From: a virus
Lineage: Duplodnaviria; Caudoviricetes
Reading direction: 5' to 3' (one strand)
Length of the DNA: 59,195 nucleotides
Virus record (IMG/VR): IMGVR_UViG_3300008448_000086
Span: 1 to 59,195 of that record
Shown here: positions 1-59,195 of the stretch, piece by piece
Position numbering within the stretch: position 1 is the first letter of the stretch
Layout: each line of letters starts with the position of its first letter
Position numbers and translations under genes: made by a program
Notes under the pieces: generated by a model
What the model was told of the DNA's origin: nothing
What the model saw: the letters and a program-made list of their open reading frames with translations, nothing else
Database searches by the model: none

Positions 1-726
1 TGTTGTAGCAGTGACAGTAATAAGGTTTGTAGCACCTGCTGATAGAGATGCTGAAGTGGATGTACAAGTTACAGTTACACCTGCTGTGTTGAAGTTGAAA
101 GAACCTCCTGCTGCGATGGAAGCTCCTGCTTCGTTGAAGGTGAGTTCTGGCAATTGAAGATTCCCAGCATTTACAGCTGTTATATTAAGCCTATAATAAG
201 AGTATGCAGAATATGGGGCTGCTATAGTAAGTGTATTATACTGACCTGTAGTATAAACGAATCCCGTTCTTGTATCTAATGTAGTGAAAGATATACCATC
301 ATTACTACCTTGTAAATTAAAATTAGTAGGATAGCCAGCAATACCACCTCTATAAAATATAGAATATGAACGTATTGTTACTGCTGATGTAAATTGGTAT
401 TGAATCCATTGTGTTGGTGTTGCTGATGGAGTCCAATCAGAACTTGTATTTGCATCAAAAGCTTGCCACGGATTAGTACTACCCATTATACTGGCCATAA
501 CAACACCACTTGGAGTTGTATTACTTGTCATAACAGGATTGAGCCTTGTTGATTGAGCAGCTAAAGCACTATTATTCAAGCTATTCACCGTAGCATTCAC
601 ATCCATTGTAACGGTAAACCCATTGGTATAAACATCATCACCTGTGGTAGGAATACCTAAACTCGCACCGTCATTCCAGGTTGAGGTACTATTAAAGTTG
701 CCATTCTGAACTGCCCAGCGTACCAT
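1..726 (-). CDS. Tail fibre/spike protein, N-terminal part (runs off the window), with F5/8-type C (discoidin)-like domain
   Basis: ATG at 726 open to window edge: MVRWAVQNGNFNSTSTWN...; WQAFD..WIQYQF..YPTNFNLQGSNDG..FTTLD is a discoidin-like pattern; tail gene context. Confidence 0.7.
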   Translation of the reverse strand, partial: MVRWAVQNGNFNSTSTWNDGASLGIPTTGDDVYTNGFTVTMDVNATVNSLNNSALAAQSTRLNPVMTSNTTPSGVVMASIMGSTNPWQAFDANTSSDWTPSATPTQWIQYQFTSAVTIRSYSIFYRGGIAGYPTNFNLQGSNDGISFTTLDTRTGFVYTTGQYNTLTIAAPYSAYSYYRLNITAVNAGNLQLPELTFNEAGASIAAGGSFNFNTAGVTVTCTSTSASLSAGATNLITVTATT

Positions 727-728
727 AT

Positions 729-1031
729 CTAACTATAAATTGCTGTTAAGTAATCATTCCATGCCACACCCCCAGCAGGCTGTGCTGTTGCTGTTGCACT
801 AACACTACCATCTGCTGCTATTGTAAGCCTTGTAATAGTCCATACAGCTGATGCCTCACTACTACCTGTTAAAGCTATCCCACAATAAAGGAATGAGCCA
901 CTTGTAGCAAATCTCCTTATTGTATTGTAAGGATTGAAAGCATCCCAAGCATAACCATTCCACTTCCAAGATGTTCCTGAAGAAGTGTAAACCTGATTAA
1001 GCGTTGGACTGGATGGAAAATCTAAAGGCAT
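729..1031 (-). CDS. Small tail-associated protein
   Basis: LDFPSSPTLNQVYT..WKWNGYAW motif typical of phage tail-fibre modules; abuts neighbours. Confidence 0.6.
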   Translation of the reverse strand: MPLDFPSSPTLNQVYTSSGTSWKWNGYAWDAFNPYNTIRRFATSGSFLYCGIALTGSSEASAVWTITRLTIAADGSVSATATAQPAGGVAWNDYLTAIYS

Positions 1032-1573
1032 TAAATATCTATTTGATAAGCGTTTACAAATATATCATCCACTTCTTGATTAGACAAGCCTAACACCGCC
1101 TGAATCATACTAACTGTAGGACTTGTTCTTTCGATGTTATTAGAATAATCCCAAGCGTATTGAGCCTTAATCTTAAACTCCTGTTCTGCCTGTGTTCCTG
1201 ATGGGAGAGCATTGATAGCAGTAGTCACATCATCCTCTAATCCTTGTATAGCTAACTGCGCTCTAAGCTGCCACCTTGTAACCCTAACAGGAACACCATC
1301 CACAACATCCTGAACAAGAGGGAAAACAAGTTTACTCTTAGCATAGTTGTCTATGTTGAGGGATAGAAGAACATTTAATAAATGCAGTCTTTCATCCTCA
1401 ATAAGTGCTGTTTCTCCTGTTGTTTCAAGGTCTGATGCTATCCTTGCTTCGAGCAAAGGCTTATCAGAGGATACTCTTGAATAGAGAATATCGCTGATGT
1501 ATTTAGCAGCCTTCTCTGTTGTCAGATAGGGTTTGCTGTCTTTCTCAATGTAAAAGTCGAAGTTGTATGTCAT
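1031..1573 (-). CDS. Tail fibre assembly chaperone-like protein
   Basis: C-terminal VTRWQLRAQL..WDYS..IERTSPTV..LGLSNQEVDDIF pattern of tail-assembly chaperones. Confidence 0.6.
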   Translation of the reverse strand: MTYNFDFYIEKDSKPYLTTEKAAKYISDILYSRVSSDKPLLEARIASDLETTGETALIEDERLHLLNVLLSLNIDNYAKSKLVFPLVQDVVDGVPVRVTRWQLRAQLAIQGLEDDVTTAINALPSGTQAEQEFKIKAQYAWDYSNNIERTSPTVSMIQAVLGLSNQEVDDIFVNAYQIDI

Positions 1574-1578
1574 AATAT

Positions 1579-2604
1579 TTATAGAATTTTATAAAAGTCT
1601 TTTATGTTTTTTATAATATTATCTGCATTAGCTTGTTGAATTGAGTTGTATATAATAATCTCATACATGTAACCAGAATAGAAAAACTCACCCCTAAGAG
1701 AACCTGGAACTCCTATATGCAAATCGTATTTGCTTCCACCAACTTGCGCCCCGCCATAACCAGCTCCTCTAAATGTATAATTTTTTAATCTTGATTGATA
1801 ATCAAATTCCATCTCTGCAGAAGCGTTACTAAAATTTACAGATAAATTTAACTTTGTATTTTCAAAAAAATAATCAAATATTATATTAGCTGGTCTGCTG
1901 AAATTTCTATTACTCGTTGCATAACTAAAAGAATCTACTCTAGGGCTTCTGTTCTCATAAGATATACAAAAACCAAACTCTCCAGTAAACGCATCCCCAC
2001 CAGTATATGTCCCACCATTATCTAGTATAGTATATCTTGCACTCTGATTTGGCAGTAAAGATGGCTCAACAAGCATAACTATAGTCGATTTCCCAGCAGC
2101 TGAATTTATAAAATTAAAAGCAGCATTTCCACCTTGTCGACTATTTGTTCCAGGTATTGAAAGATATTGAGCTCCGCTGAATAAAACAGAGGCTATATTG
2201 TTTCTTATGACTAATCTTGGTTGCAAATTACTTGTTGGCTGAGTGAAATGGTAATTATTTCCGGATTGGTCATGCCACGTTTTTATAAAAATATCTTGGC
2301 CACTACAAAATATTCCAGCCTCGTTATAATTTACATATCCGTCATAATCGTATATATCCAATTCTGCATTATCGCTATTTCTCCTAATTGTTAGTATAGG
2401 GCCAGAGTATGTCGGATTTAATTTCCTAAGAGAAACAGCAAGCACTTGAGGCACATTAATAATGTTTCTAAATGATGGAGTTTGCTTTATCACATCACCA
2501 ATAGCTAGGCCATTACTAAATCCAGCATCAAAGCCACTTCCTACACCAGAGGATAGTCCTTTTTCTGCTCCATTTTGCAATCCATTTAGTAATCCTATGC
2601 TCAT
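1579..2604 (-). CDS. Tail-associated LamG/ConA-like lectin-fold protein
   Basis: SLRKL..YSGP..IRR.SDNAELDI..WHDQSGN..FTQ and terminal YSGYMYEIIIYN motifs; Gly-rich N-terminus; AT-rich. Confidence 0.6.
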   Translation of the reverse strand: MSIGLLNGLQNGAEKGLSSGVGSGFDAGFSNGLAIGDVIKQTPSFRNIINVPQVLAVSLRKLNPTYSGPILTIRRNSDNAELDIYDYDGYVNYNEAGIFCSGQDIFIKTWHDQSGNNYHFTQPTSNLQPRLVIRNNIASVLFSGAQYLSIPGTNSRQGGNAAFNFINSAAGKSTIVMLVEPSLLPNQSARYTILDNGGTYTGGDAFTGEFGFCISYENRSPRVDSFSYATSNRNFSRPANIIFDYFFENTKLNLSVNFSNASAEMEFDYQSRLKNYTFRGAGYGGAQVGGSKYDLHIGVPGSLRGEFFYSGYMYEIIIYNSIQQANADNIIKNIKDFYKIL

Positions 2605-2616
2605 TATTTTACTTTA

Positions 2617-3072
2617 TTAAGCCGAATAATCCATTCCGTTAGCCATGATGAATGCAGATGTTCCACCAGATAGGTTTGCTAAAGTAGTAGCTCTTAATAC
2701 GTCATTTGGCATTAATGGAATATACTGTCTTCCAGTATTATCAATTGGTAAGCCAGGAATGTTTATTCCATTCAAGAAGTCTACTACAAACCTAGCAGCA
2801 TTTGTGTTACCACTTGATACGGGAATATTAACTAGCCCAACAGGAATTACAGTGCTACCTCCTCTTAAAATATACACAAATGTATTAATAGCTACAGTAT
2901 CGTTAGTTGATGCTGTCAAACTAATAACCCTTCCTCCATTTGCCCCAGCTGTGTATATAGTAGTTCCATTAGTATTACTACCAAGCGTGCCTATTGTTGT
3001 ACCTGTAAGAACAGCTACACCTGCATTTGGTACATTTGCAACTTTTATAATCGCTGAATTTGGTAAAGCCAT
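2617..3072 (-). CDS. Tail-associated beta-sandwich protein
   Basis: 151 aa G/T/N-rich ORF in the tail operon. Confidence 0.55.
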   Translation of the reverse strand: MALPNSAIIKVANVPNAGVAVLTGTTIGTLGSNTNGTTIYTAGANGGRVISLTASTNDTVAINTFVYILRGGSTVIPVGLVNIPVSSGNTNAARFVVDFLNGINIPGLPIDNTGRQYIPLMPNDVLRATTLANLSGGTSAFIMANGMDYSA

Positions 3073-3076
3073 GATA

Positions 3077-3904
3077 TTAAAAATTAAATAGTATTCTTTG
3101 ATTTGTCATTATCGCATAATCCACATCATCAGCAAAGCTATCCAAACTTGTCTTTACAAGGTTGTTTGTAGGATACTTTGTTGACGAAGTATCTAATGTT
3201 ACATTCTCCTTATTAGCTACATTCTCAGGCGTAAAACCAATCTCAGTCAGCACATTCGTAGCGCTCACCACACTACCATTCCCTTTCAGTAACCCGTTGA
3301 ATGTTGTTGCTGTAAGCGAATTTACGGTATTTGTTCCGTTTGCACCCTGTGGTCCTTGTGGGCCTTCTGGCAGCGTTTCCTGAACCCATTGATACGTATT
3401 AGCGTCGTGATAATATGTATATTGAACACCTGTATCGGAATGAAACCATAAAGCTCCGGCAGGAATGCTGTTAGTGCCTGTACCAGTAGGAGTGGTATTT
3501 TTGATGAAGTCTATAGCTACTCCGTTATCTCCAGTGTCTCCCTTATCTCCTTTATCTCCTTTTACACCTTGAATACCTTGGATACCCTGAATACCTTGTA
3601 TCCCTTGAGGTCCTTGAGGGCCTTGAGCACCCACAAGAGAATCTAAGAAATCCTGTTCTGTGCCGGTATTCCCTTCTTCCAGCCATATCTCATAAGCACT
3701 CTTGCCATCTACACCTATAGTCCCATTAGCACCAGGAGGCCCTTGAATACCTTGAGAAGCTGTGATAGACACGTTTGTAGGGGCATTGCTTGACACAACT
3801 ACATTCATTCTGATATTACTACCAGGAGTAATTGTTACCTCGGCAGGCTCAGATGAGCTTACCTCTACGAGCGGTTGTTGTCCTATGATTTCTACAAATG
3901 CCAT
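3077..3904 (-). CDS. Collagen-like tail fibre protein
   Basis: Gly-X-Y runs (GPQ/GIQ/GDK) and GKSAYEIW..G.TGTEQDFLDSL motif. Confidence 0.8.
   Translation of the reverse strand: MAFVEIIGQQPLVEVSSSEPAEVTITPGSNIRMNVVVSSNAPTNVSITASQGIQGPPGANGTIGVDGKSAYEIWLEEGNTGTEQDFLDSLVGAQGPQGPQGIQGIQGIQGIQGVKGDKGDKGDTGDNGVAIDFIKNTTPTGTGTNSIPAGALWFHSDTGVQYTYYHDANTYQWVQETLPEGPQGPQGANGTNTVNSLTATTFNGLLKGNGSVVSATNVLTEIGFTPENVANKENVTLDTSSTKYPTNNLVKTSLDSFADDVDYAIMTNQRILFNF
3525..3630. repeat. 9-bp collagen codon repeats
   Basis: ccttgaata/ccttgaggt/ccttatct tandem variants encoding GIQ, GPQ, GDK. Confidence 0.8.
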
Positions 3905-4257
3905 TAAGCTGTAGTTATTTCTTGTTGTACTTTATATTTACCACCTATGAGCGTCTTTCTAAGACCATTAGAAAATGTGCATTGCAGGTCGTAGAAGTAT
4001 GTTCCAGGAGTAAGAGTTGTTATGTAGTTAAATGTAACAGTGCTACCTGTAACAGTAAATTCAGAACCTGCCTGAAGCGTAGCTGCTATCGTAGGAGATT
4101 CTGAGTCTGCTTTGATATACATAAGCAGCGTAGCTCCTGTAAAATTCAAGGGCTTTTGCTCAGCATCCTTAAAGTTAACTACGGCATCAAAGGTATCCCC
4201 CTTAATAACCGTAAAGTTTACGTCTGCCTTAATTATGTTTGATACTTCTGTTGCCAT
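3904..4257 (-). CDS. BppU-N-like tail adaptor protein
   Basis: KGDTF..PLNFTGA..GTYFYDLQ..KTLIGG pattern. Confidence 0.55.
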   Translation of the reverse strand: MATEVSNIIKADVNFTVIKGDTFDAVVNFKDAEQKPLNFTGATLLMYIKADSESPTIAATLQAGSEFTVTGSTVTFNYITTLTPGTYFYDLQCTFSNGLRKTLIGGKYKVQQEITTA

Positions 4258-4258
4258 A

Positions 4259-7111
4259 TTATTTGAATACTTTTACTTTAAATGTTGCTGATGCCGGGTC
4301 AAGACTTCCTGTTCCATAATTAGAGAATCTAACAGTAACTGTATCTGTTGCGCTTACCCAAGCTGTAAAACAACTATGATTCAGATTAACTGAGTTTTGA
4401 ATGCCTAAAGATACTACATCCCCTTCTGTTGCACCTGTTACTGTTATAGTTAAATCTGATTTATTTCCGTTATTCGTTGATGGGAAGTCAAGTGTAGCAG
4501 ACCCTGAAATCTCATTAGCTATCTTTTGCCATCCACCACCTGTACCACGATACACATAGTTAGCTGAATCAGTAGTGCTGAATAATTGAAGGCCTGTTGC
4601 AGGTGTAGCTATCGAATCTCTTTGCGTATTTGTCATACGTGGCTGTAAGAAGCCTTTAGTCGTAGATACGATATTAACTAAAGAAGAAGTGTCATCTGTA
4701 GCTGTTCCTACAAGTAGATTACCTCTATGGCTTATTCTGACTCTTTCGGTAAGCGTCTGTAATGTAGTTCCAGGTGTAGTTGATGATGATGTTCTAAATA
4801 TAACCGAACCGCCAACCCCAGCACCAGTACCTCTACCTGCATTAATTGTAAAGTTAGAGCCTATGGTATCTACCGCTGTTGGATATCCTGATGGTGCGAA
4901 GAAGTTTAAGTTTGCTAAATCAGGTCTTCTTACTCTGTGTCCTGCTCCTAGATAAAAGTCATTAATATAAGCCGTTCCGTCAAACCCGCCTCCAATAAAA
5001 GCGTATCTTCCAGTCAGACCAAGAAGAGTAGTGTCTGCGTTATTCGCATCATATCCTCCTCCTGCAACTAAATGTATTGCATTGCTGGTTGACGAAGGTA
5101 TATTTAACGCATCTCCTGAAGATATGATTGTGTTATTTACCCCAGTAGTAATTCCTCTTCCAGCAGCTCTACCTATCATAATAGAATATCTGCCACCTGA
5201 TGTCAAATCAAATCCAGCACTTCCGCCTAATGCCACTAACCCATTCCCTCCTGAAGATGTAAGTCCGGCAGCAGAATAACTTCCTATAGCTATTAAGCCT
5301 TGCTGTGTAGAAGCCCCACCTACAAGAAGTCTATTTGATGTTATTTTTATTTGGTTATCATTTGTGCTTGGACTAAAATTAAGTATTCCAGATACGTTAA
5401 CATCTCCATTTACATCCAACCTAGGTACTGCTGTTTGAGCAATGCCTACGTATGATGTATCTCTGTTAATTAATACATTGCCTTGGTTGTTTATGGTAAG
5501 CCTATTTTGTAGTGTTTGTAGTGTAGTTCCAGAAGATGTTGCAGGAGAAGTTCTAAATATAACCGAACCTCCACGTCCATTTCCAGTGCCTCTTCCGGCA
5601 TTGATAGTAAAATCGCTACCTATGGTGTCTATAGCTGTAGGATATCCTGATGGGGCAAAGAAGTTTATATTGCTTAAATGAGGACTACGAACTCTGTGGC
5701 CACCACCAAAATAATAATCTCTTATATAAGTTCCTGTACCTCCACCTCCTATAAAAGCATAACTTGAAGTTAATCCTAATAAAATAGTATCCGCCCTGTT
5801 TGACTCATGTAACCCTCCAACTATTTGTATTGAATTTGATGTATTTGATGGAACATTACCCCATCCATCAGAACCACCGATAAATATATTATTTGCCCCT
5901 GTGGTTATTGAGCTTCCTGCATTATTACCTACAAAAGTATTTCTTAAACCAGATGTCAAGCTCTGCCCAGTAGTTCTACCAATTAATACATTCTCAAATC
6001 CGGTTAAACTACTATATGTTCCACTAGGACTTATAAGAACATTTCTTGCTCCAAAATTTGACGGCAAGGTTAAATTATTTGCTCCCCAAACCAAGCTACC
6101 ATCAGTACTATTTTGATTTACTATAACAGCTGAATTAGACGGACTTGTAGCAGCTAGCCTTAATATACCATTTACTCTTGTATTCCCATTTACATTCAGC
6201 GTATTCGTACTGTCAGGTACACCCCCTATGCTAACCCTTCCATTAGAGAAGAATCTTGTAGTATCAGAACTGCCTATAAACGTAAGTCTTCTCGTATTCA
6301 AATTGATATTAGTATTCTGATTCAAAGAACCTCCTAATCTGAAAACAGTGCTGTCTTTTGTAAGGCCGTTAGCAGCAGTGAACTTATACGGATTCAGCAT
6401 CGCTGCCGTATCATTCTTTGATATACCTATGCTATCCTTTACAGCTACAACAGAATCTCCTGATGTAAAATAAATGCTATCTCTTCCTAATATACGGAAT
6501 ACAGATGTTAATCCACCTTCCGATATCTCTCTTGAAACAGTATCAAATGCAGGATAATAAATAGCTGCAAGCTCTAATCTGTTAGGTCCTACACTTGGTT
6601 TTAAAGGAACAGGTCTTTCTGTACCCTGCACCACTGTAGCTCCGGTAGTTGTCAAAGCAATAACGTCTATCCTGGCATTGGCATTAGCTGTCTTTACAGG
6701 AGATGTTACTGTCTGCTGGGTGGTTAAATTATAATACACCCCATTGATAAAGTACGTAGAAGGGGATACCGTGTATTGTCTTGATAATCCAAGCTGATTC
6801 ACGTCACCTCCTGTTACCAATTTGGTATATGTTTCCTGAGATGCACCTGCTATTTTAGCCCAGCGCTGTCCGGTATATTGCCAAACAGAAGTATCTCCTG
6901 CTTTAGCAACTTGGATGATATAGCCCTTACCAGGCCATCCAGAGCCAGTCAAAGGAGCAGCAGGCGTATCAATGTAAATAGGTATGCTCATCCAATTACG
7001 AGCAAGGATACGAGTCACATCAATACCCTGCGGACCACCCAATACCATTGGAGGTTGAGCAGAAGCAAAGACACTTACAAAAATTAAAACAAACGCTAAT
7101 AAAAACCTCAT
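4259..7111 (-). CDS. Long tail fibre/spike-like protein with internal duplication and N-terminal Sec-type signal peptide
   Basis: Beta-helix-like NTFVG/NIFIG repeats; STTKGFLQPRMT..QRD motif; N-terminus MRFLLAFVLIFVSVFASA-Q. Confidence 0.7.
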   Translation of the reverse strand: MRFLLAFVLIFVSVFASAQPPMVLGGPQGIDVTRILARNWMSIPIYIDTPAAPLTGSGWPGKGYIIQVAKAGDTSVWQYTGQRWAKIAGASQETYTKLVTGGDVNQLGLSRQYTVSPSTYFINGVYYNLTTQQTVTSPVKTANANARIDVIALTTTGATVVQGTERPVPLKPSVGPNRLELAAIYYPAFDTVSREISEGGLTSVFRILGRDSIYFTSGDSVVAVKDSIGISKNDTAAMLNPYKFTAANGLTKDSTVFRLGGSLNQNTNINLNTRRLTFIGSSDTTRFFSNGRVSIGGVPDSTNTLNVNGNTRVNGILRLAATSPSNSAVIVNQNSTDGSLVWGANNLTLPSNFGARNVLISPSGTYSSLTGFENVLIGRTTGQSLTSGLRNTFVGNNAGSSITTGANNIFIGGSDGWGNVPSNTSNSIQIVGGLHESNRADTILLGLTSSYAFIGGGGTGTYIRDYYFGGGHRVRSPHLSNINFFAPSGYPTAIDTIGSDFTINAGRGTGNGRGGSVIFRTSPATSSGTTLQTLQNRLTINNQGNVLINRDTSYVGIAQTAVPRLDVNGDVNVSGILNFSPSTNDNQIKITSNRLLVGGASTQQGLIAIGSYSAAGLTSSGGNGLVALGGSAGFDLTSGGRYSIMIGRAAGRGITTGVNNTIISSGDALNIPSSTSNAIHLVAGGGYDANNADTTLLGLTGRYAFIGGGFDGTAYINDFYLGAGHRVRRPDLANLNFFAPSGYPTAVDTIGSNFTINAGRGTGAGVGGSVIFRTSSSTTPGTTLQTLTERVRISHRGNLLVGTATDDTSSLVNIVSTTKGFLQPRMTNTQRDSIATPATGLQLFSTTDSANYVYRGTGGGWQKIANEISGSATLDFPSTNNGNKSDLTITVTGATEGDVVSLGIQNSVNLNHSCFTAWVSATDTVTVRFSNYGTGSLDPASATFKVKVFK

Positions 7112-7112
7112 A

Positions 7113-7676
7113 TTAATAGAATTGAATCACAAATACATCACCATTCATAATCGTATCCCCTACGCCTGTAAGGTTTACGGTAGAGCCTCCCTTGAACCAA
7201 TCGTAAAAGTTCAATGCGTTTCTTACGATACGTATCCTCTTATTGAGAATCCTTGAATCACTAAACGAGGTAAGTCCTGCTGTAATATCAACCCCACCAA
7301 CAAGGACAATGTCATCAGGAAGCGTAGCACCGCCACCTCCACCAGGAGTGGATGGGATAGCCAAATAATCGTCGGTCAACCCAACAAATGCCGAGCTTCC
7401 TGTGTTGTATATCGGAAGCTGTCTGCCGAAGTCGTAGATGGATATTCTACTAATTAACAGCGAAACAGCTCTATCTTTCTTCTCCTGCTGGATATATGCT
7501 GACTGATAAGACCAGGATACCGCCTTCTTTAAGACGTATATCAGCAATCTCTCCTTCTCATAACTATTGTCATTCTCAAAGAACCTCTCGTCGGTTGACT
7601 TAACGCCCAACTTGTACAAGGCTTTGTTAGCCCTGCTAATCCATGTCTGAACTTCAGTTGTACTATATTGTGGCAT
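7113..7676 (-). CDS. Tail hub/virion structural protein (putative)
   Basis: 187 aa ORF coupled to flanking tail genes. Confidence 0.5.
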   Translation of the reverse strand: MPQYSTTEVQTWISRANKALYKLGVKSTDERFFENDNSYEKERLLIYVLKKAVSWSYQSAYIQQEKKDRAVSLLISRISIYDFGRQLPIYNTGSSAFVGLTDDYLAIPSTPGGGGGATLPDDIVLVGGVDITAGLTSFSDSRILNKRIRIVRNALNFYDWFKGGSTVNLTGVGDTIMNGDVFVIQFY

Positions 7677-8194
7677 TAACCGTAGATTGCGTCGTTATCG
7701 GTGATGAATTTAATTCTGTCTATTGCATGCTGAGAGCTGAGGATGTCATTATCGGCTTCTGCATTTTTAGCTGCCTCGATGTCGATGACAATCTTCATGC
7801 TTTCTCTCAGATAATCGTTGTTGTTTACAAGTGCCGGCTCGATAGTCATTTTATTAACTCTCTCAAACAGAGCCACTTTGGAGTAGCATACCAGCGTAAC
7901 CACCTTTGAAAGGGAGTACACGCTACCTACCACAGGGGATGCCGGAGTGATTTCCAAGGACACCGTAAAGGCGTAATCCTGGTCAATATCCGTGATAGTG
8001 ATAACATCGCTCGGATAGGTTACGTATGAGAAGTTTATGGACTTATACAGGCTCCCGTCTGACTTATAGATGTACAGATACCTGCTGGTCATAGCAGCCT
8101 TTGTTTCGGGTGCTGCGTAGTTTGTGGTATCTGTTATTTGAAATGTTGTGCAGTCTGCGCTCTGACTTGCCGTAAATGCTGCTGTGATGGGCAT
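7676..8194 (-). CDS. Tail hub/virion structural protein (putative)
   Basis: ATG at 8194 (MPITAAF) follows a TATTTTTG box; the TTG at 8212 lies inside that box. Confidence 0.55.
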   Translation of the reverse strand: MPITAAFTASQSADCTTFQITDTTNYAAPETKAAMTSRYLYIYKSDGSLYKSINFSYVTYPSDVITITDIDQDYAFTVSLEITPASPVVGSVYSLSKVVTLVCYSKVALFERVNKMTIEPALVNNNDYLRESMKIVIDIEAAKNAEADNDILSSQHAIDRIKFITDNDAIYG

Positions 8195-8209
8195 CTTGCT
8201 TATTTTAAA

Positions 8210-8243
8210 CAAAAATAAAAAAACCCCTCCGTAAAGAGGGGTT
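8210..8243 (-). terminator. Intrinsic terminator fused to a -7 promoter box
   Basis: aacccctc-tttacg-gaggggtt hairpin plus U-tract that continues into TATTTTTG (8217-8210). Confidence 0.75.
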
Positions 8244-8265
8244 GTTTATATCCACACTTTCTTAT

Positions 8266-11200
8266 CTAGAATCCGCCATCGCCTAAAGCTCCTGCTCCGC
8301 CTCCTAAGCCTCCTGTCCCTAAAGCTCCTGCTCCACCTTCGAAACCTCCTGTTCCTAAAGCTCCTGCTCCACCTCCATATCCGCCACCTTTCTTCTTTTT
8401 TTTCTGCATTTCGCGCTCAAACTGCCTTTGCTTAGCCTCTATGTCTTTCAGCATCATATTAGACCATTTCCTGGCATCACCTGTCATCATGCTAAGCGCA
8501 TATCCATATTTACCACCAAGAATTTTTAGGTTAAATATTATTGAATATGCCTTTAGTGCCGCTGCTGTATAAAGTTCATCCTTGTCAATCTCCTTGTTTT
8601 CTACAGCCTCCTTTCGAAGCTCGTTCCATGTCTTTGCGAAAGATACAAGTTGCACAAGCTCTGAAGATGCGGTAATAGTAGCAGCAGTTTCTTCCCAATC
8701 CTTGGTAGCCTCTCCTGTATAATAATGCCTGTCAAGTGCTGTAGCGTAGTCTTCCCCATGTATGATGTCTATTGGTCTAATGTTATAAACGTCAAACCAT
8801 ACGCTTTCTACCTCTTTTATCTTTCTTTTACGCTCTTCTATCTCTTTTTTAGTCAATCCTTTTTCAGCAAGTTTAGCTACAGCGTCCTCCTTCCAAAGAT
8901 TAAATAAAGCGAACCCTCCTGCCATCTTTATTCCGTAACTCGTTTGAGGGTCTAAGGAAACAGAAAGAGCAGCGCCTGTAAGGTCTCTATAAATATTATC
9001 TTTCTGCTCTTTAAACATTTGTTTCATCTTATAAAGTTGCCTTTCCCAAAACTTTGGATTAAGAGCCTTTTTACGCACATCTTCTTTATCTTCTTCTTCA
9101 CCGGCAAGCATGATAACACCTGTTGCTGTAACAAACAAAAGACCTGTATATTTTCTTGTCAATGTATATTGTATAATCGGAATTAGTTGCTCGAAAACAG
9201 CACTATTTAATTTAATTGCTCTGTCTTTAAATGATAACCTACTGTTTAATGAGAACGCCTCTTTTATATTGCTCATAAAAGCACTATGTTGAACACCTGC
9301 ATATCCTTGCAAGAATCCTGTAACAAGAGCCGTTACATCATCTTTTTTTATAGTAAACCAAGCTCTGTCTGTTTTAAATATTCTATTAAGCAAGTTTCTT
9401 ACACCTCTGCTTAAGAATCCACCAGTTGCTCCTGTACCAACCGCAACAGCCGTACCTACAGGACCTCCTATAAGAGTACCTGCTACGATTCCGATGGTAG
9501 GAACCATACCTGGGTTAATCCTTAATGGGTCTCTGGTAAATGACGATAATCCATATTGCTTATCAACAAACGAGTCTGCAACAGAAGACGCTTTTTCTAC
9601 GGTGGCCAAATTCAATGCCCTATAGATACCTCTTTCATCTTCAAATGCCTTATGGTCGAAATCCTCTCCTGTTAATCGCTTGAACGCAGTTTCAAACCTA
9701 ATCATCCATGCTAGCTTTTTAGGTCTGATATCCTGCCACCCAATTAATTTCTGCTCTCTTTGAAGCTGTTCTGTAGACTTTGAATATTCGTAAATATAGT
9801 TGTCAGGATACAAGTTCATTGTTCTCGCTATTTGAGAACCAGTAAACTGGACAACCTTCATGTAGTCTTTCCACTCAAATTTACCTTTTGGCGTTCTGTA
9901 CGCAAGATTTCTTGGGTCAATAAGCCTCCATGTCTGACCAGGCATTTCTCTGTTTGCAGACGCTAACGCAGATGCTGTTTTTAATATATTAACAGGATAT
10001 TCGAGAGCAAATTGCCTTATTACAGATATAAGATAACTCTTTGCGGTAAACGATTGTATCCCCGACAGAGCCTTAAACATAGTCCCATAACTATCGCTAA
10101 GAGACTTTTCATTTTTTAAGAGATTTGCATTAAGTCTTTCTGTTGCATAAAGCTCTATACCTTGCAAATACCTTGCTGCAAACAAATCTCCGTCTGCTTC
10201 AGCCTTTTTAGCAGCTTCATTGATACCTTTAATGTAATCAAGATATGGCTTTACTTCAGCTAATAGATACAGCGATTTTATGTTATTGAACAGTACTCTG
10301 TTGCCATCCAAATCAAGCGCTCCAACATTACCCCTTCTTGACTGAAGCATGCCATTTGCAAGACCTCCATACTCAAATCCTCCGTTCAGGTAATTTTCCG
10401 TATCCGTGATTTCAGTTACAGCCTTGTCTTGACGTACTCTTCTTGGGAAATAGTTTTTAAGGAATCCTTTTAAGTTTCCAGATATGACCATTGCAGCCTC
10501 GGTAAGACCTTCTGTCTCATTAATTACCTGCCTCCAAATGTTTAAGCCTTCTTTTTGCTTAGGACTTAATAACGCCATCAACTGGCCTTCATTCAATCCG
10601 GCAAGCGTTGTTGTTCCATTATTAGTTAACGCAGCATAAGCGATTGTATTGACAAGGTTATCGTAATTCTGTTCAACATCAGCCTTGTATGTACCAGGAG
10701 ACTTATAATGCTCAGCCATTGTCTTATCTGAAAATATAGGTCTTCCATTTTCATCCGTCTTAACGCCTATTATATTTCTCTGAAGAACTACATCAATAGG
10801 AGTTTCTCCTTCTGCAAGGTTGGATATATCATCTATTTGATTGGCTATTATTGTTGTCATCCTAACGGATATATCATGCAACAGCCTTGCCTGATATCCT
10901 CTCTTTGTAAGTTCTTTTAGTTTAGCGAATAACAAATCCAATCCTGCTCCATATTTAGAACTAACAGCAGCTATAGCTTTCTTGATAGCCTTATGATTGC
11001 TATTGTCTGCAAATGCAAGCATTGCTGACCTTAACTGCTCAAGTTTAGGTTGCGTTTTATTCATTGCAGCTTCTTGATGACCAGACATAGGGCCGAATAT
11101 ATCTCTTTCAAGCATACCCATGTCAAACTCATCTTTTTCAATTCCTGCAAGTTCTACGTCTAACTGATGAATCCTTAATGTTGCAAGGTTGTTCTTTATT

Positions 11201-14200
11201 GCTTCAGGAGACACACTACCGCCTTCTACATCTGTTAAAAGACGAGCTGTTTCTCTAAGTGCATTAACAAGTCCACTTGAAGAGAACTTGGCTCTTTTTT
11301 CTGAAAGATTTTTAGCCCACTCGCTGGTTACTGTTTCAATCTTATACTTGATAGCAGATATATATTCTTTGTAAGCATCATAGTTATAGTTTCCGTCATT
11401 ATAAATATCATCAAGTGCATTATTTAATGACAGCAGCTTTGATGGCTTGTTTTCTGCTAAATAATTTAAGTAATTATCAGTAAGATAATGATTCAGCATC
11501 CTTAAGAACTGATTATAAAGGTCTGTGCTTTTTATCTTGTTTCTTAAGTTAGATACAGGAGCAGCCTCTGTAACAGCCCCTCTTCCTAGTTCATAATCAG
11601 CCAATAACTTAGATACACTTACCCTTACGAATGGCTTGCCGTCTGTTTCTCCTCTGCTGCTTATTTTATCTTTAAAAACATCGGGGACTTGTGATTCGTT
11701 ATCGTAAGTAAATGTAACAATATTTCCAGCCTGCATGTCCCTAACCTGCTCTTCTAGCGTTGGCTTCCCGATTTCCTCTGCGCCCTCTGGAGCTTGCTGT
11801 GCTTTAGCCGTAACCACAGGAGACGCTAGCTCTTTTTTCATTTGAGCAATCCTGTTAGAAAGCGAACCTCTAACATCTTGTATCTTATCGGATACCATTT
11901 GGTCTATTGGCTTCGGAAGAGCTGCTCTTAACTCATCATATTTCTGCTGTAGCTGTGTTTGTTGTTCAGGAGTAAAAGCATTCGCCATGCTCTTCTTTTC
12001 TGCTATATTATCCATTGCAGACTGAAGACGCATAAGAGATTTAAGGTCTGATAAATCCAATGCACCTGTCTTAACTTTTTTATTAAGATTTGTAAGTGTA
12101 GTATTTAACTTATCAAACTCTGTTTTAGGCGCTTGAGTGTTTGGAGCTGTTATAGTATTTAGCACATTAAGCGCAGCGTCAATCTTTGTATTATCACCTT
12201 TAGCTATCTGTCTTAAATGCGTATTAAATAAGCTCAATTCTTCAAGCGTAGCATTACTCCTATCCCAATCATTTGGGCTTACTGACAGAATATTTGCTAT
12301 TTTAGGGATAAGTTCTCCTGTATATTCTGTTTTGGTTTTAGACTTTATCTTATTAATAAGTCTTCCCATATCATCTATCATCTTCCTTCTGTATCCTTTC
12401 TCTACGATAGCAGATATTTCTCTTGAAGCCTCATCCATTGATGCCTGAAGGTCTGGGCTTTTATCAAATACAACGCTCTGGATTTCTCCTACAATTTTAT
12501 TAACCTCGTTTGGCGTCAACTCCATTCCTCTGCCAAAAGCAGCGTTCATTGCTTTGAACATGTCTCTTAGAGAAGCCACCATCTTCTTTGAGTTATTAGA
12601 CAGCTGGCCTATACCTTTTATTTGGCTTGCTACAAGGATTGACATATATTTCCTTGCTGACATGTTCACCATTTCAGCTTCCAAAGGAGATATCTTTTCG
12701 GTTCTTGGGAAAGCAGCGTTAACAGCATCTCTAGCTATACCAGATGCCGCTTTAACAAGAGTTATAGATGGTATATTTACAGGATAGTTCCCTCTTGCAT
12801 ACATGGAATCTATCTTGTTTATAAGTTCAGAAAGTATGTTTTTATAAGCTTTAGTAGGAGTTGTCTTACCATCCTTCTTTGCTTTGTTTGCTTTAACTAT
12901 GTCATCGGCTATTTGCTGTGCTGCATCAACCAAAGACCTTACTTGTGGAGTAGCAAACATACCCATCACTTGAGCTTCAGTTTGCGCTGTTCTTTCTTGC
13001 CCTCTTAACTCATTAATCTTCTTATCAAGTTCCTGAGCAAGCACATTATCAGGCTCGATATCCTTTATACCAAATTCTCTTTTATTAGCATTTATATATT
13101 CTATAGCTTTACCAAATGCGCTATATGCCGCTTCATCAACATTGCCAAACCTATTCATCTCGGCAGCCATAATTCTATCGAGAAGTTCTTTTATTTTAGG
13201 CCTTACCCCTTTCTCGAAATCAGCTACTTTTCTGTTGTACGCTTTTTCAATTATTGATGTAACATTTGCTGTAACCTCATCTATGTTTTCTTCAGAGAAT
13301 GGCTTAGCAAATACCGCATCTTCCATCTCTTTCATTATCTTTCTAAACTCAGCATCTGTATATTTAAGGTCTTTCCCAAGCTTAGCGTTCATCGCCTTAA
13401 ATATGTCATTTACAGCTTTTCTTACAGCCTTAACATTTTCAAATATTTTAGCACCTGCTCTTGCCTGCTGTCTCATTAAGTCTGCTATGTACTTTCTTGT
13501 AGACATAGTAACTTGCTCCACTTCTTGAGCAGACATTTTTTTAGCACTAGGATATGCTGCATTAACAGCATCTCTAGCTATAGACTTAGTAAGTTCAATC
13601 ATTATTTGCGGAGATGCAGCTTCTGGCACTCCTCCAGCCTCGTACATTTTTTGTATAGCTTTTTGAACAGTAGAAAATACCTTCTGATAAGCTACTAATG
13701 ATGACTTTTCTGTATTTTTTAAGCTTTCTGCTACTCTATTTGCTATAGTAACAGCACCTTGTATTCTTGGATTTGAATAAATCTGATTTATCCTTGTTTG
13801 CCTTTGCTGTTCTTTTATCTGCTCATCCGTCATGCCGGCCATTACACCAACCTTCTCTATCTCAGCAACTTTTTTCATTGCATCAGTAACATCCTTCTCG
13901 GTGTAGTTGTTATCTGCTGCAACCTTCCTGATGGCATCCTGAAGAGCCATACCACCTTTCACTAAAGCCTTTAATGCCTTTACCATCGTCTGGATGGCAG
14001 CTAAAGGTATAACCCTTGTAGCATCACTAAGCTTACCTGAATTAAGTTCTTTCCCGATAGCCTTATCAATACCATCAAGAAAGTTAAATACCTTTTCAAG
14101 ATTTGTAGGCTCTTTAGTATCGGCTGTTAATAGCTCATCTACATTGACTGGAGCAGCTTCCGCTACGGGTGCAGCCTCTGCCGTTGGAGCAGCAGGTGCA

Positions 14201-17200
14201 GCAGGAGCAGTATAGCCGGTATCAGTAATCCATTGCTTAACCTTATCAACAACAGGTTGACCTAGTTGCCTTACAGCACGGTCTTCACCTTCTGTTACTT
14301 GCTGAGCTAGTTCGTCCATCAATTGAACCTCCTGACCAGGATTTATTGTCCTAGTATAGTTTTGCATGGCAGGAGTCTGCTCTGGAAGAGCTGTTATTTC
14401 TTGGACGGCTTGTTGCGCTTGGCTGCCGAAATTGCGATTGCGAGTATCTGGGCTTGGCTGCGCGGTCTCCCCGACTGCCCCTTCTGCTTGCCTTTCTTGA
14501 GGTTGTCCTTCTTGAGTTCCCGTAGGTTGTACGATATCGCTTGGTTGACCGACTTCTTGCTGCGGTCTTTCGCTGATTTGAGTGGCATCTTGTGGAATTT
14601 GAGTTTGAGTAATAGGAGTTGTTTCTGTTACAGGTGCTGCTTCAGCAGGAACTTGTCCTATAATTTCACCTGTATCTGATATAATATTTCTTTGTCTTGC
14701 AGGAGCTTCTGCCTTTACCTTATCTACCTCTGCATTAAGGCCTGCATCATCTGTATAAATCTTTACATTACCGGCAGCTACCTCTTCCTTCACTTCCGGT
14801 GTATTCATCACACTCTTTACCCCATCAGGAGTTGAAGTAAATACAACACCTGGCTGTATCTCGATGGTGGCAAGTGGCGTAGTTCCGTTGACTACACCTT
14901 CTATTTCCTTCTCCTTAGCTGCAATCTGCTTCTCAACAGCTTTTCTTGCAGATGGGTCCGTTACGTTATTCAGTGTATTTTTTAACTCGACAACCTCTTG
15001 ACTAAGAGATGCAAATATCTGCGTCTGCTGAGGATTCAATCCTATCTGCCTGGCTTCTTCGATAGTTTTAGCTACCGTCTGCACTTCCTTCATTCCTTCA
15101 CCAAGAGTCTCCTCATCCATATCATTTGCAAGGGCATCCAGTTGTACGCCTGCCATTGCAGCAGTTTCTCCATTTTTAATAATTGATGCAGCGACGGATT
15201 GTGTTCTTACACTTGGAATATTCTTTTTATCAAACAAGGCTTTGTACGAAGAAGACACGCCTAAGCTTGCACCCCCAAGGATACCACCAACTGCGCCTCC
15301 TTCAATAGCTGCATTCATAGCATCTTTTGAGAAGAAAGCCTGCGTAAAACCTAATTTAGCATCTGCTCCTGATGACAATTCAGATGCTGTCTGCCAAGCC
15401 TCTTCAAGAGCGTTAGATGCAATACCAGTCCCTATCTGCCCTAGTCTTTTAGACACGGGCGTTTTAGCTGCCTTAAGTCCTGACAAAGGAGCAAACATTC
15501 TCTGTACAAGTACCTCTGACAGAACAGTAGGGAAGTTCTTTATAAAAGATTCCTGACCTGCTGCTCTTGCAGCTTCCATATCACCTGTATTCTCTAGCAC
15601 TCTCTCCATTACACCACCGCTATTTTCAATGCTTTCTGAACCAAAAGCTATAATACCACCTATGTATGGATTTTTAGTTAGAGCTGTTGTAAGCATACCT
15701 GCTGCCATTGAAGGACCTGACTGAGCAATGGATTGCGCCCAGTACCCTGGCTTAAACCAATTCTGACCTAATGGAAGCTTTTCTATGGAGTAGTTAAGTT
15801 CTGCTGTCTTACCTGAATACTTCATGGCATCAATAGCATCAGCCTCAAGTCCAAGAGCATTTAATACAAGAGCTGTTTTACTCTTAAGTGAGCCAAGTGC
15901 CGACATGCCAGTTTCGGTAAGTATCTTACCAATAGCAGTTGTGCCAACCATGCCACTCATGCCACTCATATCAATGAGCGACTGAGCATAGCCTTTATTC
16001 TGTTCTTCTCTTGCCTTTGTTTTGCTGTCAATTATAGAGCCTATATCTTTTGTGAACTGGTCTACTTGAGCCTGATTAAGTCCTTTTAAATAGGTCTCTG
16101 CCTCTGCCTTAAACGCAACATCCATCTCCTTATTTATCCTCTTAACAGCATCATTTGTCTTTGATACTTCTATTTTAATGTCAGCAGCTATGCTGTCAGC
16201 TATCTGGTCGTATTTAGGATTTACGAACTGAGCATATTCTGTATCAAATATCTCTTTGGCTCTTCTTTCAAATGACTCCTGAAGTGCCGGCTGATAGATT
16301 CCTGTAATTCCTTCAAGCTGCTTCATTGCCTTATCTTGTGCAGCAGCCCAATAGAAGTTAGCGTCAACAGAAGCGTCTGAAATAGCCGAAGAATACTTTT
16401 CCTGTATCTTCCTTACCTTTTCTTGCAGAAGCCTCTCTTCTGTCTCTATTTGCCCTTTAAATCTATTTTTGACATCCGTTTGCTTACTTAACAAGAATGC
16501 TTTCTGTTGAGCTTCAGTACTACCTCCTGTCATCTTCTTGGCTATATCATCTCTTCCTTGAAAAGTAGAAAGAATAGTATTTAAATTTTGCTTATCGCCT
16601 ACCTTACTCCATAAAAATGTTTTCAGGTATCTTCCTGCATTGATTCCTTGTGCAGAAATAGCCTCATCCATATCCTTCCTCAACAACCCTTCGTCGATAT
16701 ATTCTACGCCTGCTGTATTCTTCTTGATGTACTTTTCTACGTTACCTCCGAACTTTATGATATCATCAAAGCTACCAAACAGATAATCTGATATTTTATC
16801 AGGTACTTTGTTTTTTACTAAATCATTGATTACGCTGTTCTTCTGTATTAATGCCTTCTGCTCATTATTTGCAAGCTCGGATTTGAATTGCTCGGTCTCT
16901 GCTTGACTACCAAATGCAGCAGGAGTTTCCCTAAAGAAACTTCCTTGCGTAGAAACAGATAATCTTTTATTTGCCTTATTAGTTTTTGCTATTGTCGCAT
17001 GCTGTTCAAATGCCATTTCGGCTCCTGACAAATCACCTATTTCAAGCTTCTTTGCTTTCTTGGTCGGTAATACCTGTTGTTGCTTCTTAGGCTTTATAGG
17101 CTCTGTAATAGCTGATATATCCCCAAACTTAGGTTGCTGAGGAACTATCGCAGGAGCTGGAGTAACAGTTTGATTTGTTTTAGGAACAGGTTCTTGAAGT

Positions 17201-17256
17201 CCATCCAATTGCTGCTCCTGACCTAGTTGTTCTTGGGTGAGTTGTTGTTCTGCCAT
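8266..17256 (-). CDS. Giant internal virion (ejection) protein, 2996 aa
   Basis: Helical A/K/E/Q-rich; hydrophobic GxxxG segments; last of three internal-protein genes after the nozzle gene; own TATATTTG box at 17268-17261. Confidence 0.75.
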   Translation of the reverse strand: MAEQQLTQEQLGQEQQLDGLQEPVPKTNQTVTPAPAIVPQQPKFGDISAITEPIKPKKQQQVLPTKKAKKLEIGDLSGAEMAFEQHATIAKTNKANKRLSVSTQGSFFRETPAAFGSQAETEQFKSELANNEQKALIQKNSVINDLVKNKVPDKISDYLFGSFDDIIKFGGNVEKYIKKNTAGVEYIDEGLLRKDMDEAISAQGINAGRYLKTFLWSKVGDKQNLNTILSTFQGRDDIAKKMTGGSTEAQQKAFLLSKQTDVKNRFKGQIETEERLLQEKVRKIQEKYSSAISDASVDANFYWAAAQDKAMKQLEGITGIYQPALQESFERRAKEIFDTEYAQFVNPKYDQIADSIAADIKIEVSKTNDAVKRINKEMDVAFKAEAETYLKGLNQAQVDQFTKDIGSIIDSKTKAREEQNKGYAQSLIDMSGMSGMVGTTAIGKILTETGMSALGSLKSKTALVLNALGLEADAIDAMKYSGKTAELNYSIEKLPLGQNWFKPGYWAQSIAQSGPSMAAGMLTTALTKNPYIGGIIAFGSESIENSGGVMERVLENTGDMEAARAAGQESFIKNFPTVLSEVLVQRMFAPLSGLKAAKTPVSKRLGQIGTGIASNALEEAWQTASELSSGADAKLGFTQAFFSKDAMNAAIEGGAVGGILGGASLGVSSSYKALFDKKNIPSVRTQSVAASIIKNGETAAMAGVQLDALANDMDEETLGEGMKEVQTVAKTIEEARQIGLNPQQTQIFASLSQEVVELKNTLNNVTDPSARKAVEKQIAAKEKEIEGVVNGTTPLATIEIQPGVVFTSTPDGVKSVMNTPEVKEEVAAGNVKIYTDDAGLNAEVDKVKAEAPARQRNIISDTGEIIGQVPAEAAPVTETTPITQTQIPQDATQISERPQQEVGQPSDIVQPTGTQEGQPQERQAEGAVGETAQPSPDTRNRNFGSQAQQAVQEITALPEQTPAMQNYTRTINPGQEVQLMDELAQQVTEGEDRAVRQLGQPVVDKVKQWITDTGYTAPAAPAAPTAEAAPVAEAAPVNVDELLTADTKEPTNLEKVFNFLDGIDKAIGKELNSGKLSDATRVIPLAAIQTMVKALKALVKGGMALQDAIRKVAADNNYTEKDVTDAMKKVAEIEKVGVMAGMTDEQIKEQQRQTRINQIYSNPRIQGAVTIANRVAESLKNTEKSSLVAYQKVFSTVQKAIQKMYEAGGVPEAASPQIMIELTKSIARDAVNAAYPSAKKMSAQEVEQVTMSTRKYIADLMRQQARAGAKIFENVKAVRKAVNDIFKAMNAKLGKDLKYTDAEFRKIMKEMEDAVFAKPFSEENIDEVTANVTSIIEKAYNRKVADFEKGVRPKIKELLDRIMAAEMNRFGNVDEAAYSAFGKAIEYINANKREFGIKDIEPDNVLAQELDKKINELRGQERTAQTEAQVMGMFATPQVRSLVDAAQQIADDIVKANKAKKDGKTTPTKAYKNILSELINKIDSMYARGNYPVNIPSITLVKAASGIARDAVNAAFPRTEKISPLEAEMVNMSARKYMSILVASQIKGIGQLSNNSKKMVASLRDMFKAMNAAFGRGMELTPNEVNKIVGEIQSVVFDKSPDLQASMDEASREISAIVEKGYRRKMIDDMGRLINKIKSKTKTEYTGELIPKIANILSVSPNDWDRSNATLEELSLFNTHLRQIAKGDNTKIDAALNVLNTITAPNTQAPKTEFDKLNTTLTNLNKKVKTGALDLSDLKSLMRLQSAMDNIAEKKSMANAFTPEQQTQLQQKYDELRAALPKPIDQMVSDKIQDVRGSLSNRIAQMKKELASPVVTAKAQQAPEGAEEIGKPTLEEQVRDMQAGNIVTFTYDNESQVPDVFKDKISSRGETDGKPFVRVSVSKLLADYELGRGAVTEAAPVSNLRNKIKSTDLYNQFLRMLNHYLTDNYLNYLAENKPSKLLSLNNALDDIYNDGNYNYDAYKEYISAIKYKIETVTSEWAKNLSEKRAKFSSSGLVNALRETARLLTDVEGGSVSPEAIKNNLATLRIHQLDVELAGIEKDEFDMGMLERDIFGPMSGHQEAAMNKTQPKLEQLRSAMLAFADNSNHKAIKKAIAAVSSKYGAGLDLLFAKLKELTKRGYQARLLHDISVRMTTIIANQIDDISNLAEGETPIDVVLQRNIIGVKTDENGRPIFSDKTMAEHYKSPGTYKADVEQNYDNLVNTIAYAALTNNGTTTLAGLNEGQLMALLSPKQKEGLNIWRQVINETEGLTEAAMVISGNLKGFLKNYFPRRVRQDKAVTEITDTENYLNGGFEYGGLANGMLQSRRGNVGALDLDGNRVLFNNIKSLYLLAEVKPYLDYIKGINEAAKKAEADGDLFAARYLQGIELYATERLNANLLKNEKSLSDSYGTMFKALSGIQSFTAKSYLISVIRQFALEYPVNILKTASALASANREMPGQTWRLIDPRNLAYRTPKGKFEWKDYMKVVQFTGSQIARTMNLYPDNYIYEYSKSTEQLQREQKLIGWQDIRPKKLAWMIRFETAFKRLTGEDFDHKAFEDERGIYRALNLATVEKASSVADSFVDKQYGLSSFTRDPLRINPGMVPTIGIVAGTLIGGPVGTAVAVGTGATGGFLSRGVRNLLNRIFKTDRAWFTIKKDDVTALVTGFLQGYAGVQHSAFMSNIKEAFSLNSRLSFKDRAIKLNSAVFEQLIPIIQYTLTRKYTGLLFVTATGVIMLAGEEEDKEDVRKKALNPKFWERQLYKMKQMFKEQKDNIYRDLTGAALSVSLDPQTSYGIKMAGGFALFNLWKEDAVAKLAEKGLTKKEIEERKRKIKEVESVWFDVYNIRPIDIIHGEDYATALDRHYYTGEATKDWEETAATITASSELVQLVSFAKTWNELRKEAVENKEIDKDELYTAAALKAYSIIFNLKILGGKYGYALSMMTGDARKWSNMMLKDIEAKQRQFEREMQKKKKKGGGYGGGAGALGTGGFEGGAGALGTGGLGGGAGALGDGGF
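8272..8390. repeat. Three Gly-rich repeats (GGAGALG[T/D]GG) at C-terminus of the giant protein
   Basis: cctaaagctcctgctcc occurs three times. Confidence 0.85.
14394..14588 (-). CDS. Small basic protein overprinted in an alternative frame inside the giant gene (MPLK..QAIAIA type, DUF6496-like)
   Basis: MPLKSAKDRSKKSVNQAISYNLREL...QAQILAIAISAAKR resembles a stand-alone small phage protein family; A/C-rich leader with A at -3. Confidence 0.7.
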   Translation of the reverse strand: MPLKSAKDRSKKSVNQAISYNLRELKKDNLKKGKQKGQSGRPRSQAQILAIAISAAKRNKPSKK

Positions 17257-17289
17257 GTGTCAAATATACTAATATTTGTAAATGATAGG

Positions 17290-17755
17290 TATGTATTATG
17301 TCAACAGATATGAGGGTATTTTCCCTGCACTTAGTAGTGCGGCTTCAAAAAAGCGTGAGTCATTGCTTTTTAGCTCATCCAACCAAAGATTCCCGACCCC
17401 TGTTACTCCAATACTAACCTCTTATATCCTGGCTGATTAGTATCAGTAATTTATTATCGGAGGAATAGTTTTTTGCCAAGATTAAATCACGTGCAGGTAC
17501 TCGGTGTCAACCCTAAGACAGAGCGAGATATTTACTATTCCCATGCCTAACAGTCCTATCACAACCTAAACCTCAAACCAACTGTTAGTTACCTTTATGG
17601 ATGTATTTCATTGTACTCATGTGGGTGAAATACGGAAAAGACCACAATTAAAAAACCCTTGCAGATTACGGCTACAAGGGCTAATTTAAAAGGGTCTTAT
17701 CCTTAAAGATTAACCCGAATATGTACCGTAATTACCTATTCGGATTTTCTAACAG
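17290..17755 (-). ncRNA. Putative structured non-coding RNA with leader hairpin and terminator switch
   Basis: No ORF; many stems (ggaatagt/actattcc, ctaacagt/actgttag, gtatttca/tgaaatac, atactaa/ttagtat); consensus promoter immediately upstream. Confidence 0.55.
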
Positions 17756-17787
17756 CAAATCTAAGGAGGACTTTTCAATCCTCCAAA
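17756..17787 (-). promoter_or_regulatory. Bacteroidota sigma70 promoter TTTG-N20-TAGATTTG
   Basis: Exact -33/-7 consensus; overlapped by a ggagga/tcctcc inverted repeat. Confidence 0.75.
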
Positions 17788-17803
17788 TATTTGTTTATTT
17801 ATT

Positions 17804-19384
17804 TTAGAAATTCATTATAAATGAATTCTCAGCTTCTTGGATGGCTGTCTTTTCCCCCATAGCAGCATTAATAGCTTTAAGTGATTCTGGGCTTGTTTGA
17901 GCTTGTTTAGCTAAATTAATAACATTTATAACTCTTGATTCTAATCCAGGCTTATCAGGAGATAGGTCAAATATTTGTATTGCTCTTTGAAACCATAAAC
18001 CTGTTTGAGGGTCTTGCCAAATACCTTCTTGGTCTGTTCCTGTAAAAGACTTAGGGTCTATAACATTTAATGCTTTGCCTTTTGTTTTCTTAGCAAACTT
18101 TTTTGCATCATCTATTTCTGTTATAATAGCAAATCCTTTGCCATCATCAGCAGGTTTTTTAATAGGAATATTAGTAAGCAATTTAGCTTGTTTTGTATTT
18201 TGGTCTACCTGAAGCCATGCAGGTGTAGCAGAGGAAATAGTCTGATTACCAACATTAATCATAGGATTTACAACATCCATAATTGCTCTTGCGTTGAAGT
18301 TTGGAGAACTTAAATTCTGCGCAATCCATTTATAAACAGGCTGTCCTTGAGTCTTTTGCTTTTGATTCTGCCACCAAGCACTAAACCTTCTTTGAGACTG
18401 AATCATATTACCTACAGAAGTATCGAAATCCTCCTTAATCTGCATAGGCAATGTATTCTTCAAAGCCTTATATGCGCCATATTCAAACCCATTGCTTATA
18501 CCTGCTGTTTTATCGCTCTCATCAATAGTAACCTTCTCCTTTATGCCAGCAGCCTCGTAAACCTTGTTAAATGTCCTAAATTCAGCATTAACACGGTCCT
18601 TCTGCTCAGGTGTAAGAGACTCCCATTCCCTGTTTAACTTATCAGTAGCATCCCTTTCCTTGTTCCTAAATGTACCTGCGTACATATCAATAACAGCTCC
18701 AGGTCTTCTCATCTGTATTGTTTTAGATTGAATAACAGGAGCGCCAAGGTTATATCCGGCTAACTTAGTTACGAACTGGTTAGTTTCTACATCTACCTTA
18801 TCTACGCTTTCAATGTTCTTCTGTAGCTCTACCTCATCGAATTTAGAATACTTTTCAAGCTCAGGAAGGTCTATTTCGTCAATACCTATTTCCCTTCCAT
18901 TGGCAAGTTTCTTTTTAAATCTTGACCTATTAGGGTCGTCTAACGCAAGTCTCTGAAGTCTTACAATTTCTATTGAATCATCAGACATCTTTTCTTTATC
19001 TGAGTTAACAGAAGCGTAAGTATCAAATCTAAGCTGTTTCTCTTTCTCGTTTTTAGACCTTTGTGTCTCGTACAGAAAGTTAGCTTTCAACTCATTAAAG
19101 TTCTTGTATTCTTCAGTTCCAGGTTGTAGCCTACCGCTATTCTGAGAATAGTAATTAGTTACATCATTATACAGCCTATTAAGATAAGGAAGGTCTTGAG
19201 TTCTACCTCCTGCCCTTGCTGCTGAAAGTTCTGAAATAGCCTTATCTGCTTCTTTTTTAGCCTCTGCCTGAACTTTTCTACGCTGAGCCTCTTGAGACAT
19301 TATTGTTCTGTATGTTTTGCTCATATCAAACACCTGAGCTTCGTATGCGCCTACTGCTGCTGGTTCCGGTCTAATTAATGACAT
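17804..19384 (-). CDS. Internal virion (ejection) protein, 526 aa
   Basis: Helical charged ORF between the nozzle-linked small ejection gene and the giant gene. Confidence 0.6.
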   Translation of the reverse strand: MSLIRPEPAAVGAYEAQVFDMSKTYRTIMSQEAQRRKVQAEAKKEADKAISELSAARAGGRTQDLPYLNRLYNDVTNYYSQNSGRLQPGTEEYKNFNELKANFLYETQRSKNEKEKQLRFDTYASVNSDKEKMSDDSIEIVRLQRLALDDPNRSRFKKKLANGREIGIDEIDLPELEKYSKFDEVELQKNIESVDKVDVETNQFVTKLAGYNLGAPVIQSKTIQMRRPGAVIDMYAGTFRNKERDATDKLNREWESLTPEQKDRVNAEFRTFNKVYEAAGIKEKVTIDESDKTAGISNGFEYGAYKALKNTLPMQIKEDFDTSVGNMIQSQRRFSAWWQNQKQKTQGQPVYKWIAQNLSSPNFNARAIMDVVNPMINVGNQTISSATPAWLQVDQNTKQAKLLTNIPIKKPADDGKGFAIITEIDDAKKFAKKTKGKALNVIDPKSFTGTDQEGIWQDPQTGLWFQRAIQIFDLSPDKPGLESRVINVINLAKQAQTSPESLKAINAAMGEKTAIQEAENSFIMNF

Positions 19385-19399
19385 GTTATTTTAGTTTGT

Positions 19400-20164
19400 T
19401 TATCTATTGCGTAAAATATTGCTATTAAATGCTTGAGGTCCTCTGTATAGAGACAACGACGAAGGGCTTAAATTATATGTCTGAGACTGAAATAAAGGTT
19501 GAGTAGGCCCTGATAAAAATCTAGCATTAGGATTAAATCCAACTGTTTGAGTCCCAGTTGTATTTGTTCCTACTCCACCTCCTAGCCCACCCATTGCAGC
19601 AATTGAGCCCATAAAATCAAAACCTCTAAACATATTTTGAAACCCTGCGCCAACTCTTGCTCTTCTTTGTAATTCTAAGTTTTGAAGTCTTTGGCTTTCT
19701 GTTTGAAATTCTATGTCTTTTCTTCTTCCAAAATTTTCTAATGCCTGTATCCCTAGCAATCTATTTCTTTGCCTAATCGCTGCATCTTGAGCAGCAATAG
19801 CCAAAGATGACCTATCCATTTGCGCCTGAATATTCCCAAGAGTAGCTAATCCCCCTCTTCTATCTTGAGACCCCCTTAATGAAAAAATTGCAGCTTGTTG
19901 CGCAGCTTGTTCAGCCATCCTTTTCGATGACTCATCCATTCCTTGTCTACTTAAATCCATAGACTCCTGAAAAGCTTGGTCGTATTCTTTTGGCCTTTCG
20001 TATGGCTTTTGCTCTACTTTAGGTCCAGCTGTTAATGCCTGAATGCCACCAAATAGAGCTTGTGCGCCACCGGCAATAAGGCCTATTCCTAAAGGGCCTA
20101 TTGCTTCAATCATCCCATCGCTAATGGGCATTATCTTAATAAAATGTAGTATAAATCCTAGCAT
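19400..20164 (-). CDS. Small internal virion (ejection/pilot) protein
   Basis: G/A-rich hydrophobic N-terminus, Q/A-rich coiled coil; true start may be ATG 20131. Confidence 0.65.
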   Translation of the reverse strand: MLGFILHFIKIMPISDGMIEAIGPLGIGLIAGGAQALFGGIQALTAGPKVEQKPYERPKEYDQAFQESMDLSRQGMDESSKRMAEQAAQQAAIFSLRGSQDRRGGLATLGNIQAQMDRSSLAIAAQDAAIRQRNRLLGIQALENFGRRKDIEFQTESQRLQNLELQRRARVGAGFQNMFRGFDFMGSIAAMGGLGGGVGTNTTGTQTVGFNPNARFLSGPTQPLFQSQTYNLSPSSLSLYRGPQAFNSNILRNR

Positions 20165-20165
20165 A

Positions 20166-23100
20166 TCAACTATTTGTTAAAGGTGATGGAATATATTTCA
20201 AAGATACAGAAATTAATCTCTGTTCCGTTGTTAATGAATTTGTTAGTGCTACCTGTGCATATAATCCCTTCATGCTGTCTCCCTGATACTTACCTCCTGC
20301 ACTATTCTCGTCTCTTTTGATGGTAGCGTTAAACTTGTTCTCCTTGCTGTTGATGGTAAATGCTCCTACCGTCTTTTGGAAGTCTGAAACAGCTAATCCT
20401 GACAGCTGATTAGTTAATGGTCCAGTAGTTACCGTTCCTGTCCAAAGGCCGTTAGATAACTCCTCTATAGCCGTATAAGTCTTCTTCAGTTGCAGATTGC
20501 CATTGAATACTGTTGTTACAGATGAGCTTTGCTGCTCTCCAAAAAAGTTGTTTCTGGTAGCTGAATCGTGTATATATATATGCCATCCTGGATTAATAAC
20601 GGCAGCTGGATTTGAATACAAACTATATATAAACCCATTAATAAACTGAAATGATTGAGCTTTAGTAAAACCATAAAAACTTTCAAAAAACTTATCAGAT
20701 TCAGAATATGATACTATATAATTTGTAATAACATTATTGCTTGGATTTATGCTTCCAATAAGCATAATTACATTTCTGTTCTCATAATTAAAACAACCGT
20801 ATCCATAAGAATTGATATTGATATTGGTATTAGCCCATGACGCAAGGTCAAATGTGTCGCTTATATTAGTAATTCCATCAAGGCTGGCTCTTACAATCGC
20901 CTTATTGTTGGCGTCTATAAAATAGTCTCCAAAGTCGGTAGACACAAGGCTGCTTCCGTACTTATCAATACCATACTCTCCTGAGTAGTAATTAGGCTTA
21001 TTTAACAGCTTTTCAGATAAAGATACCTGTGTAGATGACGCATTATCAATGATGATACTTCTAAAAATAGGTATCATGGCTGTTTTATACAGCTGAAACA
21101 TTCTGATGAAGTTCTCCCTTGTCTTTAATCTAAGGATATCGCCAAAGCTAGCATCCGCCTCTTCAAAGTTTTCTGGATAAAATCTATTTAGATTATTTAT
21201 GTTTGTTCCGTAAATATAGGATTGAGAAAATCTCAACATTGCCGGGAAGTATTGCGTCTTGGCAGATTCATCAATAACAAGAGGTCTACCTTGACTCCAG
21301 ACACCACTTTCCCAAAAATCACTAAAGTTGGCATCCATACAAGTATATTCTGTATATTGAACAGAACCACCAAATTCACCAGTAACAAGCTTCCTTAATT
21401 TTGTATAATAATCGCCATCAGTAACCCTAATGATTGCAGGTTGAACACCAGCTCCTATTATTTGATTTTGCGCGGAACCATTATGAACAAGATTTCCATT
21501 AATATCAGTAACTACGTTAAATCTTTCCCCTATTTCATAATAAAAATTCTCGCTATCGTTTGAAATGACCGCTGCAGGCCTGAATATTTCAATTAAATAT
21601 TTATCATTTGTATTAAAAGATATATTCATTCCTGCAACGAAAGCTAATTTTAAATGAAAATCACTTCCGCCTTTTGCTACAACTCCTAGTATTTCATGGT
21701 CTTTTTGACCTACTACCACAGAGCTTGATGTAATATTTTTAATTATTCTAACCCTGTCACCCTTTACAAAAGACGTAGGCCCGTAATTTATTATTGTTCC
21801 TGATACAGGAACCTCTTGGCCATGCTGTATTATATTTTGAATATTTAGATATATATATGCAGCAGGAGTATTACTTGTTTCGTTTACTATACTAGCTTTT
21901 GTAATTAAAAACTTTGAAAACGAACTTGTAAGCTCTTTTGTTCTTACTAAATGATAATAACTTGCCCAAGAAGGAGGAGCGTGATTTATTTCAAGTTGCA
22001 CAGAAAATATTTTTGGCTGACCTAAAATCTCTTTATACTCCGGTATATCTACGGTTAAATTTTTGTTATTTCCTATGTAAACACCATTTGTCTTCCCGTC
22101 GCTACTATAATAAGCAATACCATACTTATATCTTCCTTTCCATTTAAGAGTAGAAACAGAATCTGTAGAATTCCCTGTAGCGCCAGTAAAAGGCTGAAAA
22201 GTAAAACCAATACCACCACCAACAAACTGGCTCGAAATAAAATAATGGTCAAAATTATTTAGTATAAAACGAAATACAGTAAGATTGCCTATGTTATTGT
22301 CTATTATTATCTCAACATTAGCGCTCGTAGAATTAAGCGCATCTCTTATGCTTACAATTGCATCATATAGTGTTTGGCCAGCAGTTACTGTGTAGTTTAT
22401 TGGCGGTTCAGGAACAGATACTAAGGTATTTATATCTAATGGGTCGGATTGGAATATATTAAAATTGAACGTAATAACATCTCCAGTATTTACAGTTCCG
22501 CTAATTTCAATAGATTGCTGCTGATTATAGTATGTGTAAGGAGGAGCTGTCGGGTCAAATAATATATTGTTATTTGAACCCTCTTGGATAGTAACACTAC
22601 CTGGTATTGCAGGAGTTGATTCAATAATTGATGATGTTACATCAAAGCTTGCAAGCCTAGGTAATCCCTCTTTAATGCCTCCATAAACAAGTGTATTCCC
22701 GTTAGCAAGCTCAAAAGTATTTGCTTCATCAGGGACATAATCAAAAAGCAAATTTCCTTCTTCTATATCTATAGAAAGATACGAGCCATCATTAAAAAAA
22801 GAATATTGATAAGCTGTATTATTTGCTAATGATAGTTGAGCTTTATCAATAGTTTCTATAAGGAAAAAGTCGCTCCATACGGATTCGATATTTACTCTCG
22901 CAGCAATTTCTATTTTTTTAATTAGCTTATCGCCTGTCTGAATAGTAACATAAATTCCATTAGCTTTTGTTCCATCGGCATAATAAGCTTCGTCATTGGC
23001 TTTTGTAGGCAATGGGACTTTGCTTATTGCACTCCATACACTTTTCTCTTCATCATCAAAAACAAACCTATACTTAAACTGAAACAGCTTTTTTCTGAGA

Positions 23101-23687
23101 TTATTTATACTTCTTCCAGGAGCGTCAAAATAACTACAAGGAGGATGGCTTATTGGCGGAGCTTTAATTACCTTAAAATAATCGAATATTACATCATTCG
23201 TAGATGCAAGTATTGGTAAATTTGTTATGTTGAATTTTAATGGCCTTTTTAATGGGTCAATAAAATATACTAAATCACCTCCATTGTCCCTGTAAATAAT
23301 TTTAATATCTTTTATAATCTTATTAGGATTATATTGGCTATCTGTTCCCCATTGAAAAATACTTGTTCCTCCTGTATTTGTTCTATCCTGAAACAATACC
23401 GTATGATTGCCATTTGTTACGTCTACTAATATTATTCTATGATATTGCTGAGTATTGAATGTAAAATAAATAATCCTTTGATTTGTTCTGTCAAAATGAG
23501 AGCCGCATATCCAATCAGTACCTCCAGTTGGAGCTGGTGCGCCTGGTATTAATCTGTTCCCAGGAAGGTTAACCAACCCCTCAGAACCATTGCTTACGTT
23601 CATGGCATACGTATACGCTCCATTTGGCAAAAGCTCAGGAGACGCATCCGTATTCATTCCCTTATTAAAACCTCTTACATCTACCAT
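20166..23687 (-). CDS. Tail nozzle/muzzle ('stabilization') protein
   Basis: 1173 aa; FNKGMNTDASPELLPNGAY..AMN start, FQFKYRFVFDDEEKSVWS, YGIAYY, GEYGI motifs as in Bacteroidota podophage muzzle proteins. Confidence 0.75.
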   Translation of the reverse strand: MVDVRGFNKGMNTDASPELLPNGAYTYAMNVSNGSEGLVNLPGNRLIPGAPAPTGGTDWICGSHFDRTNQRIIYFTFNTQQYHRIILVDVTNGNHTVLFQDRTNTGGTSIFQWGTDSQYNPNKIIKDIKIIYRDNGGDLVYFIDPLKRPLKFNITNLPILASTNDVIFDYFKVIKAPPISHPPCSYFDAPGRSINNLRKKLFQFKYRFVFDDEEKSVWSAISKVPLPTKANDEAYYADGTKANGIYVTIQTGDKLIKKIEIAARVNIESVWSDFFLIETIDKAQLSLANNTAYQYSFFNDGSYLSIDIEEGNLLFDYVPDEANTFELANGNTLVYGGIKEGLPRLASFDVTSSIIESTPAIPGSVTIQEGSNNNILFDPTAPPYTYYNQQQSIEISGTVNTGDVITFNFNIFQSDPLDINTLVSVPEPPINYTVTAGQTLYDAIVSIRDALNSTSANVEIIIDNNIGNLTVFRFILNNFDHYFISSQFVGGGIGFTFQPFTGATGNSTDSVSTLKWKGRYKYGIAYYSSDGKTNGVYIGNNKNLTVDIPEYKEILGQPKIFSVQLEINHAPPSWASYYHLVRTKELTSSFSKFLITKASIVNETSNTPAAYIYLNIQNIIQHGQEVPVSGTIINYGPTSFVKGDRVRIIKNITSSSVVVGQKDHEILGVVAKGGSDFHLKLAFVAGMNISFNTNDKYLIEIFRPAAVISNDSENFYYEIGERFNVVTDINGNLVHNGSAQNQIIGAGVQPAIIRVTDGDYYTKLRKLVTGEFGGSVQYTEYTCMDANFSDFWESGVWSQGRPLVIDESAKTQYFPAMLRFSQSYIYGTNINNLNRFYPENFEEADASFGDILRLKTRENFIRMFQLYKTAMIPIFRSIIIDNASSTQVSLSEKLLNKPNYYSGEYGIDKYGSSLVSTDFGDYFIDANNKAIVRASLDGITNISDTFDLASWANTNININSYGYGCFNYENRNVIMLIGSINPSNNVITNYIVSYSESDKFFESFYGFTKAQSFQFINGFIYSLYSNPAAVINPGWHIYIHDSATRNNFFGEQQSSSVTTVFNGNLQLKKTYTAIEELSNGLWTGTVTTGPLTNQLSGLAVSDFQKTVGAFTINSKENKFNATIKRDENSAGGKYQGDSMKGLYAQVALTNSLTTEQRLISVSLKYIPSPLTNS

Positions 23688-23689
23688 AA

Positions 23690-24460
23690 TTATCCTTTAA
23701 CAGCTAATACTTCACCTGCTCTAATAATATCGTTAATCTCCCAAATCCTTACAGGGTTGATTCTGAACTTCGCTTTCTTCTTCTCTCTTACGTAATTCAG
23801 CCTGCGCTGTTCCTTACTCATCTCCTGAAACCTTCTACCCATAGGCTTATACTCGTGGTCCTTCCACGCAATCCAGGCAATCATGGCTTCTTTGATGATG
23901 ATGGGGACTTTGTACTCTTCGTCGTCGCGTGGAGAAGAAAGATATTCCAGTATAACGTATTCATAAGGGAAGTTGTTATCTAAAAATATGATGCCTTTTT
24001 CTTCGTCAATACCGAATTGGCCGGCACTCATCAGAAATCCGCCCAACCCATATAGGTTGAACAGCGCACCATTATTATCGTAATTAAGATATACGAAGTC
24101 TCTGATATTGGTAGGGTCTACAGGAGCGTCCGTATTATTGGTTGTCCTTGTGCTGAAATCCAACTGATAAGACGTAAGATTAGGATTCTTGCTAAGTGTA
24201 GCAATCTCTCCTTCGCTGTTAAGTACGCCTACCTTTACATAGGCTACATAATCAGAAGGAAGCTTTACCGTCTTATTTGGAAGTACAGTAAGCTTTTGCG
24301 TCTTAGGCATCTGATAAATATTAAACAGCATATCCTCCAAGCCCCTGAAAGCAATATTCCATAGCCTTCTGTAGTGCGCCATGTTCAGCTCGGCTTGGGA
24401 GATATACTCCTTAACCACTTCGTCGAGATGAATCCATCTCGCTGTTTTCATTGTATCCAT
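23690..24460 (-). CDS. Tail ring/adaptor protein
   Basis: LPSDYVAYVKVG and VILEYLS motifs; position before nozzle. Confidence 0.7.
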   Translation of the reverse strand: MDTMKTARWIHLDEVVKEYISQAELNMAHYRRLWNIAFRGLEDMLFNIYQMPKTQKLTVLPNKTVKLPSDYVAYVKVGVLNSEGEIATLSKNPNLTSYQLDFSTRTTNNTDAPVDPTNIRDFVYLNYDNNGALFNLYGLGGFLMSAGQFGIDEEKGIIFLDNNFPYEYVILEYLSSPRDDEEYKVPIIIKEAMIAWIAWKDHEYKPMGRRFQEMSKEQRRLNYVREKKKAKFRINPVRIWEINDIIRAGEVLAVKG

Positions 24461-25077
24461 TACTTAATGTCGTTGCCGTCGTTACTAATGTCCTGAATGC
24501 CCATCCTTGACTTTACCCTTCTTATGACTAAGTCAGTAGCGGCAAGTCCAATGTTATCAGGAATATCTGTAGAATCAGGAGTAGCCTCCGAAGTAACCAT
24601 CCTGACTATACCCTTTAAATCCTTTAGATTCTTATAACTCATCATATAGAACGTAGAGCCTTCTGTCCAGCCAAATATCTTATTCTTGGGCATAGGAAGC
24701 ACTCTCATTACATCTATCTCTTGAGGAGCAATCTGAATGACAGTATCTGTCAGCTGGCCTTCTCCGCTTTTAAAATATACACCTGCAATAGCGATACCTC
24801 TAGGAAGACCAAGAGGAACCTGCGGAAGAGACAGATAGTAATATCCCGTATCGTTGTCCTTTGAGACAACTCGGTTCTTAAATGTAGCATAGTACATGTC
24901 GTTCATGTACGTGATGCTTTCCATTTCAGCAGACTCCTTATAGCGCTGCTCCATTACAGTAGCTATCGCCTGACCAAGCCAAAGCGATATCTCGTTATCC
25001 GTAATCTGAGCATCGTCAAACGGAAGGCCGTTATTGATGTCTCTTTGTATAAGTTCTATTAACTGCGCTCTTGTCAT
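24460..25077 (-). CDS. Tail ring/adaptor protein
   Basis: MTRAQLIELI.. N-terminus; between paralogous ring genes. Confidence 0.6.
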   Translation of the reverse strand: MTRAQLIELIQRDINNGLPFDDAQITDNEISLWLGQAIATVMEQRYKESAEMESITYMNDMYYATFKNRVVSKDNDTGYYYLSLPQVPLGLPRGIAIAGVYFKSGEGQLTDTVIQIAPQEIDVMRVLPMPKNKIFGWTEGSTFYMMSYKNLKDLKGIVRMVTSEATPDSTDIPDNIGLAATDLVIRRVKSRMGIQDISNDGNDIK

Positions 25078-25766
25078 TCACCTTGCATTTTTGCTGTTTG
25101 CGAAACACGAACCAAATCAGCGTCTTTAAGATTAATACCTATCAAACCAAGCTGTATAAAGATAAGCTCATTTATCTCCTGGTCTCTCCATTCGGGATTT
25201 ACAACAGCACCACTTGTCCCAGACGAGTCATAAGTAGGTACTCCTCCAACCAGTGTAAATGGCCATGTAATATCAGCCGGCTTCCTGACATACGTCATTA
25301 TCATCCTGTCAACATCATCTGTTCCTGTTATCATCCTGAATCCGCCATCGTATTCATAGTAGTACGGATTAGTAGCTGAAGGGGGGTCAATAACAGAGCT
25401 GATAGCGCTATGTATTTGCTCGTGCTTCACCCTTCTGATTCTTTTCCCATCTTCTGTATTTAGACTTAATAACTTCAGATAATCAGGATATTGCGTCTTT
25501 ACATTTGCCAGCTCATTAACAGACTTTAAGATTACCCTTTTGGTAAACGGAGCAAGCTTCTCTTCAACCACCTGCGTCATGTGACCGCCTGTGCGAGCCA
25601 CTGGTCTGCCTGGTTGATACTCTTGCACCTGACCTAAAATCCTGTTAATGAATATTCTTTGGGCTGTGTTGAACGTATTTACAAACTCATCAGGAGCCAA
25701 ATACCCGTGATGATACTTGTTGCAGAGGTATTGAACATCCTCGTATACGGTATTAGAAGTAGCCAT
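25074..25766 (-). CDS. Head-tail adaptor/ring protein
   Basis: NK..GYLAPDEF..FN.AQ and Y.RKP..W motifs. Confidence 0.7.
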   Translation of the reverse strand: MATSNTVYEDVQYLCNKYHHGYLAPDEFVNTFNTAQRIFINRILGQVQEYQPGRPVARTGGHMTQVVEEKLAPFTKRVILKSVNELANVKTQYPDYLKLLSLNTEDGKRIRRVKHEQIHSAISSVIDPPSATNPYYYEYDGGFRMITGTDDVDRMIMTYVRKPADITWPFTLVGGVPTYDSSGTSGAVVNPEWRDQEINELIFIQLGLIGINLKDADLVRVSQTAKMQGE

Positions 25767-25770
25767 ACAT

Positions 25771-25807
25771 CAAAGATAAAAAAAAGGCCACTGTAAAAAC
25801 AGCGGCC
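25771..25807 (-). terminator. Intrinsic terminator fused to TATCTTTG promoter box
   Basis: ggccgctg-tttttaca-gtggcc + U8 running into TATCTTTG, 4 nt before ATG 25766. Confidence 0.75.
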
Positions 25808-25848
25808 ATAAACCTAAACTATGAAAAAAGCTATATTTATTTCAACAC

Positions 25849-26814
25849 TTAAAGGACTTCTTTGAGTCGCTTGTAGAAGGCATTAGACTCATCTGTGTCG
25901 GAAAGGATGAAGTTTGCAATGACTTCAACTACCGATTTTCCAAATGGAATCTCTGTGATTACCTTGTCGGAATCCTTCCATGTGAGGTATCCTTTTTTAG
26001 AAGCTACATCAAGTACGCCTGCATCAAGGCCTTTCTTTACGAAATACTGAGCTTTAGCAGCCGGACTTCCTGATGTACTCATAAAGTATTCAGGCTTCTC
26101 AGCAGCCTTATTGGCGTAGTCTACGCGTACTTTAGCAAGAGACTTCTGCTCTCCGTACTGATTAATCATCTGGATTCCTAAAAACTCGGCATGGATAAGC
26201 ATATCTTCTACTTCAGCATTCATAGCTGTATTGATAGCTCTCAGCTTCGTTTCTTCTTTTAACAGCTCTTTGTTCTCAACATCTGCGCTGTTAACGAGCG
26301 TATACTTAGGCTTCTTGCCTTTCAGTCTCTCTTCTTTCTTATCGTAGTCATCGCTGTTCAAAAGGAACTTTAACAGCGTCTTGTTTGTTCTTGGAACACG
26401 CAGGTATCCGTTGTTAAATACGATGTCCAGCTTGTTTCTCTGCAAATATTGCGGAGTATAGCCTTCCTGCTCATCCATAAAGATGGAGCTTGCGCCACGT
26501 ACCAAACGAATAGTTCTTACGGATTGCGTTTCGCTGTCATATACAGGCATCTCATTTACTACAGACTCATAAGCTTTAGGCTTTATCCCTTCAGGAGTTA
26601 ACAGCTTAAAAACGTACATCTCTGGCTCTTTCTGCTGAGATTTGATTTTAAACTCTGTCTTAGCGATGATTTGCTTGAGTTTGTCTCCTTCTTCATCGAA
26701 CTCCTTAATGGGTCTTTTAGGTCTTTCGATGGCATCTTCTGTAACTACTGGCGCATCGGACAGCGCATTTAATACCGGTAGTTGCGGCTCTTGTTTGACT
26801 TGTTTTGTAGGCAT
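25849..26814 (-). CDS. Conserved protein downstream of the major capsid gene (virion-associated, function unknown)
   Basis: 321 aa; IRL...SIFMDEQ..IVFNNGYLRVP motif; TATATTTG box at 26837-26830. Confidence 0.6.
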   Translation of the reverse strand: MPTKQVKQEPQLPVLNALSDAPVVTEDAIERPKRPIKEFDEEGDKLKQIIAKTEFKIKSQQKEPEMYVFKLLTPEGIKPKAYESVVNEMPVYDSETQSVRTIRLVRGASSIFMDEQEGYTPQYLQRNKLDIVFNNGYLRVPRTNKTLLKFLLNSDDYDKKEERLKGKKPKYTLVNSADVENKELLKEETKLRAINTAMNAEVEDMLIHAEFLGIQMINQYGEQKSLAKVRVDYANKAAEKPEYFMSTSGSPAAKAQYFVKKGLDAGVLDVASKKGYLTWKDSDKVITEIPFGKSVVEVIANFILSDTDESNAFYKRLKEVL

Positions 26815-26838
26815 AAATATTTATTTGAACAAATATAA

Positions 26839-26903
26839 TAAAAAGCCCCCGAATATGAATAGTCAGGGGGTTATTTATTCACTTAACACAAAAAAACAAA
26901 CCT
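26839..26903 (-). ncRNA. Putative small antisense RNA B
   Basis: TACATTTG (26914-26907), U/G-rich body ggtttgttttttttgtgttaagtgaat, terminator ccccc..ggggg + U-tract. Confidence 0.6.
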
Positions 26904-26916
26904 TTGCAAATGTAAC

Positions 26917-26974
26917 AAAAAACCCCGAAAGTAAAAACAATCGGGGAGTAATAGAAAACAGAGTCAATCCAAGA
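26917..26974 (-). ncRNA. Putative small antisense RNA A
   Basis: TATTTTTG (26985-26978), body ttggattgactctgttttctatta, terminator ccccga..tcgggg + U6. Confidence 0.65.
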
Positions 26975-27033
26975 ACTCAAAAATACTTTATTAATCTATT
27001 CGTGCTGAATAGTTGTATCAACACTATTTAAAT

Positions 27034-27066
27034 AAAAAACCCCCCGAAAATCGAGGGGTCTTTTTT
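27034..27066 (-). terminator. Terminator after the major capsid gene (bidirectional type)
   Basis: gacccctcga/tcggggggt hairpin with A- and T-tracts on both sides. Confidence 0.75.
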
Positions 27067-27080
27067 ATGCTTAGTTAAGA

Positions 27081-28445
27081 TTAAGCACTCAGGCGCACGA
27101 AGCGGTTTGCAGCGAACACACGCAGACCAGCATAGCACAGGTGGTGTACGTTCAGTTCAGCAACATCGCTTGTAGGACTCTTAGCGAAAGCACCAGTTTC
27201 CCAAATGTGCAGGTCTTTGCCATTCACATTGTTGTAGGTAACTTCGATAGAGTTGTAACGCTCTCCAGTTTGAGGGTCACGTCCTTGAGCCATCGGAACT
27301 ACGATACCGTAGTTTTTGTACTGATGGTCAGTAGGAGTAGCACCGTATACAGCTTCAGGAGAGAACGGCATGTACTTCTTAATGTGGAAAGTATAGCCAT
27401 CCATAGTGATAGAACCGAAACCGTACATAGCAGCAGCTTCTTTGCTACCACCTACAGTACCCCAAAGGATAGCACCAGCATCGTACAGGTCAAACAGTTC
27501 GTCATCCAGCTCTTGACGTAAGAACACGTCAGCAAGCAGGTGATTCTCCATAGAACCTCCGTTGAAGTCTAAAGCACGAGTTACTTCGTGTAATTTAGCT
27601 CTGTCAAGAGAACCAGCAGTATAAGATACGCCAGTACCACGGCTTTCGATTTGGTCGATAAGACCGATAGTGTTCTTAGAAGTAGCAGAAGCGTTTGTGT
27701 TGGTAATTTGCTTACCGAAAACAAGAGTAAACTCTTTGTTGTTCATGTAACGCTTAACAGCATCTTCGAGACCTTTGTAAGAGTAATTATCACCAAACCA
27801 GATTTCTTCAATCATAGCACGGTCAGTTACTCTCCAGTCTTCGCGGATTTCAGAAACGTAGTTCAGAACTTCTTCAACACGAGGAATCAAAGCATCTCCC
27901 TTAGAAGAAGCTTCGCCTACCGCAGCTTGTCCGCGGAAGAGAATCCACTCGTTAGCATCCAGACGACCATCTACAGTAGCAGACTCAAATTGTTGAGTAG
28001 AGCTAAGAGGACGTACAGTTGCAGTGTGCGCACCAGCAGAAGTTTTGTCAACTGAAACTACTTTACCTTGGATACCAGTAGAAGCGATTTCAACTACTTC
28101 ACCTACACGGATAGGAGATTTAGTTCCGCTGTCATAGTGAGAACCAGAAGTCAAAGTGAAAGTAACAGCAGAACCATTGGTTGCACCAGTTACGTTAGCT
28201 TGTACTTGAACAGCTTGGTGTAATTTACCCAAATCTTCCCAGTGACGGATAGTTTGAGATTTCACCTGTCCTTTGAACCCGAGCATTTCCAACAGCATAG
28301 TGTAGTTCTGAGAACCATACTTGCTGATGAATTTAGGGTAGTACTGAGGTTTTAAGATACTAAGGTCACTAACGATACCTCTCGTTAGACCTGCGCCAGG
28401 ATTTACAAATGCTGACGGTTTCTCTGAGGCTGAATTGTATGCCAT
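27081..28445 (-). CDS. Major capsid protein
   Basis: 454 aa after scaffold; strongly biased codon usage; YGSQ, GFGSITMDGYTFH, HHLCYAGLRVFAANRF motifs of Bacteroidota podophage MCPs. Confidence 0.85.
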   Translation of the reverse strand: MAYNSASEKPSAFVNPGAGLTRGIVSDLSILKPQYYPKFISKYGSQNYTMLLEMLGFKGQVKSQTIRHWEDLGKLHQAVQVQANVTGATNGSAVTFTLTSGSHYDSGTKSPIRVGEVVEIASTGIQGKVVSVDKTSAGAHTATVRPLSSTQQFESATVDGRLDANEWILFRGQAAVGEASSKGDALIPRVEEVLNYVSEIREDWRVTDRAMIEEIWFGDNYSYKGLEDAVKRYMNNKEFTLVFGKQITNTNASATSKNTIGLIDQIESRGTGVSYTAGSLDRAKLHEVTRALDFNGGSMENHLLADVFLRQELDDELFDLYDAGAILWGTVGGSKEAAAMYGFGSITMDGYTFHIKKYMPFSPEAVYGATPTDHQYKNYGIVVPMAQGRDPQTGERYNSIEVTYNNVNGKDLHIWETGAFAKSPTSDVAELNVHHLCYAGLRVFAANRFVRLSA

Positions 28446-28470
28446 TTTTTGAGATTTTTAATTGTTAATA

Positions 28471-29598
28471 TTACGTGTTACCAAAGAAATAATCCACCAT
28501 TTCCTGCTCCTTACTCAGCTGTTCGTTAGGTTGTTGCCTCATTGTCGTGTCCTGAAAGTTGGCATTTTTCAACCCTTTGATGAGTAGCGATTTCGTATTG
28601 TTTACCGCCTGACTTACATGTGCATCAATAATCTTATTCAGATTCTCCAGCACATACACATCTTTGGCGATAGCAGTAGTATTAAAGCTACCATCTTCTT
28701 TAATGTAACGAGGTACAAAGTAGTCCTGTAGAGTAAACTTCTCAAGCGATTGTTTCAGATTCTGCTTTTCAGCCTGGTCTATAACAAACGATGTTTGGAA
28801 GTCTAGCTCATCGTCCTTGTACTTAGTTCCAAAACCCGTAACCTCATTCATGGCCGAGTCAATGGATTTTACGTACTTGTCCCTGAACTCCTTTATAGCA
28901 GCTTCGTCAATTTCGTTCCCTTGTGGAACTTCAGCTTGACTTGCGCTCGTTGCAATATCTGGAAGAACTATTTCCTGTTTCTTTTCCTGTAAGAAGCTTT
29001 TGGCTTCCTTCAAGTCTTTCTTTTTAAGACGCTCCATTGCTGCCACCTCTCTTTCATATCTCTTCTTAGCCTTCTCAATGTCAGCAGGGTCGTCTAAGTC
29101 TTCATCAATATCCGGCTGGTCTACACCATATCTGCTTTCAAATTCATCTTGCAGTTCAGCATCGGACAGCTCAGGGTTTTCGTATTTGAGTTTTAACTTT
29201 AAAACGTTATCGGCATCCAATTTGTCAACATTTTCAAGTTGCTTCTGTTGCTGATAGACGTTCATAAACTCATCTACCTTACCTTCCTTCAAATATTCAA
29301 AGACCTTCTTACTTGTTTCGTTAGCAAAATTAATTTCCTGATTAACAGGTTTTTCAGCAAGTTGTAGTATTTCATCAACACTTTTAAACTTACCGTTAGT
29401 TTTTTCTGCTAAAATAGCATCAAAGTCTATTTGTGTTGAAGGATTAGTTTCATGTGGAACATTGCTGTTGCCTGAAATGGCCTCTTCTGCTGCATTTACA
29501 GGCGGTTGCGAGTTACCACTTTGGGAACCTTCACCTTCTTGTTGCATCTCACCGGATGCGATTAAATCCTCGAACATCGAGGCATTAGGATTACTCAT
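28471..29598 (-). CDS. Capsid scaffolding protein
   Basis: Acidic coiled coil directly upstream of MCP. Confidence 0.75.
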   Translation of the reverse strand: MSNPNASMFEDLIASGEMQQEGEGSQSGNSQPPVNAAEEAISGNSNVPHETNPSTQIDFDAILAEKTNGKFKSVDEILQLAEKPVNQEINFANETSKKVFEYLKEGKVDEFMNVYQQQKQLENVDKLDADNVLKLKLKYENPELSDAELQDEFESRYGVDQPDIDEDLDDPADIEKAKKRYEREVAAMERLKKKDLKEAKSFLQEKKQEIVLPDIATSASQAEVPQGNEIDEAAIKEFRDKYVKSIDSAMNEVTGFGTKYKDDELDFQTSFVIDQAEKQNLKQSLEKFTLQDYFVPRYIKEDGSFNTTAIAKDVYVLENLNKIIDAHVSQAVNNTKSLLIKGLKNANFQDTTMRQQPNEQLSKEQEMVDYFFGNT

Positions 29599-29618
29599 TG
29601 TTTTCTGTTTTTAAGTTA

Positions 29619-29750
29619 TTAATACTTGGTTTTACCTTTCATCTTGCCCATAGCAGTATTTGCTTTTTTGGACATAGTTGCAGGCTTACCTTGTTTCTTT
29701 GCCATTTTCTCTTGCATGGACTTAAATGCTGCGTTCTTTTTTGCTTTCAT
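29619..29750 (-). CDS. Very small Lys/Met-rich basic protein
   Basis: MKAKKNAAFKSMQEKMAKKQGK... from ATG 29750. Confidence 0.6.
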   Translation of the reverse strand: MKAKKNAAFKSMQEKMAKKQGKPATMSKKANTAMGKMKGKTKY

Positions 29751-29781
29751 TTTATTTGATTTTAATTGATTACGAAGATAC

Positions 29782-30159
29782 TTATTTTCTGTATTTAGCA
29801 ACCTTTTTAGCTACGCTTTTTGGTTGTTTTACAAACTGCTTACCTGCTTTGCTTCCTTCTGCTTTTGCTCTGTTAGTTGCTGCCTTCTCGGATGCAGATA
29901 ACGAACCCCAAGCTTTCTTCGGTAAATACCTGCGTTTACCTTCTGATGGCTTGCCTGATGATGTGGTCCATTCCTGCTTAGTCCATTTAGCTAACTTGTT
30001 ATCAGATGATTTAGCACCTTTATAACCACCACCTTTCTCTTTGTATATTTTAACAGCTAACTGCATTGCACGAGCCGAGTGCTTACCGCCCATCTTAGCT
30101 TTTGCCTGCTGCTTGGCTTTCTCCCAAAGAGCAAGATTAGTTTTTGTTGCTGTACTCAT
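29782..30159 (-). CDS. Small basic protein (DUF5872-like)
   Basis: HSARAMQLAVK.YK.KGGGYKG..L.KW.KQEW.T..RYLPKKAW; ATG at 30159. Confidence 0.7.
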   Translation of the reverse strand: MSTATKTNLALWEKAKQQAKAKMGGKHSARAMQLAVKIYKEKGGGYKGAKSSDNKLAKWTKQEWTTSSGKPSEGKRRYLPKKAWGSLSASEKAATNRAKAEGSKAGKQFVKQPKSVAKKVAKYRK

Positions 30160-30160
30160 A

Positions 30161-30454
30161 TTAGTATTTACCTTGTCTTGATTTAGGAGATGACTTAGTA
30201 GAACCACCTTTACCAGCCCAAAGCACCTTACAAGCCCAATATCTTGCTCCCATCTTATCGTTAGCACTACTGCACTTATGCCTTGCTTTAAATGACTTAC
30301 GAGCAGCAGCAGAATAGTTATGACCGTAACCTTCTGCTCCGAAGTGGACAATCTTTTCTTTGCTTCCCTGACAAGCCTTAACCATCATCTTCTTACCAGG
30401 TCTGGTAGAAGAGCGAGGCTTATTACAGGGCATTTCAGATTTCTTTACTGCCAT
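30161..30454 (-). CDS. Small basic protein (KKMMV..HFG..RKSFKARHKC..YW family)
   Basis: Recognisable motif family of phage and large-virus small basic proteins. Confidence 0.7.
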   Translation of the reverse strand: MAVKKSEMPCNKPRSSTRPGKKMMVKACQGSKEKIVHFGAEGYGHNYSAAARKSFKARHKCSSANDKMGARYWACKVLWAGKGGSTKSSPKSRQGKY

Positions 30455-30461
30455 AACCTAT

Positions 30462-30722
30462 TTATTTTAAGTAAGCTTTATTAGTTTTTCTGTAATATAC
30501 AAAGTCACTAGGACTTAATCCCTGCTCTTTAGCTGCCCTGTCCTTTGCTCTCTCTTCAGCTGTCATCATATTACGCTTCTGACCTTCCTTCGTCAGCGTC
30601 TTCCCATCTGGTCTTAAATGACCTCTTTTTATCAGTATCTTAATCGCAAGAGATTTACTTCCAACCTGAGCCGTTAGCCGGTTGACCAACTGATTGCGAC
30701 CCATGAACTTTTGCGTCTCCAT
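30462..30722 (-). CDS. Small basic protein
   Basis: 86 aa, LT.EG.KR.MMTAEERAKDRA motif. Confidence 0.65.
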   Translation of the reverse strand: METQKFMGRNQLVNRLTAQVGSKSLAIKILIKRGHLRPDGKTLTKEGQKRNMMTAEERAKDRAAKEQGLSPSDFVYYRKTNKAYLK

Positions 30723-30994
30723 TATTTTCTGATTCCTAGCTTTCTAAATGACCCGTAGCTTGACTTTGAAACAGCTTTCTTTTTCTTCTTCATTGGTTGA
30801 TTCACCATCGGAATAACAATCATGGCATCTCCATTCTCTTCTCCATTCTCGTCCTCATTCATTTCATTCTCCTGCTCACTCATGTTATCAATGGTCTTGA
30901 TAGCCTGATACAGAGCAAGGAACTTTGTCATTTCCTTACCTGTAAAGTTCATGCCTGCCATCATCCTGTTAAAGTTCTGTATATCTAGTATCAT
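30722..30994 (-). CDS. Hypothetical protein
   Basis: Coupled to portal stop; acidic middle and basic tail. Confidence 0.55.
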   Translation of the reverse strand: MILDIQNFNRMMAGMNFTGKEMTKFLALYQAIKTIDNMSEQENEMNEDENGEENGDAMIVIPMVNQPMKKKKKAVSKSSYGSFRKLGIRK

Positions 30995-33366
30995 TGCTCT
31001 TCAATTAATTTATCTAAGTCTTGTTGCTTCTCTTTTTCTTGTTGGATAGCCTCTTCAGGGTCTATTCCTTGCGCTGCCAGCTGCTCCCTCATGGCCATCT
31101 CCTGCTGTTGGGCTGCCATCTCTGCTTCCATCTGAGCCTGCTGAGCTTTACCTGCAAAATAGCTATCCACTATCTCCTTCACATAACCCTCTAGTGGTTT
31201 GCCAGTCTGAAAAGACATCTTCAGTATTTCATGTACGAAATTCTGTACGTTCTGCTCTTCTTTTGCTTTTGACAGCTCCTTATCTATAGCCATCTGGGAC
31301 TGCGCCTTAATCTGCTGTATTTGAGCATCTGCCTGAGCCTTCGCCATTGCACTTCTCTCCTGCACCTGCGCATTCATCTCGGAGTTCTGTTGCGCTCTCT
31401 GCATCTCCACTTCCGTCTTCTTAGCCTTAGCACGAACAAGGAACATCTCCTGTAACTTCACATTATCAATTCTGCGAATCTTAAAGGCATCGTCAAAATC
31501 AATAAGATTATTCTGCATTGCAGTATTAATCATTGACTCTACATACGCCTTCTCCACATCATCAGGAAGCATCTCTAATTTGAAGTCAAAATACATGCCT
31601 GCAAGGTCAGCGTTGGTAAAGTACTCTCTGTAAGCCTTACCGCCATACACAACAGAGTCGTGCAGGAGGATTCCTATTTTTGTAATCGTCTGCTCACATA
31701 TCTCCAAATAAGAGTCATAGATAAAATCAGTAGCATTATTAGATTCGCGGATTTGAGATTGTAAAACGCCTAACCCCATCTTAGGATTAACGCTTGAACC
31801 TTCTCTGTATTCATTTATACCTACCTCATCTCTGATTTTACCAATATAGAAGTTGTAGACCGTGATGGCTGCCTGAAGCTGAGAAACGTTACCAACATTT
31901 GGTAACTCATTCATCGGCAGATTCTTTCTTTCTCCATCCTCATCTACGCTGTTATAATAAATATTACCCGTTTGGTCATAGATTCTTTGAAGTTCAAGCG
32001 GCTTAATATTGCCCTGACCAAGGTCTACTTCTTTAAGTCCTGATATGTCAACAGCGATACCAGCAGGTCTCATCTTAGCGATAAGCTGCTGTATCTTCAT
32101 GTGAGTAAGCGTAATCATCCGTACAGAAGAACTGATTCTTTCTGCAAGCGGAGTATTATTCATGCCGATATTATTAGGCATGTACACCGAATAGCTAAAG
32201 TAAGCTTTTGACAGCTCTTTAGGATTCGATGGACGTATCATACGAGTGTTAGGAGCAAACTCCAAAAGCATCTTTGCATTAGTTACAAATGCGCCTTTGT
32301 AGATTACTTCCATCTGCTTTTCGATAACCAGCTTATCTTCACCAACCCCTTCTGGTCTTCCTTTCTTCTTTTCTACATACTTTCTGTTATCTCTGTTCTT
32401 TTCTACCCAGTACATCGGTCTTACCGTCTTGGCTTCAAAGAACAATACCTCGATAGCGTACTCATCATAAGGTCTTGAACCAGGATTAATGTACTCATTC
32501 TTCCATTTAAACGTATATGGGTTCTGGCAGTCCTTTGATGTCTTGGCTATCTCAAACATCTTCTCTTCAGGAAGATTGTACATCTTTCTTAACTCATAGA
32601 TTTTCATTGACTTACGATGCCCCATAATAGCTGCATCTCCTAAGTCATTCTTCTCTGAGTAAGAACTGAAATAGTCTATCGGATTGATATACTCTACGAT
32701 TATTGACCCGTCATCGGATGCTCTTGTGTAGGTAACTCCGTATCCTGCGTCTCTGATGCTACAGAGTAAACTTCGTTTGATATCGTTCCAAGCGTTGGTG
32801 TGCATGACCATTGAAACACCTCGCTCCATGAGGATTTCTTCAGGTGTTCTGTAGTCAATGTTGAAGAAGATATCCAGTTCATCATAACTTTGCGGTTCAA
32901 AATCGTTTCGTTGTTTCATCTTGCCAAGTACCTCGTCGGCCATCTTGGTAAGTTCCGGCTCGAGCATTCTGAACTCGGCCATATCCCTATCATACTTTTT
33001 GCGCTTGATGCTTATGGGGTCAACAGCTGTACACTTAGGCTTTTCGGCTCTTTTCATAAACCCACCTATAAGTACCTCCATAAACTTAGGAGCAATCATG
33101 GGAGGAGTCCAGTCAAGGTTTACATAAGACTGCTTACCATCAATATTGAGGAACTGCATGTAGTCTCTCATATCCTGCTTGCCATAAGACAGCTTGATAT
33201 TCTTTGAAATCTCTACATTTCTTCTCTCAAAATACTCATTACTTACAATGGAATGAATATACCTGGCCATCTTCTGGCCAAGCTCTGCATCTGTTACCCC
33301 TTCAAGATTGAGGTGGAACTGCAATGTTGGGTTGTACGTGGGAGTCAACTTAAACAATTTTATCAA
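30991..33366 (-). CDS. Portal protein
   Basis: ~790 aa after TerL; SYVNLDWTP..PKF, QTGNIYY, IRDEVGINEYREGS motifs; start probably TTG 33348 because 33366 lies in a TATTTTTG box. Confidence 0.85.
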   Translation of the reverse strand: MIKLFKLTPTYNPTLQFHLNLEGVTDAELGQKMARYIHSIVSNEYFERRNVEISKNIKLSYGKQDMRDYMQFLNIDGKQSYVNLDWTPPMIAPKFMEVLIGGFMKRAEKPKCTAVDPISIKRKKYDRDMAEFRMLEPELTKMADEVLGKMKQRNDFEPQSYDELDIFFNIDYRTPEEILMERGVSMVMHTNAWNDIKRSLLCSIRDAGYGVTYTRASDDGSIIVEYINPIDYFSSYSEKNDLGDAAIMGHRKSMKIYELRKMYNLPEEKMFEIAKTSKDCQNPYTFKWKNEYINPGSRPYDEYAIEVLFFEAKTVRPMYWVEKNRDNRKYVEKKKGRPEGVGEDKLVIEKQMEVIYKGAFVTNAKMLLEFAPNTRMIRPSNPKELSKAYFSYSVYMPNNIGMNNTPLAERISSSVRMITLTHMKIQQLIAKMRPAGIAVDISGLKEVDLGQGNIKPLELQRIYDQTGNIYYNSVDEDGERKNLPMNELPNVGNVSQLQAAITVYNFYIGKIRDEVGINEYREGSSVNPKMGLGVLQSQIRESNNATDFIYDSYLEICEQTITKIGILLHDSVVYGGKAYREYFTNADLAGMYFDFKLEMLPDDVEKAYVESMINTAMQNNLIDFDDAFKIRRIDNVKLQEMFLVRAKAKKTEVEMQRAQQNSEMNAQVQERSAMAKAQADAQIQQIKAQSQMAIDKELSKAKEEQNVQNFVHEILKMSFQTGKPLEGYVKEIVDSYFAGKAQQAQMEAEMAAQQQEMAMREQLAAQGIDPEEAIQQEKEKQQDLDKLIEEQ

Positions 33367-33377
33367 AAATACTAAAA

Positions 33378-35414
33378 CTATCTTATGTTGCTGATGTCAA
33401 AGGTCTGTATATAGGATATAGACTCCTTCTTTTCTTTCAACACATTCCTAACGTCTCCTGCTGCTGCAACAAGCGCAATCATGAACGCAACAGTAATATC
33501 CGACTTGGTTCTGTTGAAATGGTCATACTCCATCATATCCTCCAGTATCTCCTTAAAAAACATCTTATGCGAGTAGTTATCAATCCAGAACTGAGCAAGT
33601 TCAAGTTGCTTATTCAGCGAGAACGGGTCTTTTGGTGATACGCCCCATGTCTGTATGGTCTTGGCTTTCCTGTTAGGGTCTATAACAGACTTAGGGGTTT
33701 TGGTAATATAGTTCTTGTAGCCCTTATCAATAAACCATTCAAAGTAATCATCATTGGCATTTTCGTAAGTAGCCTTGCATCCGTAATAAAATGCTGCCAT
33801 CTGCACTTCGGTATGGAATTGATTCTTTGTCTTAGGTCTTCCTACATACAGCGCAACTGGTAGACCTGTATTCTCAGGGTCGGTCGGGTCCTGCTGTTCG
33901 TACACTACGATAACGCCATTAGAGCCTTTCCCTACGATGATGGTAGATGCAAACGGGTCAACTCCTATCTTATACATGTGCGTATTGGTAGGCGTCCTTC
34001 CGCTGTCACCCCAGTGCATGGCATTAGGTTCTTTTGGCTGCTTTAGTATCAGCCACTTACCATTTGTGTCATCTCGGTAGTCTACCTTATTTTCTGCTGC
34101 CCATCCAAATGTAACCCTACGTAGTGGGGCAGGATTATCTTTAAGGTATTCTATCTGCTCACGAATAAGACCTACGTTAAAGAAAGACTCTGAATCATCG
34201 GCAGCAAAGGCTTCCTCTTCGCTAAAAGGCATCATCCGCTTTTCCTCAAGTCTCATCTCATCATCCTCGATGGCATCTATCTTCCTTCTAAGGTATTCTT
34301 TTGCTCCTAGTCTTATTTCTTCTCTAGTAAGGGTTGTAGTTTCCAAAAGATAAGCTTCCTGGTCTTTTGTTGGCTTTTCTATTACGCTCATCCCAAACCT
34401 GTCGATGAACCCCTCGTACCCATCGTATGCCGGCTTAAAGTATCTGTAAAGTCCTGATGGGGTAGTCTTATGCGTCATCTGATTAGACTCATTCCATAGT
34501 ACCTTAAATCCAGCTCCACCATCTTTAAGTTTATTTACGGTTGATGGCATCTCAGCAAAACCTACCTTTCTTGCACCTTTTTCTAAAGTCTTCCTTACGA
34601 TTGACCAGTACCTTTGGATTGGAACGTCTGATGGGAACTTACCCCCTTCATCAATCAATAGCCTTGTAGTTCTTTTAGAATCGTAGCTGTTTAGCTTTGT
34701 ATTTTTGAAATCTATCTGTGAGTTTAGACCTTCTGGCTTTTCTTTGATGGATGTCTGCTGCTTTTTTTTAATCCTGGATACCTGCTTCATAAAGCGCAGT
34801 ATCTTTTCAGGGTCATCACCTGCTGCGATATCGGGCTTTAGAAACAGCGGAAGGTTACGAAACGCATACACCACCATCTCCTTGAATACCGACTTAGCAT
34901 CATCCCCTGTCTTGGATACGATACCACATTTAGCCTGCTCGGTAGTAGTAGCTGTATAGATAAGATTGGAGGAGGCTTGTGATGTAGCACCCTCACGACG
35001 AGACTTAACCCTTATAATCCCTAGTACATTACTAGACTTCTCGCAATAGTCCAAGAACAGATAATACCTTCTGTCGGAGTCCCTGTATTGTGGCCGGTCT
35101 CCGTTTTCAAGGGTAAAGAAGTTAAGAAAGTAATAGTATTTGCCGGTGATGTAAGTTGGGTATCCGTTATTCATAAACCAGTACCCATCACGACACCTGG
35201 TAAGTTCCTGCATGATAAAGTCCCACTGCTCCTCGCTCCATATAGGATTGCCGTCAGAATCGTATTCAAGCTCCTCAAAGTAGTTCGGTATTTCTGTATA
35301 CTCGAAGAACTGATGACTAGGAGGCCTGTTGCTGTTCGGCAGTTGCGACGGATGCGGTTGCTCCGGAAACTGGTACGTTACCCCGTATATATTTAGGCTT
35401 GATTTTTTTGACAA
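33378..35414 (-). CDS. terL: Terminase large subunit
   Basis: Walker A-like KSRREGATS, Walker B LLIDEGGK, STV coupling motif, RNase H-like IGVDPF and SDITVA. Confidence 0.9.
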   Translation of the reverse strand: MSKKSSLNIYGVTYQFPEQPHPSQLPNSNRPPSHQFFEYTEIPNYFEELEYDSDGNPIWSEEQWDFIMQELTRCRDGYWFMNNGYPTYITGKYYYFLNFFTLENGDRPQYRDSDRRYYLFLDYCEKSSNVLGIIRVKSRREGATSQASSNLIYTATTTEQAKCGIVSKTGDDAKSVFKEMVVYAFRNLPLFLKPDIAAGDDPEKILRFMKQVSRIKKKQQTSIKEKPEGLNSQIDFKNTKLNSYDSKRTTRLLIDEGGKFPSDVPIQRYWSIVRKTLEKGARKVGFAEMPSTVNKLKDGGAGFKVLWNESNQMTHKTTPSGLYRYFKPAYDGYEGFIDRFGMSVIEKPTKDQEAYLLETTTLTREEIRLGAKEYLRRKIDAIEDDEMRLEEKRMMPFSEEEAFAADDSESFFNVGLIREQIEYLKDNPAPLRRVTFGWAAENKVDYRDDTNGKWLILKQPKEPNAMHWGDSGRTPTNTHMYKIGVDPFASTIIVGKGSNGVIVVYEQQDPTDPENTGLPVALYVGRPKTKNQFHTEVQMAAFYYGCKATYENANDDYFEWFIDKGYKNYITKTPKSVIDPNRKAKTIQTWGVSPKDPFSLNKQLELAQFWIDNYSHKMFFKEILEDMMEYDHFNRTKSDITVAFMIALVAAAGDVRNVLKEKKESISYIQTFDISNIR

Positions 35415-36162
35415 CTGTCTTTTCTTTTTTTACGAAGTTAAGAATACTATTAGCAAATGTCCAACCTCTTTCTGTCAGGAAGTACACATATCTTGTGCCA
35501 GTATGGTTCTTTTCTCTTCCTACAAGGCCATAGCTAACAAGTCTTTTTGTAAACTCATTAAGCTTGGCATGACCGAGCTGGATGTCTCTTTTAAACATAA
35601 TAGAGGTAGCGCCATTCTCATGCTGAGACAAGAAAAGCAAAGAGATAATATCTCTGGGCATCATCTTGGTCTTTCTCTTTACCATACTAAGCTTAGCGTA
35701 TATCCTTGCCCAAGCTAGCACATTGATGTAGTTGGTATTGATGCTTTGGTTAGGGTCGTAGAACTTAAACTTAGCTTTCAGCTCTTTATATACTTTCTTT
35801 CTTAGCGTGGATTTATATTCCTTTAGTTGTTGCTTAGCCCTTAGCTTAACATTTTCTATACGTTTCTTGTATCTTTTGACAGATGCTCTATGATTGCCAC
35901 GCTCTCTTCCAATCTTAAACCACACCTTCTTATTGGTCTTCTTTGTACTTTCTCTTACCCTTACGTATCTGTCCCATGTCTTTTCATACAGCCTTTTGTA
36001 CTTATTGGCTTTGGACAGGTCTTCTCTGCTGCGTCTTTTGTATTCTTTAATCATCCTCTCAACAGCTGCTTTTGAGTAGCGCTTGCCGGTGGGAACAAGT
36101 ATTCTTTTCCTGGGTTCGTCTGTTCCTATAACTTTTGGTGGTGGATAGTTGGTATCTTCCAT
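35317..36162 (-). CDS. Basic protein with C-terminal MarR-like winged helix
   Basis: K/R-rich coiled coil then ..RLVSYGLV..YVYFLTERG. Confidence 0.6.
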   Translation of the reverse strand: MEDTNYPPPKVIGTDEPRKRILVPTGKRYSKAAVERMIKEYKRRSREDLSKANKYKRLYEKTWDRYVRVRESTKKTNKKVWFKIGRERGNHRASVKRYKKRIENVKLRAKQQLKEYKSTLRKKVYKELKAKFKFYDPNQSINTNYINVLAWARIYAKLSMVKRKTKMMPRDIISLLFLSQHENGATSIMFKRDIQLGHAKLNEFTKRLVSYGLVGREKNHTGTRYVYFLTERGWTFANSILNFVKKEKTVVKKIKPKYIRGNVPVSGATASVATAEQQQAS

Positions 36163-36485
36163 TACTTTCTGATAAAATGTTCAAGTGGGTTTTTTGATAC
36201 AGTAGGCTTTTCTTCTTCTTTATCAATGCCTACCTTTAATTCCTTCTTCAACCACAGCAGGTTCTGAGCTACGTCTTTGCTGTCAACCATAGCCTTCCAT
36301 ACCCTTTCAAATGTCTTATCGTTCTTGGATTTGAAAGATACGTACTCACCATTCAGGTCTTCTGCAAGCTTTACCAGCTGATAGTTCAGGGCATGATAAA
36401 GCCCTTGTAGTCCATCAGCTTTGTAGACTTTTAACTCCGCTTCGAGTTCTTCAATCCTCTGTTTTAGTTTCAGTACGTCTGTCAT
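36162..36485 (-). CDS. Terminase small subunit (putative)
   Basis: 107 aa helical ORF upstream of TerL. Confidence 0.45.
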   Translation of the reverse strand: MTDVLKLKQRIEELEAELKVYKADGLQGLYHALNYQLVKLAEDLNGEYVSFKSKNDKTFERVWKAMVDSKDVAQNLLWLKKELKVGIDKEEEKPTVSKNPLEHFIRK

Positions 36486-36648
36486 TTAATTTTGGTTTAT
36501 GTTCCCAGTAATATTCGCAACTACCATCTTCTTTCATTGGTGGCTTATCAAAATACATCTGTCCAAAATGATAAGGCTGCGAAATATAGCGATAGCAAGT
36601 ATGTCTTATCTTGCAATGAATAGCGTGGCATTTCACTATGTCTGGCAT
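36451..36648 (-). CDS. Small Cys-rich hypothetical protein
   Basis: MPDIVKC...C....TCYRY...CEYYW. Confidence 0.6.
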   Translation of the reverse strand: MPDIVKCHAIHCKIRHTCYRYISQPYHFGQMYFDKPPMKEDGSCEYYWEHKPKLNDRRTETKTED

Positions 36649-37256
36649 TATATTCCTGTTTTATGGTTTAATAAAAAGTTACCCCATTGTTCAGCCATTG
36701 CGTCGGCTATTCCTTGATAAGTCTTACTTCTTTCTTTTGATTTATTGCTTCCTAGCCAATGTATTCTTGTTCTTTCTTTTACAGGAAGCGTCATCATATA
36801 ATCGTAAACATTATTTGTTTCATTTAGCTTAGGCAATCCTTTAAGCCACAAGCAAGTTTTTTTCTGCTCAGGATGACCAAACTGAAAAGGATTTATAATT
36901 TGGTCAGGCTTTCTATATCTTGAACTCATTATACAAATAGGATTTTCTACAGCTATGTACTTAACTGGAGCATTTACAAATTTCATAAAAAAGTCAGCAG
37001 CTTCATCTTGCAAATAACGAGGCTTTACTCCTTCCTTAAACCATCTCGCACCACTGACAGCCAAGTGCGTACATGGAGGATGCGCAATAATTAAATCCCA
37101 GCCATCATTTAAAACTTCCAGCACATCTCCTTTTATATGCCACTCAGGATGACCTCCACTTTGGTCTTGTATATCACAACTATACGCCTCGAATCCTTTT
37201 GCTCTGAATGCCTTACATACAGTTTGACTTTCTTCGCAAGCTATTAATACTCTCAT
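36648..37256 (-). CDS. Short phage-type DNA cytosine methyltransferase-like protein
   Basis: VLIACEES (SAM-binding variant), HPPCT catalytic PC, ENP, RSKTYQGIADAMAEQW. Confidence 0.75.
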   Translation of the reverse strand: MRVLIACEESQTVCKAFRAKGFEAYSCDIQDQSGGHPEWHIKGDVLEVLNDGWDLIIAHPPCTHLAVSGARWFKEGVKPRYLQDEAADFFMKFVNAPVKYIAVENPICIMSSRYRKPDQIINPFQFGHPEQKKTCLWLKGLPKLNETNNVYDYMMTLPVKERTRIHWLGSNKSKERSKTYQGIADAMAEQWGNFLLNHKTGI

Positions 37257-37915
37257 ATTCCTGTTTTATGGTTTTCTGTTAATTGGTATCCGTGGTCGAT
37301 GGCGATGATGTCTTCTTCTTTTACTCGTATCAGACGGTGCTCTCTGCCTTTATCAGCATATACAACCTCATAGTCCGCCATTGTCTCAACGATTACAATA
37401 TCGTTCGGTTTAATGTACTGCTCCGACACTTTTTCGTCACTATTATTTGCAACTTTTGTGACAAGAACACGGTTATTTTCTTTCTCATCACTCAGGTCTG
37501 TTAATACTAGAGCGGATGTTTTAGCTTTCTTATAGATTCTTTCTGCAAGGATATATCCAGGCATAGGAGCAGGATTACCTTCTTCATCAAAATAAAAGAA
37601 AATATTCTTAGGTCTTACGGCATAGATATACAGCTTTTTATTTCCTCCGTATACGCTATCGTCTTTTGTAACTATGGCTTCTATCAGGTTATGGTCTGCA
37701 AAGGAGTTATGCCAGCATACAATCCTAGTACCCTCTTTTAGACCAAGATGATTGTCCGCATAGACGACTGCATTAACAGCATTCTTCTCTCTTTCGTTCC
37801 AACCAAAGTCTTTGTCGATGAATAATTTAATGTCTGTTCCTTCGATGGTGTGGGAGTATTTGTCTTCTTTGTCAACGACTACGACAATCTCTCCGCGGAG
37901 TGGTTTGTAGTTCAT
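37253..37915 (-). CDS. GroES-like co-chaperonin (two GroES-like halves)
   Basis: YKPLRGEIVV..., PMPGYILAER..., IKPNDIVIV..LIRVKEEDIIA; position upstream of packaging genes. Confidence 0.6.
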   Translation of the reverse strand: MNYKPLRGEIVVVVDKEDKYSHTIEGTDIKLFIDKDFGWNEREKNAVNAVVYADNHLGLKEGTRIVCWHNSFADHNLIEAIVTKDDSVYGGNKKLYIYAVRPKNIFFYFDEEGNPAPMPGYILAERIYKKAKTSALVLTDLSDEKENNRVLVTKVANNSDEKVSEQYIKPNDIVIVETMADYEVVYADKGREHRLIRVKEEDIIAIDHGYQLTENHKTGI

Positions 37916-37935
37916 GTCTGTTTTCTATTATGCAA

Positions 37936-37988
37936 CAAATATAGGAAACTTATATTACAAAAAAAAGCCCCTCTAAAAAGAAGGGCCC
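37936..37988 (-). terminator. Terminator followed by TATATTTG promoter box of the GroES-like operon
   Basis: gcccttct-tttt-agaggggc + U-tract; -7 box 37943-37936. Confidence 0.7.
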
Positions 37989-38023
37989 ATTAACCAAACC
38001 AACCATTATGAAAAAAACCAAGC

Positions 38024-38563
38024 TTATGGATATACCAAGATTTCGATTGGGAAGCTTGAAAGAACGCTGTCTTCCAGTGTTCCACCAGCTCCTGTAGTAA
38101 CAGTAACTACGTTATCACTTGTACGTACTGCAATAACATTTTTGATAGCAGCAATAGTACCAGTCTCACCAGGCTGCATGATAAAAGTTTTATCAGAAGT
38201 AAAAGCTCCAGTAAGAGTAGCTGTATAAGTACCAGCAGAGCCACGAGCCCATACCAAAGTACCACCTAAGCTGTTCTCAAGAACGGCAGCGGTAGGAGCA
38301 GCAGTTGTTGCCTGAGTAACTAAAGCACGGTAAGTTTTAACAGCGACATTTCCAGCAGGTGCTGAAGAAGTAACAAGTGACCATACACCTGTTTTACCAG
38401 CGAAGATATCTACTGAGTTAGCTGTTCCAGAAGAAAGCCACTCGAATACTCCGTAGTCTTTTACAAGTACGGTATAATTGCTACGACCTTCAATTGCAGC
38501 GAGGTCAGCTGTTGAGTCAACAAGTCCTTGCTTATTGCTACGGGGTTTAATTTCAATTGCCAT
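38024..38563 (-). CDS. Virion decoration-like protein
   Basis: T/A/G-rich, MCP-like codon bias; YRALVTQ..APTA.VLENSLGG..W.R...GTY motif. Confidence 0.55.
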   Translation of the reverse strand: MAIEIKPRSNKQGLVDSTADLAAIEGRSNYTVLVKDYGVFEWLSSGTANSVDIFAGKTGVWSLVTSSAPAGNVAVKTYRALVTQATTAAPTAAVLENSLGGTLVWARGSAGTYTATLTGAFTSDKTFIMQPGETGTIAAIKNVIAVRTSDNVVTVTTGAGGTLEDSVLSSFPIEILVYP

Positions 38564-38587
38564 TGTTTATTTTTTAAATTTTAAAAA

Positions 38588-38986
38588 TTACTTTTCTTTT
38601 CTTGGTAAGTACCAAAGCTGCGGCCATAGCACAGTAGTTCCTGAACTAATAAATGTTAGTCTATAGTACAGAGCTGTTGGTTGAGACTTAGTAAAGAATG
38701 CTGTATTGGTAACTACGTTAGAGAGCGCAATGCTGTCAGTAGGTATAAAGTTTACGTTATCGAGACTTTGAGACAGCACTACCTTGCCGGCAGCAGTACC
38801 AGAGACCCTGGTAATAACAGGCTGTAGTATAATGCCATTAAGTGTAGTGGAGAGGGTAATGTTTTTTACTACCGTGTCGGCATTAGTTAAGGTATCTACA
38901 CCTGCAAATTCTATCTTTTGTGCCGGTTGAGCATAGGACTTACCTACTGCTAACAGCACCATAATGGATAATAAGACTTTCTTCAT
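38588..38986 (-). CDS. Signal-peptide-bearing beta-sandwich protein
   Basis: MKKVLLSIMVLLAVGKSYA-Q; LSQSLDNVNF..YYRL pattern. Confidence 0.6.
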   Translation of the reverse strand: MKKVLLSIMVLLAVGKSYAQPAQKIEFAGVDTLTNADTVVKNITLSTTLNGIILQPVITRVSGTAAGKVVLSQSLDNVNFIPTDSIALSNVVTNTAFFTKSQPTALYYRLTFISSGTTVLWPQLWYLPRKEK

Positions 38987-39059
38987 TAGAAATATTTTTG
39001 TAAATATAGTAACATATTAGCTGTTAACAGCACCTAATTGTATGCACACTTATAGAAAC

Positions 39060-39118
39060 TAAAAACCCACCAGCAAGACTGCCGATGGGAATCAGTTCTC
39101 TTTCGAGGCTTTCACGAG
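39060..39118 (-). ncRNA. Putative small antisense RNA C
   Basis: TATCTTTG (39129-39122), terminator cccatcggca/tgctggtggg + U5; complementary to plus strand 39253-39289. Confidence 0.55.
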
Positions 39119-39199
39119 ATTCAAAGATACAACTTATTTTGATAAAAAAAAATATTTTAAATAATTTTTTTATTTCAGATACTTTTATTAATTTGCTGT

Positions 39200-39640
39200 C
39201 ATATTCAAGTTCTTTCAAATAGGTTCCAGTGATTCCTTAATATCACAGACACACTGCCTTTCTCGAGGTAGTTACGGCTTTCACGAGATGAAGCTTTAGC
39301 GCATCAATCCTAAGCCCAGAAGTCGGGTAATAACTGTCAGCATAGACAGCCACGTCTCCCCGATAGTGTCGCAACTGGAATAAGTATATAAAGACCTTTA
39401 TGGGTAGTATCTGATGAGAAATAGAGATTATCTCAGGACCAAGGGATACTACGAGGGTGTACCACTACGGTGGCAACGTACAGCATAAAGCATAAAACTT
39501 ATTCTAATGTAAGCGAAATTCATCCCGCATCTAAGGGGACTTTCATGCCTTCTCGTAAACAGCTTCCTACTCGATAACATAGCTCGCTCCCTAGTATTTT
39601 CAAGCGCTTCTATCTTCTGCCGGTCGCTCGCTTTATATTT
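39200..39640 (+). ncRNA. Putative structured non-coding RNA
   Basis: GC-richer ORF-free block; long-range stems ttccagt/actggaa, gaataagt/acttattc, gtagtatc/gatactac; strand inferred. Confidence 0.45.
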
Positions 39641-39831
39641 TGTATTTATTTATTTAATAATTCAAAATTCAAAATTTAGCTGTTAAAAATACAGAGTGAT
39701 TGAGTTTAGGTAAAGTACATAAATGCTAGGGGTTCCCCCCTCCCCCATCCGCACCACCGCATCGGGGGAAATCGATTCCTGCTACTGAGTACCCTCAAAT
39801 GTTCGCGGGATGTTCACTAGATAGTTGCTTC

Positions 39832-39908
39832 AGTCTACTAACTTTGTAGAGTATAAAGGAAAGTCTATCTAATTGGTAGACAATGAATTAGTCTAGTAAG
39901 TTGGTAGG
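39832..39908. repeat. Three palindromic AGTCTA-N9-TAG(A/G) sites
   Basis: agtctactaactttgtaga 39832, agtctatctaattggtaga 39862, agtctagtaagttggtagg 39890. Confidence 0.75.
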
Positions 39909-40214
39909 GTGGGCATCCCCTCCGCTCCTTTCCTGATTATAACCTTCGCAAATTTTACCACTAACTTTTTTTTATTACATTAATAAAATTATTTTCTAGA
40001 ATATGTAATAAGATAGTTTTAAATGTCACGGGTTATTGTGTTAATTGATTTGAGCTGATAAATTTACTTTCCTTCATTTACTTTCCTTTATTACTTTATT
40101 AAATATTATTTAATGGTCTATAAACAGTAATTTGATATTTTCTAATTAACAGCCCTCCTTATTGAATGTTTTCTAAATTTTGACATAAGTGTTTTTTATA
40201 TGAATTATTCGCCT

Positions 40215-40222
40215 TAGCTTTG
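40215..40222 (+). promoter_or_regulatory. -7 box (TAGCTTTG) for early transcription
   Basis: TAnnTTTG ~70 nt before the first early ORF, downstream of an AT-rich tract. Confidence 0.55.
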
Positions 40223-40291
40223 TGAGCGAAGCGAACATGCTTCAAAAGTTAATGTTCTTTATTTATTTATTCATTTTTAAATCATGTTATC

Positions 40292-40783
40292 ATGAGCACA
40301 CAAACAAACAACGGGAGCGCGACCGTAACCAATACGCGCCAGGTAGTTAATTTGTCAACTACGAAAACAGGCAAAAATTTAACGGGAAAGCAGTTAAAAA
40401 ATAAGTTGGCAAATGACAAGGCAAAGGAATTGAGAAAAGCCACAAATGAAGCTCAAAAAGTAGCTACACAAACGGCAAAGGACGCGGAAAAAACTTTATC
40501 TTTTCAGTACAAAAGGCTTCAAAAGTACGCTCAAAACTACTGCATCTCTTTGTCTCTTGAAACGGGAAAGGATGTATCCTTCGAAAGTATCAAGGCGCTC
40601 AAATTTGCTGATTTTACGCCATATATTACCGAACGTGAAACGGCTGTATTTTTCGGTAATTGGTCGTTTCCCCGTTTCTTAACAATTATCAAAAGATACT
40701 ACAGAGCGGAGGCAAAGAATACTTTGTCGCCTGAGCAGATATCGGAACTTTCCGCCATAGTTGACGAAATTAACGCGGAATAA
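40292..40783 (+). CDS. First early protein, function unknown
   Basis: 163 aa ORF, divergent from late arm. Confidence 0.7.
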   Translation: MSTQTNNGSATVTNTRQVVNLSTTKTGKNLTGKQLKNKLANDKAKELRKATNEAQKVATQTAKDAEKTLSFQYKRLQKYAQNYCISLSLETGKDVSFESIKALKFADFTPYITERETAVFFGNWSFPRFLTIIKRYYRAEAKNTLSPEQISELSAIVDEINAE

Positions 40784-40789
40784 TACACC

Positions 40790-41630
40790 CTTACACCCCT
40801 ATACGTTAAAACGTACAGACAAAATTTTGCTTGTCTAGGGGTGCAAATATACCGGAAAAAAATACAGATATCCGGTAAGCATTGGTAAAAAATAGCCGAT
40901 ATATCAGGCTAACAATTCAGTGAATTGCTGATATATGCTTCATGCAGTGCATGAACGGGCAAAGATATGCAAATGTCATCTGTAGTTCTTTTGGGGCGAC
41001 ATTGCGACATATTTAGGATAAAGTAAGGATATTCAATATTTACGTATAATCGGGTAAAATTGCAGTGCAGTCCGGTTATATCGGTAAAGTTTACCTAGTA
41101 ATTTATTTTGTATCTGTTAAGCATAAATTTACTTTATTCGCGTTAAGTCGTTTCTAATTATTCAAGAAACGGACAAAGTAGCCCTGCATGATGCTGATGC
41201 AGTATGTTTTCCATGTGGCAATAAACGAACAACAAATGGTATTTAAGCGGAGCAAACCGCCTATACACCGGACCGCCGGAAGGTATGTCATGCAATAACT
41301 TATTTATGTTTATGCTCAAAGTAGACATGCCGGTAATTAAAACAAACGGATAACTTGTATTTTCGATTTATCATTATGCAAGTATGTGACTATCTGTTAA
41401 CAGCAATGTGCAAACGTCTGATTCTAAGGTGCAAACGTCTCAAACAAACCAACAATATTCACCTAACACAATTAGTAAGCCGGAACCGGCATGACTATAC
41501 TCGCCCTGATGTCGAAACAAAGGGTTAATTGTGCAAGGTGCAAACATATTGTTTTTAATAAACTCTCTTCAGGGAAAGTAAAGACAAGTGCAGGTGATTA
41601 GCGCGCCAGGTTCGATTCCTGGCTTTCCCC
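40790..41630 (+). ncRNA. Large (~850 nt) ornate structured RNA candidate
   Basis: ORF-free; nested multibranch stems with G-U pairs that only work on + strand; ends in tRNA-like domain. Confidence 0.65.
41572..41630 (+). tRNA. D-armless tRNA-like element (not a canonical tRNA)
   Basis: Acceptor gggaaag/ctttccc; T-arm ccagg-ttcgatt-cctgg; 9-nt linker in place of D-arm; 4-bp stem with 9-nt loop. Confidence 0.6.
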
Positions 41631-41662
41631 TATATCTGACAAAACAGATATTTTTTAAGCTT

Positions 41663-41869
41663 ATGAAACAGTTACAAAAAGCATTTGCCAACGTAAATCA
41701 AACGGCAAAATCTCAAGGCGTTTGCCCTATTCTTGTTGTGTTCAATGGATTATGCTTTGTTGATACTGAGGTGAAAAGATTCGAGAGAGAGAAGGCTGTC
41801 AAAGCGCAGGCAAAAAGAGGCGGGAAGTACAAAGCGCCACCAAAATTCACAGGCATTTTTAATTTTTAA
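41663..41869 (+). CDS. Early hypothetical protein
   Basis: ATG 41663 (MKQLQKAF). Confidence 0.6.
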   Translation: MKQLQKAFANVNQTAKSQGVCPILVVFNGLCFVDTEVKRFEREKAVKAQAKRGGKYKAPPKFTGIFNF

Positions 41870-41899
41870 ACTAAATCAAATAACACAAAACAAAACAGC

Positions 41900-42100
41900 A
41901 TGAAAACCAATTACACAAAGGTCTGCTCAGCTAAAGATGGCAAGGTCATCCGCTCAACAGACAAACCTATCAGCACTCACGAAAGAATCATCATTGCCTT
42001 AACAGAACTTGGCGAAGATGTAAATGAGTTTAACTTGAAGGCAAGCTTCAGGGCTCACCAAAGAAAATTAGCAAATCCAAACCTTAACCCCTTCAACTAA
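41900..42100 (+). CDS. Early hypothetical protein
   Basis: A-rich leader, ATG. Confidence 0.6.
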   Translation: MKTNYTKVCSAKDGKVIRSTDKPISTHERIIIALTELGEDVNEFNLKASFRAHQRKLANPNLNPFN

Positions 42101-42106
42101 TCAGCC

Positions 42107-42331
42107 ATGACAGTAAAAAACATGAACACGCTCAAAGCAATGGAGCGCAAAGGATTAATCGAACTGCACAGACAAACCGGAAGCAAAATTGCAGGACTTT
42201 ACAGCAACCAGAAGTTCACATGCTACTATGTGCATGACGGACTGACTCAGTTCCAGTACAAAAAGCAGTGGTACGGCATTAAGTACTTTTCCGGATGCTT
42301 CTTCCCTTATGTAGTAAAACTTTTAAACTAA
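42107..42331 (+). CDS. Early hypothetical protein
   Basis: ctaatcagccATG junction; KYFSGCFFPYV motif. Confidence 0.65.
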   Translation: MTVKNMNTLKAMERKGLIELHRQTGSKIAGLYSNQKFTCYYVHDGLTQFQYKKQWYGIKYFSGCFFPYVVKLLN

Positions 42332-42337
42332 TCAGCC

Positions 42338-42550
42338 ATGCAAAACGAAAAACTCGGCATTAATCTGCGGACATTGCTAGATACTAGCATAAGTATAGCA
42401 CTTCGCAGCATGGATTTATCTAACTACGAACAGCGAAATAAATTCATAGACATGATAGAAAAGCGCATCATTGAAGATGCAGACTGGATAAGCATGTCTA
42501 ATGGTACGACGTACGAAAAAACTTTCACCCCTAAATCTAATAAACAATGA
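42338..42550 (+). CDS. Early hypothetical protein
   Basis: Same ctaatcagccATG junction. Confidence 0.6.
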   Translation: MQNEKLGINLRTLLDTSISIALRSMDLSNYEQRNKFIDMIEKRIIEDADWISMSNGTTYEKTFTPKSNKQ

Positions 42551-42642
42551 AACATTCAGCAGAAGAAAAACAGAAACGGACAGAGCTGTTAATCGTAGTA
42601 ATTATATCCATGTTCGCTATTGCAATATTGCAAAATATATAA
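42547..42642 (+). CDS. 31-aa single-TM peptide
   Basis: MKHSAEEKQKRTELLIVVIISMFAIAILQNI; ATGA overlap with upstream stop. Confidence 0.5.
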   Translation: MKHSAEEKQKRTELLIVVIISMFAIAILQNI

Positions 42643-42656
42643 ACCATAACACAAAC

Positions 42657-42830
42657 ATGAAAAAACTAATCATCATCGTAATTATCGGACTATTTATGTC
42701 AAGCTGTTCACCTTATGTAAATGTAGGCGGAGAAGGTGGCAGATGTAAGGTAATGGCTCCTCGCAAATTTGAAAAGACAAGGTCGTTTCCAAGTCGCTCT
42801 CACCCCATGTACAGAGCAGGGGTACACTAA
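42657..42830 (+). CDS. Small lipoprotein
   Basis: MKKLIIIVIIGLFMSS-C lipobox. Confidence 0.65.
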   Translation: MKKLIIIVIIGLFMSSCSPYVNVGGEGGRCKVMAPRKFEKTRSFPSRSHPMYRAGVH

Positions 42831-42851
42831 GATGTTTGTTTTGTGTGAACT

Positions 42852-42888
42852 AGCCGGTAACAGGTAAAGCTGACCGGCTTTTTATTTT
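42852..42888 (+). terminator. Intrinsic terminator
   Basis: agccggt..accggct + U-tract. Confidence 0.75.
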
Positions 42889-42948
42889 ACACAAAGTAAA
42901 CAAATCACTTTACTAAATTTAAAAATCGTAAATCTAAAACTTAACACA

Positions 42949-43173
42949 ATGCAAATTAATTTAAACAAACACGTATGGGAAGGATGGACAGTCGGAGACT
43001 TTATCGACGACCTTGAGCCTTTATTCGACATAGTTAGGTCAAACGCTTCAGAGTTCGGATGCTCAGCGTTCGAAACTAAGGAAGACGTAAAGAAATGGTG
43101 CATGGATAATCAACCAGGATACAAAAAGTATATACCAGAAGTAGTCAACTACTTCGCTAGTAAAATAAAATAA
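42949..43173 (+). CDS. Early hypothetical protein
   Basis: WEGWTVGDFI..WCMDNQPGYKK. Confidence 0.7.
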   Translation: MQINLNKHVWEGWTVGDFIDDLEPLFDIVRSNASEFGCSAFETKEDVKKWCMDNQPGYKKYIPEVVNYFASKIK

Positions 43174-43198
43174 TCATTCACAATTAAAACCAAACACA

Positions 43199-43762
43199 AT
43201 GACACAGACAAAGACAGACTACCAAATCGAAATCATCCATGATGAATTTCCGCAAAATCCACGTATTGAATGGGACAACCTAGGCACAATGGTATGCTTC
43301 CATAGAAGGTACACGCTAGGAGATATTGGTCACGGATACCGCGCATCAGACTTCAACTCATGGGACGAACTTAAACAGCTAATTATAAAGCAAGTAAAGC
43401 CAGCTGTTATCCTCCCTGTCTACATGTACGACCACAGCGGAATGACCATCAGCACATCACCATTCAGCTGCCCCTGGGATAGCGGACAAATCGGCTTCAT
43501 CTATATCGGCAGACTTAAAGTAATGAAAGAGTATAACGCAAAACGCATAAGCCGTAAACTAAAAGATAGATTAACCGAATATCTGAAAGCAGAGGTAGAA
43601 ATATATGACAACTACCTGACAGGCTCTTGCTATGGATACGAAATAACTAAGGACGGAGAAACTATTGACAGCTGCTGGGGATTCTACGGAAGGGAAAGCG
43701 CAAGGCAGGCAGCAGAAGAACAATTAATGTACTACAAATCAAAAGAAGTTGTATCTTTGTAA
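43199..43762 (+). CDS. Conserved phage early protein
   Basis: NPR.WDNLGTM..PVYMYDHSG..WDSGQIGFI..DSCWGFYG. Confidence 0.75.
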   Translation: MTQTKTDYQIEIIHDEFPQNPRIEWDNLGTMVCFHRRYTLGDIGHGYRASDFNSWDELKQLIIKQVKPAVILPVYMYDHSGMTISTSPFSCPWDSGQIGFIYIGRLKVMKEYNAKRISRKLKDRLTEYLKAEVEIYDNYLTGSCYGYEITKDGETIDSCWGFYGRESARQAAEEQLMYYKSKEVVSL

Positions 43763-43788
43763 TTATTCACCACTAAAAACAAATCACC

Positions 43789-44001
43789 ATGAAGAAAGAA
43801 GTAGGAACATGGGAATTAAAAGAGCTGGGATTCGATAATATACACGAATACTTTAGCTACATCATCGACAGCATCACAAACGGGCAGCATAAGCAAGCCA
43901 GGATTCTATGGTTTGACCTAAGCAAGGAGCAAAGGAATCAGTTTCTGGACTGGAAAGAAACTTATGCCCCTGCCGCATCCATCAGGACAATTATTACTTA
44001 A
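43789..44001 (+). CDS. Early hypothetical protein
   Basis: A-rich leader, ATG. Confidence 0.6.
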   Translation: MKKEVGTWELKELGFDNIHEYFSYIIDSITNGQHKQARILWFDLSKEQRNQFLDWKETYAPAASIRTIIT

Positions 44002-44019
44002 CAAACAAAACCAATAACA

Positions 44020-44271
44020 ATGACGCAAGAAAAGCAATCAGTTCCAGGACTACACACTGTTGTGGTCTATGACAATGAAGGAGAAACATTTGACAGATAC
44101 ACTGTCTATACTCCCGATGGCAGCGTATTCGGGATGAGCGAGAATGCTGAAGGTTTCAATCAATACTTAGGCGAATGGTATGAAGTAGAAGAAGGCGACC
44201 ACCTAGGCAAGAAACTAGACAGCATACCTGAAAGCATAAGAGAAGCTGTAATAAATAGAATGACTAATTAA
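44020..44271 (+). CDS. Early hypothetical protein
   Basis: YDNEGETFDRYTV..GMS..HLGK motif. Confidence 0.7.
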   Translation: MTQEKQSVPGLHTVVVYDNEGETFDRYTVYTPDGSVFGMSENAEGFNQYLGEWYEVEEGDHLGKKLDSIPESIREAVINRMTN

Positions 44272-44315
44272 TAATCACTTAAAACAAATCACTTAACAAT
44301 TAAAAACAAATCACA

Positions 44316-44732
44316 ATGGGAACACGTTCATTAACAGCCTTCATTAACAAGGCAAGGGAATCACAAGAAATCTGCGTAATGTACCGCCAATACGATGGCT
44401 ATCCTGAAGGGCATGGCTTACAGCTAGCCGAGTTCTTATCAAGCGGAAAGATGGTAAATGGTATTTCGGTTGGTGAAACAGAACTCGTATTTAATGGTAT
44501 GGGATGCCTGGCTGCCCAGGTAATATCCTACTTCAAAGAAGGGCCTGGAGGATTCTATATAGAGCCTGCCGGAACAAGGGATGTTGGCGAAGAGTATATC
44601 TATAAAGTATACACTAATGACAATGGGCAGCTAATGATGAGATGCTTTGACGTATGGAAAGGCAGGACTATATTCGTCGGCACTCCTGAAAAGTTCATAG
44701 CTAAGTATGGCAAAGTAAAAGAGACAGCATAA
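44316..44732 (+). CDS. Conserved phage early protein
   Basis: MGTRSLT..YRQYDGYPEGHG..NGMGCLAAQ..EEYIY. Confidence 0.75.
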   Translation: MGTRSLTAFINKARESQEICVMYRQYDGYPEGHGLQLAEFLSSGKMVNGISVGETELVFNGMGCLAAQVISYFKEGPGGFYIEPAGTRDVGEEYIYKVYTNDNGQLMMRCFDVWKGRTIFVGTPEKFIAKYGKVKETA

Positions 44733-44759
44733 TTATTCATTCACTTAAACACACAAACC

Positions 44760-45449
44760 ATGAAACTAAATCTGTTATCAATGGGTAACGCCAAGACGCC
44801 CAAAGGAGAGAAGCTTGGCATCCTTACTGGCATCCTTTACCTTGCGCCTGCTAAGATATCAGGCTACGAGGTATGCCCTCGCAGGTCAGCTGGATGCACT
44901 AGCGCCTGCCTTTACTCAGCAGGACGTGGTAAGTTCAGCAATGTTCAGCAGGCTCGCATCAGACGTACTAAAATGTTCTTCGAGCAGCGTGAACTATTCC
45001 TTAACATGCTTCGCCTTGACATTAGGCTGATTGAGCTTATGGCAAATGACAAGGGCATGACGCCTGCCGTACGTCTCAATGGTACGTCAGACATAGACTG
45101 GACAAGGTTCGGCATCATGGAAGAGTTTCCTAATGTAAGATTCTACGACTACACTAAGGTACTCAACCGACTGTCCAAGCCACTGCCATCCAACTATTCC
45201 GTAGTCTTCAGTAAGAATGAAGCTAATGACGTAGAGGCAGACGCAGCACTTAAGATGGGATTCAATGTATCTGTTGTCTTCGACCTAAGTAAGAATGACG
45301 ATATGCCTACCACGTACAATGGCATACCTGTCCATGATGGTGACGAGACAGACGCGCGCTTCCTCGACCCACAAGGCGGCTACATCATCGGGCTTCGCGC
45401 TAAGGGTGATGCTAAGAAAGATTCATCAGGATTCGTAATTCATTTATAA
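44760..45449 (+). CDS. Gp88-like Cys-motif protein
   Basis: ILYLAPA..CP..SAGC...CL..GRG, VRLNGTSDI, FYDYTK, DGDETDARFLD. Confidence 0.7.
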   Translation: MKLNLLSMGNAKTPKGEKLGILTGILYLAPAKISGYEVCPRRSAGCTSACLYSAGRGKFSNVQQARIRRTKMFFEQRELFLNMLRLDIRLIELMANDKGMTPAVRLNGTSDIDWTRFGIMEEFPNVRFYDYTKVLNRLSKPLPSNYSVVFSKNEANDVEADAALKMGFNVSVVFDLSKNDDMPTTYNGIPVHDGDETDARFLDPQGGYIIGLRAKGDAKKDSSGFVIHL

Positions 45450-45467
45450 TAATTAAAACAAAACAAC

Positions 45468-45698
45468 ATGAGTAACTCATCAGCACGTAACAGAGACATT
45501 ATAAGAGATACGCTTGAATATCTCTCAGCAGAACAACGCCCCATAAAACTTACCCTGCGCCCTCCGGCATGGACTAATATAATAGAGCCAGAAGATAACA
45601 TCATGGAAATCAATGACGGGGAGGATGGGGTGTTCGAAGGGATACCTGAAAGCTTCTATGACGAGATGGTCAAATTATATCATAACCAAAATCAATAA
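45468..45698 (+). CDS. Early hypothetical protein
   Basis: A-rich leader, ATG. Confidence 0.55.
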   Translation: MSNSSARNRDIIRDTLEYLSAEQRPIKLTLRPPAWTNIIEPEDNIMEINDGEDGVFEGIPESFYDEMVKLYHNQNQ

Positions 45699-45701
45699 CA
45701 C

Positions 45702-45866
45702 ATGCCACTAATATTCTTCATACTAGCATTTTCACTGTTCACCTACGCTGACAAAGAGCCTAGCTGTATCGCAGGAGGTATCATATTCTCTATACTTGGT
45801 GCTGTGTTCTTTGACACAGGACTTCCTGAGAAAAAAGAATCATTGTTCAAAAAGAAAAAACGTTAA
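45702..45866 (+). CDS. Small two-TM membrane protein
   Basis: MPLIFFILAFSLFTYADKEPSCIAGGIIFSILGAVFF..KKKKR. Confidence 0.5.
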   Translation: MPLIFFILAFSLFTYADKEPSCIAGGIIFSILGAVFFDTGLPEKKESLFKKKKR

Positions 45867-45867
45867 C

Positions 45868-46074
45868 ATGACAAAAGATATCAAAATAGAAAATGCTTTC
45901 AATGTACTTAAGGATGCAGGATATTATGTAGATGTTCTTTGGAGTATATATGATGTTAAAAGCATACATCCATGTACTGACGAAGAAGCCTATCGAATAT
46001 TAGATGAAGTAATGGCTAGCCCAAGTGTAATGGAATCTATTGCGGATGAAATACTAAAGAAGTCGCAAAAGTAG
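45868..46074 (+). CDS. Hypothetical protein
   Basis: ATG 45868; LWSIYDV..CTDEEAYRIL. Confidence 0.6.
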   Translation: MTKDIKIENAFNVLKDAGYYVDVLWSIYDVKSIHPCTDEEAYRILDEVMASPSVMESIADEILKKSQK

Positions 46075-46083
46075 GTTTCACTA

Positions 46084-46347
46084 TCACGCGCGCTTGGTCG
46101 GCTTACCGCCTGCGCCATTACGCGCCCGATTCCTGCTCTGATGCTCTTTGACAAGCTTACCGCTTCGCTTATGGCTCATATCTATATCGTCACCATTGCC
46201 GTATGTTCCGGCTTTGCGATTGGCTTTATTGAGCTTAGAACGGTACTCTCTGCGCTCGGCTGTGCTATGGTACAGCGCATCATAGGCAGCCTTGCGCTTC
46301 TTGGCATCGGGATTCTTATCGTAGTATTTCTTAGATTTAGAAGGCAT
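46084..46347 (-). CDS. Small basic His-Me finger (HNH-like) protein
   Basis: GNGDDIDMSH..NRARNG motif; TAAATTTG box at 46358-46351. Confidence 0.6.
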   Translation of the reverse strand: MPSKSKKYYDKNPDAKKRKAAYDALYHSTAERREYRSKLNKANRKAGTYGNGDDIDMSHKRSGKLVKEHQSRNRARNGAGGKPTKRA

Positions 46348-46555
46348 AAACAAATTTAAAACAAATCTATATGATTAAAAAGATTTTAAAGAAACTGGAC
46401 AAAAAAAAGACGAACAGAACGAAGAAAGACTCCTGGGAAGATATCATAGGCAGGCACTATGCCCTATCTGATGGGGAGTTCATCGACGAACTGATAGCCA
46501 ACTACGAGCCACCAAAAAGAAAATCAAACATTCATAACAACTAAAACAAATCAAA

Positions 46556-46858
46556 ATGAAAAATTTAGAAACAGATTATAATCGTGTTAAAACTTACGAA
46601 GTATTTATGGACAGAGGTGGCGATGTTGCTTCTAAAAAAAATATATATGTTAGAGCATACTATAACGAAAGCATAAGCAACGAAGATAATTGTTATCAAG
46701 TAAATGTTATGTACTATAGAAATAGAGATACAGATGATGGCGATTATTTTGACGAAGAATTTATTACCACTAAATCGCCTAGTGAAGCCGAAATATTAGC
46801 CGATAAAATTAATAAATATGGCTATGAAGATTTTATGCCTAAAAATTTGGTGGTTTAA
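46556..46858 (+). CDS. Hypothetical protein (AT-rich)
   Basis: 100 aa ORF, A-rich leader. Confidence 0.55.
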   Translation: MKNLETDYNRVKTYEVFMDRGGDVASKKNIYVRAYYNESISNEDNCYQVNVMYYRNRDTDDGDYFDEEFITTKSPSEAEILADKINKYGYEDFMPKNLVV

Positions 46859-47062
46859 ATATTATGTACTATATTGCATTAAAACAAACCATATGGCAAA
46901 ATTATTAATCATCCTCGGCATCTTCGGCATAAGCTGTTACTTATGGGCACTTGTGCTGGAACTCAAAGAATATAATTCAAATAGTTGATTATTCCATAAG
47001 CAAACACAGGTGATGTTTCTACATCTGCCTGGTATTTTTTTAACCATTAAAACTTAACACAA

Positions 47063-47353
47063 ATGAAAGGAAGACTCATCTCGGTAAACTTTATCCCTCA
47101 CGCCTACTCAGAAACGCTATCCGCTGCATTCGAACTTACAATGCAGGACAGAGCCGAACTAAAGCCTGACTGGCTAGGATGCGGATGTCTGTTCGATATG
47201 GAAGGTGGCTACGCTAAGCTAGTACCTGACAGTATAATACCGGCAGGTAAAAAAGCAGAGCTATGGCACATCATGAATCTGCTCAGCTACGATGACATGG
47301 ACAGCGACCAAAAGGTAGACGCTGTTAAAGAATATATTCACAATCACTTCTAA
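47063..47353 (+). CDS. Hypothetical protein
   Basis: A-rich leader, ATG. Confidence 0.6.
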   Translation: MKGRLISVNFIPHAYSETLSAAFELTMQDRAELKPDWLGCGCLFDMEGGYAKLVPDSIIPAGKKAELWHIMNLLSYDDMDSDQKVDAVKEYIHNHF

Positions 47354-47365
47354 AAACAAATCACA

Positions 47366-47596
47366 ATGAAACTACTTCTCTACAAAGATGAGCTTAACTC
47401 ATTCATCGAATCTTACGAATCAAGTGTCCTCAAGGAGTATATCAAGTTCTCCATACACCCTTACGAAACTAATGGCAAGCAAGGAGTAACAGATACCTAT
47501 TGGGTAAAGTTTGATGAAGGTATGGATGAAAATGCAAATCTGCTGAACTTTATATTCAGAGCAGGAACAATTCACGGTAAAAATAAAAACAAATAA
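47366..47596 (+). CDS. Hypothetical protein
   Basis: aaaacaaatcacaATG leader. Confidence 0.6.
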   Translation: MKLLLYKDELNSFIESYESSVLKEYIKFSIHPYETNGKQGVTDTYWVKFDEGMDENANLLNFIFRAGTIHGKNKNK

Positions 47597-47598
47597 CA

Positions 47599-47850
47599 AT
47601 GGAAAAGTTAATCGAACACATGATTCAAATCGTTGAATCCAACGCAAATAACAATCAGGCTACCATCCCCGATGTGGAGGCGTGGGCCATCGCATGGAGA
47701 GAAGAGGCATCCAAGCTTCAGTCTCACTCATGGATGGAGGTATGGAGCGAATGGATAAAGAAGGACAGCAAATTCGGAGTCATAAACTTCCTGGACTACC
47801 TAACAGACAATTACTATCCACCAGTAAAAAAGGAAGCGAATGAGGCATAG
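47599..47850 (+). CDS. Hypothetical protein
   Basis: Operonic ORF. Confidence 0.55.
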   Translation: MEKLIEHMIQIVESNANNNQATIPDVEAWAIAWREEASKLQSHSWMEVWSEWIKKDSKFGVINFLDYLTDNYYPPVKKEANEA

Positions 47851-48112
47851 GATAATAGAAGATGACAAGTCTATAGAGTACAATGGTAAAAAGTACCTGC
47901 TAAGGAGGATGGAGTTCGAGCTGTTTAAATACCTTTGCCTTAACGATGGCAGGATAGTAAGCAGAGAGGAGATAATGAGCGAGGTATGGAAGTACGATAA
48001 CCATGTAGGCAGTAACAGGACAATAGACGTACACGTAAGGAGGATTAGGAAGAAGCTACCTGACTGCCCTATAGTCACCAGAAAATGCTACGGATACACT
48101 ATTAAATACTAG
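47840..48112 (+). CDS. Stand-alone OmpR/PhoB-type winged-helix DNA-binding domain
   Basis: L...EFELF.YL..N.GRIVSREEI...VW......SNRTIDVHVRRIRKKL....I.T....GY. Confidence 0.85.
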   Translation: MRHRIIEDDKSIEYNGKKYLLRRMEFELFKYLCLNDGRIVSREEIMSEVWKYDNHVGSNRTIDVHVRRIRKKLPDCPIVTRKCYGYTIKY

Positions 48113-48115
48113 ACA

Positions 48116-48361
48116 ATGATAAAGAAAGACTACTTAACGTACAAGCAGACAGACCCAATGGCTATTGTGTACGAGTATTACAAGGAGAAGTTTGATAAAA
48201 GTAAGCACAAACACTTCATGAGCAGAAAAGAATTTGATACCTTTGCTCCGATGTATACTGACGTAAACAGCGCCTACATAAAGGCCTGCCAGCACTACGA
48301 TGAAGCTCTTAAAGTAGTCGAGCTTAAAGACAAACAAGGTAATCCTATAATGATATTCTAA
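48116..48361 (+). CDS. Hypothetical protein
   Basis: Operonic ORF. Confidence 0.55.
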   Translation: MIKKDYLTYKQTDPMAIVYEYYKEKFDKSKHKHFMSRKEFDTFAPMYTDVNSAYIKACQHYDEALKVVELKDKQGNPIMIF

Positions 48362-48466
48362 ATCATCAGCCTCCTGAAATTATTAATATTCTAAAAAATG
48401 TTAGAAGTATTAATGAATTTAAAGGGACAGGGGGCTGTATCTTTTTAACATTTAAAAACAAATCAC

Positions 48467-49150
48467 ATGAGCAAAATGAAAGATGTACTTATCGACCAAA
48501 TGAACAACCAGTCAGCGACCAAATCAAATGCAGAGTACCTGCGCTATGTAATCGATAATCTATCCAAGCCAATGCCTTACCAGTGGCGTGTGCAATCATT
48601 CAACAAAAACAATACCAAGTGTACCTGCGTAGCCTACATCGACGCAAGGCAGGCAATGGATACGCTTGACAAGTATTGTGTTTACGGATGGACAAAGAAG
48701 TACCTTGACATCAAGGGTAGCATCTACTGCTCCATCGGTATAGTGATGCCGGATGGAAGTATCATCGAGCGCCAGGACGTAGGCTCAGAAGGGAACTTTG
48801 AGGCGGAGAAATCAGCAGCATCCGATGCCTTCAAGAGGGCAGCTGTCAACTTTGGGGTAGGCAGATTCCTGTATGACCTTGATATTGTAGACCTTGATGC
48901 AGGTAGCAAGGACTTCAACGGCAAGCAGTATCCTTTCCCAGCAGATAAGAACGGCAATAAGATATGGGATATTACAGAGCATATCAATAAGATGCAGGGC
49001 GTAGTTGATGGAGTTCATCCGCTTCAGGAAGCCTTACAGAAGCTGTCAGGTATGAGTGACAAGGCCAAGGCTATTGAGTGGGCAAAGACACTTCCAGATA
49101 GCGTAAAGACTCACCAATCCTTCCGCCAGGCATTCAGTAAAAGATTCTAA
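48467..49150 (+). CDS. Rad52/Sak-like single-strand annealing protein
   Basis: WRVQ..VAYIDAR..D.LD..EKSAASDAFKRAAVNFGVGRFLY. Confidence 0.85.
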   Translation: MSKMKDVLIDQMNNQSATKSNAEYLRYVIDNLSKPMPYQWRVQSFNKNNTKCTCVAYIDARQAMDTLDKYCVYGWTKKYLDIKGSIYCSIGIVMPDGSIIERQDVGSEGNFEAEKSAASDAFKRAAVNFGVGRFLYDLDIVDLDAGSKDFNGKQYPFPADKNGNKIWDITEHINKMQGVVDGVHPLQEALQKLSGMSDKAKAIEWAKTLPDSVKTHQSFRQAFSKRF

Positions 49151-49273
49151 TAAGAATGAAAATTAGATAAAAATAGTTCTTTTTTTTATGAAAAAAACTG
49201 GACATTTTGCTCAGTGTATTGAGCAATTTTACTCAATGCTTCGGATAAAAACCGAACTAGATATTGTTATGTT

Positions 49274-50301
49274 ACATAACGTATGGTGCTATACGCTCGT
49301 TTTAATGGCGTATAGCACGTGTTACAGGTAGTAGGGATTTATACCACAAAACTTAATTAGAAGTATAAACAAAAAAGAATTTAAAAATGAGCGTAGGCAA
49401 AAAAGAAAAAATTAACGTATTATCATTATTTGATGGTATGAGTTGTGGACAGATTGCATTGAATAAAGTAGGAATTGAGTATGAAAATTATTTTGCTTCT
49501 GAAATAGAACAAGCACCTATTAAAGTTACACAACACAATTATCCTAATACTATACAATTAGGAAGTGTATTAAACGTAAAAGGTTGTGATTTGCCAAATA
49601 TAGATTTACTAATTGGTGGTAGTCCTTGTCAATCTTTTTCAAATGCTGGAAAAGGAGAAGGTTTTGATGGGAAAAGTGGTTTGTTTTGGGAATATGTACG
49701 AATATTAAAAGAAGTAAATCCAACTTATTTTTTACTTGAAAATGTGAAAATGAAAAAAGAATGGAAAGATATTATTTCTAAAGAATTAGGAGTTGAACCG
49801 ATAGAAATAAATAGTTCTTTAGTATCTGCTCAAAATAGACCGAGATTATATTGGACAAATATACCAAATGTTGATGTTCCAAAAGATAAAGGACTTTTAT
49901 TTAAAGATGTATTAAATACTGATTATGAATTTAAACCTTTAACTAAATGGTTTTTTTCTAAATGGGGAGATAAACAAAAAATAGATACATTAAAGACAAT
50001 TGATGCTGAAAAATCATTTTGTTTAACTACAAATAAAAGCCACTCAAAAAACTATTACTTAACACCTGATAAAACTATGGCTCGTATGCTTGAAAGAGAT
50101 GAAGTAGAAAGATTGCAAACTATACCAAATGGATATACAAATATTGTTTCAAAAACAGACGCACATAAAATGATAGGAAACGGATGGACAGTAGATGTGA
50201 TTGCTCATATTTTTTCTTTTTTAAGAGGGGAGGAAAAATTTTTAAATTCTTTTTCAAACGAAAATGTTTAATCGAAGCGATACACCCCTATTACCTGTAA
50301 C
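49274..50301 (+). mobile_element. attC-like gene cassette carrying the C5 MTase
   Basis: acataac + 11-bp hairpin + gttacagg upstream; ccctattacctgtaac downstream complementary to the cassette start; AT-rich cargo. Confidence 0.5.
49387..50271 (+). CDS. DNA (cytosine-5) methyltransferase
   Basis: LSLFDG (I), GGSPCQ (IV), ENV (VI), QNRPR (VIII), ERLQ (IX), GNGW (X). Confidence 0.92.
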   Translation: MSVGKKEKINVLSLFDGMSCGQIALNKVGIEYENYFASEIEQAPIKVTQHNYPNTIQLGSVLNVKGCDLPNIDLLIGGSPCQSFSNAGKGEGFDGKSGLFWEYVRILKEVNPTYFLLENVKMKKEWKDIISKELGVEPIEINSSLVSAQNRPRLYWTNIPNVDVPKDKGLLFKDVLNTDYEFKPLTKWFFSKWGDKQKIDTLKTIDAEKSFCLTTNKSHSKNYYLTPDKTMARMLERDEVERLQTIPNGYTNIVSKTDAHKMIGNGWTVDVIAHIFSFLRGEEKFLNSFSNENV

Positions 50302-50398
50302 TAATGGCTTCACGCAATGCGTACTAATACCCAAAATGGCAGGATAGGCGAAACAGAACCAGTAAAATATTTTTATTAATCACTTAAACCAATAAACA

Positions 50399-51187
50399 AT
50401 GCAAGTAACACAAGAACTACTACAGCACAGACCGCTGTCATTCTCATCTCTTAAGGAGTTTATGCGCTCCCCTCAGCACTACGTTAAGTATCTGGCAACA
50501 GACAAAAAGCCTACAGATGCTATGCTCTTCGGGTCCATCTGCCACAAGCTAATCCTTGAACCGCAGGACTTCGATAAAGAGTTTATCATCGAGCCTGAGT
50601 TCAACAAGCGTACCAATCAGGGCAAGGAAGACTATGCAGCATTCATCGCAAAGATATCAGAGCAAGGCCTTACCGCTATCCCACCTGCCACCTACGAGAA
50701 AGCTGTTGAGCTGGTAGCTGTACTCAAGCAAAGCCATGTATACAACTACGTAAAACAGCTTACATCCAAGGAAGAAAGATTCGATAAGGTGCATGACACA
50801 GGGCTTCCTATCTGCGGATATATTGATGGCGTAGCTAAGGACTTCAACCTGGAGATTAAGATAGTATCATCGGCAGAAGCTGACGATATCATCCGAGACT
50901 TCTATAAGATGAAGTACCATCTGCAAGCAGGCATCTACAATTGGGTGAACGGAAAGCCAATATATTATTTAGTGGTAGAGAACAGCTTCCCATATCTTAG
51001 CCGAGTGCTGATAGCCTCAGACCATTACATAGCAGAAGGCAGAAGGATGTTTGATAAGGCAATGACGGACTTTAAGTTCTGCATTGACATTGACAACTTC
51101 AGCGCAGGATATGAGTTCTATACAGGAGTAGAGCCTCTCACCTTATCACTCCCTCCTTGGGCAAAGAAAGGAGGTGGCGATGATTAA
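50399..51187 (+). CDS. ExoVIII/RecE-like PD-(D/E)xK exonuclease (DUF3799-like)
   Basis: LSFSSLK..FGSICH..LEP, GYIDG..EIK, YHLQAGIY. Confidence 0.8.
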   Translation: MQVTQELLQHRPLSFSSLKEFMRSPQHYVKYLATDKKPTDAMLFGSICHKLILEPQDFDKEFIIEPEFNKRTNQGKEDYAAFIAKISEQGLTAIPPATYEKAVELVAVLKQSHVYNYVKQLTSKEERFDKVHDTGLPICGYIDGVAKDFNLEIKIVSSAEADDIIRDFYKMKYHLQAGIYNWVNGKPIYYLVVENSFPYLSRVLIASDHYIAEGRRMFDKAMTDFKFCIDIDNFSAGYEFYTGVEPLTLSLPPWAKKGGGDD

Positions 51188-51301
51188 GACGCTAGTATGC
51201 CTCACGTATAAGATAGGATTCACGCTTACGTTTATCTATCTGCTCTGTATCGTTATAGTAAACATGGCCTTATTAATTAAAAAACTATCAAACTGGTTAT
51301 T

Positions 51302-51691
51302 ATGGAAAAAGAACAGGATTTAGTAAAGGTTCCGGCAGAATGGCTACCTATAAATGCCATTGACTTATTCTCTTCTGGCAACTTCAAAAGTTTACAATCA
51401 GCAAACTTTTTTACCGATGACCTCAAGATGAATGGCGAGACATTCTACATCAACAAAGACGGATACCTCATACACGAAGACAGAAGGATGTCCGTAGTTG
51501 TAGGCGAGCCTGAAATCAATGATGGTAAGGTATGCCTTGTGGTAGACACCTCCCACCGGCCAGTCATGGAACATAAGCTCAGGAAACTTTATTCCGTTGT
51601 TTGGGATAAAATGTGTATCTTGGTGCTTCAATTCAAGGAAAGCAGAGTAGTAGAAGCACAATCAATCATAAGACATGTACACAATCGGTAA
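51302..51691 (+). CDS. Hypothetical protein
   Basis: 129 aa ORF. Confidence 0.55.
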   Translation: MEKEQDLVKVPAEWLPINAIDLFSSGNFKSLQSANFFTDDLKMNGETFYINKDGYLIHEDRRMSVVVGEPEINDGKVCLVVDTSHRPVMEHKLRKLYSVVWDKMCILVLQFKESRVVEAQSIIRHVHNR

Positions 51692-52112
51692 TGCAATCGA
51701 AGCAGTTCTGTCAGAATTAAAAGGTAAGACAGGGCTACACTGGTCAGCACAGCTAACATCCAAAGGCTTTATAGTCTACAGAAAACCTCGCATTGACGAA
51801 TACGTAGTCAGCGAGTATAACAAATGGAGAGATGCCTGCTGTACAGTATTTAACGTAGAGTATAACGACCTTGACAATGATGACAAGAGCAACAGCTTCG
51901 TAGCGCCAAGGCATTGGTGCTGGTACATGATGACATCTGTATCTATGCTTAATGTTGACAGCATTGTAAAGATGCTTAACAATCAGAAGAACAGAACGTC
52001 TGTGCTGCATGCCATCCGAAAGATTCACTTCTATATCCATCGTAAAAACCCAGACAAGAAGTCCCTTGAAACGTTCAATCAATTGTTAAATCATTATCAA
52101 AACTCAAATTAA
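51675..52112 (+). CDS. DnaA domain-IV-like HTH protein
   Basis: VF.V...DL....K...FVAPRH..WY..RTSVLHAIRKI. Confidence 0.6.
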   Translation: MYTIGNAIEAVLSELKGKTGLHWSAQLTSKGFIVYRKPRIDEYVVSEYNKWRDACCTVFNVEYNDLDNDDKSNSFVAPRHWCWYMMTSVSMLNVDSIVKMLNNQKNRTSVLHAIRKIHFYIHRKNPDKKSLETFNQLLNHYQNSN

Positions 52113-52117
52113 ACATT

Positions 52118-52384
52118 ATGTCAAAGTACGACAACTCAAACACAGCGGTATTATTTAAGAATGACAAGAAAGGAAACGAGAAAGCCCCAGACTACAAAGG
52201 CAAAGGTGAAGTAAATGGCAAGGAAGTAGAGCTTGCTGCCTGGGCAAGAAAGTCTGAAAAGGGAGATACGTTCCTTTCAATAAAGTTCTCTGAGCCATTT
52301 AAAAAAGATGGTAATAAAACTTTTACCAAGTCGGCCGAGAAGCCAGCATACAAGCAGCCGGAAGAAGACGGCCTTCCGTTTTAA
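52118..52384 (+). CDS. Small SSB-like protein
   Basis: LFKNDKK..KAPDYKG..AAW..FLSI; acidic tail ending LPF. Confidence 0.7.
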   Translation: MSKYDNSNTAVLFKNDKKGNEKAPDYKGKGEVNGKEVELAAWARKSEKGDTFLSIKFSEPFKKDGNKTFTKSAEKPAYKQPEEDGLPF

Positions 52385-52469
52385 TAAATAACAGAGTCAA
52401 TGCAGATGGAGGCCTGCCTAGCGCAGGCTTCTTCGTCTGCAATCGTTAAAATTTAATTCACTATCACGC

Positions 52470-54290
52470 ATGCCGAATGTAACGCTGTTCAAAGACATCA
52501 CCGATACAACCAATCCAGTTATTCAGTCGGTCGATAAAGTGCTTGGCTTCATTCGTGATGGCAGATGGAAAGATAAGGTAGAGGCGGTCAGAAATGCACT
52601 CCCTAACCAGCAAGATAGCCTTAAAATTGCACTCCCATGTATCCTTTATGCTGGAGAGTTCACTATAAAGTTAACAACCGATAAGGGCGTTGAAACTTGC
52701 AGAAAGGATGAGTGCCTGTCCAAACACTCCCACCTTGTACCCATCGACATTGACGATGTTGACAACATAGACGAAATAATCGAAACGCTTAAGAAGGACC
52801 AGTTCATCCATGCCTTATGGAAGTCCCCTTCAGGCAAAGGCTGTCATGGACTGATTAAAATAGGGGATGGCAAGTCTCATCGCAGGCACTACACTGCCCT
52901 GATTAAAAAGTATCCCTTCCTTGACTCAACAGCAAGGAATGAATCTAGGATACTGTTTGCGTCTTATGACCCTGACCTTTATTACAACCCACGCAGCAGC
53001 ACATATTACGATGTAGAGGATGAAGAGAAGCCTCAAGGCGAAGGAGGCATGGCTATATCAGGTCAAGGCACTACAGACTACCGTAAGGTGGATGTGGCTG
53101 CTAAGATGGTAAGGTGCGCTCCTGATGGAGAGAAGCACAACATCCTGCTTAAAGCAGCTGTACTTATGGGAGGATATGTAGCTGCCGGCAAGGTAGAGCG
53201 AGAGGTCGCTGAGACACTTCTTTACCATGAGATAGGTAAGCGCAATGTAGACAACCTTGCAACAGCTCAAAAAACCATAAGCGATGGGATAACCTATGGG
53301 ATGCTGATGCCCATCCACGAAACAGAGCAGGCATTTAGTGAGGCTGTAGAGATGGTGGCTGCTGCGGATGACGAGCTTAAATTCCTGAGTAATCTGGATG
53401 ATGATGAGATTTACATCAGACGCTTCAGGCATGGCCTTATAGAGTCCGGCAAAGGCTTTGGGTATGAAGAGCTGGATAAATACTTTGTGCTTAAGGAGGC
53501 GGAGTTCTATGCCTTTGTAGCGCATTCTAACGTAGGTAAGACCACCAGTATCTTATGGTTCATGCTTGTATCAGCTGTCAATCATGGGTGGAATTGGATG
53601 GTATACACAGGAGAGAACACCCCTGCATCCATCAAGATGAAGCTCATAGAGTATCTCACAGGAAAGAGAATAAAAGAGGTTCCTGAGCATTGGCTAAAGC
53701 ATGCTATTCAGTTCGTCAATGACCATTTCTACCTGATAACAAATGACAAAACTTACGAATACAGCGAGCTTTTACAATTTGCTGAAACGCTGTCAAGAAG
53801 AAAGAGTCTGAAGGGAATCTTCATCGACCCTTATAACTCACTGAAAGCCAACGTCACCATGTCCAAGAGCAAATATCAGTATGATTACGAGGCCTATAGC
53901 GATATGCTGGCATTTACCAACAGGACAAAGATTACGCTGTTCCTGAGCGCCCATACCAATACAGAGGCTCAGCGTCTGCTTGATAATGATGGGAACCAGA
54001 AGATGCCTCATGCTACGATGGTGGAAGGTGGGGTTGCACTGTATAACAAATGCCACAACTTTATCGTGTTCCATCGAAAGATTAAGGATGAGGACAACTG
54101 GATGTATACGGAGATTAGCGTAGATAAGGTAAGGAATAAGGATACCGGAGGGCAGCCTACCATCAAGGGTAAGCCTATCCGACTGAAGATGGCAAGAGGA
54201 GTTGAGTTCGTAGACGAGCAAGGCGCACTTCCATTTAACAGGGACTTCCTCCCTACCTACAAGGAAGCACAAGAAGAAAACTATTTTTAA
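52470..54290 (+). CDS. Primase-helicase (BT4734/VirE-N-like primase domain + SF4 helicase)
   Basis: IDIDD, SPSGKG.H, ASYDP N-domain; Walker A AHSNVGKT, Walker B IFIDP, KVRNKDTGG. Confidence 0.8.
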   Translation: MPNVTLFKDITDTTNPVIQSVDKVLGFIRDGRWKDKVEAVRNALPNQQDSLKIALPCILYAGEFTIKLTTDKGVETCRKDECLSKHSHLVPIDIDDVDNIDEIIETLKKDQFIHALWKSPSGKGCHGLIKIGDGKSHRRHYTALIKKYPFLDSTARNESRILFASYDPDLYYNPRSSTYYDVEDEEKPQGEGGMAISGQGTTDYRKVDVAAKMVRCAPDGEKHNILLKAAVLMGGYVAAGKVEREVAETLLYHEIGKRNVDNLATAQKTISDGITYGMLMPIHETEQAFSEAVEMVAAADDELKFLSNLDDDEIYIRRFRHGLIESGKGFGYEELDKYFVLKEAEFYAFVAHSNVGKTTSILWFMLVSAVNHGWNWMVYTGENTPASIKMKLIEYLTGKRIKEVPEHWLKHAIQFVNDHFYLITNDKTYEYSELLQFAETLSRRKSLKGIFIDPYNSLKANVTMSKSKYQYDYEAYSDMLAFTNRTKITLFLSAHTNTEAQRLLDNDGNQKMPHATMVEGGVALYNKCHNFIVFHRKIKDEDNWMYTEISVDKVRNKDTGGQPTIKGKPIRLKMARGVEFVDEQGALPFNRDFLPTYKEAQEENYF

Positions 54291-54308
54291 CTTAAACAAG
54301 AATTGGTT

Positions 54309-54749
54309 ATGACAAAGAAAGATTTTTTGAGGGAACTTAAAAGTTACTTTACCGATATCGACTGGACACCGGCAGCTGAATCAAGAGTAAACCTACTGCT
54401 TGAAAGCTACCATACGACTGCCAAAACAAAGGTGCTTGTAAAGCATATCTACGTTGACAGAGAGGTGATGGTAGAAGGTAGCTGTGCTAAAGAGATGGAT
54501 TACGCTAAAATCGCAGAAGAGGTATGCAGGAACCACAATATCACGCTTGAGCAGCTAAAGGTAAGCAGTCCAAACTGGGCGTATAAAGACGGAAGAAAGG
54601 GCACTAGAGAGCTTGTAGACGCAAGGCACGAGTTCGTCAACAAAGTCTTCGCAAGATTCCCTCACTCAAGTAAAGTGCAGACAAGCAGATGGCTTGGATA
54701 TACCTGCCACTCATCAGTATATCACCTTCTAAAAGACAGAAAGATATGA
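54309..54749 (+). CDS. DnaA domain-IV-like HTH protein
   Basis: VC..H.ITLEQL..RELVDARH..HSSVYHL. Confidence 0.55.
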   Translation: MTKKDFLRELKSYFTDIDWTPAAESRVNLLLESYHTTAKTKVLVKHIYVDREVMVEGSCAKEMDYAKIAEEVCRNHNITLEQLKVSSPNWAYKDGRKGTRELVDARHEFVNKVFARFPHSSKVQTSRWLGYTCHSSVYHLLKDRKI

Positions 54750-54967
54750 CAGCAAAAAAGTACGCTCAAGAATTAGTTAATCTTTACATGGACATTAAGA
54801 ATCAAAAGCTATCAGACTACTCAAAGATTTATCTTCCAACTGCCAAAGAGTGCGCCAGGATTTCTGTTGGAGTAGCTTTATCCGAGCATGTTATGAATGA
54901 TTCAGAATACTCAAAAAGAAGATTCACATTTTTTAAAAAAGTAATTGAAGAGATAGATAATATTTGA
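54746..54967 (+). CDS. Hypothetical protein
   Basis: MTAKKYAQELV..AKECA..V..EEI; ATGA overlap. Confidence 0.6.
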   Translation: MTAKKYAQELVNLYMDIKNQKLSDYSKIYLPTAKECARISVGVALSEHVMNDSEYSKRRFTFFKKVIEEIDNI

Positions 54968-54993
54968 TAATTCAGAAATAAGTACTATATTTG
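54963..54993 (+). promoter_or_regulatory. Bacteroidota promoter TTTG-N19-TATATTTG
   Basis: Exact -33/-7 consensus. Confidence 0.7.
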
Positions 54994-55015
54994 TAAAACT
55001 TTAAACCAAACCACC

Positions 55016-55216
55016 ATGACACAAGAACAAATCAAAAAGACAATCATTTCGTCAGCAACTACTCTCAGCGACGAAGACGGCAGAAGTAATTACTTTGTGC
55101 TTACAAATGCAGCCCTGAACGATTTAGTAAAGACCATCCATGACCTTAGCTGTGATGCCTATGCAACAGGCCTTATTGATGGTAAAGACTGCGGAAGATT
55201 AGACAACAGATATTAA
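55016..55216 (+). CDS. Hypothetical protein
   Basis: A-rich leader, ATG. Confidence 0.55.
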   Translation: MTQEQIKKTIISSATTLSDEDGRSNYFVLTNAALNDLVKTIHDLSCDAYATGLIDGKDCGRLDNRY

Positions 55217-55238
55217 TAAACCAATAAAACAAACTATT

Positions 55239-55640
55239 ATGTACAGATTTGAAAATGAAGCTTACAATAATAAGCTGCAAGAGTGTATTAAAGAATACGA
55301 AGAATACAGGAAGATGTTCATGGAAGAGACAGATTTTATGGACCCACAGGCCATCATCAGGAGGCTACAGAAGCTGACAGCATTTAATGCTTCTGTCGGA
55401 AGGCTAAAGGCATCATTTGACTTCCTTGTTGATAAGGCTAATATGATAGAGATGAGGAAGATAGACCATGAGGCTATGCCGGCTAAGAAGTTCGAGGCGC
55501 TGGTGCGTGATGCTGTAGGTCTTGTCATCATCTTCCCGAAGGCTTTGGAGATAATGCTAAAGGAATCCCACTACCAAATAGAAAGCCTAAGGTCAACGCT
55601 GTCTTACCTTAAAACAGAAGCGCAACATATAAACGTATAA
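55239..55640 (+). CDS. Hypothetical helical protein
   Basis: ..HYQIESLRSTLSYLKTE C-terminus. Confidence 0.65.
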   Translation: MYRFENEAYNNKLQECIKEYEEYRKMFMEETDFMDPQAIIRRLQKLTAFNASVGRLKASFDFLVDKANMIEMRKIDHEAMPAKKFEALVRDAVGLVIIFPKALEIMLKESHYQIESLRSTLSYLKTEAQHINV

Positions 55641-55641
55641 T

Positions 55642-55857
55642 ATGGACAAAGAAGCAATCAAGAAAATACTTATGGATATCATGGATGAGCAGGATGCTTT
55701 TAATCATAAGCTGGTCAAAGTCTATGACCCTATAAATCCTGAAAGCACTATTAAGAATCATATTATAGAAGCCTACAATGCAGGATACGAAGACGCTAAA
55801 TGCAATCATATAAATGACGCAGAGCAGTATTACTTAAACAAATATAAACCAGTATAA
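55642..55857 (+). CDS. Hypothetical protein
   Basis: IIEAYNAG..AEQYY motif. Confidence 0.6.
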   Translation: MDKEAIKKILMDIMDEQDAFNHKLVKVYDPINPESTIKNHIIEAYNAGYEDAKCNHINDAEQYYLNKYKPV

Positions 55858-55858
55858 C

Positions 55859-56032
55859 ATGGTAAAGCAGAGAAAAGACCCAAGGCAAAGATTAGGCAGT
55901 TCAAAGAAAGATAAGGTGATGACAGTATCTATAAGGTTAGCTAAGCCACAATATCAGGTACTCGTTGATAAATGTAAGCAGGACAATATCACCCTTTCTA
56001 ACTATATTCGTCTTGTATTATTCAGACAATAA
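55859..56032 (+). CDS. Ribbon-helix-helix regulator (57 aa, below ORF track cutoff)
   Basis: ..VMTVSIRLAKPQYQVLVDKCKQDNITLSNYIRLVL. Confidence 0.65.
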   Translation: MVKQRKDPRQRLGSSKKDKVMTVSIRLAKPQYQVLVDKCKQDNITLSNYIRLVLFRQ

Positions 56033-56042
56033 AATTAATACT

Positions 56043-56336
56043 ATGACGACTAAATTACCCCCAGACCTGGTTAAGATAATCAAACCAGTTGTGCTTGATA
56101 ATAACCACTTTTCAGTAAACCTGAAGATATTCCGACCAGAGATGGATAGAGGAGAGACTACCACAAGATGGGAAATCTACGCCTTTGTAAACCATAACTC
56201 AGGAAGACTATGGGATGCTGCTGAAGCACCTATCCTGCATAACAGACTCAGGGCAAAGATTAAGTCAATGAAAGACTTTGATGCCGAATACACTTACTAC
56301 AAAACATTAGCCGATGAAGTACAGGAGCGACTTTGA
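56043..56336 (+). CDS. Hypothetical protein
   Basis: ATG 56043 (MTTKLPP). Confidence 0.55.
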   Translation: MTTKLPPDLVKIIKPVVLDNNHFSVNLKIFRPEMDRGETTTRWEIYAFVNHNSGRLWDAAEAPILHNRLRAKIKSMKDFDAEYTYYKTLADEVQERL

Positions 56337-56667
56337 CCTTGACCTTTCCACTGGACAGCAAGGAGAGGTACTTGTACACGATATGCTGCAACTATCCACC
56401 ATTGAAGTAAAGACAGATTTCCTAGCCGATAAAACGGGCAATATAGCTGTTGAATTTGAGTCATGGGGTAAGCCATCAGGCATAGCCACTACCTCAGCAA
56501 GGCATTGGGTGTTTGTTATTCCAAACAAAATAGCCATTTTCGTTGAAACCAATCGCCTAAAGGAGATTGCAAGGAGGTTCTATCAGGAAGATAGAGTAGT
56601 CAATGGAGGAGACCTGAACAAATCTAAGATGGTACTAATACCTATAACAGAACTTATTCATGGATAA
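56314..56667 (+). CDS. Small PD-(D/E)xK nuclease-like protein
   Basis: IEVKTD..TGNIAVEFES.GKPSGIATT. Confidence 0.7.
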   Translation: MKYRSDFDLDLSTGQQGEVLVHDMLQLSTIEVKTDFLADKTGNIAVEFESWGKPSGIATTSARHWVFVIPNKIAIFVETNRLKEIARRFYQEDRVVNGGDLNKSKMVLIPITELIHG

Positions 56668-57082
56668 TACACTACTATACATTAAGTGCGATGATGTTCC
56701 TTCGAGCATGACGATAGGCAAGAAGAAATACTACCTTACCAATAATATCTTCTACGGAGGAGTGCATTGGGCCATCAGGAAGAAGCTGGTAGAGCTATGC
56801 AAGTTCTATCTGATAGGCAAGATGAAGAAGAAAGTATCCATCAAAGAAGACCAGTTCCCTGTTGAGATAGAGATAGTTTACCACTCACCTAAGCATACAT
56901 TTGACATAGACAATAAAGCCGGATATTGGCTGAAGGTGCTGTTAGATTTGATTAAACAGAACGGCACGGTTCCTGATGACAATGTAAAGTTCATATCCTC
57001 CATCAAGTCATCCTACGTAAGGCTTCCACTAAAAGAGAATGATATTCTTGAGATATTCATTACTCAGCACTCTCGTCCTTGA
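56660..57082 (+). CDS. RusA-like Holliday junction resolvase
   Basis: DIDN...K...D.I...G.VPDDN acidic motif. Confidence 0.7.
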   Translation: MDNTLLYIKCDDVPSSMTIGKKKYYLTNNIFYGGVHWAIRKKLVELCKFYLIGKMKKKVSIKEDQFPVEIEIVYHSPKHTFDIDNKAGYWLKVLLDLIKQNGTVPDDNVKFISSIKSSYVRLPLKENDILEIFITQHSRP

Positions 57083-57317
57083 TGACCTCTAGCTGAGCCA
57101 GCATCTCCACAAAGTATTCGGTAGATTTATCAAGCATATACATACATCTGTCCATTATGCGCTGCTTAACCTGCTTCTGCTGCTTCGTCATGGCATCCAT
57201 TGATTCCAGATTAGCTAGCGTCTCATTGGCCACCATGTTAGCGTTATAGAACAGGTCTATCTCTTCATCCAATCCCCATTCCTGTACTTCCGGCTCTTGT
57301 TCATTATCGTCAAACAT
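57060..57317 (-). CDS. Acidic hypothetical protein
   Basis: 85 aa, convergent with resolvase. Confidence 0.55.
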   Translation of the reverse strand: MFDDNEQEPEVQEWGLDEEIDLFYNANMVANETLANLESMDAMTKQQKQVKQRIMDRCMYMLDKSTEYFVEMLAQLEVIKDESAE

Positions 57318-57323
57318 AAGACG

Positions 57324-58370
57324 TTATTTAGGTGAACTTGATAATATATGCCTTCTCTGCTTGATGCTTAACTCAGATGTACGCTTCCTTCCGATAGCAC
57401 CACAATTGGTACACCTGAATTGGCTATAAGCATTTACTGTTGTATAATACTTCTTCCCTTCATCCTCCAGATTATTACTTCCGCAAGTAGGGCATCTGTA
57501 CTCATGCTCATCAAGGATAAACAGCGCTGTATTTGGATGAGGCTTAATCCAAGGTCTTAATCTAAGATAAGTCTCCTCCAGGATTACCACATCGTTTATA
57601 TTGTACTCCTGCATATGCTTAAGAGCATCCTCATCCCCTACGTAGCATTTACTCCACAGCTCAAAACCATCGTGCTTGGATTTTCTTGGAAGACCCAGCA
57701 TTCTGTTTACGAACTCCAGCTTATTGGATGTGAATGCAAAGTTTCTCTTAATATGCTTTAAGGTGTCAATGGACTGATATGGAAGAGGAGGATTAATTTT
57801 ATTTATCAGGAACCTTGTATTTAGCTTAGGTAAATCGAACTTATCTCCGTTGTGAGCTACAACAATGTCTGCCTGATTCAGCATCTCCCATATACCTTTG
57901 AGTATCCTGCTGTCATCCTGCTTCATCGCTTCTTCACCAGTCAATGCTCCTGAGTAAGTCTGCTCATCAAACAGCCACTTAGCTGCCCACGTAAGTATAA
58001 ACCAGTCGCTTTCTATTTGGTCTATAGATATGTTCTGATTCCATATCCCCCACACCTTCGCCCTGATGGGAGCTGTTTCAATATCTAGTATCAGGATTTT
58101 TGCGCCTGTATCTACCTCTTCTTTGAATGGTTTATAGTTTCTGGTATCGTATGTAATAGGCTTTCTGGTTTCCTGTATTGTCTTCGAGTTTCTTCTTCCT
58201 TCTGTCTTATGGCCTCTGTAGTATCTTATATAGTCACGAGCAGACTCTACACTTTTAAGCAAGCCTTTATTCTCCTCATACATCTTCCTTGCAAGAGTAA
58301 GGTCAGGTAGCTTAGGGTTAGCCTTGCAGTAATCCTTTGCAAGAATACCTAATTCGGTTAGTTTTCCCAT
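57324..58370 (-). CDS. DnaQ/RNase H-like 3'-5' exonuclease with C-terminal Zn ribbon
   Basis: DIET (ExoI), HNGDKFD (ExoII), YNINDV (ExoIII), CPTCG..CTNCG. Confidence 0.85.
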   Translation of the reverse strand: MGKLTELGILAKDYCKANPKLPDLTLARKMYEENKGLLKSVESARDYIRYYRGHKTEGRRNSKTIQETRKPITYDTRNYKPFKEEVDTGAKILILDIETAPIRAKVWGIWNQNISIDQIESDWFILTWAAKWLFDEQTYSGALTGEEAMKQDDSRILKGIWEMLNQADIVVAHNGDKFDLPKLNTRFLINKINPPLPYQSIDTLKHIKRNFAFTSNKLEFVNRMLGLPRKSKHDGFELWSKCYVGDEDALKHMQEYNINDVVILEETYLRLRPWIKPHPNTALFILDEHEYRCPTCGSNNLEDEGKKYYTTVNAYSQFRCTNCGAIGRKRTSELSIKQRRHILSSSPK

Positions 58371-58383
58371 TACATATTTTTAG

Positions 58384-58472
58384 AAGCCCCTACGGGATTC
58401 GAACCCGTACCTCTCCACTAATGCGGAGTTCCTACCCAAGCTCATATTCATTTTGAGTTAGACGAAGAGGCC
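58384..58472 (-). tRNA. Atypical or degenerate tRNA, identity undetermined
   Basis: Acceptor ggcctct/aggggct, perfect T-arm acggg-ttcgaat-cccgt; extra hairpin in D-loop; 6-nt anticodon loop cattag. Confidence 0.6.
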
Positions 58473-58489
58473 TGCCTGCAAACTTTTAC

Positions 58490-58548
58490 TGCGTCAGTGG
58501 GCATTGCACTCCCATCCTACCTTACGATTAGGCTCTCGTTGCTGACTC
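58490..58548 (-). ncRNA. Second D-armless tRNA-like element
   Basis: gagtcag/ctgacgc acceptor, 9-nt linker, ccta/tagg arm, tggg/ccca T-like arm. Confidence 0.4.
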
Positions 58549-58599
58549 CCTTGTGGAGTGAGAGGAACTACGACCCCTTGTACTTCGGGGACATTATCT

Positions 58600-59025
58600 T
58601 CAAATATCTTTATATTCTTCCTTTGCATCAAAGCAAGGACATGACTTAGAAACACCTGGGAAATCTGTATGACCTTGGATGACGGGGAATGTTCTCTGCT
58701 TGAGCGCTACTTCGTTTCTTACTTTCTTAATCGTGTCAATGAGAGCCTGCTTCTGAGCATCTGTTCTGTTATCCACCGGCTTACCATTCTTGTCAACTCC
58801 ACCTATGTAAGAGATATGTATAGACCTTGTATTGAATCCTGCTACGCCATTGGTAGGATTAGCTATATCTGACAGCTGTGTTACATTACCATTGGCCTCA
58901 ACAATAAAGTGATACCCCACGTTCCTCCACTTCAGAACGTTCTTCCAGTAGTTCCTGATAGACTGAATTTTGGTAGTCTGAGGAGTTGCTGTACAATGAA
59001 TAACGATGTAGTCTATCCTTCTCAT
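58600..59025 (-). CDS. N-acetylmuramoyl-L-alanine amidase (endolysin, T7-lysozyme-like)
   Basis: IVIHCTA, GYHF, SIHISYIGG, GH.DF...KSCPCF. Confidence 0.9.
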   Translation of the reverse strand: MRRIDYIVIHCTATPQTTKIQSIRNYWKNVLKWRNVGYHFIVEANGNVTQLSDIANPTNGVAGFNTRSIHISYIGGVDKNGKPVDNRTDAQKQALIDTIKKVRNEVALKQRTFPVIQGHTDFPGVSKSCPCFDAKEEYKDI

Positions 59026-59123
59026 TTTCTTTTAGGCTTAACAAGATTTATCACTATCATCACTAGCCAAAACACAAGCAGGATTAATATATCCCTTGTG
59101 CCCTGCGCAGTAAAGTTATCCAT
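59022..59123 (-). CDS. 33-aa single-TM protein (lysis module, putative)
   Basis: MDNFTAQGTRDILILLVFWLVMIVINLVKPKRK; ATGA overlap with endolysin. Confidence 0.4.
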   Translation of the reverse strand: MDNFTAQGTRDILILLVFWLVMIVINLVKPKRK

Positions 59124-59195
59124 ATAAATCCAGATATTAAAGCAATTGCTAAATAAATAATTCTTAATACCCAGAATTGAACTCTGTTTCCTATT
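59084..59195 (-). CDS. C-terminal TM end of a lysis-module protein (spanin/holin-like), partial
   Basis: ..FWVLRIIYLAIALISGFIWITLLRRAQGIY*. Confidence 0.4.
   Translation of the reverse strand, partial: IGNRVQFWVLRIIYLAIALISGFIWITLLRRAQGIY

Follow-up and report, generated by a model that had tools for sequence, protein, structure and literature searches.

A DUF6496-family gene very probably nested, in the +1 frame, within a giant virion-module gene of a crAss-like lake phage

The embedded reading frame and its giant host gene

The window analysed here is the whole of IMG/VR record IMGVR_UViG_3300008448_000086 (59,195 nucleotides), and the features discussed are listed in Table 1. A giant gene on the minus strand contains, entirely within its reading frame, a second small open reading frame (ORF) on the same strand but in a different frame. 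The inner start is offset by 2668 nt from the start of the giant gene, which places the small ORF in the +1 frame. The coordinates and peptide given for this ORF in the preliminary description agree with the sequence, the strand being minus, and the quoted leader and outer-frame peptide are likewise present. Taken together, the sequence analyses below suggest that the ORF is very probably a genuine protein-coding gene, encoding a 64-residue, strongly basic protein that would fold as a helical hairpin.

Table 1. Coordinates of the embedded gene, its host gene and neighbouring features.
Feature	Coordinates	Strand	Remarks
Giant outer gene	8266..17256	-	2996 codons; no known family; mosaic; crAss-type cargo position
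Embedded gene (very probable), DUF6496-family protein	14394..14588	-	ATG, 64 codons + stop; pI 11.3
Outer-frame linker	14392..14589	-	Translation; giant-protein residues 890-955; hydrophilic, Q/E/P/G/T/A-rich
Initiation region of embedded gene	14589..14618	-	A at -12, -11, -10 and -3; no Shine-Dalgarno motif
Virion protein with crassvirus muzzle C-terminal domain	20166..23687	-	1173 aa; PF25729

The resemblance to DUF6496, at first recognised by eye, is borne out by an HMM search, which places the inner peptide above the Pfam gathering score (PF20106, 25.8 bits, gathering cut-off 24, E = 1.4e-5), with peptide residues 11-59 aligned to profile positions 3-50 of 58. A six-frame search of the whole record also matches DUF6496 to the embedded ORF, at 24.6 bits. 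Among related peptides, 61 of 77 match the family at E <= 0.01, and the 77-sequence alignment made in this analysis has invariant L3, N21, L25, R43, Q47, A50, I51 and A52. The peptide belongs to the same size class (~40-90 aa) as the Pfam family and has the same conserved C-terminal helix. A profile search returned 270 representative clusters at E <= 0.001, and the best 150 of these are 33-205 aa long, none of them giant. Length alone does not set the ORF apart from chance: outside it, the related host genes (358 kb) contain 3307 +1-frame ATG-ORFs, of which 47 have at least 48 codons and 22 have at least 55. The ORF is raised above chance by the Pfam match, by being intact in all distinct embedded copies and by the inner-frame substitution pattern.

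The giant protein has no match in Pfam, PHROG or PDB, and a profile built from 4 sequences of its last 1060 residues (the C-terminal part) has none either. Its N-terminal part is nearest to locus L023 (52%) and its distal C-terminal part to L005, L006 and L016 (35-41%), and with these differing affinities the gene is a mosaic. Between this gene and the muzzle-type gene lie two genes of 254 and 526 codons. The product of the muzzle-type gene matches PF25729 with E = 3e-9 (37.6 bits, cut-off 27) and corresponds to phrog_14478, a virion structural protein. A capsid protein of the SU10 type and a BT4734-like primase are also encoded by the phage, whose host probably belongs to the Bacteroidota. 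The preliminary description called the giant gene an ejection gene; its place in the gene order, downstream of the crAss-type muzzle-like gene, favours this name, but no sequence match does. According to Bayfield et al. 2023 (PMC10172136, sections available), the PhiCrAss001 genes for the cargo (ejected) proteins, gp45-gp50, come after the muzzle protein gene, so that there, too, giant gene(s) are found downstream of it. The searches named above gave the giant protein no sequence similarity to a family or solved structure, and an embedded small gene is not mentioned for those phages in the available sections of that article.

Across the overlap, the giant frame encodes a low-complexity linker, as had been described beforehand, and its hydrophilic composition extends across the embedded loci. 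Residues of the QEPGAST set account for 70.3% of the overlap versus 42.6% elsewhere in the host proteins; for hydrophobic residues the figures are 14.3% versus 30.5%.

Conservation and purifying selection on the inner frame

Viral and metagenome contigs supplied 90 related loci; the small gene is embedded in 50 of them, separate in 37 and partial in 3. Locus L007 is not counted, since its inner gene gives the same protein as that of L006 in another record, and L003 is the same as L002. In all 50 embedded relatives the small ORF is in +1 relative to its host ORF, and these host ORFs are 889-3862 codons long. The 47 distinct embedded copies are all intact and begin with ATG, at peptide identities down to ~50%, and the third frame contains at least one stop in 46 of them. 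Stop codons in close relatives and the lack of a family hit were named at the outset as grounds for abandoning the gene; the relatives' frames are open and the family match exists. Since it is intact in dozens of related lake phages, the small gene is very probably real. Standard annotation bars genes inside genes, so the protein is mostly missing from gene catalogues, even though it is conserved in dozens of abundant freshwater phages.

We note that most relatives were retrieved with the small peptide as the query, a search to which giant genes lacking the ORF are invisible. A first search independent of the peptide found three giant genes, and the ORF is present in all three. An alignment query for giant-gene relatives returned the same three known loci and one truncated record, which is cut off before the region and accordingly lacks a DUF6496 match; a single-protein query found nothing. 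In GenBank phages, there was no DNA match to positions 13600-15400 and no tblastn match to the peptide, where the low-complexity filter may mask one.

To compare the two frames, substitutions were counted in 20 independent pairs, all from one phage family. Of the changes, 200 are silent in the inner frame alone and 53 in the outer frame alone; the inner-silent share is 0.79, against an expectation of 0.47 (p = 5.8e-25), whereas the control flanks show the reverse pattern (share 0.19-0.21, p about 1e-10). Variation peaks at the third codon positions of the inner frame (0.46 vs 0.23-0.32). Purifying selection therefore acts on the inner frame, which is the constrained one, as the preliminary description had expected. 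The outer frame is a passenger across the overlap: it stays open and hydrophilic, and constraint on its sequence is apparently lacking. The locus offers a clean natural case, with constraint on the inner frame and an outer frame that persists as a flexible linker.

Dual coding also leaves a compositional trace. T occupies 2% of the inner wobble positions in embedded copies versus 25% in separate copies, and GC3 is 0.68 versus 0.43. The depletion of T persists at positions where T would not make a stop (54/1667 vs 293/1173). In the window, GC is 0.54 at 14400-14599 compared with 0.35-0.45 nearby, a local peak that dual coding produces as a side effect. Horizontal transfer as the source of the peak was ruled out, because the high GC3 and near-zero wobble T are properties of the embedded copies, while separate copies match their genomes (ORF GC 0.449, close to 0.430 for the locus).

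The ORF forms an island of identity (~0.88, versus 0.43-0.60 in the flanks, as measured with a crude aligner), and relatedness often switches at this island. L034 and L047 are 98% identical upstream of it and 13% downstream, and L033 and L035 are 4-23% identical upstream and 74-82% downstream. The module clusters around the island are reticulate, and in three metagenome runs many contigs share just this stretch and then diverge. In giant phage genes the island is a marker of frequent boundaries between modules, and such a frozen stretch breaks metagenome assemblies. These switches, together with the reticulate clusters and the contigs matching this stretch alone, are what would be expected if conservation acted on the nucleic acid itself, DNA or RNA, such as a joint for recombination between modules or an RNA signal, with the reading frame being incidental. 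We consider this highly improbable, because the third-position variation and the frame-specific contrast between silent and non-silent changes indicate selection on a protein and not on a nucleic acid; in addition, separate copies of the same protein are found outside giant genes. A role as a homology patch may be a side effect of the island.

Translation start and predicted product

The start of the embedded gene lies in a region of little predicted mRNA structure. The minimum free energy (MFE) at the inner start is -0.1 kcal/mol, compared with a mean of -6.78 over 582 windows of the giant gene, 99.5% of which are more stable. In 44 distinct embedded leaders, A is found at -13/-12/-11/-10/-3 in 89/82/84/73/91% of cases over a background of 36-38%, and at least four of these five As are present in 86% of embedded leaders versus 7.9% of 4178 other out-of-frame ATGs. 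The MFE of the embedded leaders is -1.17 vs -6.02 kcal/mol. Among the record's own 70 gene starts, only 3 have an SD-like motif, and A is present at -13/-12/-11 in 61/65/85%. The leader was earlier called host-type, and it is indeed of the same A-rich, SD-free type as the other gene starts of the record. In Flavobacterium johnsoniae, A at -3, -6, -12 and -13 was reported as a positive determinant of translation (Baez et al. 2019, PMC6847099, sections available). The inner start has the corresponding Bacteroidota-type features, namely no SD, A at -3 and near -12/-13, and little mRNA structure. The ATG and its context are conserved even where the protein modules encoded upstream differ, these belonging to 10 unrelated clusters, and the Met-Pro-Leu N-terminus is common to embedded and separate copies.

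The motif TANNTTTG is promoter-like. It does not occur on the minus strand between 14589 and 16766, and in the whole window it is not enriched (75 found vs 64 expected). With no promoter-like motif just upstream, expression of the inner gene would rest on internal initiation on a long, already-translated mRNA. We suggest that the mRNA of the giant gene itself would allow ribosomes to initiate independently at the internal ATG, and that the small and the giant protein would then be produced side by side late in infection. One RNA run yielded two contigs of ~160 nt, at 14641-14798 and 15180-15339; the ORF is outside both, and DNA carry-over is possible.

These observations bear on two other explanations. 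The small frame may be an engulfed relic or a chance ORF, untranslated, with the giant protein as the sole product. Long +1 ORFs do occur in these genes at the rate given above, and no promoter-like motif precedes the inner ORF. We nevertheless regard this explanation as very unlikely, given the family match above the cut-off, the intact frame in every distinct copy, the excess of inner-silent changes with its reversal in the flanks, and a start and start context that are kept below unrelated upstream modules.

Alternatively, a programmed +1 frameshift from the giant frame could add a DUF6496 tail to the N-terminal module, with translation ending at the inner stop, either in place of independent initiation or alongside it. 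Such a product would have parallels, as DUF6496 is known as an in-frame C-terminal domain in 12 proteins of 125-471 aa, and several proteins of 135-205 aa among the matches listed carry it at their end; in addition, the outer ORF of L021 ends shortly after the inner gene. However, in the 47 copies the inner frame is closed a median of only 4 codons (range 1-15) before the ATG, which leaves almost no space for a conserved shift site. The invariable ATG, the Met-Pro-Leu shared with separate copies, and the combination of start context and missing structure fit an initiation site instead, and we find a frameshift improbable.

AlphaFold2 predicts the 64-aa peptide with a pLDDT of 86.4 and helices at residues 11-29 and 45-57, so that the model is a confident helical hairpin without a known relative. 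No sequence match to the peptide was found in the PDB, and Foldseek searches of the PDB and BFVD gave no match at E <= 0.001, the best BFVD rows (~0.3) being small uncharacterised phage proteins. The predicted homodimer scored 0.00. As a guess, the small protein might possibly be a component of the virion that binds nucleic acid or associates with the cargo, or else it might assist the giant protein. The preliminary description grouped it functionally with the basic proteins encoded at 29.6-31 kb, a tie that found no support: those proteins are also basic (pI 10.3-10.6), but they lack homology to it. Kinship with them was rejected, with no Pfam link, a best blastp E of 0.02 over 41 residues and an hhalign probability of 0.2.

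Origin of the arrangement and comparison with known systems

The locus was initially described as a small gene overprinted inside the giant one. The nested frames are as described, but the direction is reversed: the small gene is probably the older partner, and the giant frame the newcomer laid over it later, because DUF6496 is a family of separate small proteins and the gene is separate in more distant phages. The separate copies adjoin homologues of the giant's modules, and L021 appears as an intermediate, its host ORF stopping 64 codons past the inner stop. We infer that neighbouring module genes may have fused or grown across the small gene, and that the outer frame would have gained its linker from the small gene's DNA. 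A tree of the peptides (61 columns, unrooted) has well-supported branches in only 6 of 73 cases; being poorly resolved and unrooted, it gives no support to the order from separate to engulfed.

A broader reading, which we put forward tentatively, is that an old stand-alone gene was engulfed by fusing cargo modules and now serves both as a source of a basic partner protein and as a homology patch for module swaps. The small basic protein would then be made in step with the giant protein, for example as a partner that binds DNA or cargo and is packaged. With its DNA frozen by selection, the island could act as a site where phages swap N- and C-terminal modules. The outer linker would be a newcomer over an old gene, the opposite of classical overprinting.

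Embedded phage genes are an already known kind, of which a DUF6496 gene inside a giant virion gene is a new variant. The members of DUF6496 listed are separate proteins or C-terminal domains, whereas the gene for the present one sits inside a giant gene and out of frame with it. The family was not mentioned in the literature searched; the locus gives it a first context, the virion or cargo module of crAss-like phages with SD-free hosts.

A close likeness is to spanins. In lambda Rz/Rz1, a small gene likewise lies inside a larger one, on the same strand and in another frame. A spanin survey describes embedded, overlapping and separated arrangements, with the inner gene usually missed by gene callers and the outer protein disorder-prone across the overlap (Kongari et al. 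2018, PMC6139136, sections available). There is no homology to Rz/Rz1, the outer gene here is a 9-kb virion-module gene, and of the two partners the inner one seems to be the older. It lies among virion genes and not in a lysis cassette. The inner protein has no cysteine and therefore no lipoprotein signal; identity as an o-spanin was ruled out, with neither a lipobox cysteine nor a lysis cassette. In the available sections of the survey, no spanin family mixes embedded with other arrangements, whereas the one family studied here covers embedded, near-terminal and separate ones. Since separate, near-terminal and fully embedded stages coexist in it, the origin of an embedded gene becomes traceable, which is out of reach within any single family as presented in those sections (PMC6139136).

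A synthetic counterpart is the "overlapping, alternate-frame insertion" (Leonard et al., bioRxiv 10.1101/2024.11.07.622342), which concerns engineered plasmid genes, whereas the present arrangement is natural. Here it is kept in dozens of phages, and the outer gene probably grew over the inner one, with no insertion involved.

DUF6496-family membership and conservation of the embedded gene

The peptide quoted in the preliminary description is indeed the product of the embedded ORF (see table), which lies in the +1 frame of the giant gene, 2668 nt from the giant start. A 64-codon +1 ORF is unremarkable by size alone: the other parts of related host genes, 358 kb in total, contain 3307 ATG-initiated +1 ORFs, of which 47 reach at least 48 codons. 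The case is built on evidence from family, conservation, selection and start context.

Coordinates of the embedded gene, the giant outer gene and other annotated features
Feature	Coordinates	Strand	Description
Embedded gene	14394..14588	-	ATG ORF, 64 codons, wholly within giant ORF
Giant outer gene	8266..17256	-	ORF, 2996 codons
Crassvirus muzzle C-terminal domain (PF25729), 1173-residue protein	20166-23687	-	domain match
SU10-type major capsid protein	27081-28445	-	domain match
Four short ORFs with very basic products, 60-125 aa, pI 10.3-10.6	29619-30722	-	structural module
C-5 cytosine methylase	49387-50271	+	domain match
BT4734-like primase	52470-54290	+	domain match

The DUF6496-like identity, originally recognized by eye, was borne out by a Pfam match above the gathering score (25.8 versus 24 bits, E = 1.4e-5), the only DUF6496 match in the window. 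The same model was matched at E <= 0.01 by 61 of 77 aligned relatives; a PHROGs comparison of the peptide gave no match below E = 0.03. An alignment-profile search of 1.84 billion proteins returned 270 representative clusters at E <= 0.001. The best 150 of these 270 are 33-205 residues long, a few carry the domain at the C-terminal end, and no giant proteins are among them. A search limited to longer proteins gave 12 DUF6496 matches of 125-471 residues, and in five inspected the domain is C-terminal in four and N-terminal in one. Among these longer ones, the unrelated proteins P0010, P0011 and P0015 likewise end in an in-frame DUF6496 tail. One DUF6496-tailed protein has by eye the Cys/His pattern of an HNH-type nuclease, and a 471-aa one also carries PF11450. 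Two retain Met-Pro-Leu at the junction, so these two could represent fusions or gene calls extended too far. No mention of DUF6496 was found in the literature searched.

With part of the giant protein as query, three viral contigs were recovered, each carrying an ATG ORF of 64 codons in the +1 frame of a giant ORF (3459 and 3510 codons). With the small peptide as query, 11 loci came from viral contigs and 80 from metagenomes, the latter being the best 80 of 197 relatives, and 90 of the 91 were classified (L007, whose inner-gene protein is identical to that of L006, was omitted). With the metagenome share so limited, the small gene is embedded in 50 of 90 loci, always in the +1 frame, and separate in 37; three loci are partial, two of them cut by contig ends and the third having a host frame that stops 55 codons past the inner stop. 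The complete host ORFs (n = 30, same limit) span 889 to 3862 codons. Because these loci were recovered by the peptide itself, giant genes without the ORF could not show up among them; peptide-independent scans added only one further record, which ends before the region.

After incomplete ORFs and identical DNA were dropped, the distinct set comprised 47 embedded copies, counting that of the window, plus 33 separate and 2 partial ones. The inner ORF is intact in 47 of 47 distinct embedded copies; thus neither of the outcomes named beforehand as counting against the gene, a missing family match and stops in the relatives' inner frame, was found. Stops interrupt the third frame in 46 of the 47. 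The exception is the window, where all three forward frames are open across the interval, a local oddity. The stretch is present in lake and other freshwater runs from several studies.

Constraint on the two overlapping frames

In the overlap, inner codon position 3 coincides with outer position 1, and outer position 3 with inner position 2, so constraint on the inner or on the outer frame predicts different patterns of change. Mean pairwise differences per inner codon position are 0.32/0.23/0.46 in embedded and 0.26/0.20/0.58 in separate copies. Across 20 phylogenetically independent pairs (DNA distance 0.01-0.25), we counted 200 inner-silent, outer-altering changes and 53 outer-silent, inner-altering ones, with 125 altering both proteins and none silent in both. 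The inner-silent share of one-frame-silent changes is 0.79, against 0.47 expected (p = 5.8e-25), and the 11 closest pairs give 52 versus 13 (p = 6e-8). The same count over 300 nt of alignable flank is reversed, both downstream (25 versus 95, share 0.21, 5 pairs) and upstream (20 versus 87, share 0.19, 6 pairs). The constrained frame is the inner one within the interval, as the preliminary description had expected, and the outer one beyond it.

The low-complexity linker described for the outer frame is also evident: Gln, Glu, Pro, Gly, Ala, Ser and Thr make up 70% of the outer peptide over the overlap versus 43% of the remaining host protein, and hydrophobic residues 14% versus 31%. A T at the inner wobble position begins an outer codon for Phe, Leu, Ser, Tyr, Cys, Trp or stop. 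Such T is found in 2% of cases in embedded and 25% in separate copies, and is depleted even where no outer stop is risked (54/1667 versus 293/1173), in agreement with the outer composition. These features suggest that the outer frame is translated and maintained as a hydrophilic linker, yet is a passenger in sequence.

The interval also forms a GC peak (0.54 at 14400-14599 versus 0.35-0.45 in the surroundings). ORF GC exceeds locus GC by 0.14 in embedded and 0.02 in separate copies, and GC3 is 0.68 versus 0.43. A transfer event is not needed as the cause of the peak, since avoidance of T at the inner wobble position and the GC3 of embedded copies account for it.

Start context of the inner frame

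A Shine-Dalgarno motif is found at only 3 of the record's 70 gene starts, and A occupies -13/-12/-11 in 61/65/85% of them. This is the pattern described for Bacteroidota in PMC6847099, according to which adenines at -3, -6, -12 and -13 favour translation initiation in Flavobacterium johnsoniae. The pattern is stronger in the embedded leaders than at the record's own genes: A is present at -13/-12/-11/-10/-3 in 89/82/84/73/91% of 44 distinct leaders, over a background of 36-38% at same-phase host-gene positions (binomial p from 9e-7 to 4e-13). At least four of the five adenines occur in 86% of these leaders, and among 4178 other ATGs out of frame the figure is 7.9%. From -30 to +20, the predicted folding energy is -1.17 kcal/mol in embedded leaders versus -6.02 in host windows (Wilcoxon p = 1e-13). 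The window's inner start has four of five adenines and belongs to the type seen at the record's own genes, in keeping with the host-type leader claimed for it; its folding energy is -0.1 kcal/mol, and 99.5% of 582 giant-gene windows fold more stably.

The protein modules upstream of the embedded gene fall into 10 unrelated clusters, so the start signal tracks the inner ATG and not the outer protein. The inner frame could instead be reached by ribosomal frameshifting from the giant frame, but in that inner frame a stop lies a median of 4 codons (1-15) before the ATG, which favours independent initiation over a frameshift. No promoter-like motif was found near the embedded gene. The small protein would presumably be translated from the giant gene's mRNA, by independent initiation at the internal ATG. 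We consider the embedded DUF6496 gene very probably genuine.

We note a TATATTTG motif at 17261-17268 (-), upstream of the giant gene and just 5 nt from its ATG; should this be a -7 element of the Bacteroidota type, hardly any leader would remain on the giant mRNA.

Mosaic neighbourhood, origin and phage context

The flanks of the conserved island are unrelated or far less similar. The window's giant protein matches those of the related loci L005 and L006 only from residue 889 on, with 65% and 59% identity right there and 35-41% farther on; its first 888 residues gave no match. Its N-terminal part is nearest to L023 (52% over the whole length) and its distal C-terminal part to L005, L006 and L016. 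Junction-proximal modules are reticulate: across 48 loci (single linkage), one N cluster joins six C clusters, and one C cluster joins four N clusters. Three DNA metagenome runs contain many contigs that match this stretch only, at 88% identity or more, and then diverge; summed contig depth is 75-163 on the stretch versus about 6-15 beside it. In runs X2, X4 and X7, contigs of many different phages pile on the embedded gene at 14362-14731, and their ends or points of divergence fall on its borders. The island probably breaks up assemblies of this phage group.

In the more distant viral contigs L011-L015, the small gene stands alone, beginning one base past the stop of a 433-codon gene, and a 966-1263-codon gene starts at, or a few bases from, its stop. 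In L012 this downstream gene shows weak similarity to the C-terminal part of the giant (E = 4e-7), and a 754-codon gene two places upstream is a homologue of the embedded loci's N-terminal part (E = 1e-66). L021 is intermediate, its host ORF stopping 64 codons past the inner stop with the next genes separate. We propose that the small gene came first and was later engulfed by the giant gene, because the family is generally stand-alone and intermediates exist. This order does not rest on the peptide tree, which is weak and unrooted and on which 2-4 changes between embedded and separate states suffice.

In L012 (4408-11946), the N-part homologue is followed by the 433-codon gene, the small gene and then the C-part homologue. 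L009 (4953-12787) has a 430-codon gene, similar in size to the 433-codon one, followed by a single fused giant gene, and the module order is unlike between the two.

Judged from its muzzle C-terminal domain, SU10-type capsid protein and BT4734-like primase, the phage is crAss-like; the 59,195-base record, from freshwater, has an estimated completeness of 86%, and most of its remaining large virion genes are without a family. Two genes separate the muzzle-like gene from the giant gene downstream. The corresponding position in PhiCrAss001 holds cargo and RNA-polymerase-associated proteins (PMC10172136). The name 'ejection gene' agrees with this position; sequence matching gave no support for a cargo or RNA-polymerase-associated giant protein.

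The small protein has 19 Lys+Arg, 3 Asp+Glu and a pI of 11.3. AlphaFold2 (77-row alignment, pLDDT 86.4) confidently predicts helices at 11-29 and 45-57 with a Gly/Lys-rich loop between, and neither solved structures nor predicted viral structures matched it at E <= 0.001. A tentative guess, drawn only from its charge, its size and where its gene lies, is that the protein is a virion component binding nucleic acid or cargo, or else a helper produced alongside the giant protein. The basic-protein cluster, at 29.6-30.7 kb, exists as described, but its members are unrelated to the embedded gene and the functional link proposed for them found no support; one of its ORFs is weakly DUF5754-like (E = 0.001, below the cut-off).

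The architecture is that of Rz1 in Rz (PMC6139136), with these differences: the DUF6496 protein does not belong to the spanins, the surrounding gene is a giant virion gene, the inner partner seems to be the older one, and a single family spans all three arrangements. A synthetic alternate-frame insertion design (bioRxiv 10.1101/2024.11.07.622342) likewise has its natural counterpart here. A literature search on crAss-like phages and overlapping genes gave nothing on this arrangement among the best 10 of 76 matches.

The giant C-terminus (8266-8400, -) is a glycine-rich repeat tail following a Lys run, preceded by hydrophobic Gly-rich segments of membrane-spanning appearance; the tail is also Gly/Arg-rich in the consensus of relatives. 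Elsewhere, a 348-aa RNase H-fold/exonuclease-like gene (57324-58370) has in its leader, 58371-58410 (-), a tRNA T-arm-like stretch, GGTTCGAATCCC. ARAGORN found no tRNA in the whole window, and the stretch may be what is left of a tRNA or of an attachment site.

Follow-up and report, generated by a model that had tools for sequence, protein, structure and literature searches.

Behind the capsid gene of a crAss-like freshwater phage lies a small and conserved unit, here called unit B, in which a predicted promoter, a short body and an intrinsic terminator follow one another, and whose predicted RNA is antisense to a leader shared by many of the early genes of the same phage. The original prediction, made from the DNA letters of the window (the whole stretch of 59,195 nucleotides that we analyzed), was of a late RNA that shuts off early translation. 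The observation on which it was built is confirmed and is stronger than first stated, and the interpretation is plausible though unproven. One possibility, which we favor tentatively and to which we would give somewhat less than an even chance from the sequence comparisons described here, is that unit B encodes a trans-acting, anti-leader small RNA (sRNA), and thus an RNA counterpart of the T4 protein RegA.

The source record is an IMG/VR virus of 59,195 bases with an estimated completeness of 86%. Its minus strand from ~700 to 39,000 carries the structural genes, including those for the large terminase and the portal. One protein of this block has a Crassvirus muzzle C-terminal domain (3e-9; 37.6 bits against a cutoff of 27), and the gene at 27081-28445 (minus strand) encodes a capsid-type protein of 454 aa that is assigned to the PHROG category 'virion structural protein' and has a close homologue with Pfam PF17236. 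The plus strand from 40,300 to 57,100 contains some 40 ORFs, mostly small, and also encodes a methyltransferase, an exonuclease, an Erf-like annealing protein and a primase/helicase. We refer to the plus-strand block as early and to the minus-strand block as late, labels that come from gene content, strand and analogy with crAss-like phages only. No lysogeny genes were seen in the phage, and a blastn search with 25800-28500 against deposited phage genomes gave no match. Sequences of the phage are present in freshwater metatranscriptomes. Bacteroidota lack Shine-Dalgarno pairing, and the presence of Bacteroidota-type -7 boxes (TAHHTTTG) upstream of the phage genes, together with the absence of Shine-Dalgarno sequences, indicates a host from this phylum.

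The structural block also includes a giant ORF of 2996 aa (8266-17256, minus strand), the counterparts of which in relatives have 3459-3510 aa. Since a virion RNA polymerase like those of other crAss-like phages would supply a temporal logic, we considered this ORF as a candidate for one; it has no DFDxD motif, no Pfam match above cutoff and no PHROG or PDB sequence match.

Anatomy and conservation of unit B

A spacer of 266 nt separates the capsid gene from the gene that follows it (25849-26814); it is read here on the minus strand, on which unit B occupies 26914-26840 (Table 1). A simple terminator scan returned one of the three hairpins in the spacer, namely the first, and the remaining two came from folding; the terminator of unit B was missed because the loop and stem rules of the scan exclude its hairpin. 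The hairpin that closes the preceding unit is kept in all aligned relatives, with differing letters in the stem. The box of unit B conforms to the -7 element of the primary sigma factor and is a predicted promoter. PMC6847099 describes the Bacteroidota -7 element as TAHHTTTG, with the start site 4-5 nt downstream, and the -33 motif (TTTG) as weak; AT-rich tracts near -18 and -28 are the alternative to a -33 element. With this spacing the G of the box falls at -5, which sets +1 at G26902 and gives an RNA of ~63 nt. The -33 position of unit B is T-rich, is taken up by the previous hairpin and U-run, and has no exact TTTG. At the other end of the unit, the terminator hairpin has 9 pairs, of which 5 are G-C, followed by 5 U, as in an intrinsic terminator, and the TATATTTG box of the next gene marks the end of the inserted units. 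The order of hairpin, U-run and box also precedes bona fide late genes (37943, 26837, 25778 and 8217). In two late genes the -7 box is just 4 nt before the ATG (17268-17256 and 25778-25766, minus strand), which implies leaderless mRNAs.

Table 1. Features of the unit B locus and predicted pairing sites in early leaders (positions in the window)
Feature	Position	Strand	Basis or predicted energy (kcal/mol)
Strong terminator, first in the spacer	27060-27035	-	sequence reading, folding
Hairpin and U-run closing 'sRNA A', directly upstream of the unit B box	26917-26946 (U-run 26922-26917)	-	
Bacteroidota-type -7 box TACATTTG, fits TAHHTTTG	26914-26907	-	sequence
Predicted transcription start, G26902	26902	-	inferred from box-to-start spacing
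Body, 32 nt, weakly structured, U/G-rich; proposed pairing region	26902-26871	-	
Conserved core TTTTGTnT..AGTGAAT	26877-26893	-	alignments
Intrinsic terminator (hairpin 26869-26846, U-run 26844-26840)	26840-26869	-	folding
-7 box TATATTTG of next late gene (25849-26814; ATG 26814)	26837-26830	-	sequence
Best predicted target, leader of 138-aa gene 44316 (-28 to -3)	44288-44313	+	duplex -24.7; after opening -20.3
Predicted target, leader of 229-aa gene 44760, to A of AUG	44732-44760	+	-23.0; after opening -16.0
Predicted target, leader of 76-aa gene 47366	47334-47363	+	-20.0; after opening -14.4
Predicted target, leader of 70-aa gene 43789	43762-43786	+	-19.9; after opening -12.3
Predicted target, leader of Erf-like ssDNA-annealing gene 48467	48439-48465	+	-18.2; after opening -9.0
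12-nt exact complement, last base = A of ATG, 96-aa gene 47063	47052-47063	+	sequence
11-nt exact complement, last base = A of ATG, 74-aa gene 42949	42939-42949	+	sequence

The fold of the whole RNA is unremarkable in its stability when compared with shuffles (z = -0.74; 45 of 200 shuffles fold as well), as expected for a single hairpin with a loose 5' arm. On average, a base of the body is unpaired with a probability of 0.33 in the window; for the types represented by the related genomes G004, G002 and G005 this value is 0.52-0.60. Rfam gave no matches over the whole window at gathering thresholds, and 15 weak matches, all far under threshold, over 26700-27200. A protein-coding role for unit B was rejected, as the unit has no ATG and its sole frame is a GTG-initiated one of 4 codons. 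An ORF on the plus strand (26642-27031, TTG start) was likewise discarded; it crosses the spacer, where relatives have many indels that are not multiples of three. Assembled contigs from four freshwater metatranscriptome runs (two studies) were compared with the window over 25000-29000, and the capsid gene is covered whereas no run covers the bins 26876-27009, in a kind of data that is blind to small RNAs, transcript ends and strand.

Fourteen distinct variants of unit B were found in six whole or partial viral contigs (91-98% capsid identity) and in metagenome contigs. All 14 keep the box at the same place, a length of 58-63 nt and the terminator, and the originally predicted arrangement of promoter box, ~30-nt body and terminator, giving an RNA of ~63 nt in the window, agrees with sequence and folding. 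The hairpin is present in each of them with 6-10 pairs and a free energy of -10.4 to -15.7 kcal/mol, is followed by at least 5 U, and is built from several different stem sequences. If the G/C runs of the terminator are set aside, the core TTTTGTnT..AGTGA is the best-conserved stretch of the unit, and the 5' part of the body comes in three unrelated versions among the relatives. These hairpins were folded sequence by sequence, as RNAalifold on a MAFFT alignment placed them out of register (8 pairs, 2 double changes) and was abandoned.

Beyond these variants, a distant clade (about 45-50% capsid identity) has a single terminator and a single box in 32 of its 34 distinct spacers, and the small units are therefore a lineage-specific addition rather than obligatory punctuation. 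Two identical contigs from close relatives, L210 and L226, have no unit B in the 330 nt behind the second hairpin. Where unit B would be expected after unit A, the unit that precedes it, these contigs have an AT-rich stretch and another ORF, an arrangement that looks like an insertion or replacement. A scan of viral contigs for the core pattern gave more than 117 chance matches, and a box and terminator surrounded none of the 80 matches listed. In a distant lineage (L164 and L165), an extra box, ~40 nt and a terminator are located ~85-170 nt after the capsid stop (G006:18770-18860) and constitute an independent unit, the terminator hairpin of which recurs at G006:50098-50128. Two 12-nt complements to the body of this extra unit occur in the genome that carries it, of which one is located at -24 to -13 relative to a start codon; no leader family is evident in that genome.

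Complementarity to the shared early leader

Many early genes have a common, G-free leader composed of a distal ATTCAC(T)TAA-like motif and, after it, an A/C-rich tract (consensus about TAAAAACAAATCACA) that abuts the ATG. The shared motif may be a translation enhancer or part of an early promoter, and the common leader is by itself a conspicuous and testable translation signal. The family spans 41900-55900 on the plus strand, where some copies are directly behind a hairpin, without room for a host-type promoter; a TAHHTTTG box occurs in the 70 nt upstream of just 2 of the 40 genes on this strand. When reverse-complemented, the entire 26-32 nt body of unit B is leader-like, with its parts in the same order. 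The 5' part of the body (26902-26889) is antisense to the ATG-proximal A/C-rich consensus and the 3' part (26888-26877) to the distal ATTCACTTAACA-type motif, and since body and leader consensus are colinear, the predicted duplexes span about -30 to -1 of the mRNA.

The short complements that had been reported for this RNA are all present. Those of 12 and 11 nt are exact, the former ending at 47063 and the latter on the A at 42949, and contiguous 10-nt complements occur in the leaders of the genes at 41900, 44316 and 44760. The two genes with the longest exact matches are not the top partners by energy, the duplex at 47063 having -14.6 kcal/mol. The candidate targets lie at 41.9-55.9 kb.

Several controls indicate that this complementarity exceeds chance. 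Exact 11-mer matches number 3 in the window (the locus itself and two sites) against 0.03 expected, and 0 of 100 shuffles gave 3; 10-mers with at most one mismatch were not significant (9 against 6.45 expected, a number reached by 26 of 100 shuffles). The mean duplex energy over the 40 early start regions is -12.7 kcal/mol; late start regions have a mean of -9.9, and the interiors of early coding regions one of -9.5. Shuffled bodies average -8.7 (sd 0.87) with mononucleotide and -9.6 (sd 0.74) with dinucleotide shuffling. The observed mean, the mean of the top five and the count of sites at or below -18 kcal/mol were reached by none of 500 mononucleotide and none of 500 dinucleotide shuffles. 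Pairing is stronger at early start regions than in same-strand interiors of early coding regions (n = 295; Mann-Whitney p = 4e-6) or at late start regions (p = 0.005); a site of -16 kcal/mol or lower is present in 9 of the 40 early start regions, compared with 5 of the 295 interior windows and 1 of the 32 late ones. Perfect complements of at least 8 nt occur in 16 of the 40 early start regions, which was equalled by 14 of 101,800 other windows used as mock RNAs; when the mock RNAs were T/G-rich windows antisense to the interiors of early coding regions, the null that we consider fairest, 0 of 13,299 reached 16/40. The enrichment of seed matches at early starts that the original prediction called for thus holds against shuffled, genome-wide and composition-matched controls, and the predicted RNA has what is expected of an sRNA, a single-stranded seed that is complementary to the vicinity of start codons beyond chance.

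When the whole window was scanned for duplexes, the two best sites other than the locus itself were in the start regions of 44316 and 44760; of the 39 best non-self sites, 9 fall on early start codons or leaders (5 tagged by script and 4 read from coordinates), which make up ~1.4% of the positions scanned. The other 30 of these 39 sites are away from early starts, with energies to -22.9 kcal/mol, and single sites are therefore not distinctive. The positions of the sites had been described as consistently at start codons; as an enrichment over coding interiors this stands, but many sites of -20 to -23 kcal/mol are found elsewhere. A single word of low complexity, complementary to AAAAACAAA, accounts for much of the k-mer signal. 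Within the late CDS 4259-7111, close to its 5' end, a stretch at 7071-7096 (minus strand) has complements of at least 8 nt in 19 of 40 early start regions and scores as high as the unit B locus (19 against 16-17). An ATG-anchored weight matrix, dominated by A-richness, ranked the locus 22nd, 15th, 89th, 50th and 193rd in five genomes, and nhmmer with ungapped leader profiles, a search without power here, gave 0-3 matches per genome. The complementarity statistics describe a resemblance of the plus strand of the locus to early leaders, and this resemblance is common ground for RNA pairing, a shared DNA motif and an inverted duplication.

We also compared the body of unit B with the leaders of its own genome in each of five genomes, excluding the locus itself, a spurious ORF at the locus in G002, and isolated plus-strand ORFs. 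For the window (G000), G004, G002 and G005, 0 of 300 shuffles reached the observed mean and 0 of 300 the top-5 mean, and the composition-matched windows that reached the observed count of early start regions with a complement numbered 0 of 13,299, 1 of 14,120, 1 of 14,158 and 24 of 8,558, respectively. For G001, the closest relative, the corresponding values were 90 of 300, 50 of 300 and 117 of 15,153. All five loci thus rank in the top 0.8% of composition-matched windows, and by shuffles the anti-leader property is present in four of the five genomes with whole contigs and absent in G001. The claim that the RNA is antisense to a family of early translation starts extends to the whole body, which is antisense to the leader consensus; in G001 the body does no better than shuffles. 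In G001 one base of the core is changed and the energy signal is lost; the variant core has a match in 0 of 33 leaders of that genome, and the 12-nt site at 47063 is absent from the orthologous leader.

The target sets differ between relatives. The body from the window pairs best with the leaders of the window (top-5 mean of -19.8 against -13.8 to -16.0 on other sets), and the bodies of G004 and G002 pair best with G004 and G002 leaders (-17.3 to -18.8, whereas the leaders of the window give -12.5 and -12.7); G001 and G005 showed no own-leader preference in this cross-matrix. The preference tracks a switch between CACTTAA-type and CACTCTAAA-type leaders, on tiny counts, and co-variation counted by 7-mers is based on equally small numbers, the window giving 3 against 0 and G004 giving 1 against 3. 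In the G002, G004 and G005 types, the 5' part of the body contains a CAU that pairs with AUG.

Possible mechanism and competing explanations

How might such an RNA act? If unit B is an anti-leader sRNA, host RNA polymerase would transcribe it from the Bacteroidota-type promoter and stop at the unit's own intrinsic terminator, and the product would be an RNA of ~63 nt with 5' 26-32 nt that are largely unpaired and antisense to the common early leader. The RNA would presumably be made alongside the structural genes, as its promoter is of the same type. It would pair with about -30 to -1 of several early mRNAs in the cell and thereby occlude the unstructured, A-rich region that ribosomes of Bacteroidota, which lack Shine-Dalgarno sequences, would require; PMC6847099 describes initiation in Flavobacterium as relying on unstructured A-rich leaders. 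The outcome would be a shutdown of early translation, with early mRNAs perhaps exposed to decay. A wider version of this proposal, a 'leader code' in which a dedicated sRNA of the late block reads the common early leader and shuts off the whole class, and in which unit A does likewise for a GroES-like gene, strikes us as possible but doubtful. Units A and B would then be a small cassette, located after the capsid gene, of RNAs directed against start regions.

The main alternative, which we consider unlikely yet worth weighing with care, is that unit B is a non-functional relic, in which an inverted early leader was caught up when the punctuation of terminator and promoter that follows the capsid gene was duplicated in tandem. 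Transcription of the units is possible in that case, but their complementarity would have no effect. Such a history would agree with the single terminator and box with which nearly all spacers of the distant clade (32 of 34) manage, with the two contigs that have no unit B behind the second hairpin, with the loss of significant complementarity in the closest relative, and with the equally leader-like inverted stretch within a coding region at 7071-7096. Moreover, the plus strand of the locus in relatives reads hairpin, TATTTATTCAC and leader, which resembles the upstream regions of particular early genes, and this order fits an origin by inverted duplication. A relic, however, would hardly be expected to have its core as the best-conserved stretch across 14 variants while the flanks and the letters of the hairpin changed, to keep box and terminator in every variant, or to retain leader-antisense bodies in four of five genomes when the 5' part exists in three unrelated versions. 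Nor is the body a decayed copy of the leader of the downstream gene, since it is U/G-rich, the opposite of a sense leader. It is also conceivable, if improbable, that unit B encodes a real small RNA that acts on A-rich leaders of host mRNAs or on a protein, and that its likeness to early leaders is secondary. The anatomy and the conservation of the unit would hold in that case too, the variation of target sets between relatives would fit, and a U-rich body could pair with any A/C-rich leader that lacks a Shine-Dalgarno sequence, the Bacteroidota norm according to PMC6847099. The pairing is, however, specific to phage early leaders when judged against shuffles of equal composition and against late start regions.

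The resemblance between locus and leaders could also reside in the DNA, if the leader motif were the site of a DNA-binding factor or a phage promoter element and the locus an inverted copy that, for example, drives or blocks plus-strand transcription into the late genes. That the test statistics show only a plus-strand likeness to early leaders, that several of these leaders are behind a hairpin without room for a host-type promoter, and that host-type boxes are so scarce within 70 nt upstream of plus-strand genes (2 of 40) would all be in keeping with such an element. We nevertheless regard it as quite improbable. In at least two early genes (43789 and 55016) a host-type box is upstream of the motif, which puts the motif inside the transcript, and the ATG-proximal half of the leader always adjoins the start codon, as a translation signal would. 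The locus itself has no plus-strand box or gene, the ORFs behind the leader-like copy having 1, 3, 19, 27 and 65 codons, and early transcripts of phi14:2 have no common upstream motif. Very unlikely, in our estimate, is a role in cis, in which the box at 26914 would be a second promoter of the gene at 25849-26814 and the hairpin at 26869-26846 a regulated premature terminator. The unit is directly upstream of that gene and on the same strand, but the gene has its own box between hairpin and ATG, which is conserved in all relatives; the folds give no evident alternative antiterminator pairing, and the anti-leader sequence would be left unexplained.

Relation to known regulators and to neighboring units

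The known system nearest in function to the proposed anti-leader sRNA is T4 RegA, and among RNAs P1 c4, P22 sar and lambda OOP come closest. RegA is described in PMC3014915 as a phage protein that competes with the ribosome at the initiation regions of ~30 early and middle mRNAs, where it binds unstructured, A/U-rich sites that overlap the AUG or lie directly beside it. The proposed logic of unit B is alike in that one factor would act on many early start regions. RegA, however, is a protein of 122 aa, whereas unit B is predicted to give an RNA of ~63 nt that would pair by bases; the two have no sequence or structural relation, and the host of this phage, unlike the T4 RegA setting, makes no use of Shine-Dalgarno sequences. 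Unit B encodes no protein and hence no RegA fold, and the comparison is a functional one only.

The c4 RNA is a small phage RNA that pairs at a ribosome-binding region and blocks translation of a target that lies outside its own coding stretch. It serves temperate-phage immunity within a single operon (icd/ant) and is processed from the same transcript. Unit B, in contrast, would be a gene of its own, located 15-20 kb away from the sites with which it would pair, and would have numerous candidate targets; no lysogeny genes were seen in its phage. To our knowledge, the phage antisense RNAs known so far act on one gene, mostly in temperate phages. In a 2025 review (PMC12197685), c4 of P1/P7 is presented as a key antisense regulator, P22 sar and lambda OOP are described as small RNAs that inhibit a phage gene via pairing with its mRNA, and the term 'early genes' occurs 0 times. 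Both sar and OOP are transcribed opposite a single target, to which they are fully complementary, whereas unit B overlaps no target; as no credible plus-strand gene overlaps the locus, unit B is not a cis-antisense RNA of this type. Our full-text searches of the literature, together with this review, found no phage sRNA directed against a family of early start regions.

Trans-encoded, base-pairing sRNAs of Bacteroidota have a host-type promoter, an intrinsic terminator and a short single-stranded seed, and pair with start regions. These sRNAs are chromosomal and concern host metabolism, whereas unit B is phage-borne and predicted to be aimed at the phage's own leaders, and the Rfam searches found no sequence likeness between them. 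Such sRNAs have been mapped in Bacteroides thetaiotaomicron (PMC7366714). The factor known to shut off early translation globally is a protein, T4 RegA, and a trans-acting RNA version of it would be new, if true. In that case a lytic phage would time its program through an RNA that recognizes the leader of a whole temporal class, crAss-like phages would have in unit B their first proposed post-transcriptional regulator, and the RNA would offer a handle on translation start regions in Bacteroidota.

Unit A ('sRNA A'; 26985-26917, minus strand) has a box, TATTTTTG, at 26985, a body of ~27 nt, and a hairpin and U-run at 26946-26917. Over 14 nt the body is an exact complement of the start region of a GroES-like gene (37253-37915), from -15 to -2 (site 37930-37917 on the minus strand; 2 matches of the 14-mer against 0.00 expected), which supports the anti-leader reading of unit B. 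Conservation is higher in the body of unit A than in the body of unit B. The box of unit A has A rather than G as its last base in the G004 and G005 types, in which the target has a 1-nt deletion.

A candidate for a third small transcription unit is located in the gap between the late and early blocks (39129-39060, minus strand), where a box, TATCTTTG, is followed by ~40 nt and by a hairpin and U-run at 39089-39066, with no ORF. The stretch from 39000 to 41400 is nearly free of ORFs and has several TAHHTTTG boxes on both strands, as well as a long hairpin after the box at 40851 (minus strand), and it may hold further non-coding RNAs, or replication and packaging signals.

Follow-up and report, generated by a model that had tools for sequence, protein, structure and literature searches.

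The window, by which we mean the whole stretch of DNA analysed here, is a linear virus record of 59,195 bp from an uncultured freshwater phage, with an estimated completeness of 86%. The genes on the - strand span positions 1 to about 39,000 and include tail and head genes, the portal, the large terminase, a methyltransferase, a GroES-like gene and an SU10-type major capsid gene, and those on the + strand span about 40,000 to 57,000, with many small genes, a C5 methylase, a PDDEXK exonuclease and the DnaA_C-like, SSB-like and primase-helicase genes. The major capsid gene (27081-28445, - strand) matches SU10_MCP and PHROG 13704. The GroES-like gene (37253-37915, - strand; 220 aa) has weak matches to GroES PHROGs, with E values of 1.4e-6 and 5e-4, and the DnaA_C-like gene (51675-52112, + strand; 145 aa) matches Pfam Bac_DnaA_C with 34.1 bits at a cut-off of 31.5. 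Neither a DNA match to the window nor a match to its capsid protein was found among public phage records, and the phage therefore has no cultured-phage relative in that collection. In the course of annotation no lysogeny gene was noticed among the ~20 annotated proteins, and no tRNA or tmRNA was found.

Only 5 of the 75 called genes in the window carry a Shine-Dalgarno (SD)-like tetramer at -20 to -4, and the leaders consist of 48% A and 9% G. Scarce SD-like tetramers together with A-rich leaders fit SD-independent initiation in the host, and we infer a Bacteroidota-type host for this phage. In a study of Bacteroidetes ribosomes, translation in hosts of this sort reportedly begins with no need for Shine-Dalgarno pairing (PMC7797042).

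Between the capsid gene and the next gene, which encodes a protein of 321 aa (25849-26814, - strand), lies a spacer of 266 bp (26815-27080) that holds a putative small RNA (sRNA), here called unit A. Read along the - strand, this spacer contains the intrinsic terminator of the capsid gene (27031-27058), about 60 variable nt, a -7-like box TATTTTTG (26985-26978), a 27-nt body (26974-26948), a hairpin (26946-26923) followed by six U (26922-26917), then a second box TACATTTG with a second short body and hairpin (to 26840), and finally the promoter-like TATATTTG of the 321-aa gene (26837-26830). The box, the body and the terminator-like hairpin that the sequence-only reading had described all lie where it placed them. 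The box lies 5 nt upstream of the body and is a possible promoter of the small RNA, as it matches TAnnTTTG, a motif that we take to be a Bacteroidota promoter element; this motif is not enriched in the window (75 occurrences against 63.6 expected). The body reads TC followed by TTGGATT-GACT-CTGTTTTCTATTAC, and its 5' half (26958-26972) holds a 4-nt patch that varies between relatives while its 3' half (26948-26961) is invariant.

The terminator-like hairpin pairs CCCCG with CGGGG around a 14-nt loop. Unit A is predicted to fold with a minimum free energy (MFE) of -13.7 kcal/mol (z = -3.0), the body staying largely unpaired. The sole call of a terminator scan of the spacer was the terminator adjoining the capsid gene, which separates that gene from unit A; the loop of the unit A hairpin exceeds the limits of the scan, and the 12-14 nt that this loop spans across relatives are unusually many for an intrinsic terminator. 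No Rfam 15 family matched at gathering thresholds anywhere in the window, and the 15 sub-threshold matches within 26780-27100 scored 16-24 bits against thresholds of 39-114. The + strand under 26917-26985 carries no gene, only short unsupported open reading frames, and the sites complementary to the body all lie elsewhere, which argues against a cis-antisense RNA of the OOP or sar type. Four freshwater metatranscriptome runs, from three studies, yield contigs over the capsid gene and its upstream neighbour, and none in 26814-27014. We treat this gap as uninformative, since contigs from standard libraries are unlikely to hold a 57-nt RNA and cannot show its ends.

Capsid-protein searches yielded 8 loci from viral records and 23 from metagenomes, with identities of 87-100%. 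Twenty of these relatives extend beyond the capsid stop codon and make, together with the window, 21 sequences, of which 16 are distinct over the spacer and 14 over unit A. Wherever the region is present in a close relative, the unit has been kept. In all 14 distinct sequences the body has the form TTGGATT-patch-CTGTTTTCTATTAC, these 25 nt being invariant outside the 4-nt patch, and the patch itself is GACT (type 1, which includes the window), TAAT (type 2) or TAC- (type 3). The hairpin is likewise found in 14 of 14, with a G:C stem of 4-6 bp and a U-run, and shows one G:C to C:G double change; the linker between body and hairpin ranges from 1 to 7 nt, and the ~60 nt upstream of the unit cannot be aligned between types. 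It is this body, invariant except for its patch while the flanks diverge, that makes unit A credible, the 14-nt match to the GroES-like leader discussed below being weak when taken alone. The hairpin loop, TTGTTTTTACTT, is nearly as conserved as the body.

The candidate promoter box is kept in part. The sequence TA-n-TTTT stands 5 nt ahead of the body in 16 of 16 distinct relatives, amid otherwise unalignable sequence, so that both the core of the box and its spacing are kept, but the full TAnnTTTG is found in only 6 of the 16, those in which the last base is G; in the remaining 10 this base is A and the box reads TAnTTTTA. The weak box of these 10 relatives may leave room for an origin of the RNA in the 3'UTR of the capsid mRNA, by read-through or processing, with a terminator intervening between the stop codon and the body.

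In a sister clade whose capsid protein is ~48-50% identical, the body core was found after the capsid gene in none of 40 loci at up to 3 mismatches, and 14 of the 16 sister sequences inspected have a single terminator followed by the promoter of the next gene. The motif is also absent from the GroES-like leaders read in 3 of the 5 sister genomes. One sister contig (L145, 2551-2750) carries between the capsid terminator and the next gene an extra unit of ~90 nt, with a hairpin and a U-run and of unrelated sequence, and small insertions may be frequent at this position. That the body is a dispersed repeat was considered and rejected, the core 14-mer occurring 12 times at up to 3 mismatches against 10.1 expected. 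A scan of viral contigs for the exact body returned six stretches, four from known relatives and two (L018 and L021) that are chance matches in an unrelated coding region.

Five related records (G001-G005) were compared whole, each genome's own seed being set against its own start regions. Two sites, D and T, which the sequence-only reading had missed, have the best support as partners of the body, ahead of the GroES-like leader. Site D (26788-26808, - strand) covers about codons 3-9 of the 321-aa gene and is complementary to the 5' half of the body, the half that holds the patch. It pairs best with the seed type of its own locus in 14 of 14 loci, at -15.4 to -20.5 kcal/mol. The contiguous match is 13 nt in all four type-2 loci and 11-12 nt in all four type-3 loci, and in the six type-1 loci it is 6-8 nt, to which a bulge is added. 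At type-1 loci the own type leads the next-best one by 8-11 kcal/mol, at type-2 and type-3 loci by only 0.5-4.9 kcal/mol. Seed and site D also mirror each other in a one-base indel.

Site T (51645-51673, + strand) spans -30 to -2 before the ATG of the DnaA_C-like gene and is complementary to the whole body. It could be compared in five genomes, G003 being excluded as its contig ends and the gene of G004 being identified by hand, and the duplex energies are -25.1, -22.1, -23.0, -18.3 and -19.2 kcal/mol. In four of the five, site T pairs best with the seed type of its own genome, by 6.5-10.1 kcal/mol; the exception is G005 (type 2), which pairs better with the type 3 seed (-21.3 against -18.3 kcal/mol). 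Averaged over 4 genomes, site T gives -22.1 kcal/mol, a value that no gene group attained when the seed columns were shuffled 250 times plainly and 250 times with dinucleotides preserved; the best shuffled values were -19.2 and -21.95 kcal/mol. Several unrelated sites genome-wide also reach -22 to -24 kcal/mol. Of six single differences between seed and site T that lie in or beside the helices, counted by eye, five are A-to-G or C-to-U, the polarity that keeps G.U pairs. The covariation of patch and sites spans three lineages only.

Site D is 160 nt from the body on the same strand, where linkage is possible, and the main rival to action in trans is a long-range fold in cis. According to this explanation, the body would pair with codons 3-10 of the 321-aa gene in read-through transcripts that come from the capsid gene or from the box, a domain of ~190 nt would be closed and the start masked, transcripts from the gene's own promoter would stay open, and the other matches would be incidental. 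The pairing of body and site D does appear in both the MFE and the centroid folds of stretches of 201 nt (window) and 205 nt (L002), which have z scores of -3.96 and -4.35 and are matched by none of 200 shuffles, and RNAalifold returns the same 13-pair helix from 14 sequences; the preference of site D for its own seed type at every locus agrees with it as well. However, two units of hairpin plus U-run and the conserved TAyATTTG box lie between the arms, so that most transcripts should end before site D, and RNAalifold counts only one pair between seed and site D with changes on both sides, a pair that is broken in 4 sequences. A fold in cis also leaves unexplained that site T, 25 kb off and on the other strand, tracks the same patch, and it has no pairing at site D for the 3' half of the body, which is nevertheless invariant and matches two late leaders. 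The intervening terminator-like units, the tracking by site T and the 3' half that the cis helix does not use lead us to favour action in trans; the fold in cis is a serious rival, but we regard it as unlikely.

The position of site T, directly upstream of a gene whose product scores above the cut-off for the DnaA C-terminal helix-turn-helix (HTH), is a typical place for autoregulation. It agrees with an explanation at the DNA level, in which the body, sites T and D and the leaders would be binding sites of a phage protein, for example the DnaA_C-like HTH protein, and would change in concert with the drifting specificity of that protein. Copies are indeed found in both DNA orientations. On the other hand, all the strong copies are mRNA-sense and the body alone is antisense and non-coding, an argument that is weakened by the A-rich coding strands; sites D and T and the leaders of the GroES-like and 375-aa genes share GAAAACAG-like cores, each of them mRNA-sense. 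A tally of sites of at least 10 nt (37 sense and 8 antisense in 6 genomes) was discarded as evidence for the same reason, namely that coding strands are A-rich. The helix differences are G.U-compatible in five of the six cases, the matching segments vary between lineages, which fits pairing better than a fixed protein site, and sites T, D and the one at 59170 lie in coding sequence. Judged by eye against the DnaA-box consensus, the sites showed no DnaA-box-like core. Shared binding sites are in our judgement a very improbable explanation for what an RNA acting in trans would account for by pairing.

The leader of the GroES-like gene (37917-37930, - strand) is complementary to the invariant 3' half of the body, and a perfect 14-nt antisense match to it had been the starting point of the sequence-only reading. 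The match is as described: - strand 26962-26949 complements mRNA-sense 37930-37917, with C and the ATG next. Taken alone, this 14-mer is no better than chance and thus weak evidence. The window holds 39 inverted 14-mer pairs, and shuffling of its 26 intergenic regions gave 0.40 intergenic/start-region 14-mers per window, with at least one in 25% of 300 shuffles. When the unit A seed was set against the 75 start regions, a match of 14 nt was reached in none of 500 shuffles, the longest being 13 nt, in 4 shuffles. The duplex energy at the GroES site is unremarkable, -16.8 kcal/mol against a mean best of -17.0 kcal/mol for the shuffles, and when the window's 75 start regions are ordered by energy only, the GroES-like leader comes about 4th, which is chance level. 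Some gene group attained -15.5 kcal/mol in 47 of 250 plain shuffles and in 27 of the 250 that preserved dinucleotides, which places the GroES-like and 375-aa leaders at chance.

Contiguous matching gives a different value to the same leader. A match is found in 6 of 6 genomes, with lengths of 14, 13, 12, 8, 8 and 8 nt, and none of 400 plain column shuffles and none of 250 that preserved dinucleotides attained its mean, which is 11.75 nt over 4 genomes and 10.5 nt over 6. Seven of 8 aligned sequences retain the leader AATAGAAA(A)CAG, even with the GroES-like protein down to 60% identity. The leaders of G003 and G005 read AAATAGAAACAG, with one A lost and hence a one-base bulge, and that of G004 behaves likewise. 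Co-variation of seed and GroES-like leader across related phages, which the earlier reading had proposed as its own check, was not seen: the matching half of the seed never varies, three of the six genomes have the bulge, and there is no compensatory change. In the contig of L007/L012, a GroES-like frame (L012, 1440-1520) lacks the ATG, the TATATTTG box and the AATAGAAAACAG leader, and this gene may start elsewhere, be fused or be broken. A scan for the pattern of promoter plus leader was set aside: only 4 of its 59 stretches lie upstream of a GroES-like gene and the rest are unrelated; one group of 15 unrelated contigs shares an identical promoter-plus-AAATAGAAAACAAAC. Even if the pairing is not real, the case illustrates that a single perfect 14-mer is not evidence by itself.

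One may ask whether there is any regulatory pairing at all. The spacer could be a conserved insulator, a stack of terminators that follows a capsid gene with very high expression, and the complementarities could be by-products of its U-rich sequence meeting A-rich leaders. The frequency of intergenic/start-region 14-mers in shuffled windows speaks for such an insulator, A-rich leader families are common in this phage, a parallel-complement control gave a mean of 9.0 contiguous nt, and unrelated places attain energies like those of site T. But a stack of terminators needs no invariant unpaired stretch of 25 nt amid diverging neighbours, and neither the covariation that ties the patch to both site D and site T nor the permutation tests that the observed values exceeded are expected from it. 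We consider an insulator of this kind improbable, and continue with the reading in which unit A pairs with phage mRNAs.

Further sites are complementary to the body. The leader of a 375-aa gene upstream of the capsid gene (29599-29612, - strand) is partly complementary to the invariant half of the body, by 11 nt (AATAGAAAACA) in G002-G005 and by 8 nt in the window and G001. Between the SSB-like gene and the primase-helicase gene, a site at 52390-52406 (+ strand) offers 12 nt plus 3 further pairs, at -23.0 kcal/mol. The earlier statement that the seed also matches 52390-52401 is correct for the 12-nt match, but this match is confined to one lineage: G001 retains 11 nt of it, and the orthologous spacers of G002 and G004 lack it. 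A site in an open reading frame cut by the window end (59170-59195, - strand) is lineage-specific as well, with -27.3 kcal/mol in the window and -31.6 kcal/mol in G001, and with orthologues in the type-2 genomes G002, G003 and G005 at -6.2 to -9.2 kcal/mol. Both this site and the one at 52390 are found in type 1 only. Apart from these, the window contains one other non-trivial same-strand antisense 14-mer that joins an intergenic region to a start region, TTAACAATTAAAAA, which links 44293-44306 with the capsid-gene leader at 28455-28468.

Unit A is adjoined by a second unit, B, at 26840-26914 on the - strand, with the box TACATTTG (26914-26907), the body TTTTTTGTGTTAAGTGAAT at 26895-26877 and, at 26870-26840, a hairpin that carries a U-run. 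Its box conforms to TAyATTTG in 15 of 16 distinct relatives. The body of unit B is antisense to a family of leaders of early + strand genes, ATTCACT-n-TAAACAAAA, and its seed has 10-12-nt matches to five start regions of the window. The unit B variants of G002, G004 and G005 match 3-6 start regions of their own genomes by 9-13 nt, and the window's unit B seed finds no match in the start regions of these three genomes. In G001, where unit B has a point change, there is no start-region match of at least 9 nt.

The early leaders themselves fall into families. Just before the ATG, near-identical leaders with TAAAAACAAATCAC are found in four genes (43774-43787, 44301-44314, 47351-47364 and 48453-48466) and a second family with TAAAACTTAACACA in two (42935-42948 and 47048-47061), and corresponding families, each in a version of its own, are found in the relatives. 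Such leaders may enhance translation in an SD-less host, or be sites of a shared regulator. Several early leaders contain TTATTCAC- or ATATTCACA-like words, which we take to resemble DnaA boxes. Within the loop of the unit A hairpin, 9 nt complement the core TAAAAACAA that the early-leader family shares, and this could be a second contact surface or a composition effect only. The antisense network that had been proposed for this phage survives in reduced form: the complementarity of unit A to start regions beats permutations and unit B is antisense to an early-leader family, but co-variation with the GroES-like leader and conservation of the 52390 match did not hold.

Base-pairing RNAs encoded by phages are known from a handful of phages of Proteobacteria. 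The c4 RNAs of P1 and P7, the CI immunity RNA of P4, the OOP RNA of lambda and the sar RNA of P22 repress genes of their own phage by antisense pairing. OOP and sar are encoded opposite their targets and overlap them, whereas the candidate targets of unit A are 160 nt to 25 kb away, and it is from the immunity operons of temperate phages that c4 and CI are processed, whereas unit A is placed after the capsid gene. A GibS-type mechanism, in which translation-start regions are targeted by a short RNA that combines an unpaired seed with an intrinsic terminator, would share with unit A the setting of a phylum without SD-led initiation. RNAs of this type are chromosomal and non-homologous to unit A, which is phage-borne. 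GibS itself is described as an sRNA of Bacteroides thetaiotaomicron (Ryan et al. 2020, PMC7366714).

That phages encode sRNAs of their own is established for lambda and the Stx phages, according to a preprint that also discusses a possible interaction of lambda late RNA with early RNA (bioRxiv 10.1101/2024.10.31.621285). PreS/LPR1, LPR2 and 6S of lambda and StxS of Stx phages are, like the putative RNA of unit A, small and phage-encoded, some of them from the late region, and they base-pair near translation starts, as proposed for unit A. They depend on Hfq and their characterised targets are mostly host genes (PreS activates dnaN), whereas the candidate targets of unit A are all phage genes and its host is probably of the SD-less Bacteroidota type. 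Small RNAs have also been mapped in the jumbo Pseudomonas phages 201phi2-1 and phiKZ (PMC11512511); they are short promoter-to-terminator units in structural regions, conserved between related phages, which the putative unit A resembles, but come without proposed targets, whereas unit A has candidate targets that co-vary with it. The jumbo-phage RNAs are supported by transcripts, and the lambda, Stx and GibS-type RNAs were mapped experimentally, whereas unit A is known from sequence alone. A full-text literature search found no description of a base-pairing sRNA for phages of Bacteroidota-type hosts. Unit A most likely belongs to a known kind, the phage-encoded base-pairing RNA, in a setting, that of a Bacteroidota-type host, which this search did not find described.

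Conservation, fold, complementarity and covariation were computed here, and with these in mind we give somewhat better than even credence to unit A being a trans-acting base-pairing sRNA with several phage targets. According to this interpretation, the - strand from 26974 to 26917 would encode a discrete RNA of ~57 nt, with an unpaired 5' body and a terminator hairpin, for which the start point and the promoter box are presumptive. Its core CUGUUUUC and the flanks of this core would pair with A-rich GAAAACAG-type sequences at the ribosome-landing regions of phage mRNAs. The 5' half with the variable patch would pair with codons 4-9 of the 321-aa late gene and, extended into the remaining body, with -30 to -2 of the early DnaA_C-like gene, and the invariant 3' half would pair with the short leaders of the GroES-like and 375-aa genes. 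In a host with SD-independent initiation such pairing would block binding of the 30S subunit and lower translation of the target genes, repression being the presumed direction of the effect.

One may speculate further, and tentatively, on a switch late in infection that works against leaders, in which the tandem units A and B damp early translation and tune late translation purely by RNA; we think this possible rather than probable. Unit A would act on GAAAACAG-type start regions, those of a replication-module gene and of three late genes, and unit B on the ATTCACT-n-TAAACAAAA leaders of early genes, with a timing that we likewise presume. Host ribosomes would recognise A-rich leaders and not Shine-Dalgarno sites, and seeds and leaders would co-evolve lineage by lineage.

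The three seed variants, each matching the sites of its own genome, amount to a natural experiment and provide a ready specificity matrix. If the pairing is real, an uncultured freshwater phage would time its genes at the RNA level, and its seeds and leaders would offer orthogonal pairs for SD-less bacteria.

Follow-up and report, generated by a model that had tools for sequence, protein, structure and literature searches.

A large structured RNA candidate with a tRNA-like 3' element at the head of the early region of a freshwater phage genome

The window analysed here, a 59,195-nt stretch of Caudoviricetes DNA (IMG/VR record IMGVR_UViG_3300008448_000086; genome completeness, 86%), contains at the head of its early region a gene-free interval of ~880 nt (positions 40784-41662), which raises the question of what such a stretch encodes. 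The first-pass annotation of the window had placed an ornate RNA at 40790-41570. The ORF list, folding and the nucleotide matches of relatives mark the whole interval as a structured RNA locus on the + strand; the structured region was borne out but its proposed 3' limit was not, the element spanning about 40784 to 41630. The lack of an ORF held, too: the longest ORFs that overlap the interval comprise 57, 56 and 45 aa, and none is conserved. The sole ORF across the conserved core (36 aa, 41491-41601) was rejected as a gene, being broken in relatives by 1-nt indels and missing ATGs, and the interval is uninterrupted by genes in every variant of the locus. Its DNA is 76-82% identical to that of relatives, whereas the protein encoded directly upstream is only 44-50% identical in the same relatives, a comparison suggesting that the non-coding DNA is under selection; the flanking ORFs yield almost no nucleotide matches. 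Single-sequence folding gave minimum free energy (MFE) z-scores of -4.4 on the + strand and -4.2 on the - strand, values that do not separate the strands.

We lean towards the view that the interval represents an uncatalogued family of 0.6-1.1 kb structured + strand phage non-coding RNAs (ncRNAs), which would be co-transcribed with neighbouring genes, cut free and active in trans. The comparative data show that the predicted fold is kept by compensatory substitution over its whole length and that it is modular, with exchangeable mosaic 5' modules bearing recurrent AGU triloops, a core of invariant nucleotides and a 3' tRNA-like minihelix.

The predicted fold is kept by compensatory substitution

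We identified 24 distinct variants of the RNA in related freshwater phage contigs, relatives being retrieved from viral contigs with the terminase as a probe; the flanking small ORFs, used as probes in viral contigs, retrieved no relatives, and a distant blastn search of the phage collection with 40700-41700 gave no match. The RNA occurs in one copy per genome, in phage contigs only, and always between an ORF of ~155 aa and small early genes. From the stop codon of that ORF to the core there are 429-843 nt, a variable mosaic region whose modules are shared among the variants in a network-like manner. In a second subfamily this 5' region aligns nowhere with that of the window but still has 69 predicted pairs, 28 of them compensatory. 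A pattern scan for the 5' domain returned two contigs that were already known and one chance match in a coding region (L047).

Pairing is nearly complete in the 5' domain (95.3% of 470 cells in a five-sequence alignment) and in the core (96.0% of 645 cells), both counts being inflated by shared ancestry because the homologues come from a narrow clade (terminases 81-94% identical; many metagenome contigs with near-consecutive names, Ga03159xx). Double changes were found at 29 of the 103 pairs of the 5' domain, as against 2-7 in six slid controls, and at 22 of the 32 core pairs, as against 4-9, in an alignment that was fitted to the covariance model (CM). None of 500 shuffles reached 29 or 22, respectively, a control that the shared ancestry likewise inflates. 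It is these comparative counts that decide that the pairing exceeds chance.

All the pairings that the first-pass annotation had listed are present in the window. At the 5' end, helix H1 (40794-40800 with 40837-40843; CACCCCT at 40794, AGGGGTG at 40837) encloses two hairpins and shows CG, GC and AU at one position and UA and CG at its outer pair; in L037 both inner hairpins have been swapped for different ones. The next hairpin, H2 (40851-40876; ACCGGA at 40851, TCCGGT at 40871), has an A-rich loop of 14 nt, with five of its seven pairs changed on both sides and 100% of cells paired. In the long hairpin H4 (40899-40936; ATATATCAG at 40899, CTGATATAT at 40928), eight of the nine outer pairs have changed on both sides, and the tip, itself an AGU-triloop hairpin (40914-40926), is invariant. 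It is followed by another AGU-triloop hairpin (40939-40955; four of six pairs compensatory) and by a domain closed by a long-range helix, 41016-41025 with 41130-41139 (GGATAAAGTA at 41016, TACTTTATTC at 41130), which has 36 pairs, five of them compensatory, and 94-100% of cells paired. The latter domain contains the hairpin 41045-41080 (TATAATCGG at 41045, CCGGTTATA at 41072), with a further AGU hairpin at 41060-41070, and the hairpin 41083-41095. Altogether, four AGU-triloop hairpins lie in the interval. The entire 59-kb window has 30 of them on its + strand, so that the interval is enriched 9-fold relative to the remaining + strand. Farther 3', a block (41173-41204) is 100% identical in L008, L031 and L044; within it, a scan for terminator-like elements found a conserved hairpin with two compensatory pairs and a U-rich tail (41184-41202), which could divide the interval into separate RNAs.

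The middle domain (41247-41400), for which the consensus comprises four sequences only (the window, L030, L002 and L046), has 46 predicted pairs, seven of them compensatory. It consists of a hairpin at 41247-41260, a helix formed by 41282-41291 with about 41320-41331, and a hairpin with a conserved loop at 41353-41383 (ACTTGTAT at 41353, ATGCAAGT at 41376). The pairing of ATGTTTAT (41306) with GTAGACAT (41321) is present in the window but competes with the helix of 41282-41291 just named; the latter contains one compensatory pair and is preferred by the four-sequence consensus. A competing pairing that had been proposed, CATGCCGGT (41326) with ACCGGCATG (41485), exists in the window but is not kept in L030, L046 or L002, as read by eye from the alignments. 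Immediately 5' of the core lie two direct copies of a 15-nt motif, 21 nt apart (41405-41440), with related copies at 40840 and 41537. All three matches to GGTRCAAANNT in the window fall inside the interval, the motif GGTGCAAA is confined to it, and a similar motif stands 5' of helix P1 in many relatives, although not in all.

The core itself (41451-41553) is a three-way junction whose pattern was found in all 24 variants. Helix P1 (41451-41475 with 41525-41553, formed by AACAATAT-CACCT-CACAATTAG and TTAATTGTG-AGGTG-ATATTGTT) spans about 100 nt and encloses P2 (41479-41490), an invariant joining strand (41491-41503) and the hairpin P3 (41503-41525), the loop of which is also invariant. When the variants were folded independently by MFE, most of them gave this junction. 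The variable helices misalign, so that MAFFT with RNAalifold, run on the 22 3' parts as one set, recovered P3 alone; per-class alignments and the CM were used instead. A hammerhead-like reading of CUGAUG...GAAAC in P3 was rejected by eye, as stem II could not be accommodated and GAAA is missing in most variants.

The earlier suggestion that the pairing reflects RNA rather than DNA cruciforms is supported by several strand asymmetries. Cells with G.U far outnumber those with A.C (39:5 in the 5' domain and 40:7 in the core), which indicates that the + strand RNA is the folded form. RNAalifold, applied to the 5'-domain alignment, predicted 103 pairs at -60.1 kcal/mol on the + strand and 77 pairs at -51.8 on the - strand, and the core model (R1) scored 36.6-112 bits on the + strand but at most 18.5 on the - strand. 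The T-loop of the 3' element, described below, exists on the + strand only.

The tRNA-like element at the 3' end

A tRNA-like minihelix (41572-41630, + strand) is present in 20 of 23 variants, which contribute 16 distinct sequences. It comprises a 7-bp acceptor-like stem, a variable insert of 20-27 nt and a T stem of 5 bp that ends in a UUCGANU loop, with an unpaired C after the stem. Both the UUCGANU loop and the G-C pair that closes it (G53-C61) are found in 16/16 distinct sequences, among which covariation is seen at positions 2, 4 and 5 of the acceptor-like stem and at positions 3-5 of the T stem; since MAFFT placed the 5' acceptor strands out of register, these pairs were counted from the ends of the element instead. 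In the other three variants (L002, L003 and L046), the T-loop form is replaced by a stem closing two other hairpins.

ARAGORN predicted no tRNA gene in the window or in L002-L010, and the Rfam tRNA model gave no match, tRNA-Sec scoring 17.8 bits against a gathering score of 47. The tRNA adjacency that had been noted for this locus therefore has to be restated: a canonical tRNA alongside was not found by ARAGORN, and what the RNA does have is a built-in tRNA-like 3' module. A tmRNA, including its two-piece form, was considered and rejected, given that ARAGORN was negative, that pair 3:70 is G-C in 16/16 sequences and that a span of 59 nt holds both acceptor strands. Applied to phage phi14:2 as a positive control, these tools do detect its tmRNA. 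A 21-mer chosen to reveal a copied cellular tRNA end had no matches in 185,579 species genomes, so the tRNA-like element is not copied from a cellular tRNA end. With the core pattern, too, giving no matches in these 185,579 prokaryote species genomes, the RNA is not a cellular element.

Downstream of the minihelix, the window and L024 alone have a terminator-like 7-bp A/U-rich hairpin followed by a run of six U (41631-41657, + strand), which the consensus terminator scan did not flag because its stem has too few G-C pairs. The other variants have a conserved A-rich leader in this position. The next gene, the first small early ORF after the RNA, encodes 68 aa (41663-41869, + strand), and in relatives the corresponding ATG lies about 30-35 nt 3' of the tRNA-like element.

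The upstream gene and a candidate promoter

Directly 5' of the RNA lies an ORF of 163 aa (40292-40783, + strand) that belongs to a phage-only family (142-167 aa). In all 18 variants for which 1 kb or more of upstream sequence is available, an ORF of 127-167 aa (~155 aa) stands in this place, and the products are 23-94% identical and fast-evolving. The product is predicted to be all-helical, with a basic, Lys/Arg-rich N-terminal helix (AF2, pLDDT 79). Pfam gave no match above the cut-off for it, neither a PHROG nor an atlas lead was found, and no PDB fold reached E<=0.001; a weak match to HTH_NDX fell below the cut-off, and seven homologues of the product are without a name.

About 70 nt 5' of this ORF, we identified a candidate -7-type promoter box, TAGCTTTG (40215-40222, + strand), from which ORF, RNA and early genes could be transcribed as one unit. 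The consensus used, TAnnTTTG, a 6-base motif, is of Bacteroidota type. It occurs within 160 nt 5' of the ATG of the ORF in 17/17 sequences, at 40-75 nt in 16 of them and at about 140 nt in L007. Its frequency in the window is 29 and 46 on the two strands; the next + strand box after 40215 is at 43752, and the interval contains no + strand box in the window, nor does it in 10 of the 18 variants. The lack of a + strand box between 40215 and 43752 and the distance of only about 30 nt from the tRNA-like element to the next ATG count for co-transcription. A scan for sigma-70-type promoters gave 10 sites against 10.3 expected. Of 23 sequencing runs found for the window, 20 contain all or part of it, and none is recorded as RNA.

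All terminase matches in the phage collection were below 60% identity, the best being 29.6%, and the source phages appear to form a freshwater podophage clade distantly related to crAss-like and Pachyviridae phages. Judged from the relatives and the promoter boxes, their hosts are presumably Bacteroidota.

Known RNA families and possible modes of action

Among the 4227 models of Rfam 15, no family reached its gathering score in the window or in nine related loci, a result that covers raiA, HEARO and other large ncRNA families. Neither tRNA nor tmRNA was matched, and over 40500-41900 GOLLD, ROOL and OLE gave no match even at E<=10; the best sub-threshold match, to the SpF41 sRNA (26.2 bits against a gathering score of 52, E 0.16), fell over the tRNA-like part. 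The first-pass annotation, which had recognized neither GOLLD nor ROOL in the sequence, was correct in this, and its suggestion of a new large ncRNA class fits the 24 variants, the universal 3' core, the mosaic 5' region and the restriction to phage contigs. In the literature we found no description of this RNA, the sole relevant text being the phi14:2 preprint; fragments of it, or matching coordinates, may appear in the supplementary files of PMC10690425 and the phi14:2 paper. The RNA is longer than 500 nt, phage-encoded and non-coding, and its structure is supported by covariation, as is characteristic of the large ornate phage RNAs.

RNAs of more than 500 nt with a conserved ornate structure are very few in bacteria and phages, GOLLD, ROOL and OLE being those named in bioRxiv 10.1101/2024.12.08.627333; each has turned out to be exceptional in structure, and no function is known for those of phages. 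As outlined in the same preprint, GOLLD, whose sources include lake metagenomes, has a universal 3' region and a 5' region that is conserved less, and it occurs in association with tRNAs, which at times lie within a linker of the RNA; its function is unknown. The RNA described here differs from GOLLD in its core motif, in carrying a tRNA-like minihelix within itself where GOLLD has true tRNAs as neighbours, and in its fixed place after a dedicated ORF at the head of an early operon. ROOL, a large ornate RNA of phages and prophages found near tRNA islands, is listed in that source with no known protein partner or function; the RNA of the window is absent from bacterial genome representatives, so that, unlike for ROOL, no prophage copies were found. 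A catalogue of ~10,000 candidate structured RNAs from IMG/VR, many of them tRNA-like (Fremin et al. 2023, PMC10690425), shares its source and covariation approach with our analysis, but the candidates described in it are 29-151 nt long and the whole RNA cannot be among them.

For the preferred reading of a trans-acting RNA, we propose the following course of events. Host RNA polymerase would make the RNA early, from the Bacteroidota-type promoter upstream of the ORF, within one primary transcript that runs from the ORF through the RNA into the early genes. The minihelix would serve as tRNA-type punctuation, at which RNase P and the 3' tRNA-processing enzyme would cut, freeing a stable structured RNA and leaving a short A-rich leader on the downstream mRNA. 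Stacked coaxially, an acceptor stem and a T arm are a minimal RNase P substrate, and tRNA-type punctuation is known from the mascRNA at the MALAT1 3' end, from mitochondrial tRNA punctuation and from the stable RNAs of the phage T4 tRNA cluster. Here, likewise, a tRNA-like fold stands at the junction of a structured RNA and a downstream message, but D and anticodon arms are missing and 3/23 variants use a two-hairpin junction instead. The RNA is probably cut free at this element, although RNase P punctuation is not universal in the form proposed, given the three variants that lack the T-loop form, and the terminator-like hairpin after the element in the window and L024 fits read-through into the early genes poorly. 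Once freed, the RNA would work in trans, its invariant core nucleotides and AGU loops binding a protein partner, which may come from the host or be encoded by the upstream ORF.

The interval could instead be a cis-acting leader or intercistronic control RNA of the early operon, working for example by processive antitermination or attenuation, a possibility that we consider unlikely. The nascent fold, perhaps with the upstream ORF product on its AGU loops, would permit read-through of terminator-like hairpins into the early genes. Lambda N/nut and HK022 put are antitermination systems of analogous logic. Such a role would suit the placing of the RNA after a first gene that lies next to the promoter and ahead of the early genes (the next promoter box being at 43752), the terminator-like hairpins at 41184-41202 and 41631-41657, the four AGU-triloop hairpins with their 9-fold enrichment, the invariant linkage of ORF and RNA and the Lys/Arg-rich N-terminal helix of the ORF product. 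However, 0.6-1.1 kb of conserved structure far exceeds the needs of known antitermination RNAs, the terminal terminator-like hairpin exists in two variants only, the tRNA-like element is left without a role and the ORF product resembles no known antiterminator. We give still less credence to a self-assembling, RNA-only particle of the GOLLD/ROOL kind that forms multimers via conserved loops and carries its tRNA-like module covalently attached. Comparable size and phage origin speak for it, as do several invariant hairpin loops with short self-complementary tetranucleotides and, as in the account of GOLLD in 10.1101/2024.12.08.627333, the universal 3' region, the less conserved 5' region and the tRNA association. 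There is, however, no homology to GOLLD or ROOL, no loop covaries while remaining palindromic, and the present data have no bearing on quaternary structure; since the candidate loops are invariant, the palindrome covariation test outlined in 10.1101/2024.12.08.627333 is inapplicable to them.

If the interval were a series of separate, smaller elements (small RNAs, terminators, protein-binding hairpins and a leader), each exchanged on its own between phages, this would explain why 5' modules are shared mosaically, and it would agree with the internal terminator-like hairpin and with the mostly local nature of the supported helices. This reading is slightly less plausible even than an RNA-only particle; it is at odds with the covariation-supported long-range helices (41016-41025 with 41130-41139, and core P1), with the finding that no + strand promoter box lies within the interval of the window and of 10/18 variants, and with the absence of a gene inside the interval of any variant. 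Finally, it is very improbable that the locus acts as DNA, be it an iteron origin, a packaging or terminal site, a set of cruciforms or an attP carrying the 3' part of a host tRNA. The direct repeats at 41405-41440, the restriction of the GGTGCAAA motif to the interval, replication genes nearby (including one for a protein with a DnaA C-terminal HTH), the ends of the L004 and L005 contigs in the neighbouring gap and the T-arm-like sequence would all suit such a role. Against it stand the asymmetry between G.U and A.C and the junction architectures, which DNA cruciforms do not need. The presence and covariation of the 5' acceptor strand are not required of an attP core, the 21-mer is absent from 185,579 genomes and no integrase was found among the scanned ORFs of the 86% complete window; for an origin, the single DnaA-box match in the window lies outside the interval, against 7.1 expected.

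The locus adds a further candidate class to the few large ornate RNAs, with unusually clean comparative support and in a fixed and interpretable setting of promoter, small ORF, RNA, tRNA-like element and early genes. Its natural variants with swapped modules reveal the indispensable part, and the putative RNase P site, the invariant three-way junction, the repeated AGU triloops and the candidate protein partner offer concrete handles. A bolder proposal, which we hold only tentatively, is that the RNA founds a class of giant ornate phage RNAs and, together with the ~155-aa protein or as a multimer, forms the first particle after genome entry, with the tRNA-like module as a handle into host tRNA processing or translation. 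If so, such a particle would serve a widespread group of freshwater Bacteroidota phages, and the same logic would explain the early long ncRNAs (lncRNAs) of crAss-like phages, one of which is a tmRNA.

The locus also connects to a puzzle posed by crAss-like phages, namely the highly abundant non-coding transcripts that the Cellulophaga phage phi14:2 makes early. As described in Drobysheva et al. (bioRxiv 10.1101/2020.03.07.982082), rightward transcripts arise from two long intergenic stretches (g004-g005 and g005-g006) where the early region of this phage begins; they exceed those of most genes, appear from the earliest time point and persist. By analogy, the RNA of the window may be the counterpart of these abundant, persistent lncRNAs. 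The two phages are distant. Between the RNA and the phi14:2 regions there is no sequence or CM similarity, R1 found nothing in the whole phi14:2 record, in L011 or in the whole phi19:3 record, and the phi14:2 regions fold like shuffles (z -0.3 and -1.2), unlike the RNA of the window. The possibility that a 2996-aa ORF of the window encodes a virion RNA polymerase of the crAss type was rejected: the DFDxD motif of that enzyme is missing, and the only match of the ORF is a sub-threshold one to EAD9. Both early regions nevertheless bear a structured RNA with a tRNA-like part, which in phi14:2 is a tmRNA, found here by ARAGORN and Rfam in one of the two intergenic regions, and in the window a contiguous minihelix with G3-C70. 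Likewise, both have, at the start of a rightward early region, two long gene-free stretches flanking one small ORF, a layout made up in the window of the gap 38987-40291, the ORF 40292-40783 and the gap 40784-41662.

Genomic setting and conservation of the locus

The window, a linear virus contig from IMG/VR that is 59,195 bp long and has an estimated completeness of 86%, carries structural genes on the minus strand up to position 38986, including those for the large terminase, the portal and a protein whose C-terminal domain is that of the crAss muzzle, as well as a 2996-aa ORF. On the plus strand, from 40292, small ORFs are followed by genes for recombination and replication (Rad52-like annealase, PDDEXK nuclease, C5 methylase, DnaA-C-like HTH protein and primase-helicase). 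The two blocks are separated by gap 1 (38987–40291), a 163-aa ORF (40292–40783, the upstream ORF) and gap 2 (40784–41662). The terminase has only distant relatives in the phage collection, with a top identity of 29.6%, and 86 of the 88 terminase-matching phage records have hosts in Flavobacterium (68), Cellulophaga (15), Tenacibaculum (2) or Maribacter (1). DNA sequencing runs that contain the stretch are labelled as lake, freshwater, aquaculture or 'fungus' metagenomes. The 2996-aa ORF (8266–17256, minus strand) lacks the DFDxD motif and matches no Pfam family above the cut-off; in contrast to crAss-like phages, which have a virion RNA polymerase, none is evident in this ORF. The G+C content falls to 0.307 at 49001–50000 (about 0.40 elsewhere), a dip that covers the C5 cytosine methylase gene (49387–50271) and suggests its recent acquisition.

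The first-pass annotation had described 40790–41570, within gap 2, as an ORF-free region of near-continuous nested pairing. The longest ORF overlapping gap 2 has only 57 aa, and all of the complementary segments were found where that annotation had placed them. Folded as a single sequence, gap 2 has a better minimum free energy (MFE) than its shuffles on both strands (z −4.4 on plus, −4.2 on minus); this documents dense inverted repeats without distinguishing the strands.

A terminase probe identified nine loci on IMG/VR contigs, with terminase identities of 81–94%. In seven loci, two of them duplicates of each other, the contig covers all 10 kb upstream of the terminase, and all seven keep the same layout: a 132-aa gene (minus), a gap of about 1.2 kb, an ORF of 142–167 aa (plus), a gap of 567–1076 nt, and the early ORFs. 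A single 32-nt block of gap 2 is common to all seven; scanning IMG/VR and JGI metagenomes for it brought the number of distinct 3'-part variants to 24, from a narrow clade whose metagenome contigs may share one sampling campaign. The non-coding DNA of gap 2 is better conserved than the neighbouring genes: its nucleotide identity to relatives is 76–82%, the flanking ORFs match almost nowhere at the nucleotide level, and the upstream ORF product is only 44–50% identical in relatives whose RNA matches the 5' domain of the window.

The core and the tRNA-like element

Independent MFE folds of most variants recovered a three-way junction, the core (41451–41553 in the window), which is made up of the long helix P1, two hairpins (P2, which varies, and P3, whose loop of 12–13 nt is invariant) and a joining strand that is invariant as well; per-class alignments returned the same architecture. 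R1, a covariance model of the core built from one class, finds all other classes on the plus strand at 36.6–112 bits, against at most 18.5 bits on the reverse strand. In the alignment of 22 distinct core sequences, which was fitted to the model and thus favours structure, 96.0% of 645 cells hold standard pairs, and 22 of the 32 pairs have changes on both sides, compared to 4–9 when partners are slid by 1–3 columns; none of 500 shuffles reached these values. The replacements agree with those seen by eye in an unfitted alignment, where the third pair of P3 is C-G, A-U or U-A and P2 is swapped wholesale for other hairpins. The core pattern had no match in 185,579 prokaryote species, each represented by one genome, and the core covariance model found exactly one copy in a relative that is 94% complete.

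About 15–20 nt downstream of the core lies a tRNA-like element of 48–59 nt (41572–41630 in the window), with a 7-bp acceptor-like stem, an insert of 20–27 nt, a T stem of 4–5 bp, a UUCGANU loop and one unpaired C. Of 23 variants, 20 have it (16 distinct), and both stems show compensatory changes, the acceptor at positions 2, 4 and 5 and the T stem at positions 3–5; in the remaining three variants (L002, L003 and L046) its place is taken by a stem that closes two other hairpins. Neither ARAGORN nor Rfam calls it a tRNA. The 21-mer at its 3' end has no match in the collection of 185,579 prokaryote species, so the element was not copied from the end of a host tRNA.

The exchangeable 5' region, strand and transcription

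The alignments of the 5' and middle parts are small, with five and four sequences. For 40778–41215, aligned with four relatives, 103 pairs are predicted and 95.3% of 470 cells are paired; double changes occur in 29 pairs, compared to 2–7 in slid controls, and none of the 500 shuffles does as well. The supported helices include every hairpin proposed earlier for this part. In the middle part (41160–41445), 46 pairs are predicted, 7 of them compensatory; the 'competing' pairing of 41326 with 41485 put forward in the first-pass annotation is not kept in these relatives. An invariant AGU triloop caps covarying stems in four hairpins of gap 2, that is, four in 0.88 kb versus 30 on the plus strand of the entire 59 kb. 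Across variants, the 5' regions (429–843 nt) share modules in a network-like mosaic, and a subfamily without alignable 5' similarity to the window has 69 predicted pairs, 28 of them compensatory (five sequences). The RNA family therefore combines a 3' core common to all variants with a 5' region that is variable and exchangeable.

In a subfamily other than the window's, repeated hairpins in the 5' regions of L014, L040, L025 and L039 (alignment A13) carry T-loop-like AGUUC or GGUUCGA-type loops in place of the AGU triloops. All three window matches to GGTRCAAANNT (40840, 41428 and 41537; 1.19 expected window-wide) lie inside the RNA locus on the plus strand, two of them overlapping the 3' strands of helices, and a related copy is found at 41407.

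In supported helices, G.U cells outnumber A.C cells by 39 to 5 in the 5' domain and by 40 to 7 in the core; RNAalifold gives 103 pairs and −60.1 kcal/mol for the plus strand of the 5' alignment versus 77 pairs and −51.8 for its reverse complement; the T-loop is readable on the plus strand only, and the flanking genes are on that strand as well. Together these data point to a plus-strand RNA as the folded form and away from DNA cruciforms or protein-binding palindromes; RNA rather than cruciforms had already been argued from G-U pairs in the single sequence.

TAnnTTTG, a short motif that we take to be the Bacteroidota −7 box consensus, occurs within 160 nt upstream of the upstream ORF's ATG in all 17 sequences examined, at 40–75 nt in 16 of them and at about 140 nt in one (L007). 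On the window's plus strand, such boxes are located at 39839 and 40215, and the next only at 43752; gap 2 itself is free of them in ten of 18 variants. A conserved A-rich leader of about 30 nt separates the tRNA-like element from the ATG of the next ORF. The simplest reading is that the upstream ORF, the RNA, the tRNA-like element and the early ORFs would share one primary transcript; this is complicated by a conserved hairpin with a U-rich tail (41184–41202) and by a terminator-like hairpin (41631–41657) found only in the window and L024. At 40967, the conserved unpaired GGCAAAGAUAUG matches TAnnTTTG when read on the minus strand, as it does at the equivalent position in the other five of six variants (window, L030, L009, L008, L037 and L042); the match may reflect an antisense promoter or mere chance.

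Relation to known RNAs and possible roles

The window RNA matches none of the Rfam 15 families and is therefore not a member of GOLLD, ROOL, OLE, tRNA or tmRNA, in line with the earlier failure to place it in GOLLD or ROOL. It resembles these two in kind, being large, ornate, phage-encoded and tRNA-associated, and its organization is shared with GOLLD, for which a universal 3' and a variable 5' region are described (10.1101/2024.12.08.627333). The candidate structured RNAs in an IMG/VR catalogue are motifs of 29–151 nt only (PMC10690425). Comparison of relatives shows a conserved, modular, plus-strand RNA fold of about 850 nt, which may be made as one RNA or as several; this supports the original suggestion of a new large non-coding RNA. 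The RNA most probably belongs to a new class of large, structured RNAs of phages in which a tRNA-like module is built into the 3' end.

In position, the window RNA matches two long intergenic regions of the crAss-like phage phi14:2 (L011, NC_021806), which are reported to exceed most genes in transcription from the earliest time point onward and whose function 'remains to be determined' (10.1101/2020.03.07.982082). On the plus strand of the second region (g005-g006), presented in the same paper as an unexplained long non-coding RNA (10.1101/2020.03.07.982082), a tmRNA lies at 4031–4502; ARAGORN places it at 4031–4500, with a tag peptide. It scores 46.0 bits with the Rfam tmRNA model (gathering score 47, E 1.4e-16) and is absent from the annotated features of the RefSeq record at positions 1–9000. 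The phi14:2 tmRNA and the window RNA are not homologous, but in both phages a structured RNA with a tRNA-like part heads the early region.

An acceptor stem stacked on a T arm is the minimal substrate of RNase P. Given that the tRNA-like minihelix has these features and is located exactly at the RNA-mRNA boundary, we propose that it may serve as tRNA-type punctuation, whose processing would free a stable non-coding RNA and an mRNA with a short leader. Candidate surfaces for recognition by a partner are the core nucleotides that are unpaired and invariant, and the AGU loops that recur in the RNA. The partner could be the product of the upstream ORF, which is always linked to the RNA. It is predicted to consist of helices only, the N-terminal one being basic (pLDDT 79), and no known fold or family was found for it.

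Gap 1 contains a second conserved structured element (39255–39545), paralleling the 'two long intergenic regions' of phi14:2. It matches no Rfam family. Aligned with seven relatives, it gives 78 RNAalifold pairs on either strand (−74.4 on plus, −73.0 on minus), of which 38 are compensatory. In the 67 pairs that the two folds share, there are 9 G.U versus 5 A.C, and either strand is possible. The contigs of two independent relatives, L004 and L005 (52.4 and 65.3 kb), start at most 17 nt apart in gap 1, at about window 39800, and in the 65.3-kb contig (94% complete) the RNA core lies about 1.4 kb from the other end; gap 1 may hold physical genome ends or an assembly-breaking repeat. On the minus strand, a TAnnTTTG box at 39129 is followed by a G+C-rich terminator-like hairpin (39089–39066, 10 pairs) with a T-rich tail, both upstream of the start of the 132-aa gene, an order that suggests attenuation or a short minus-strand RNA.
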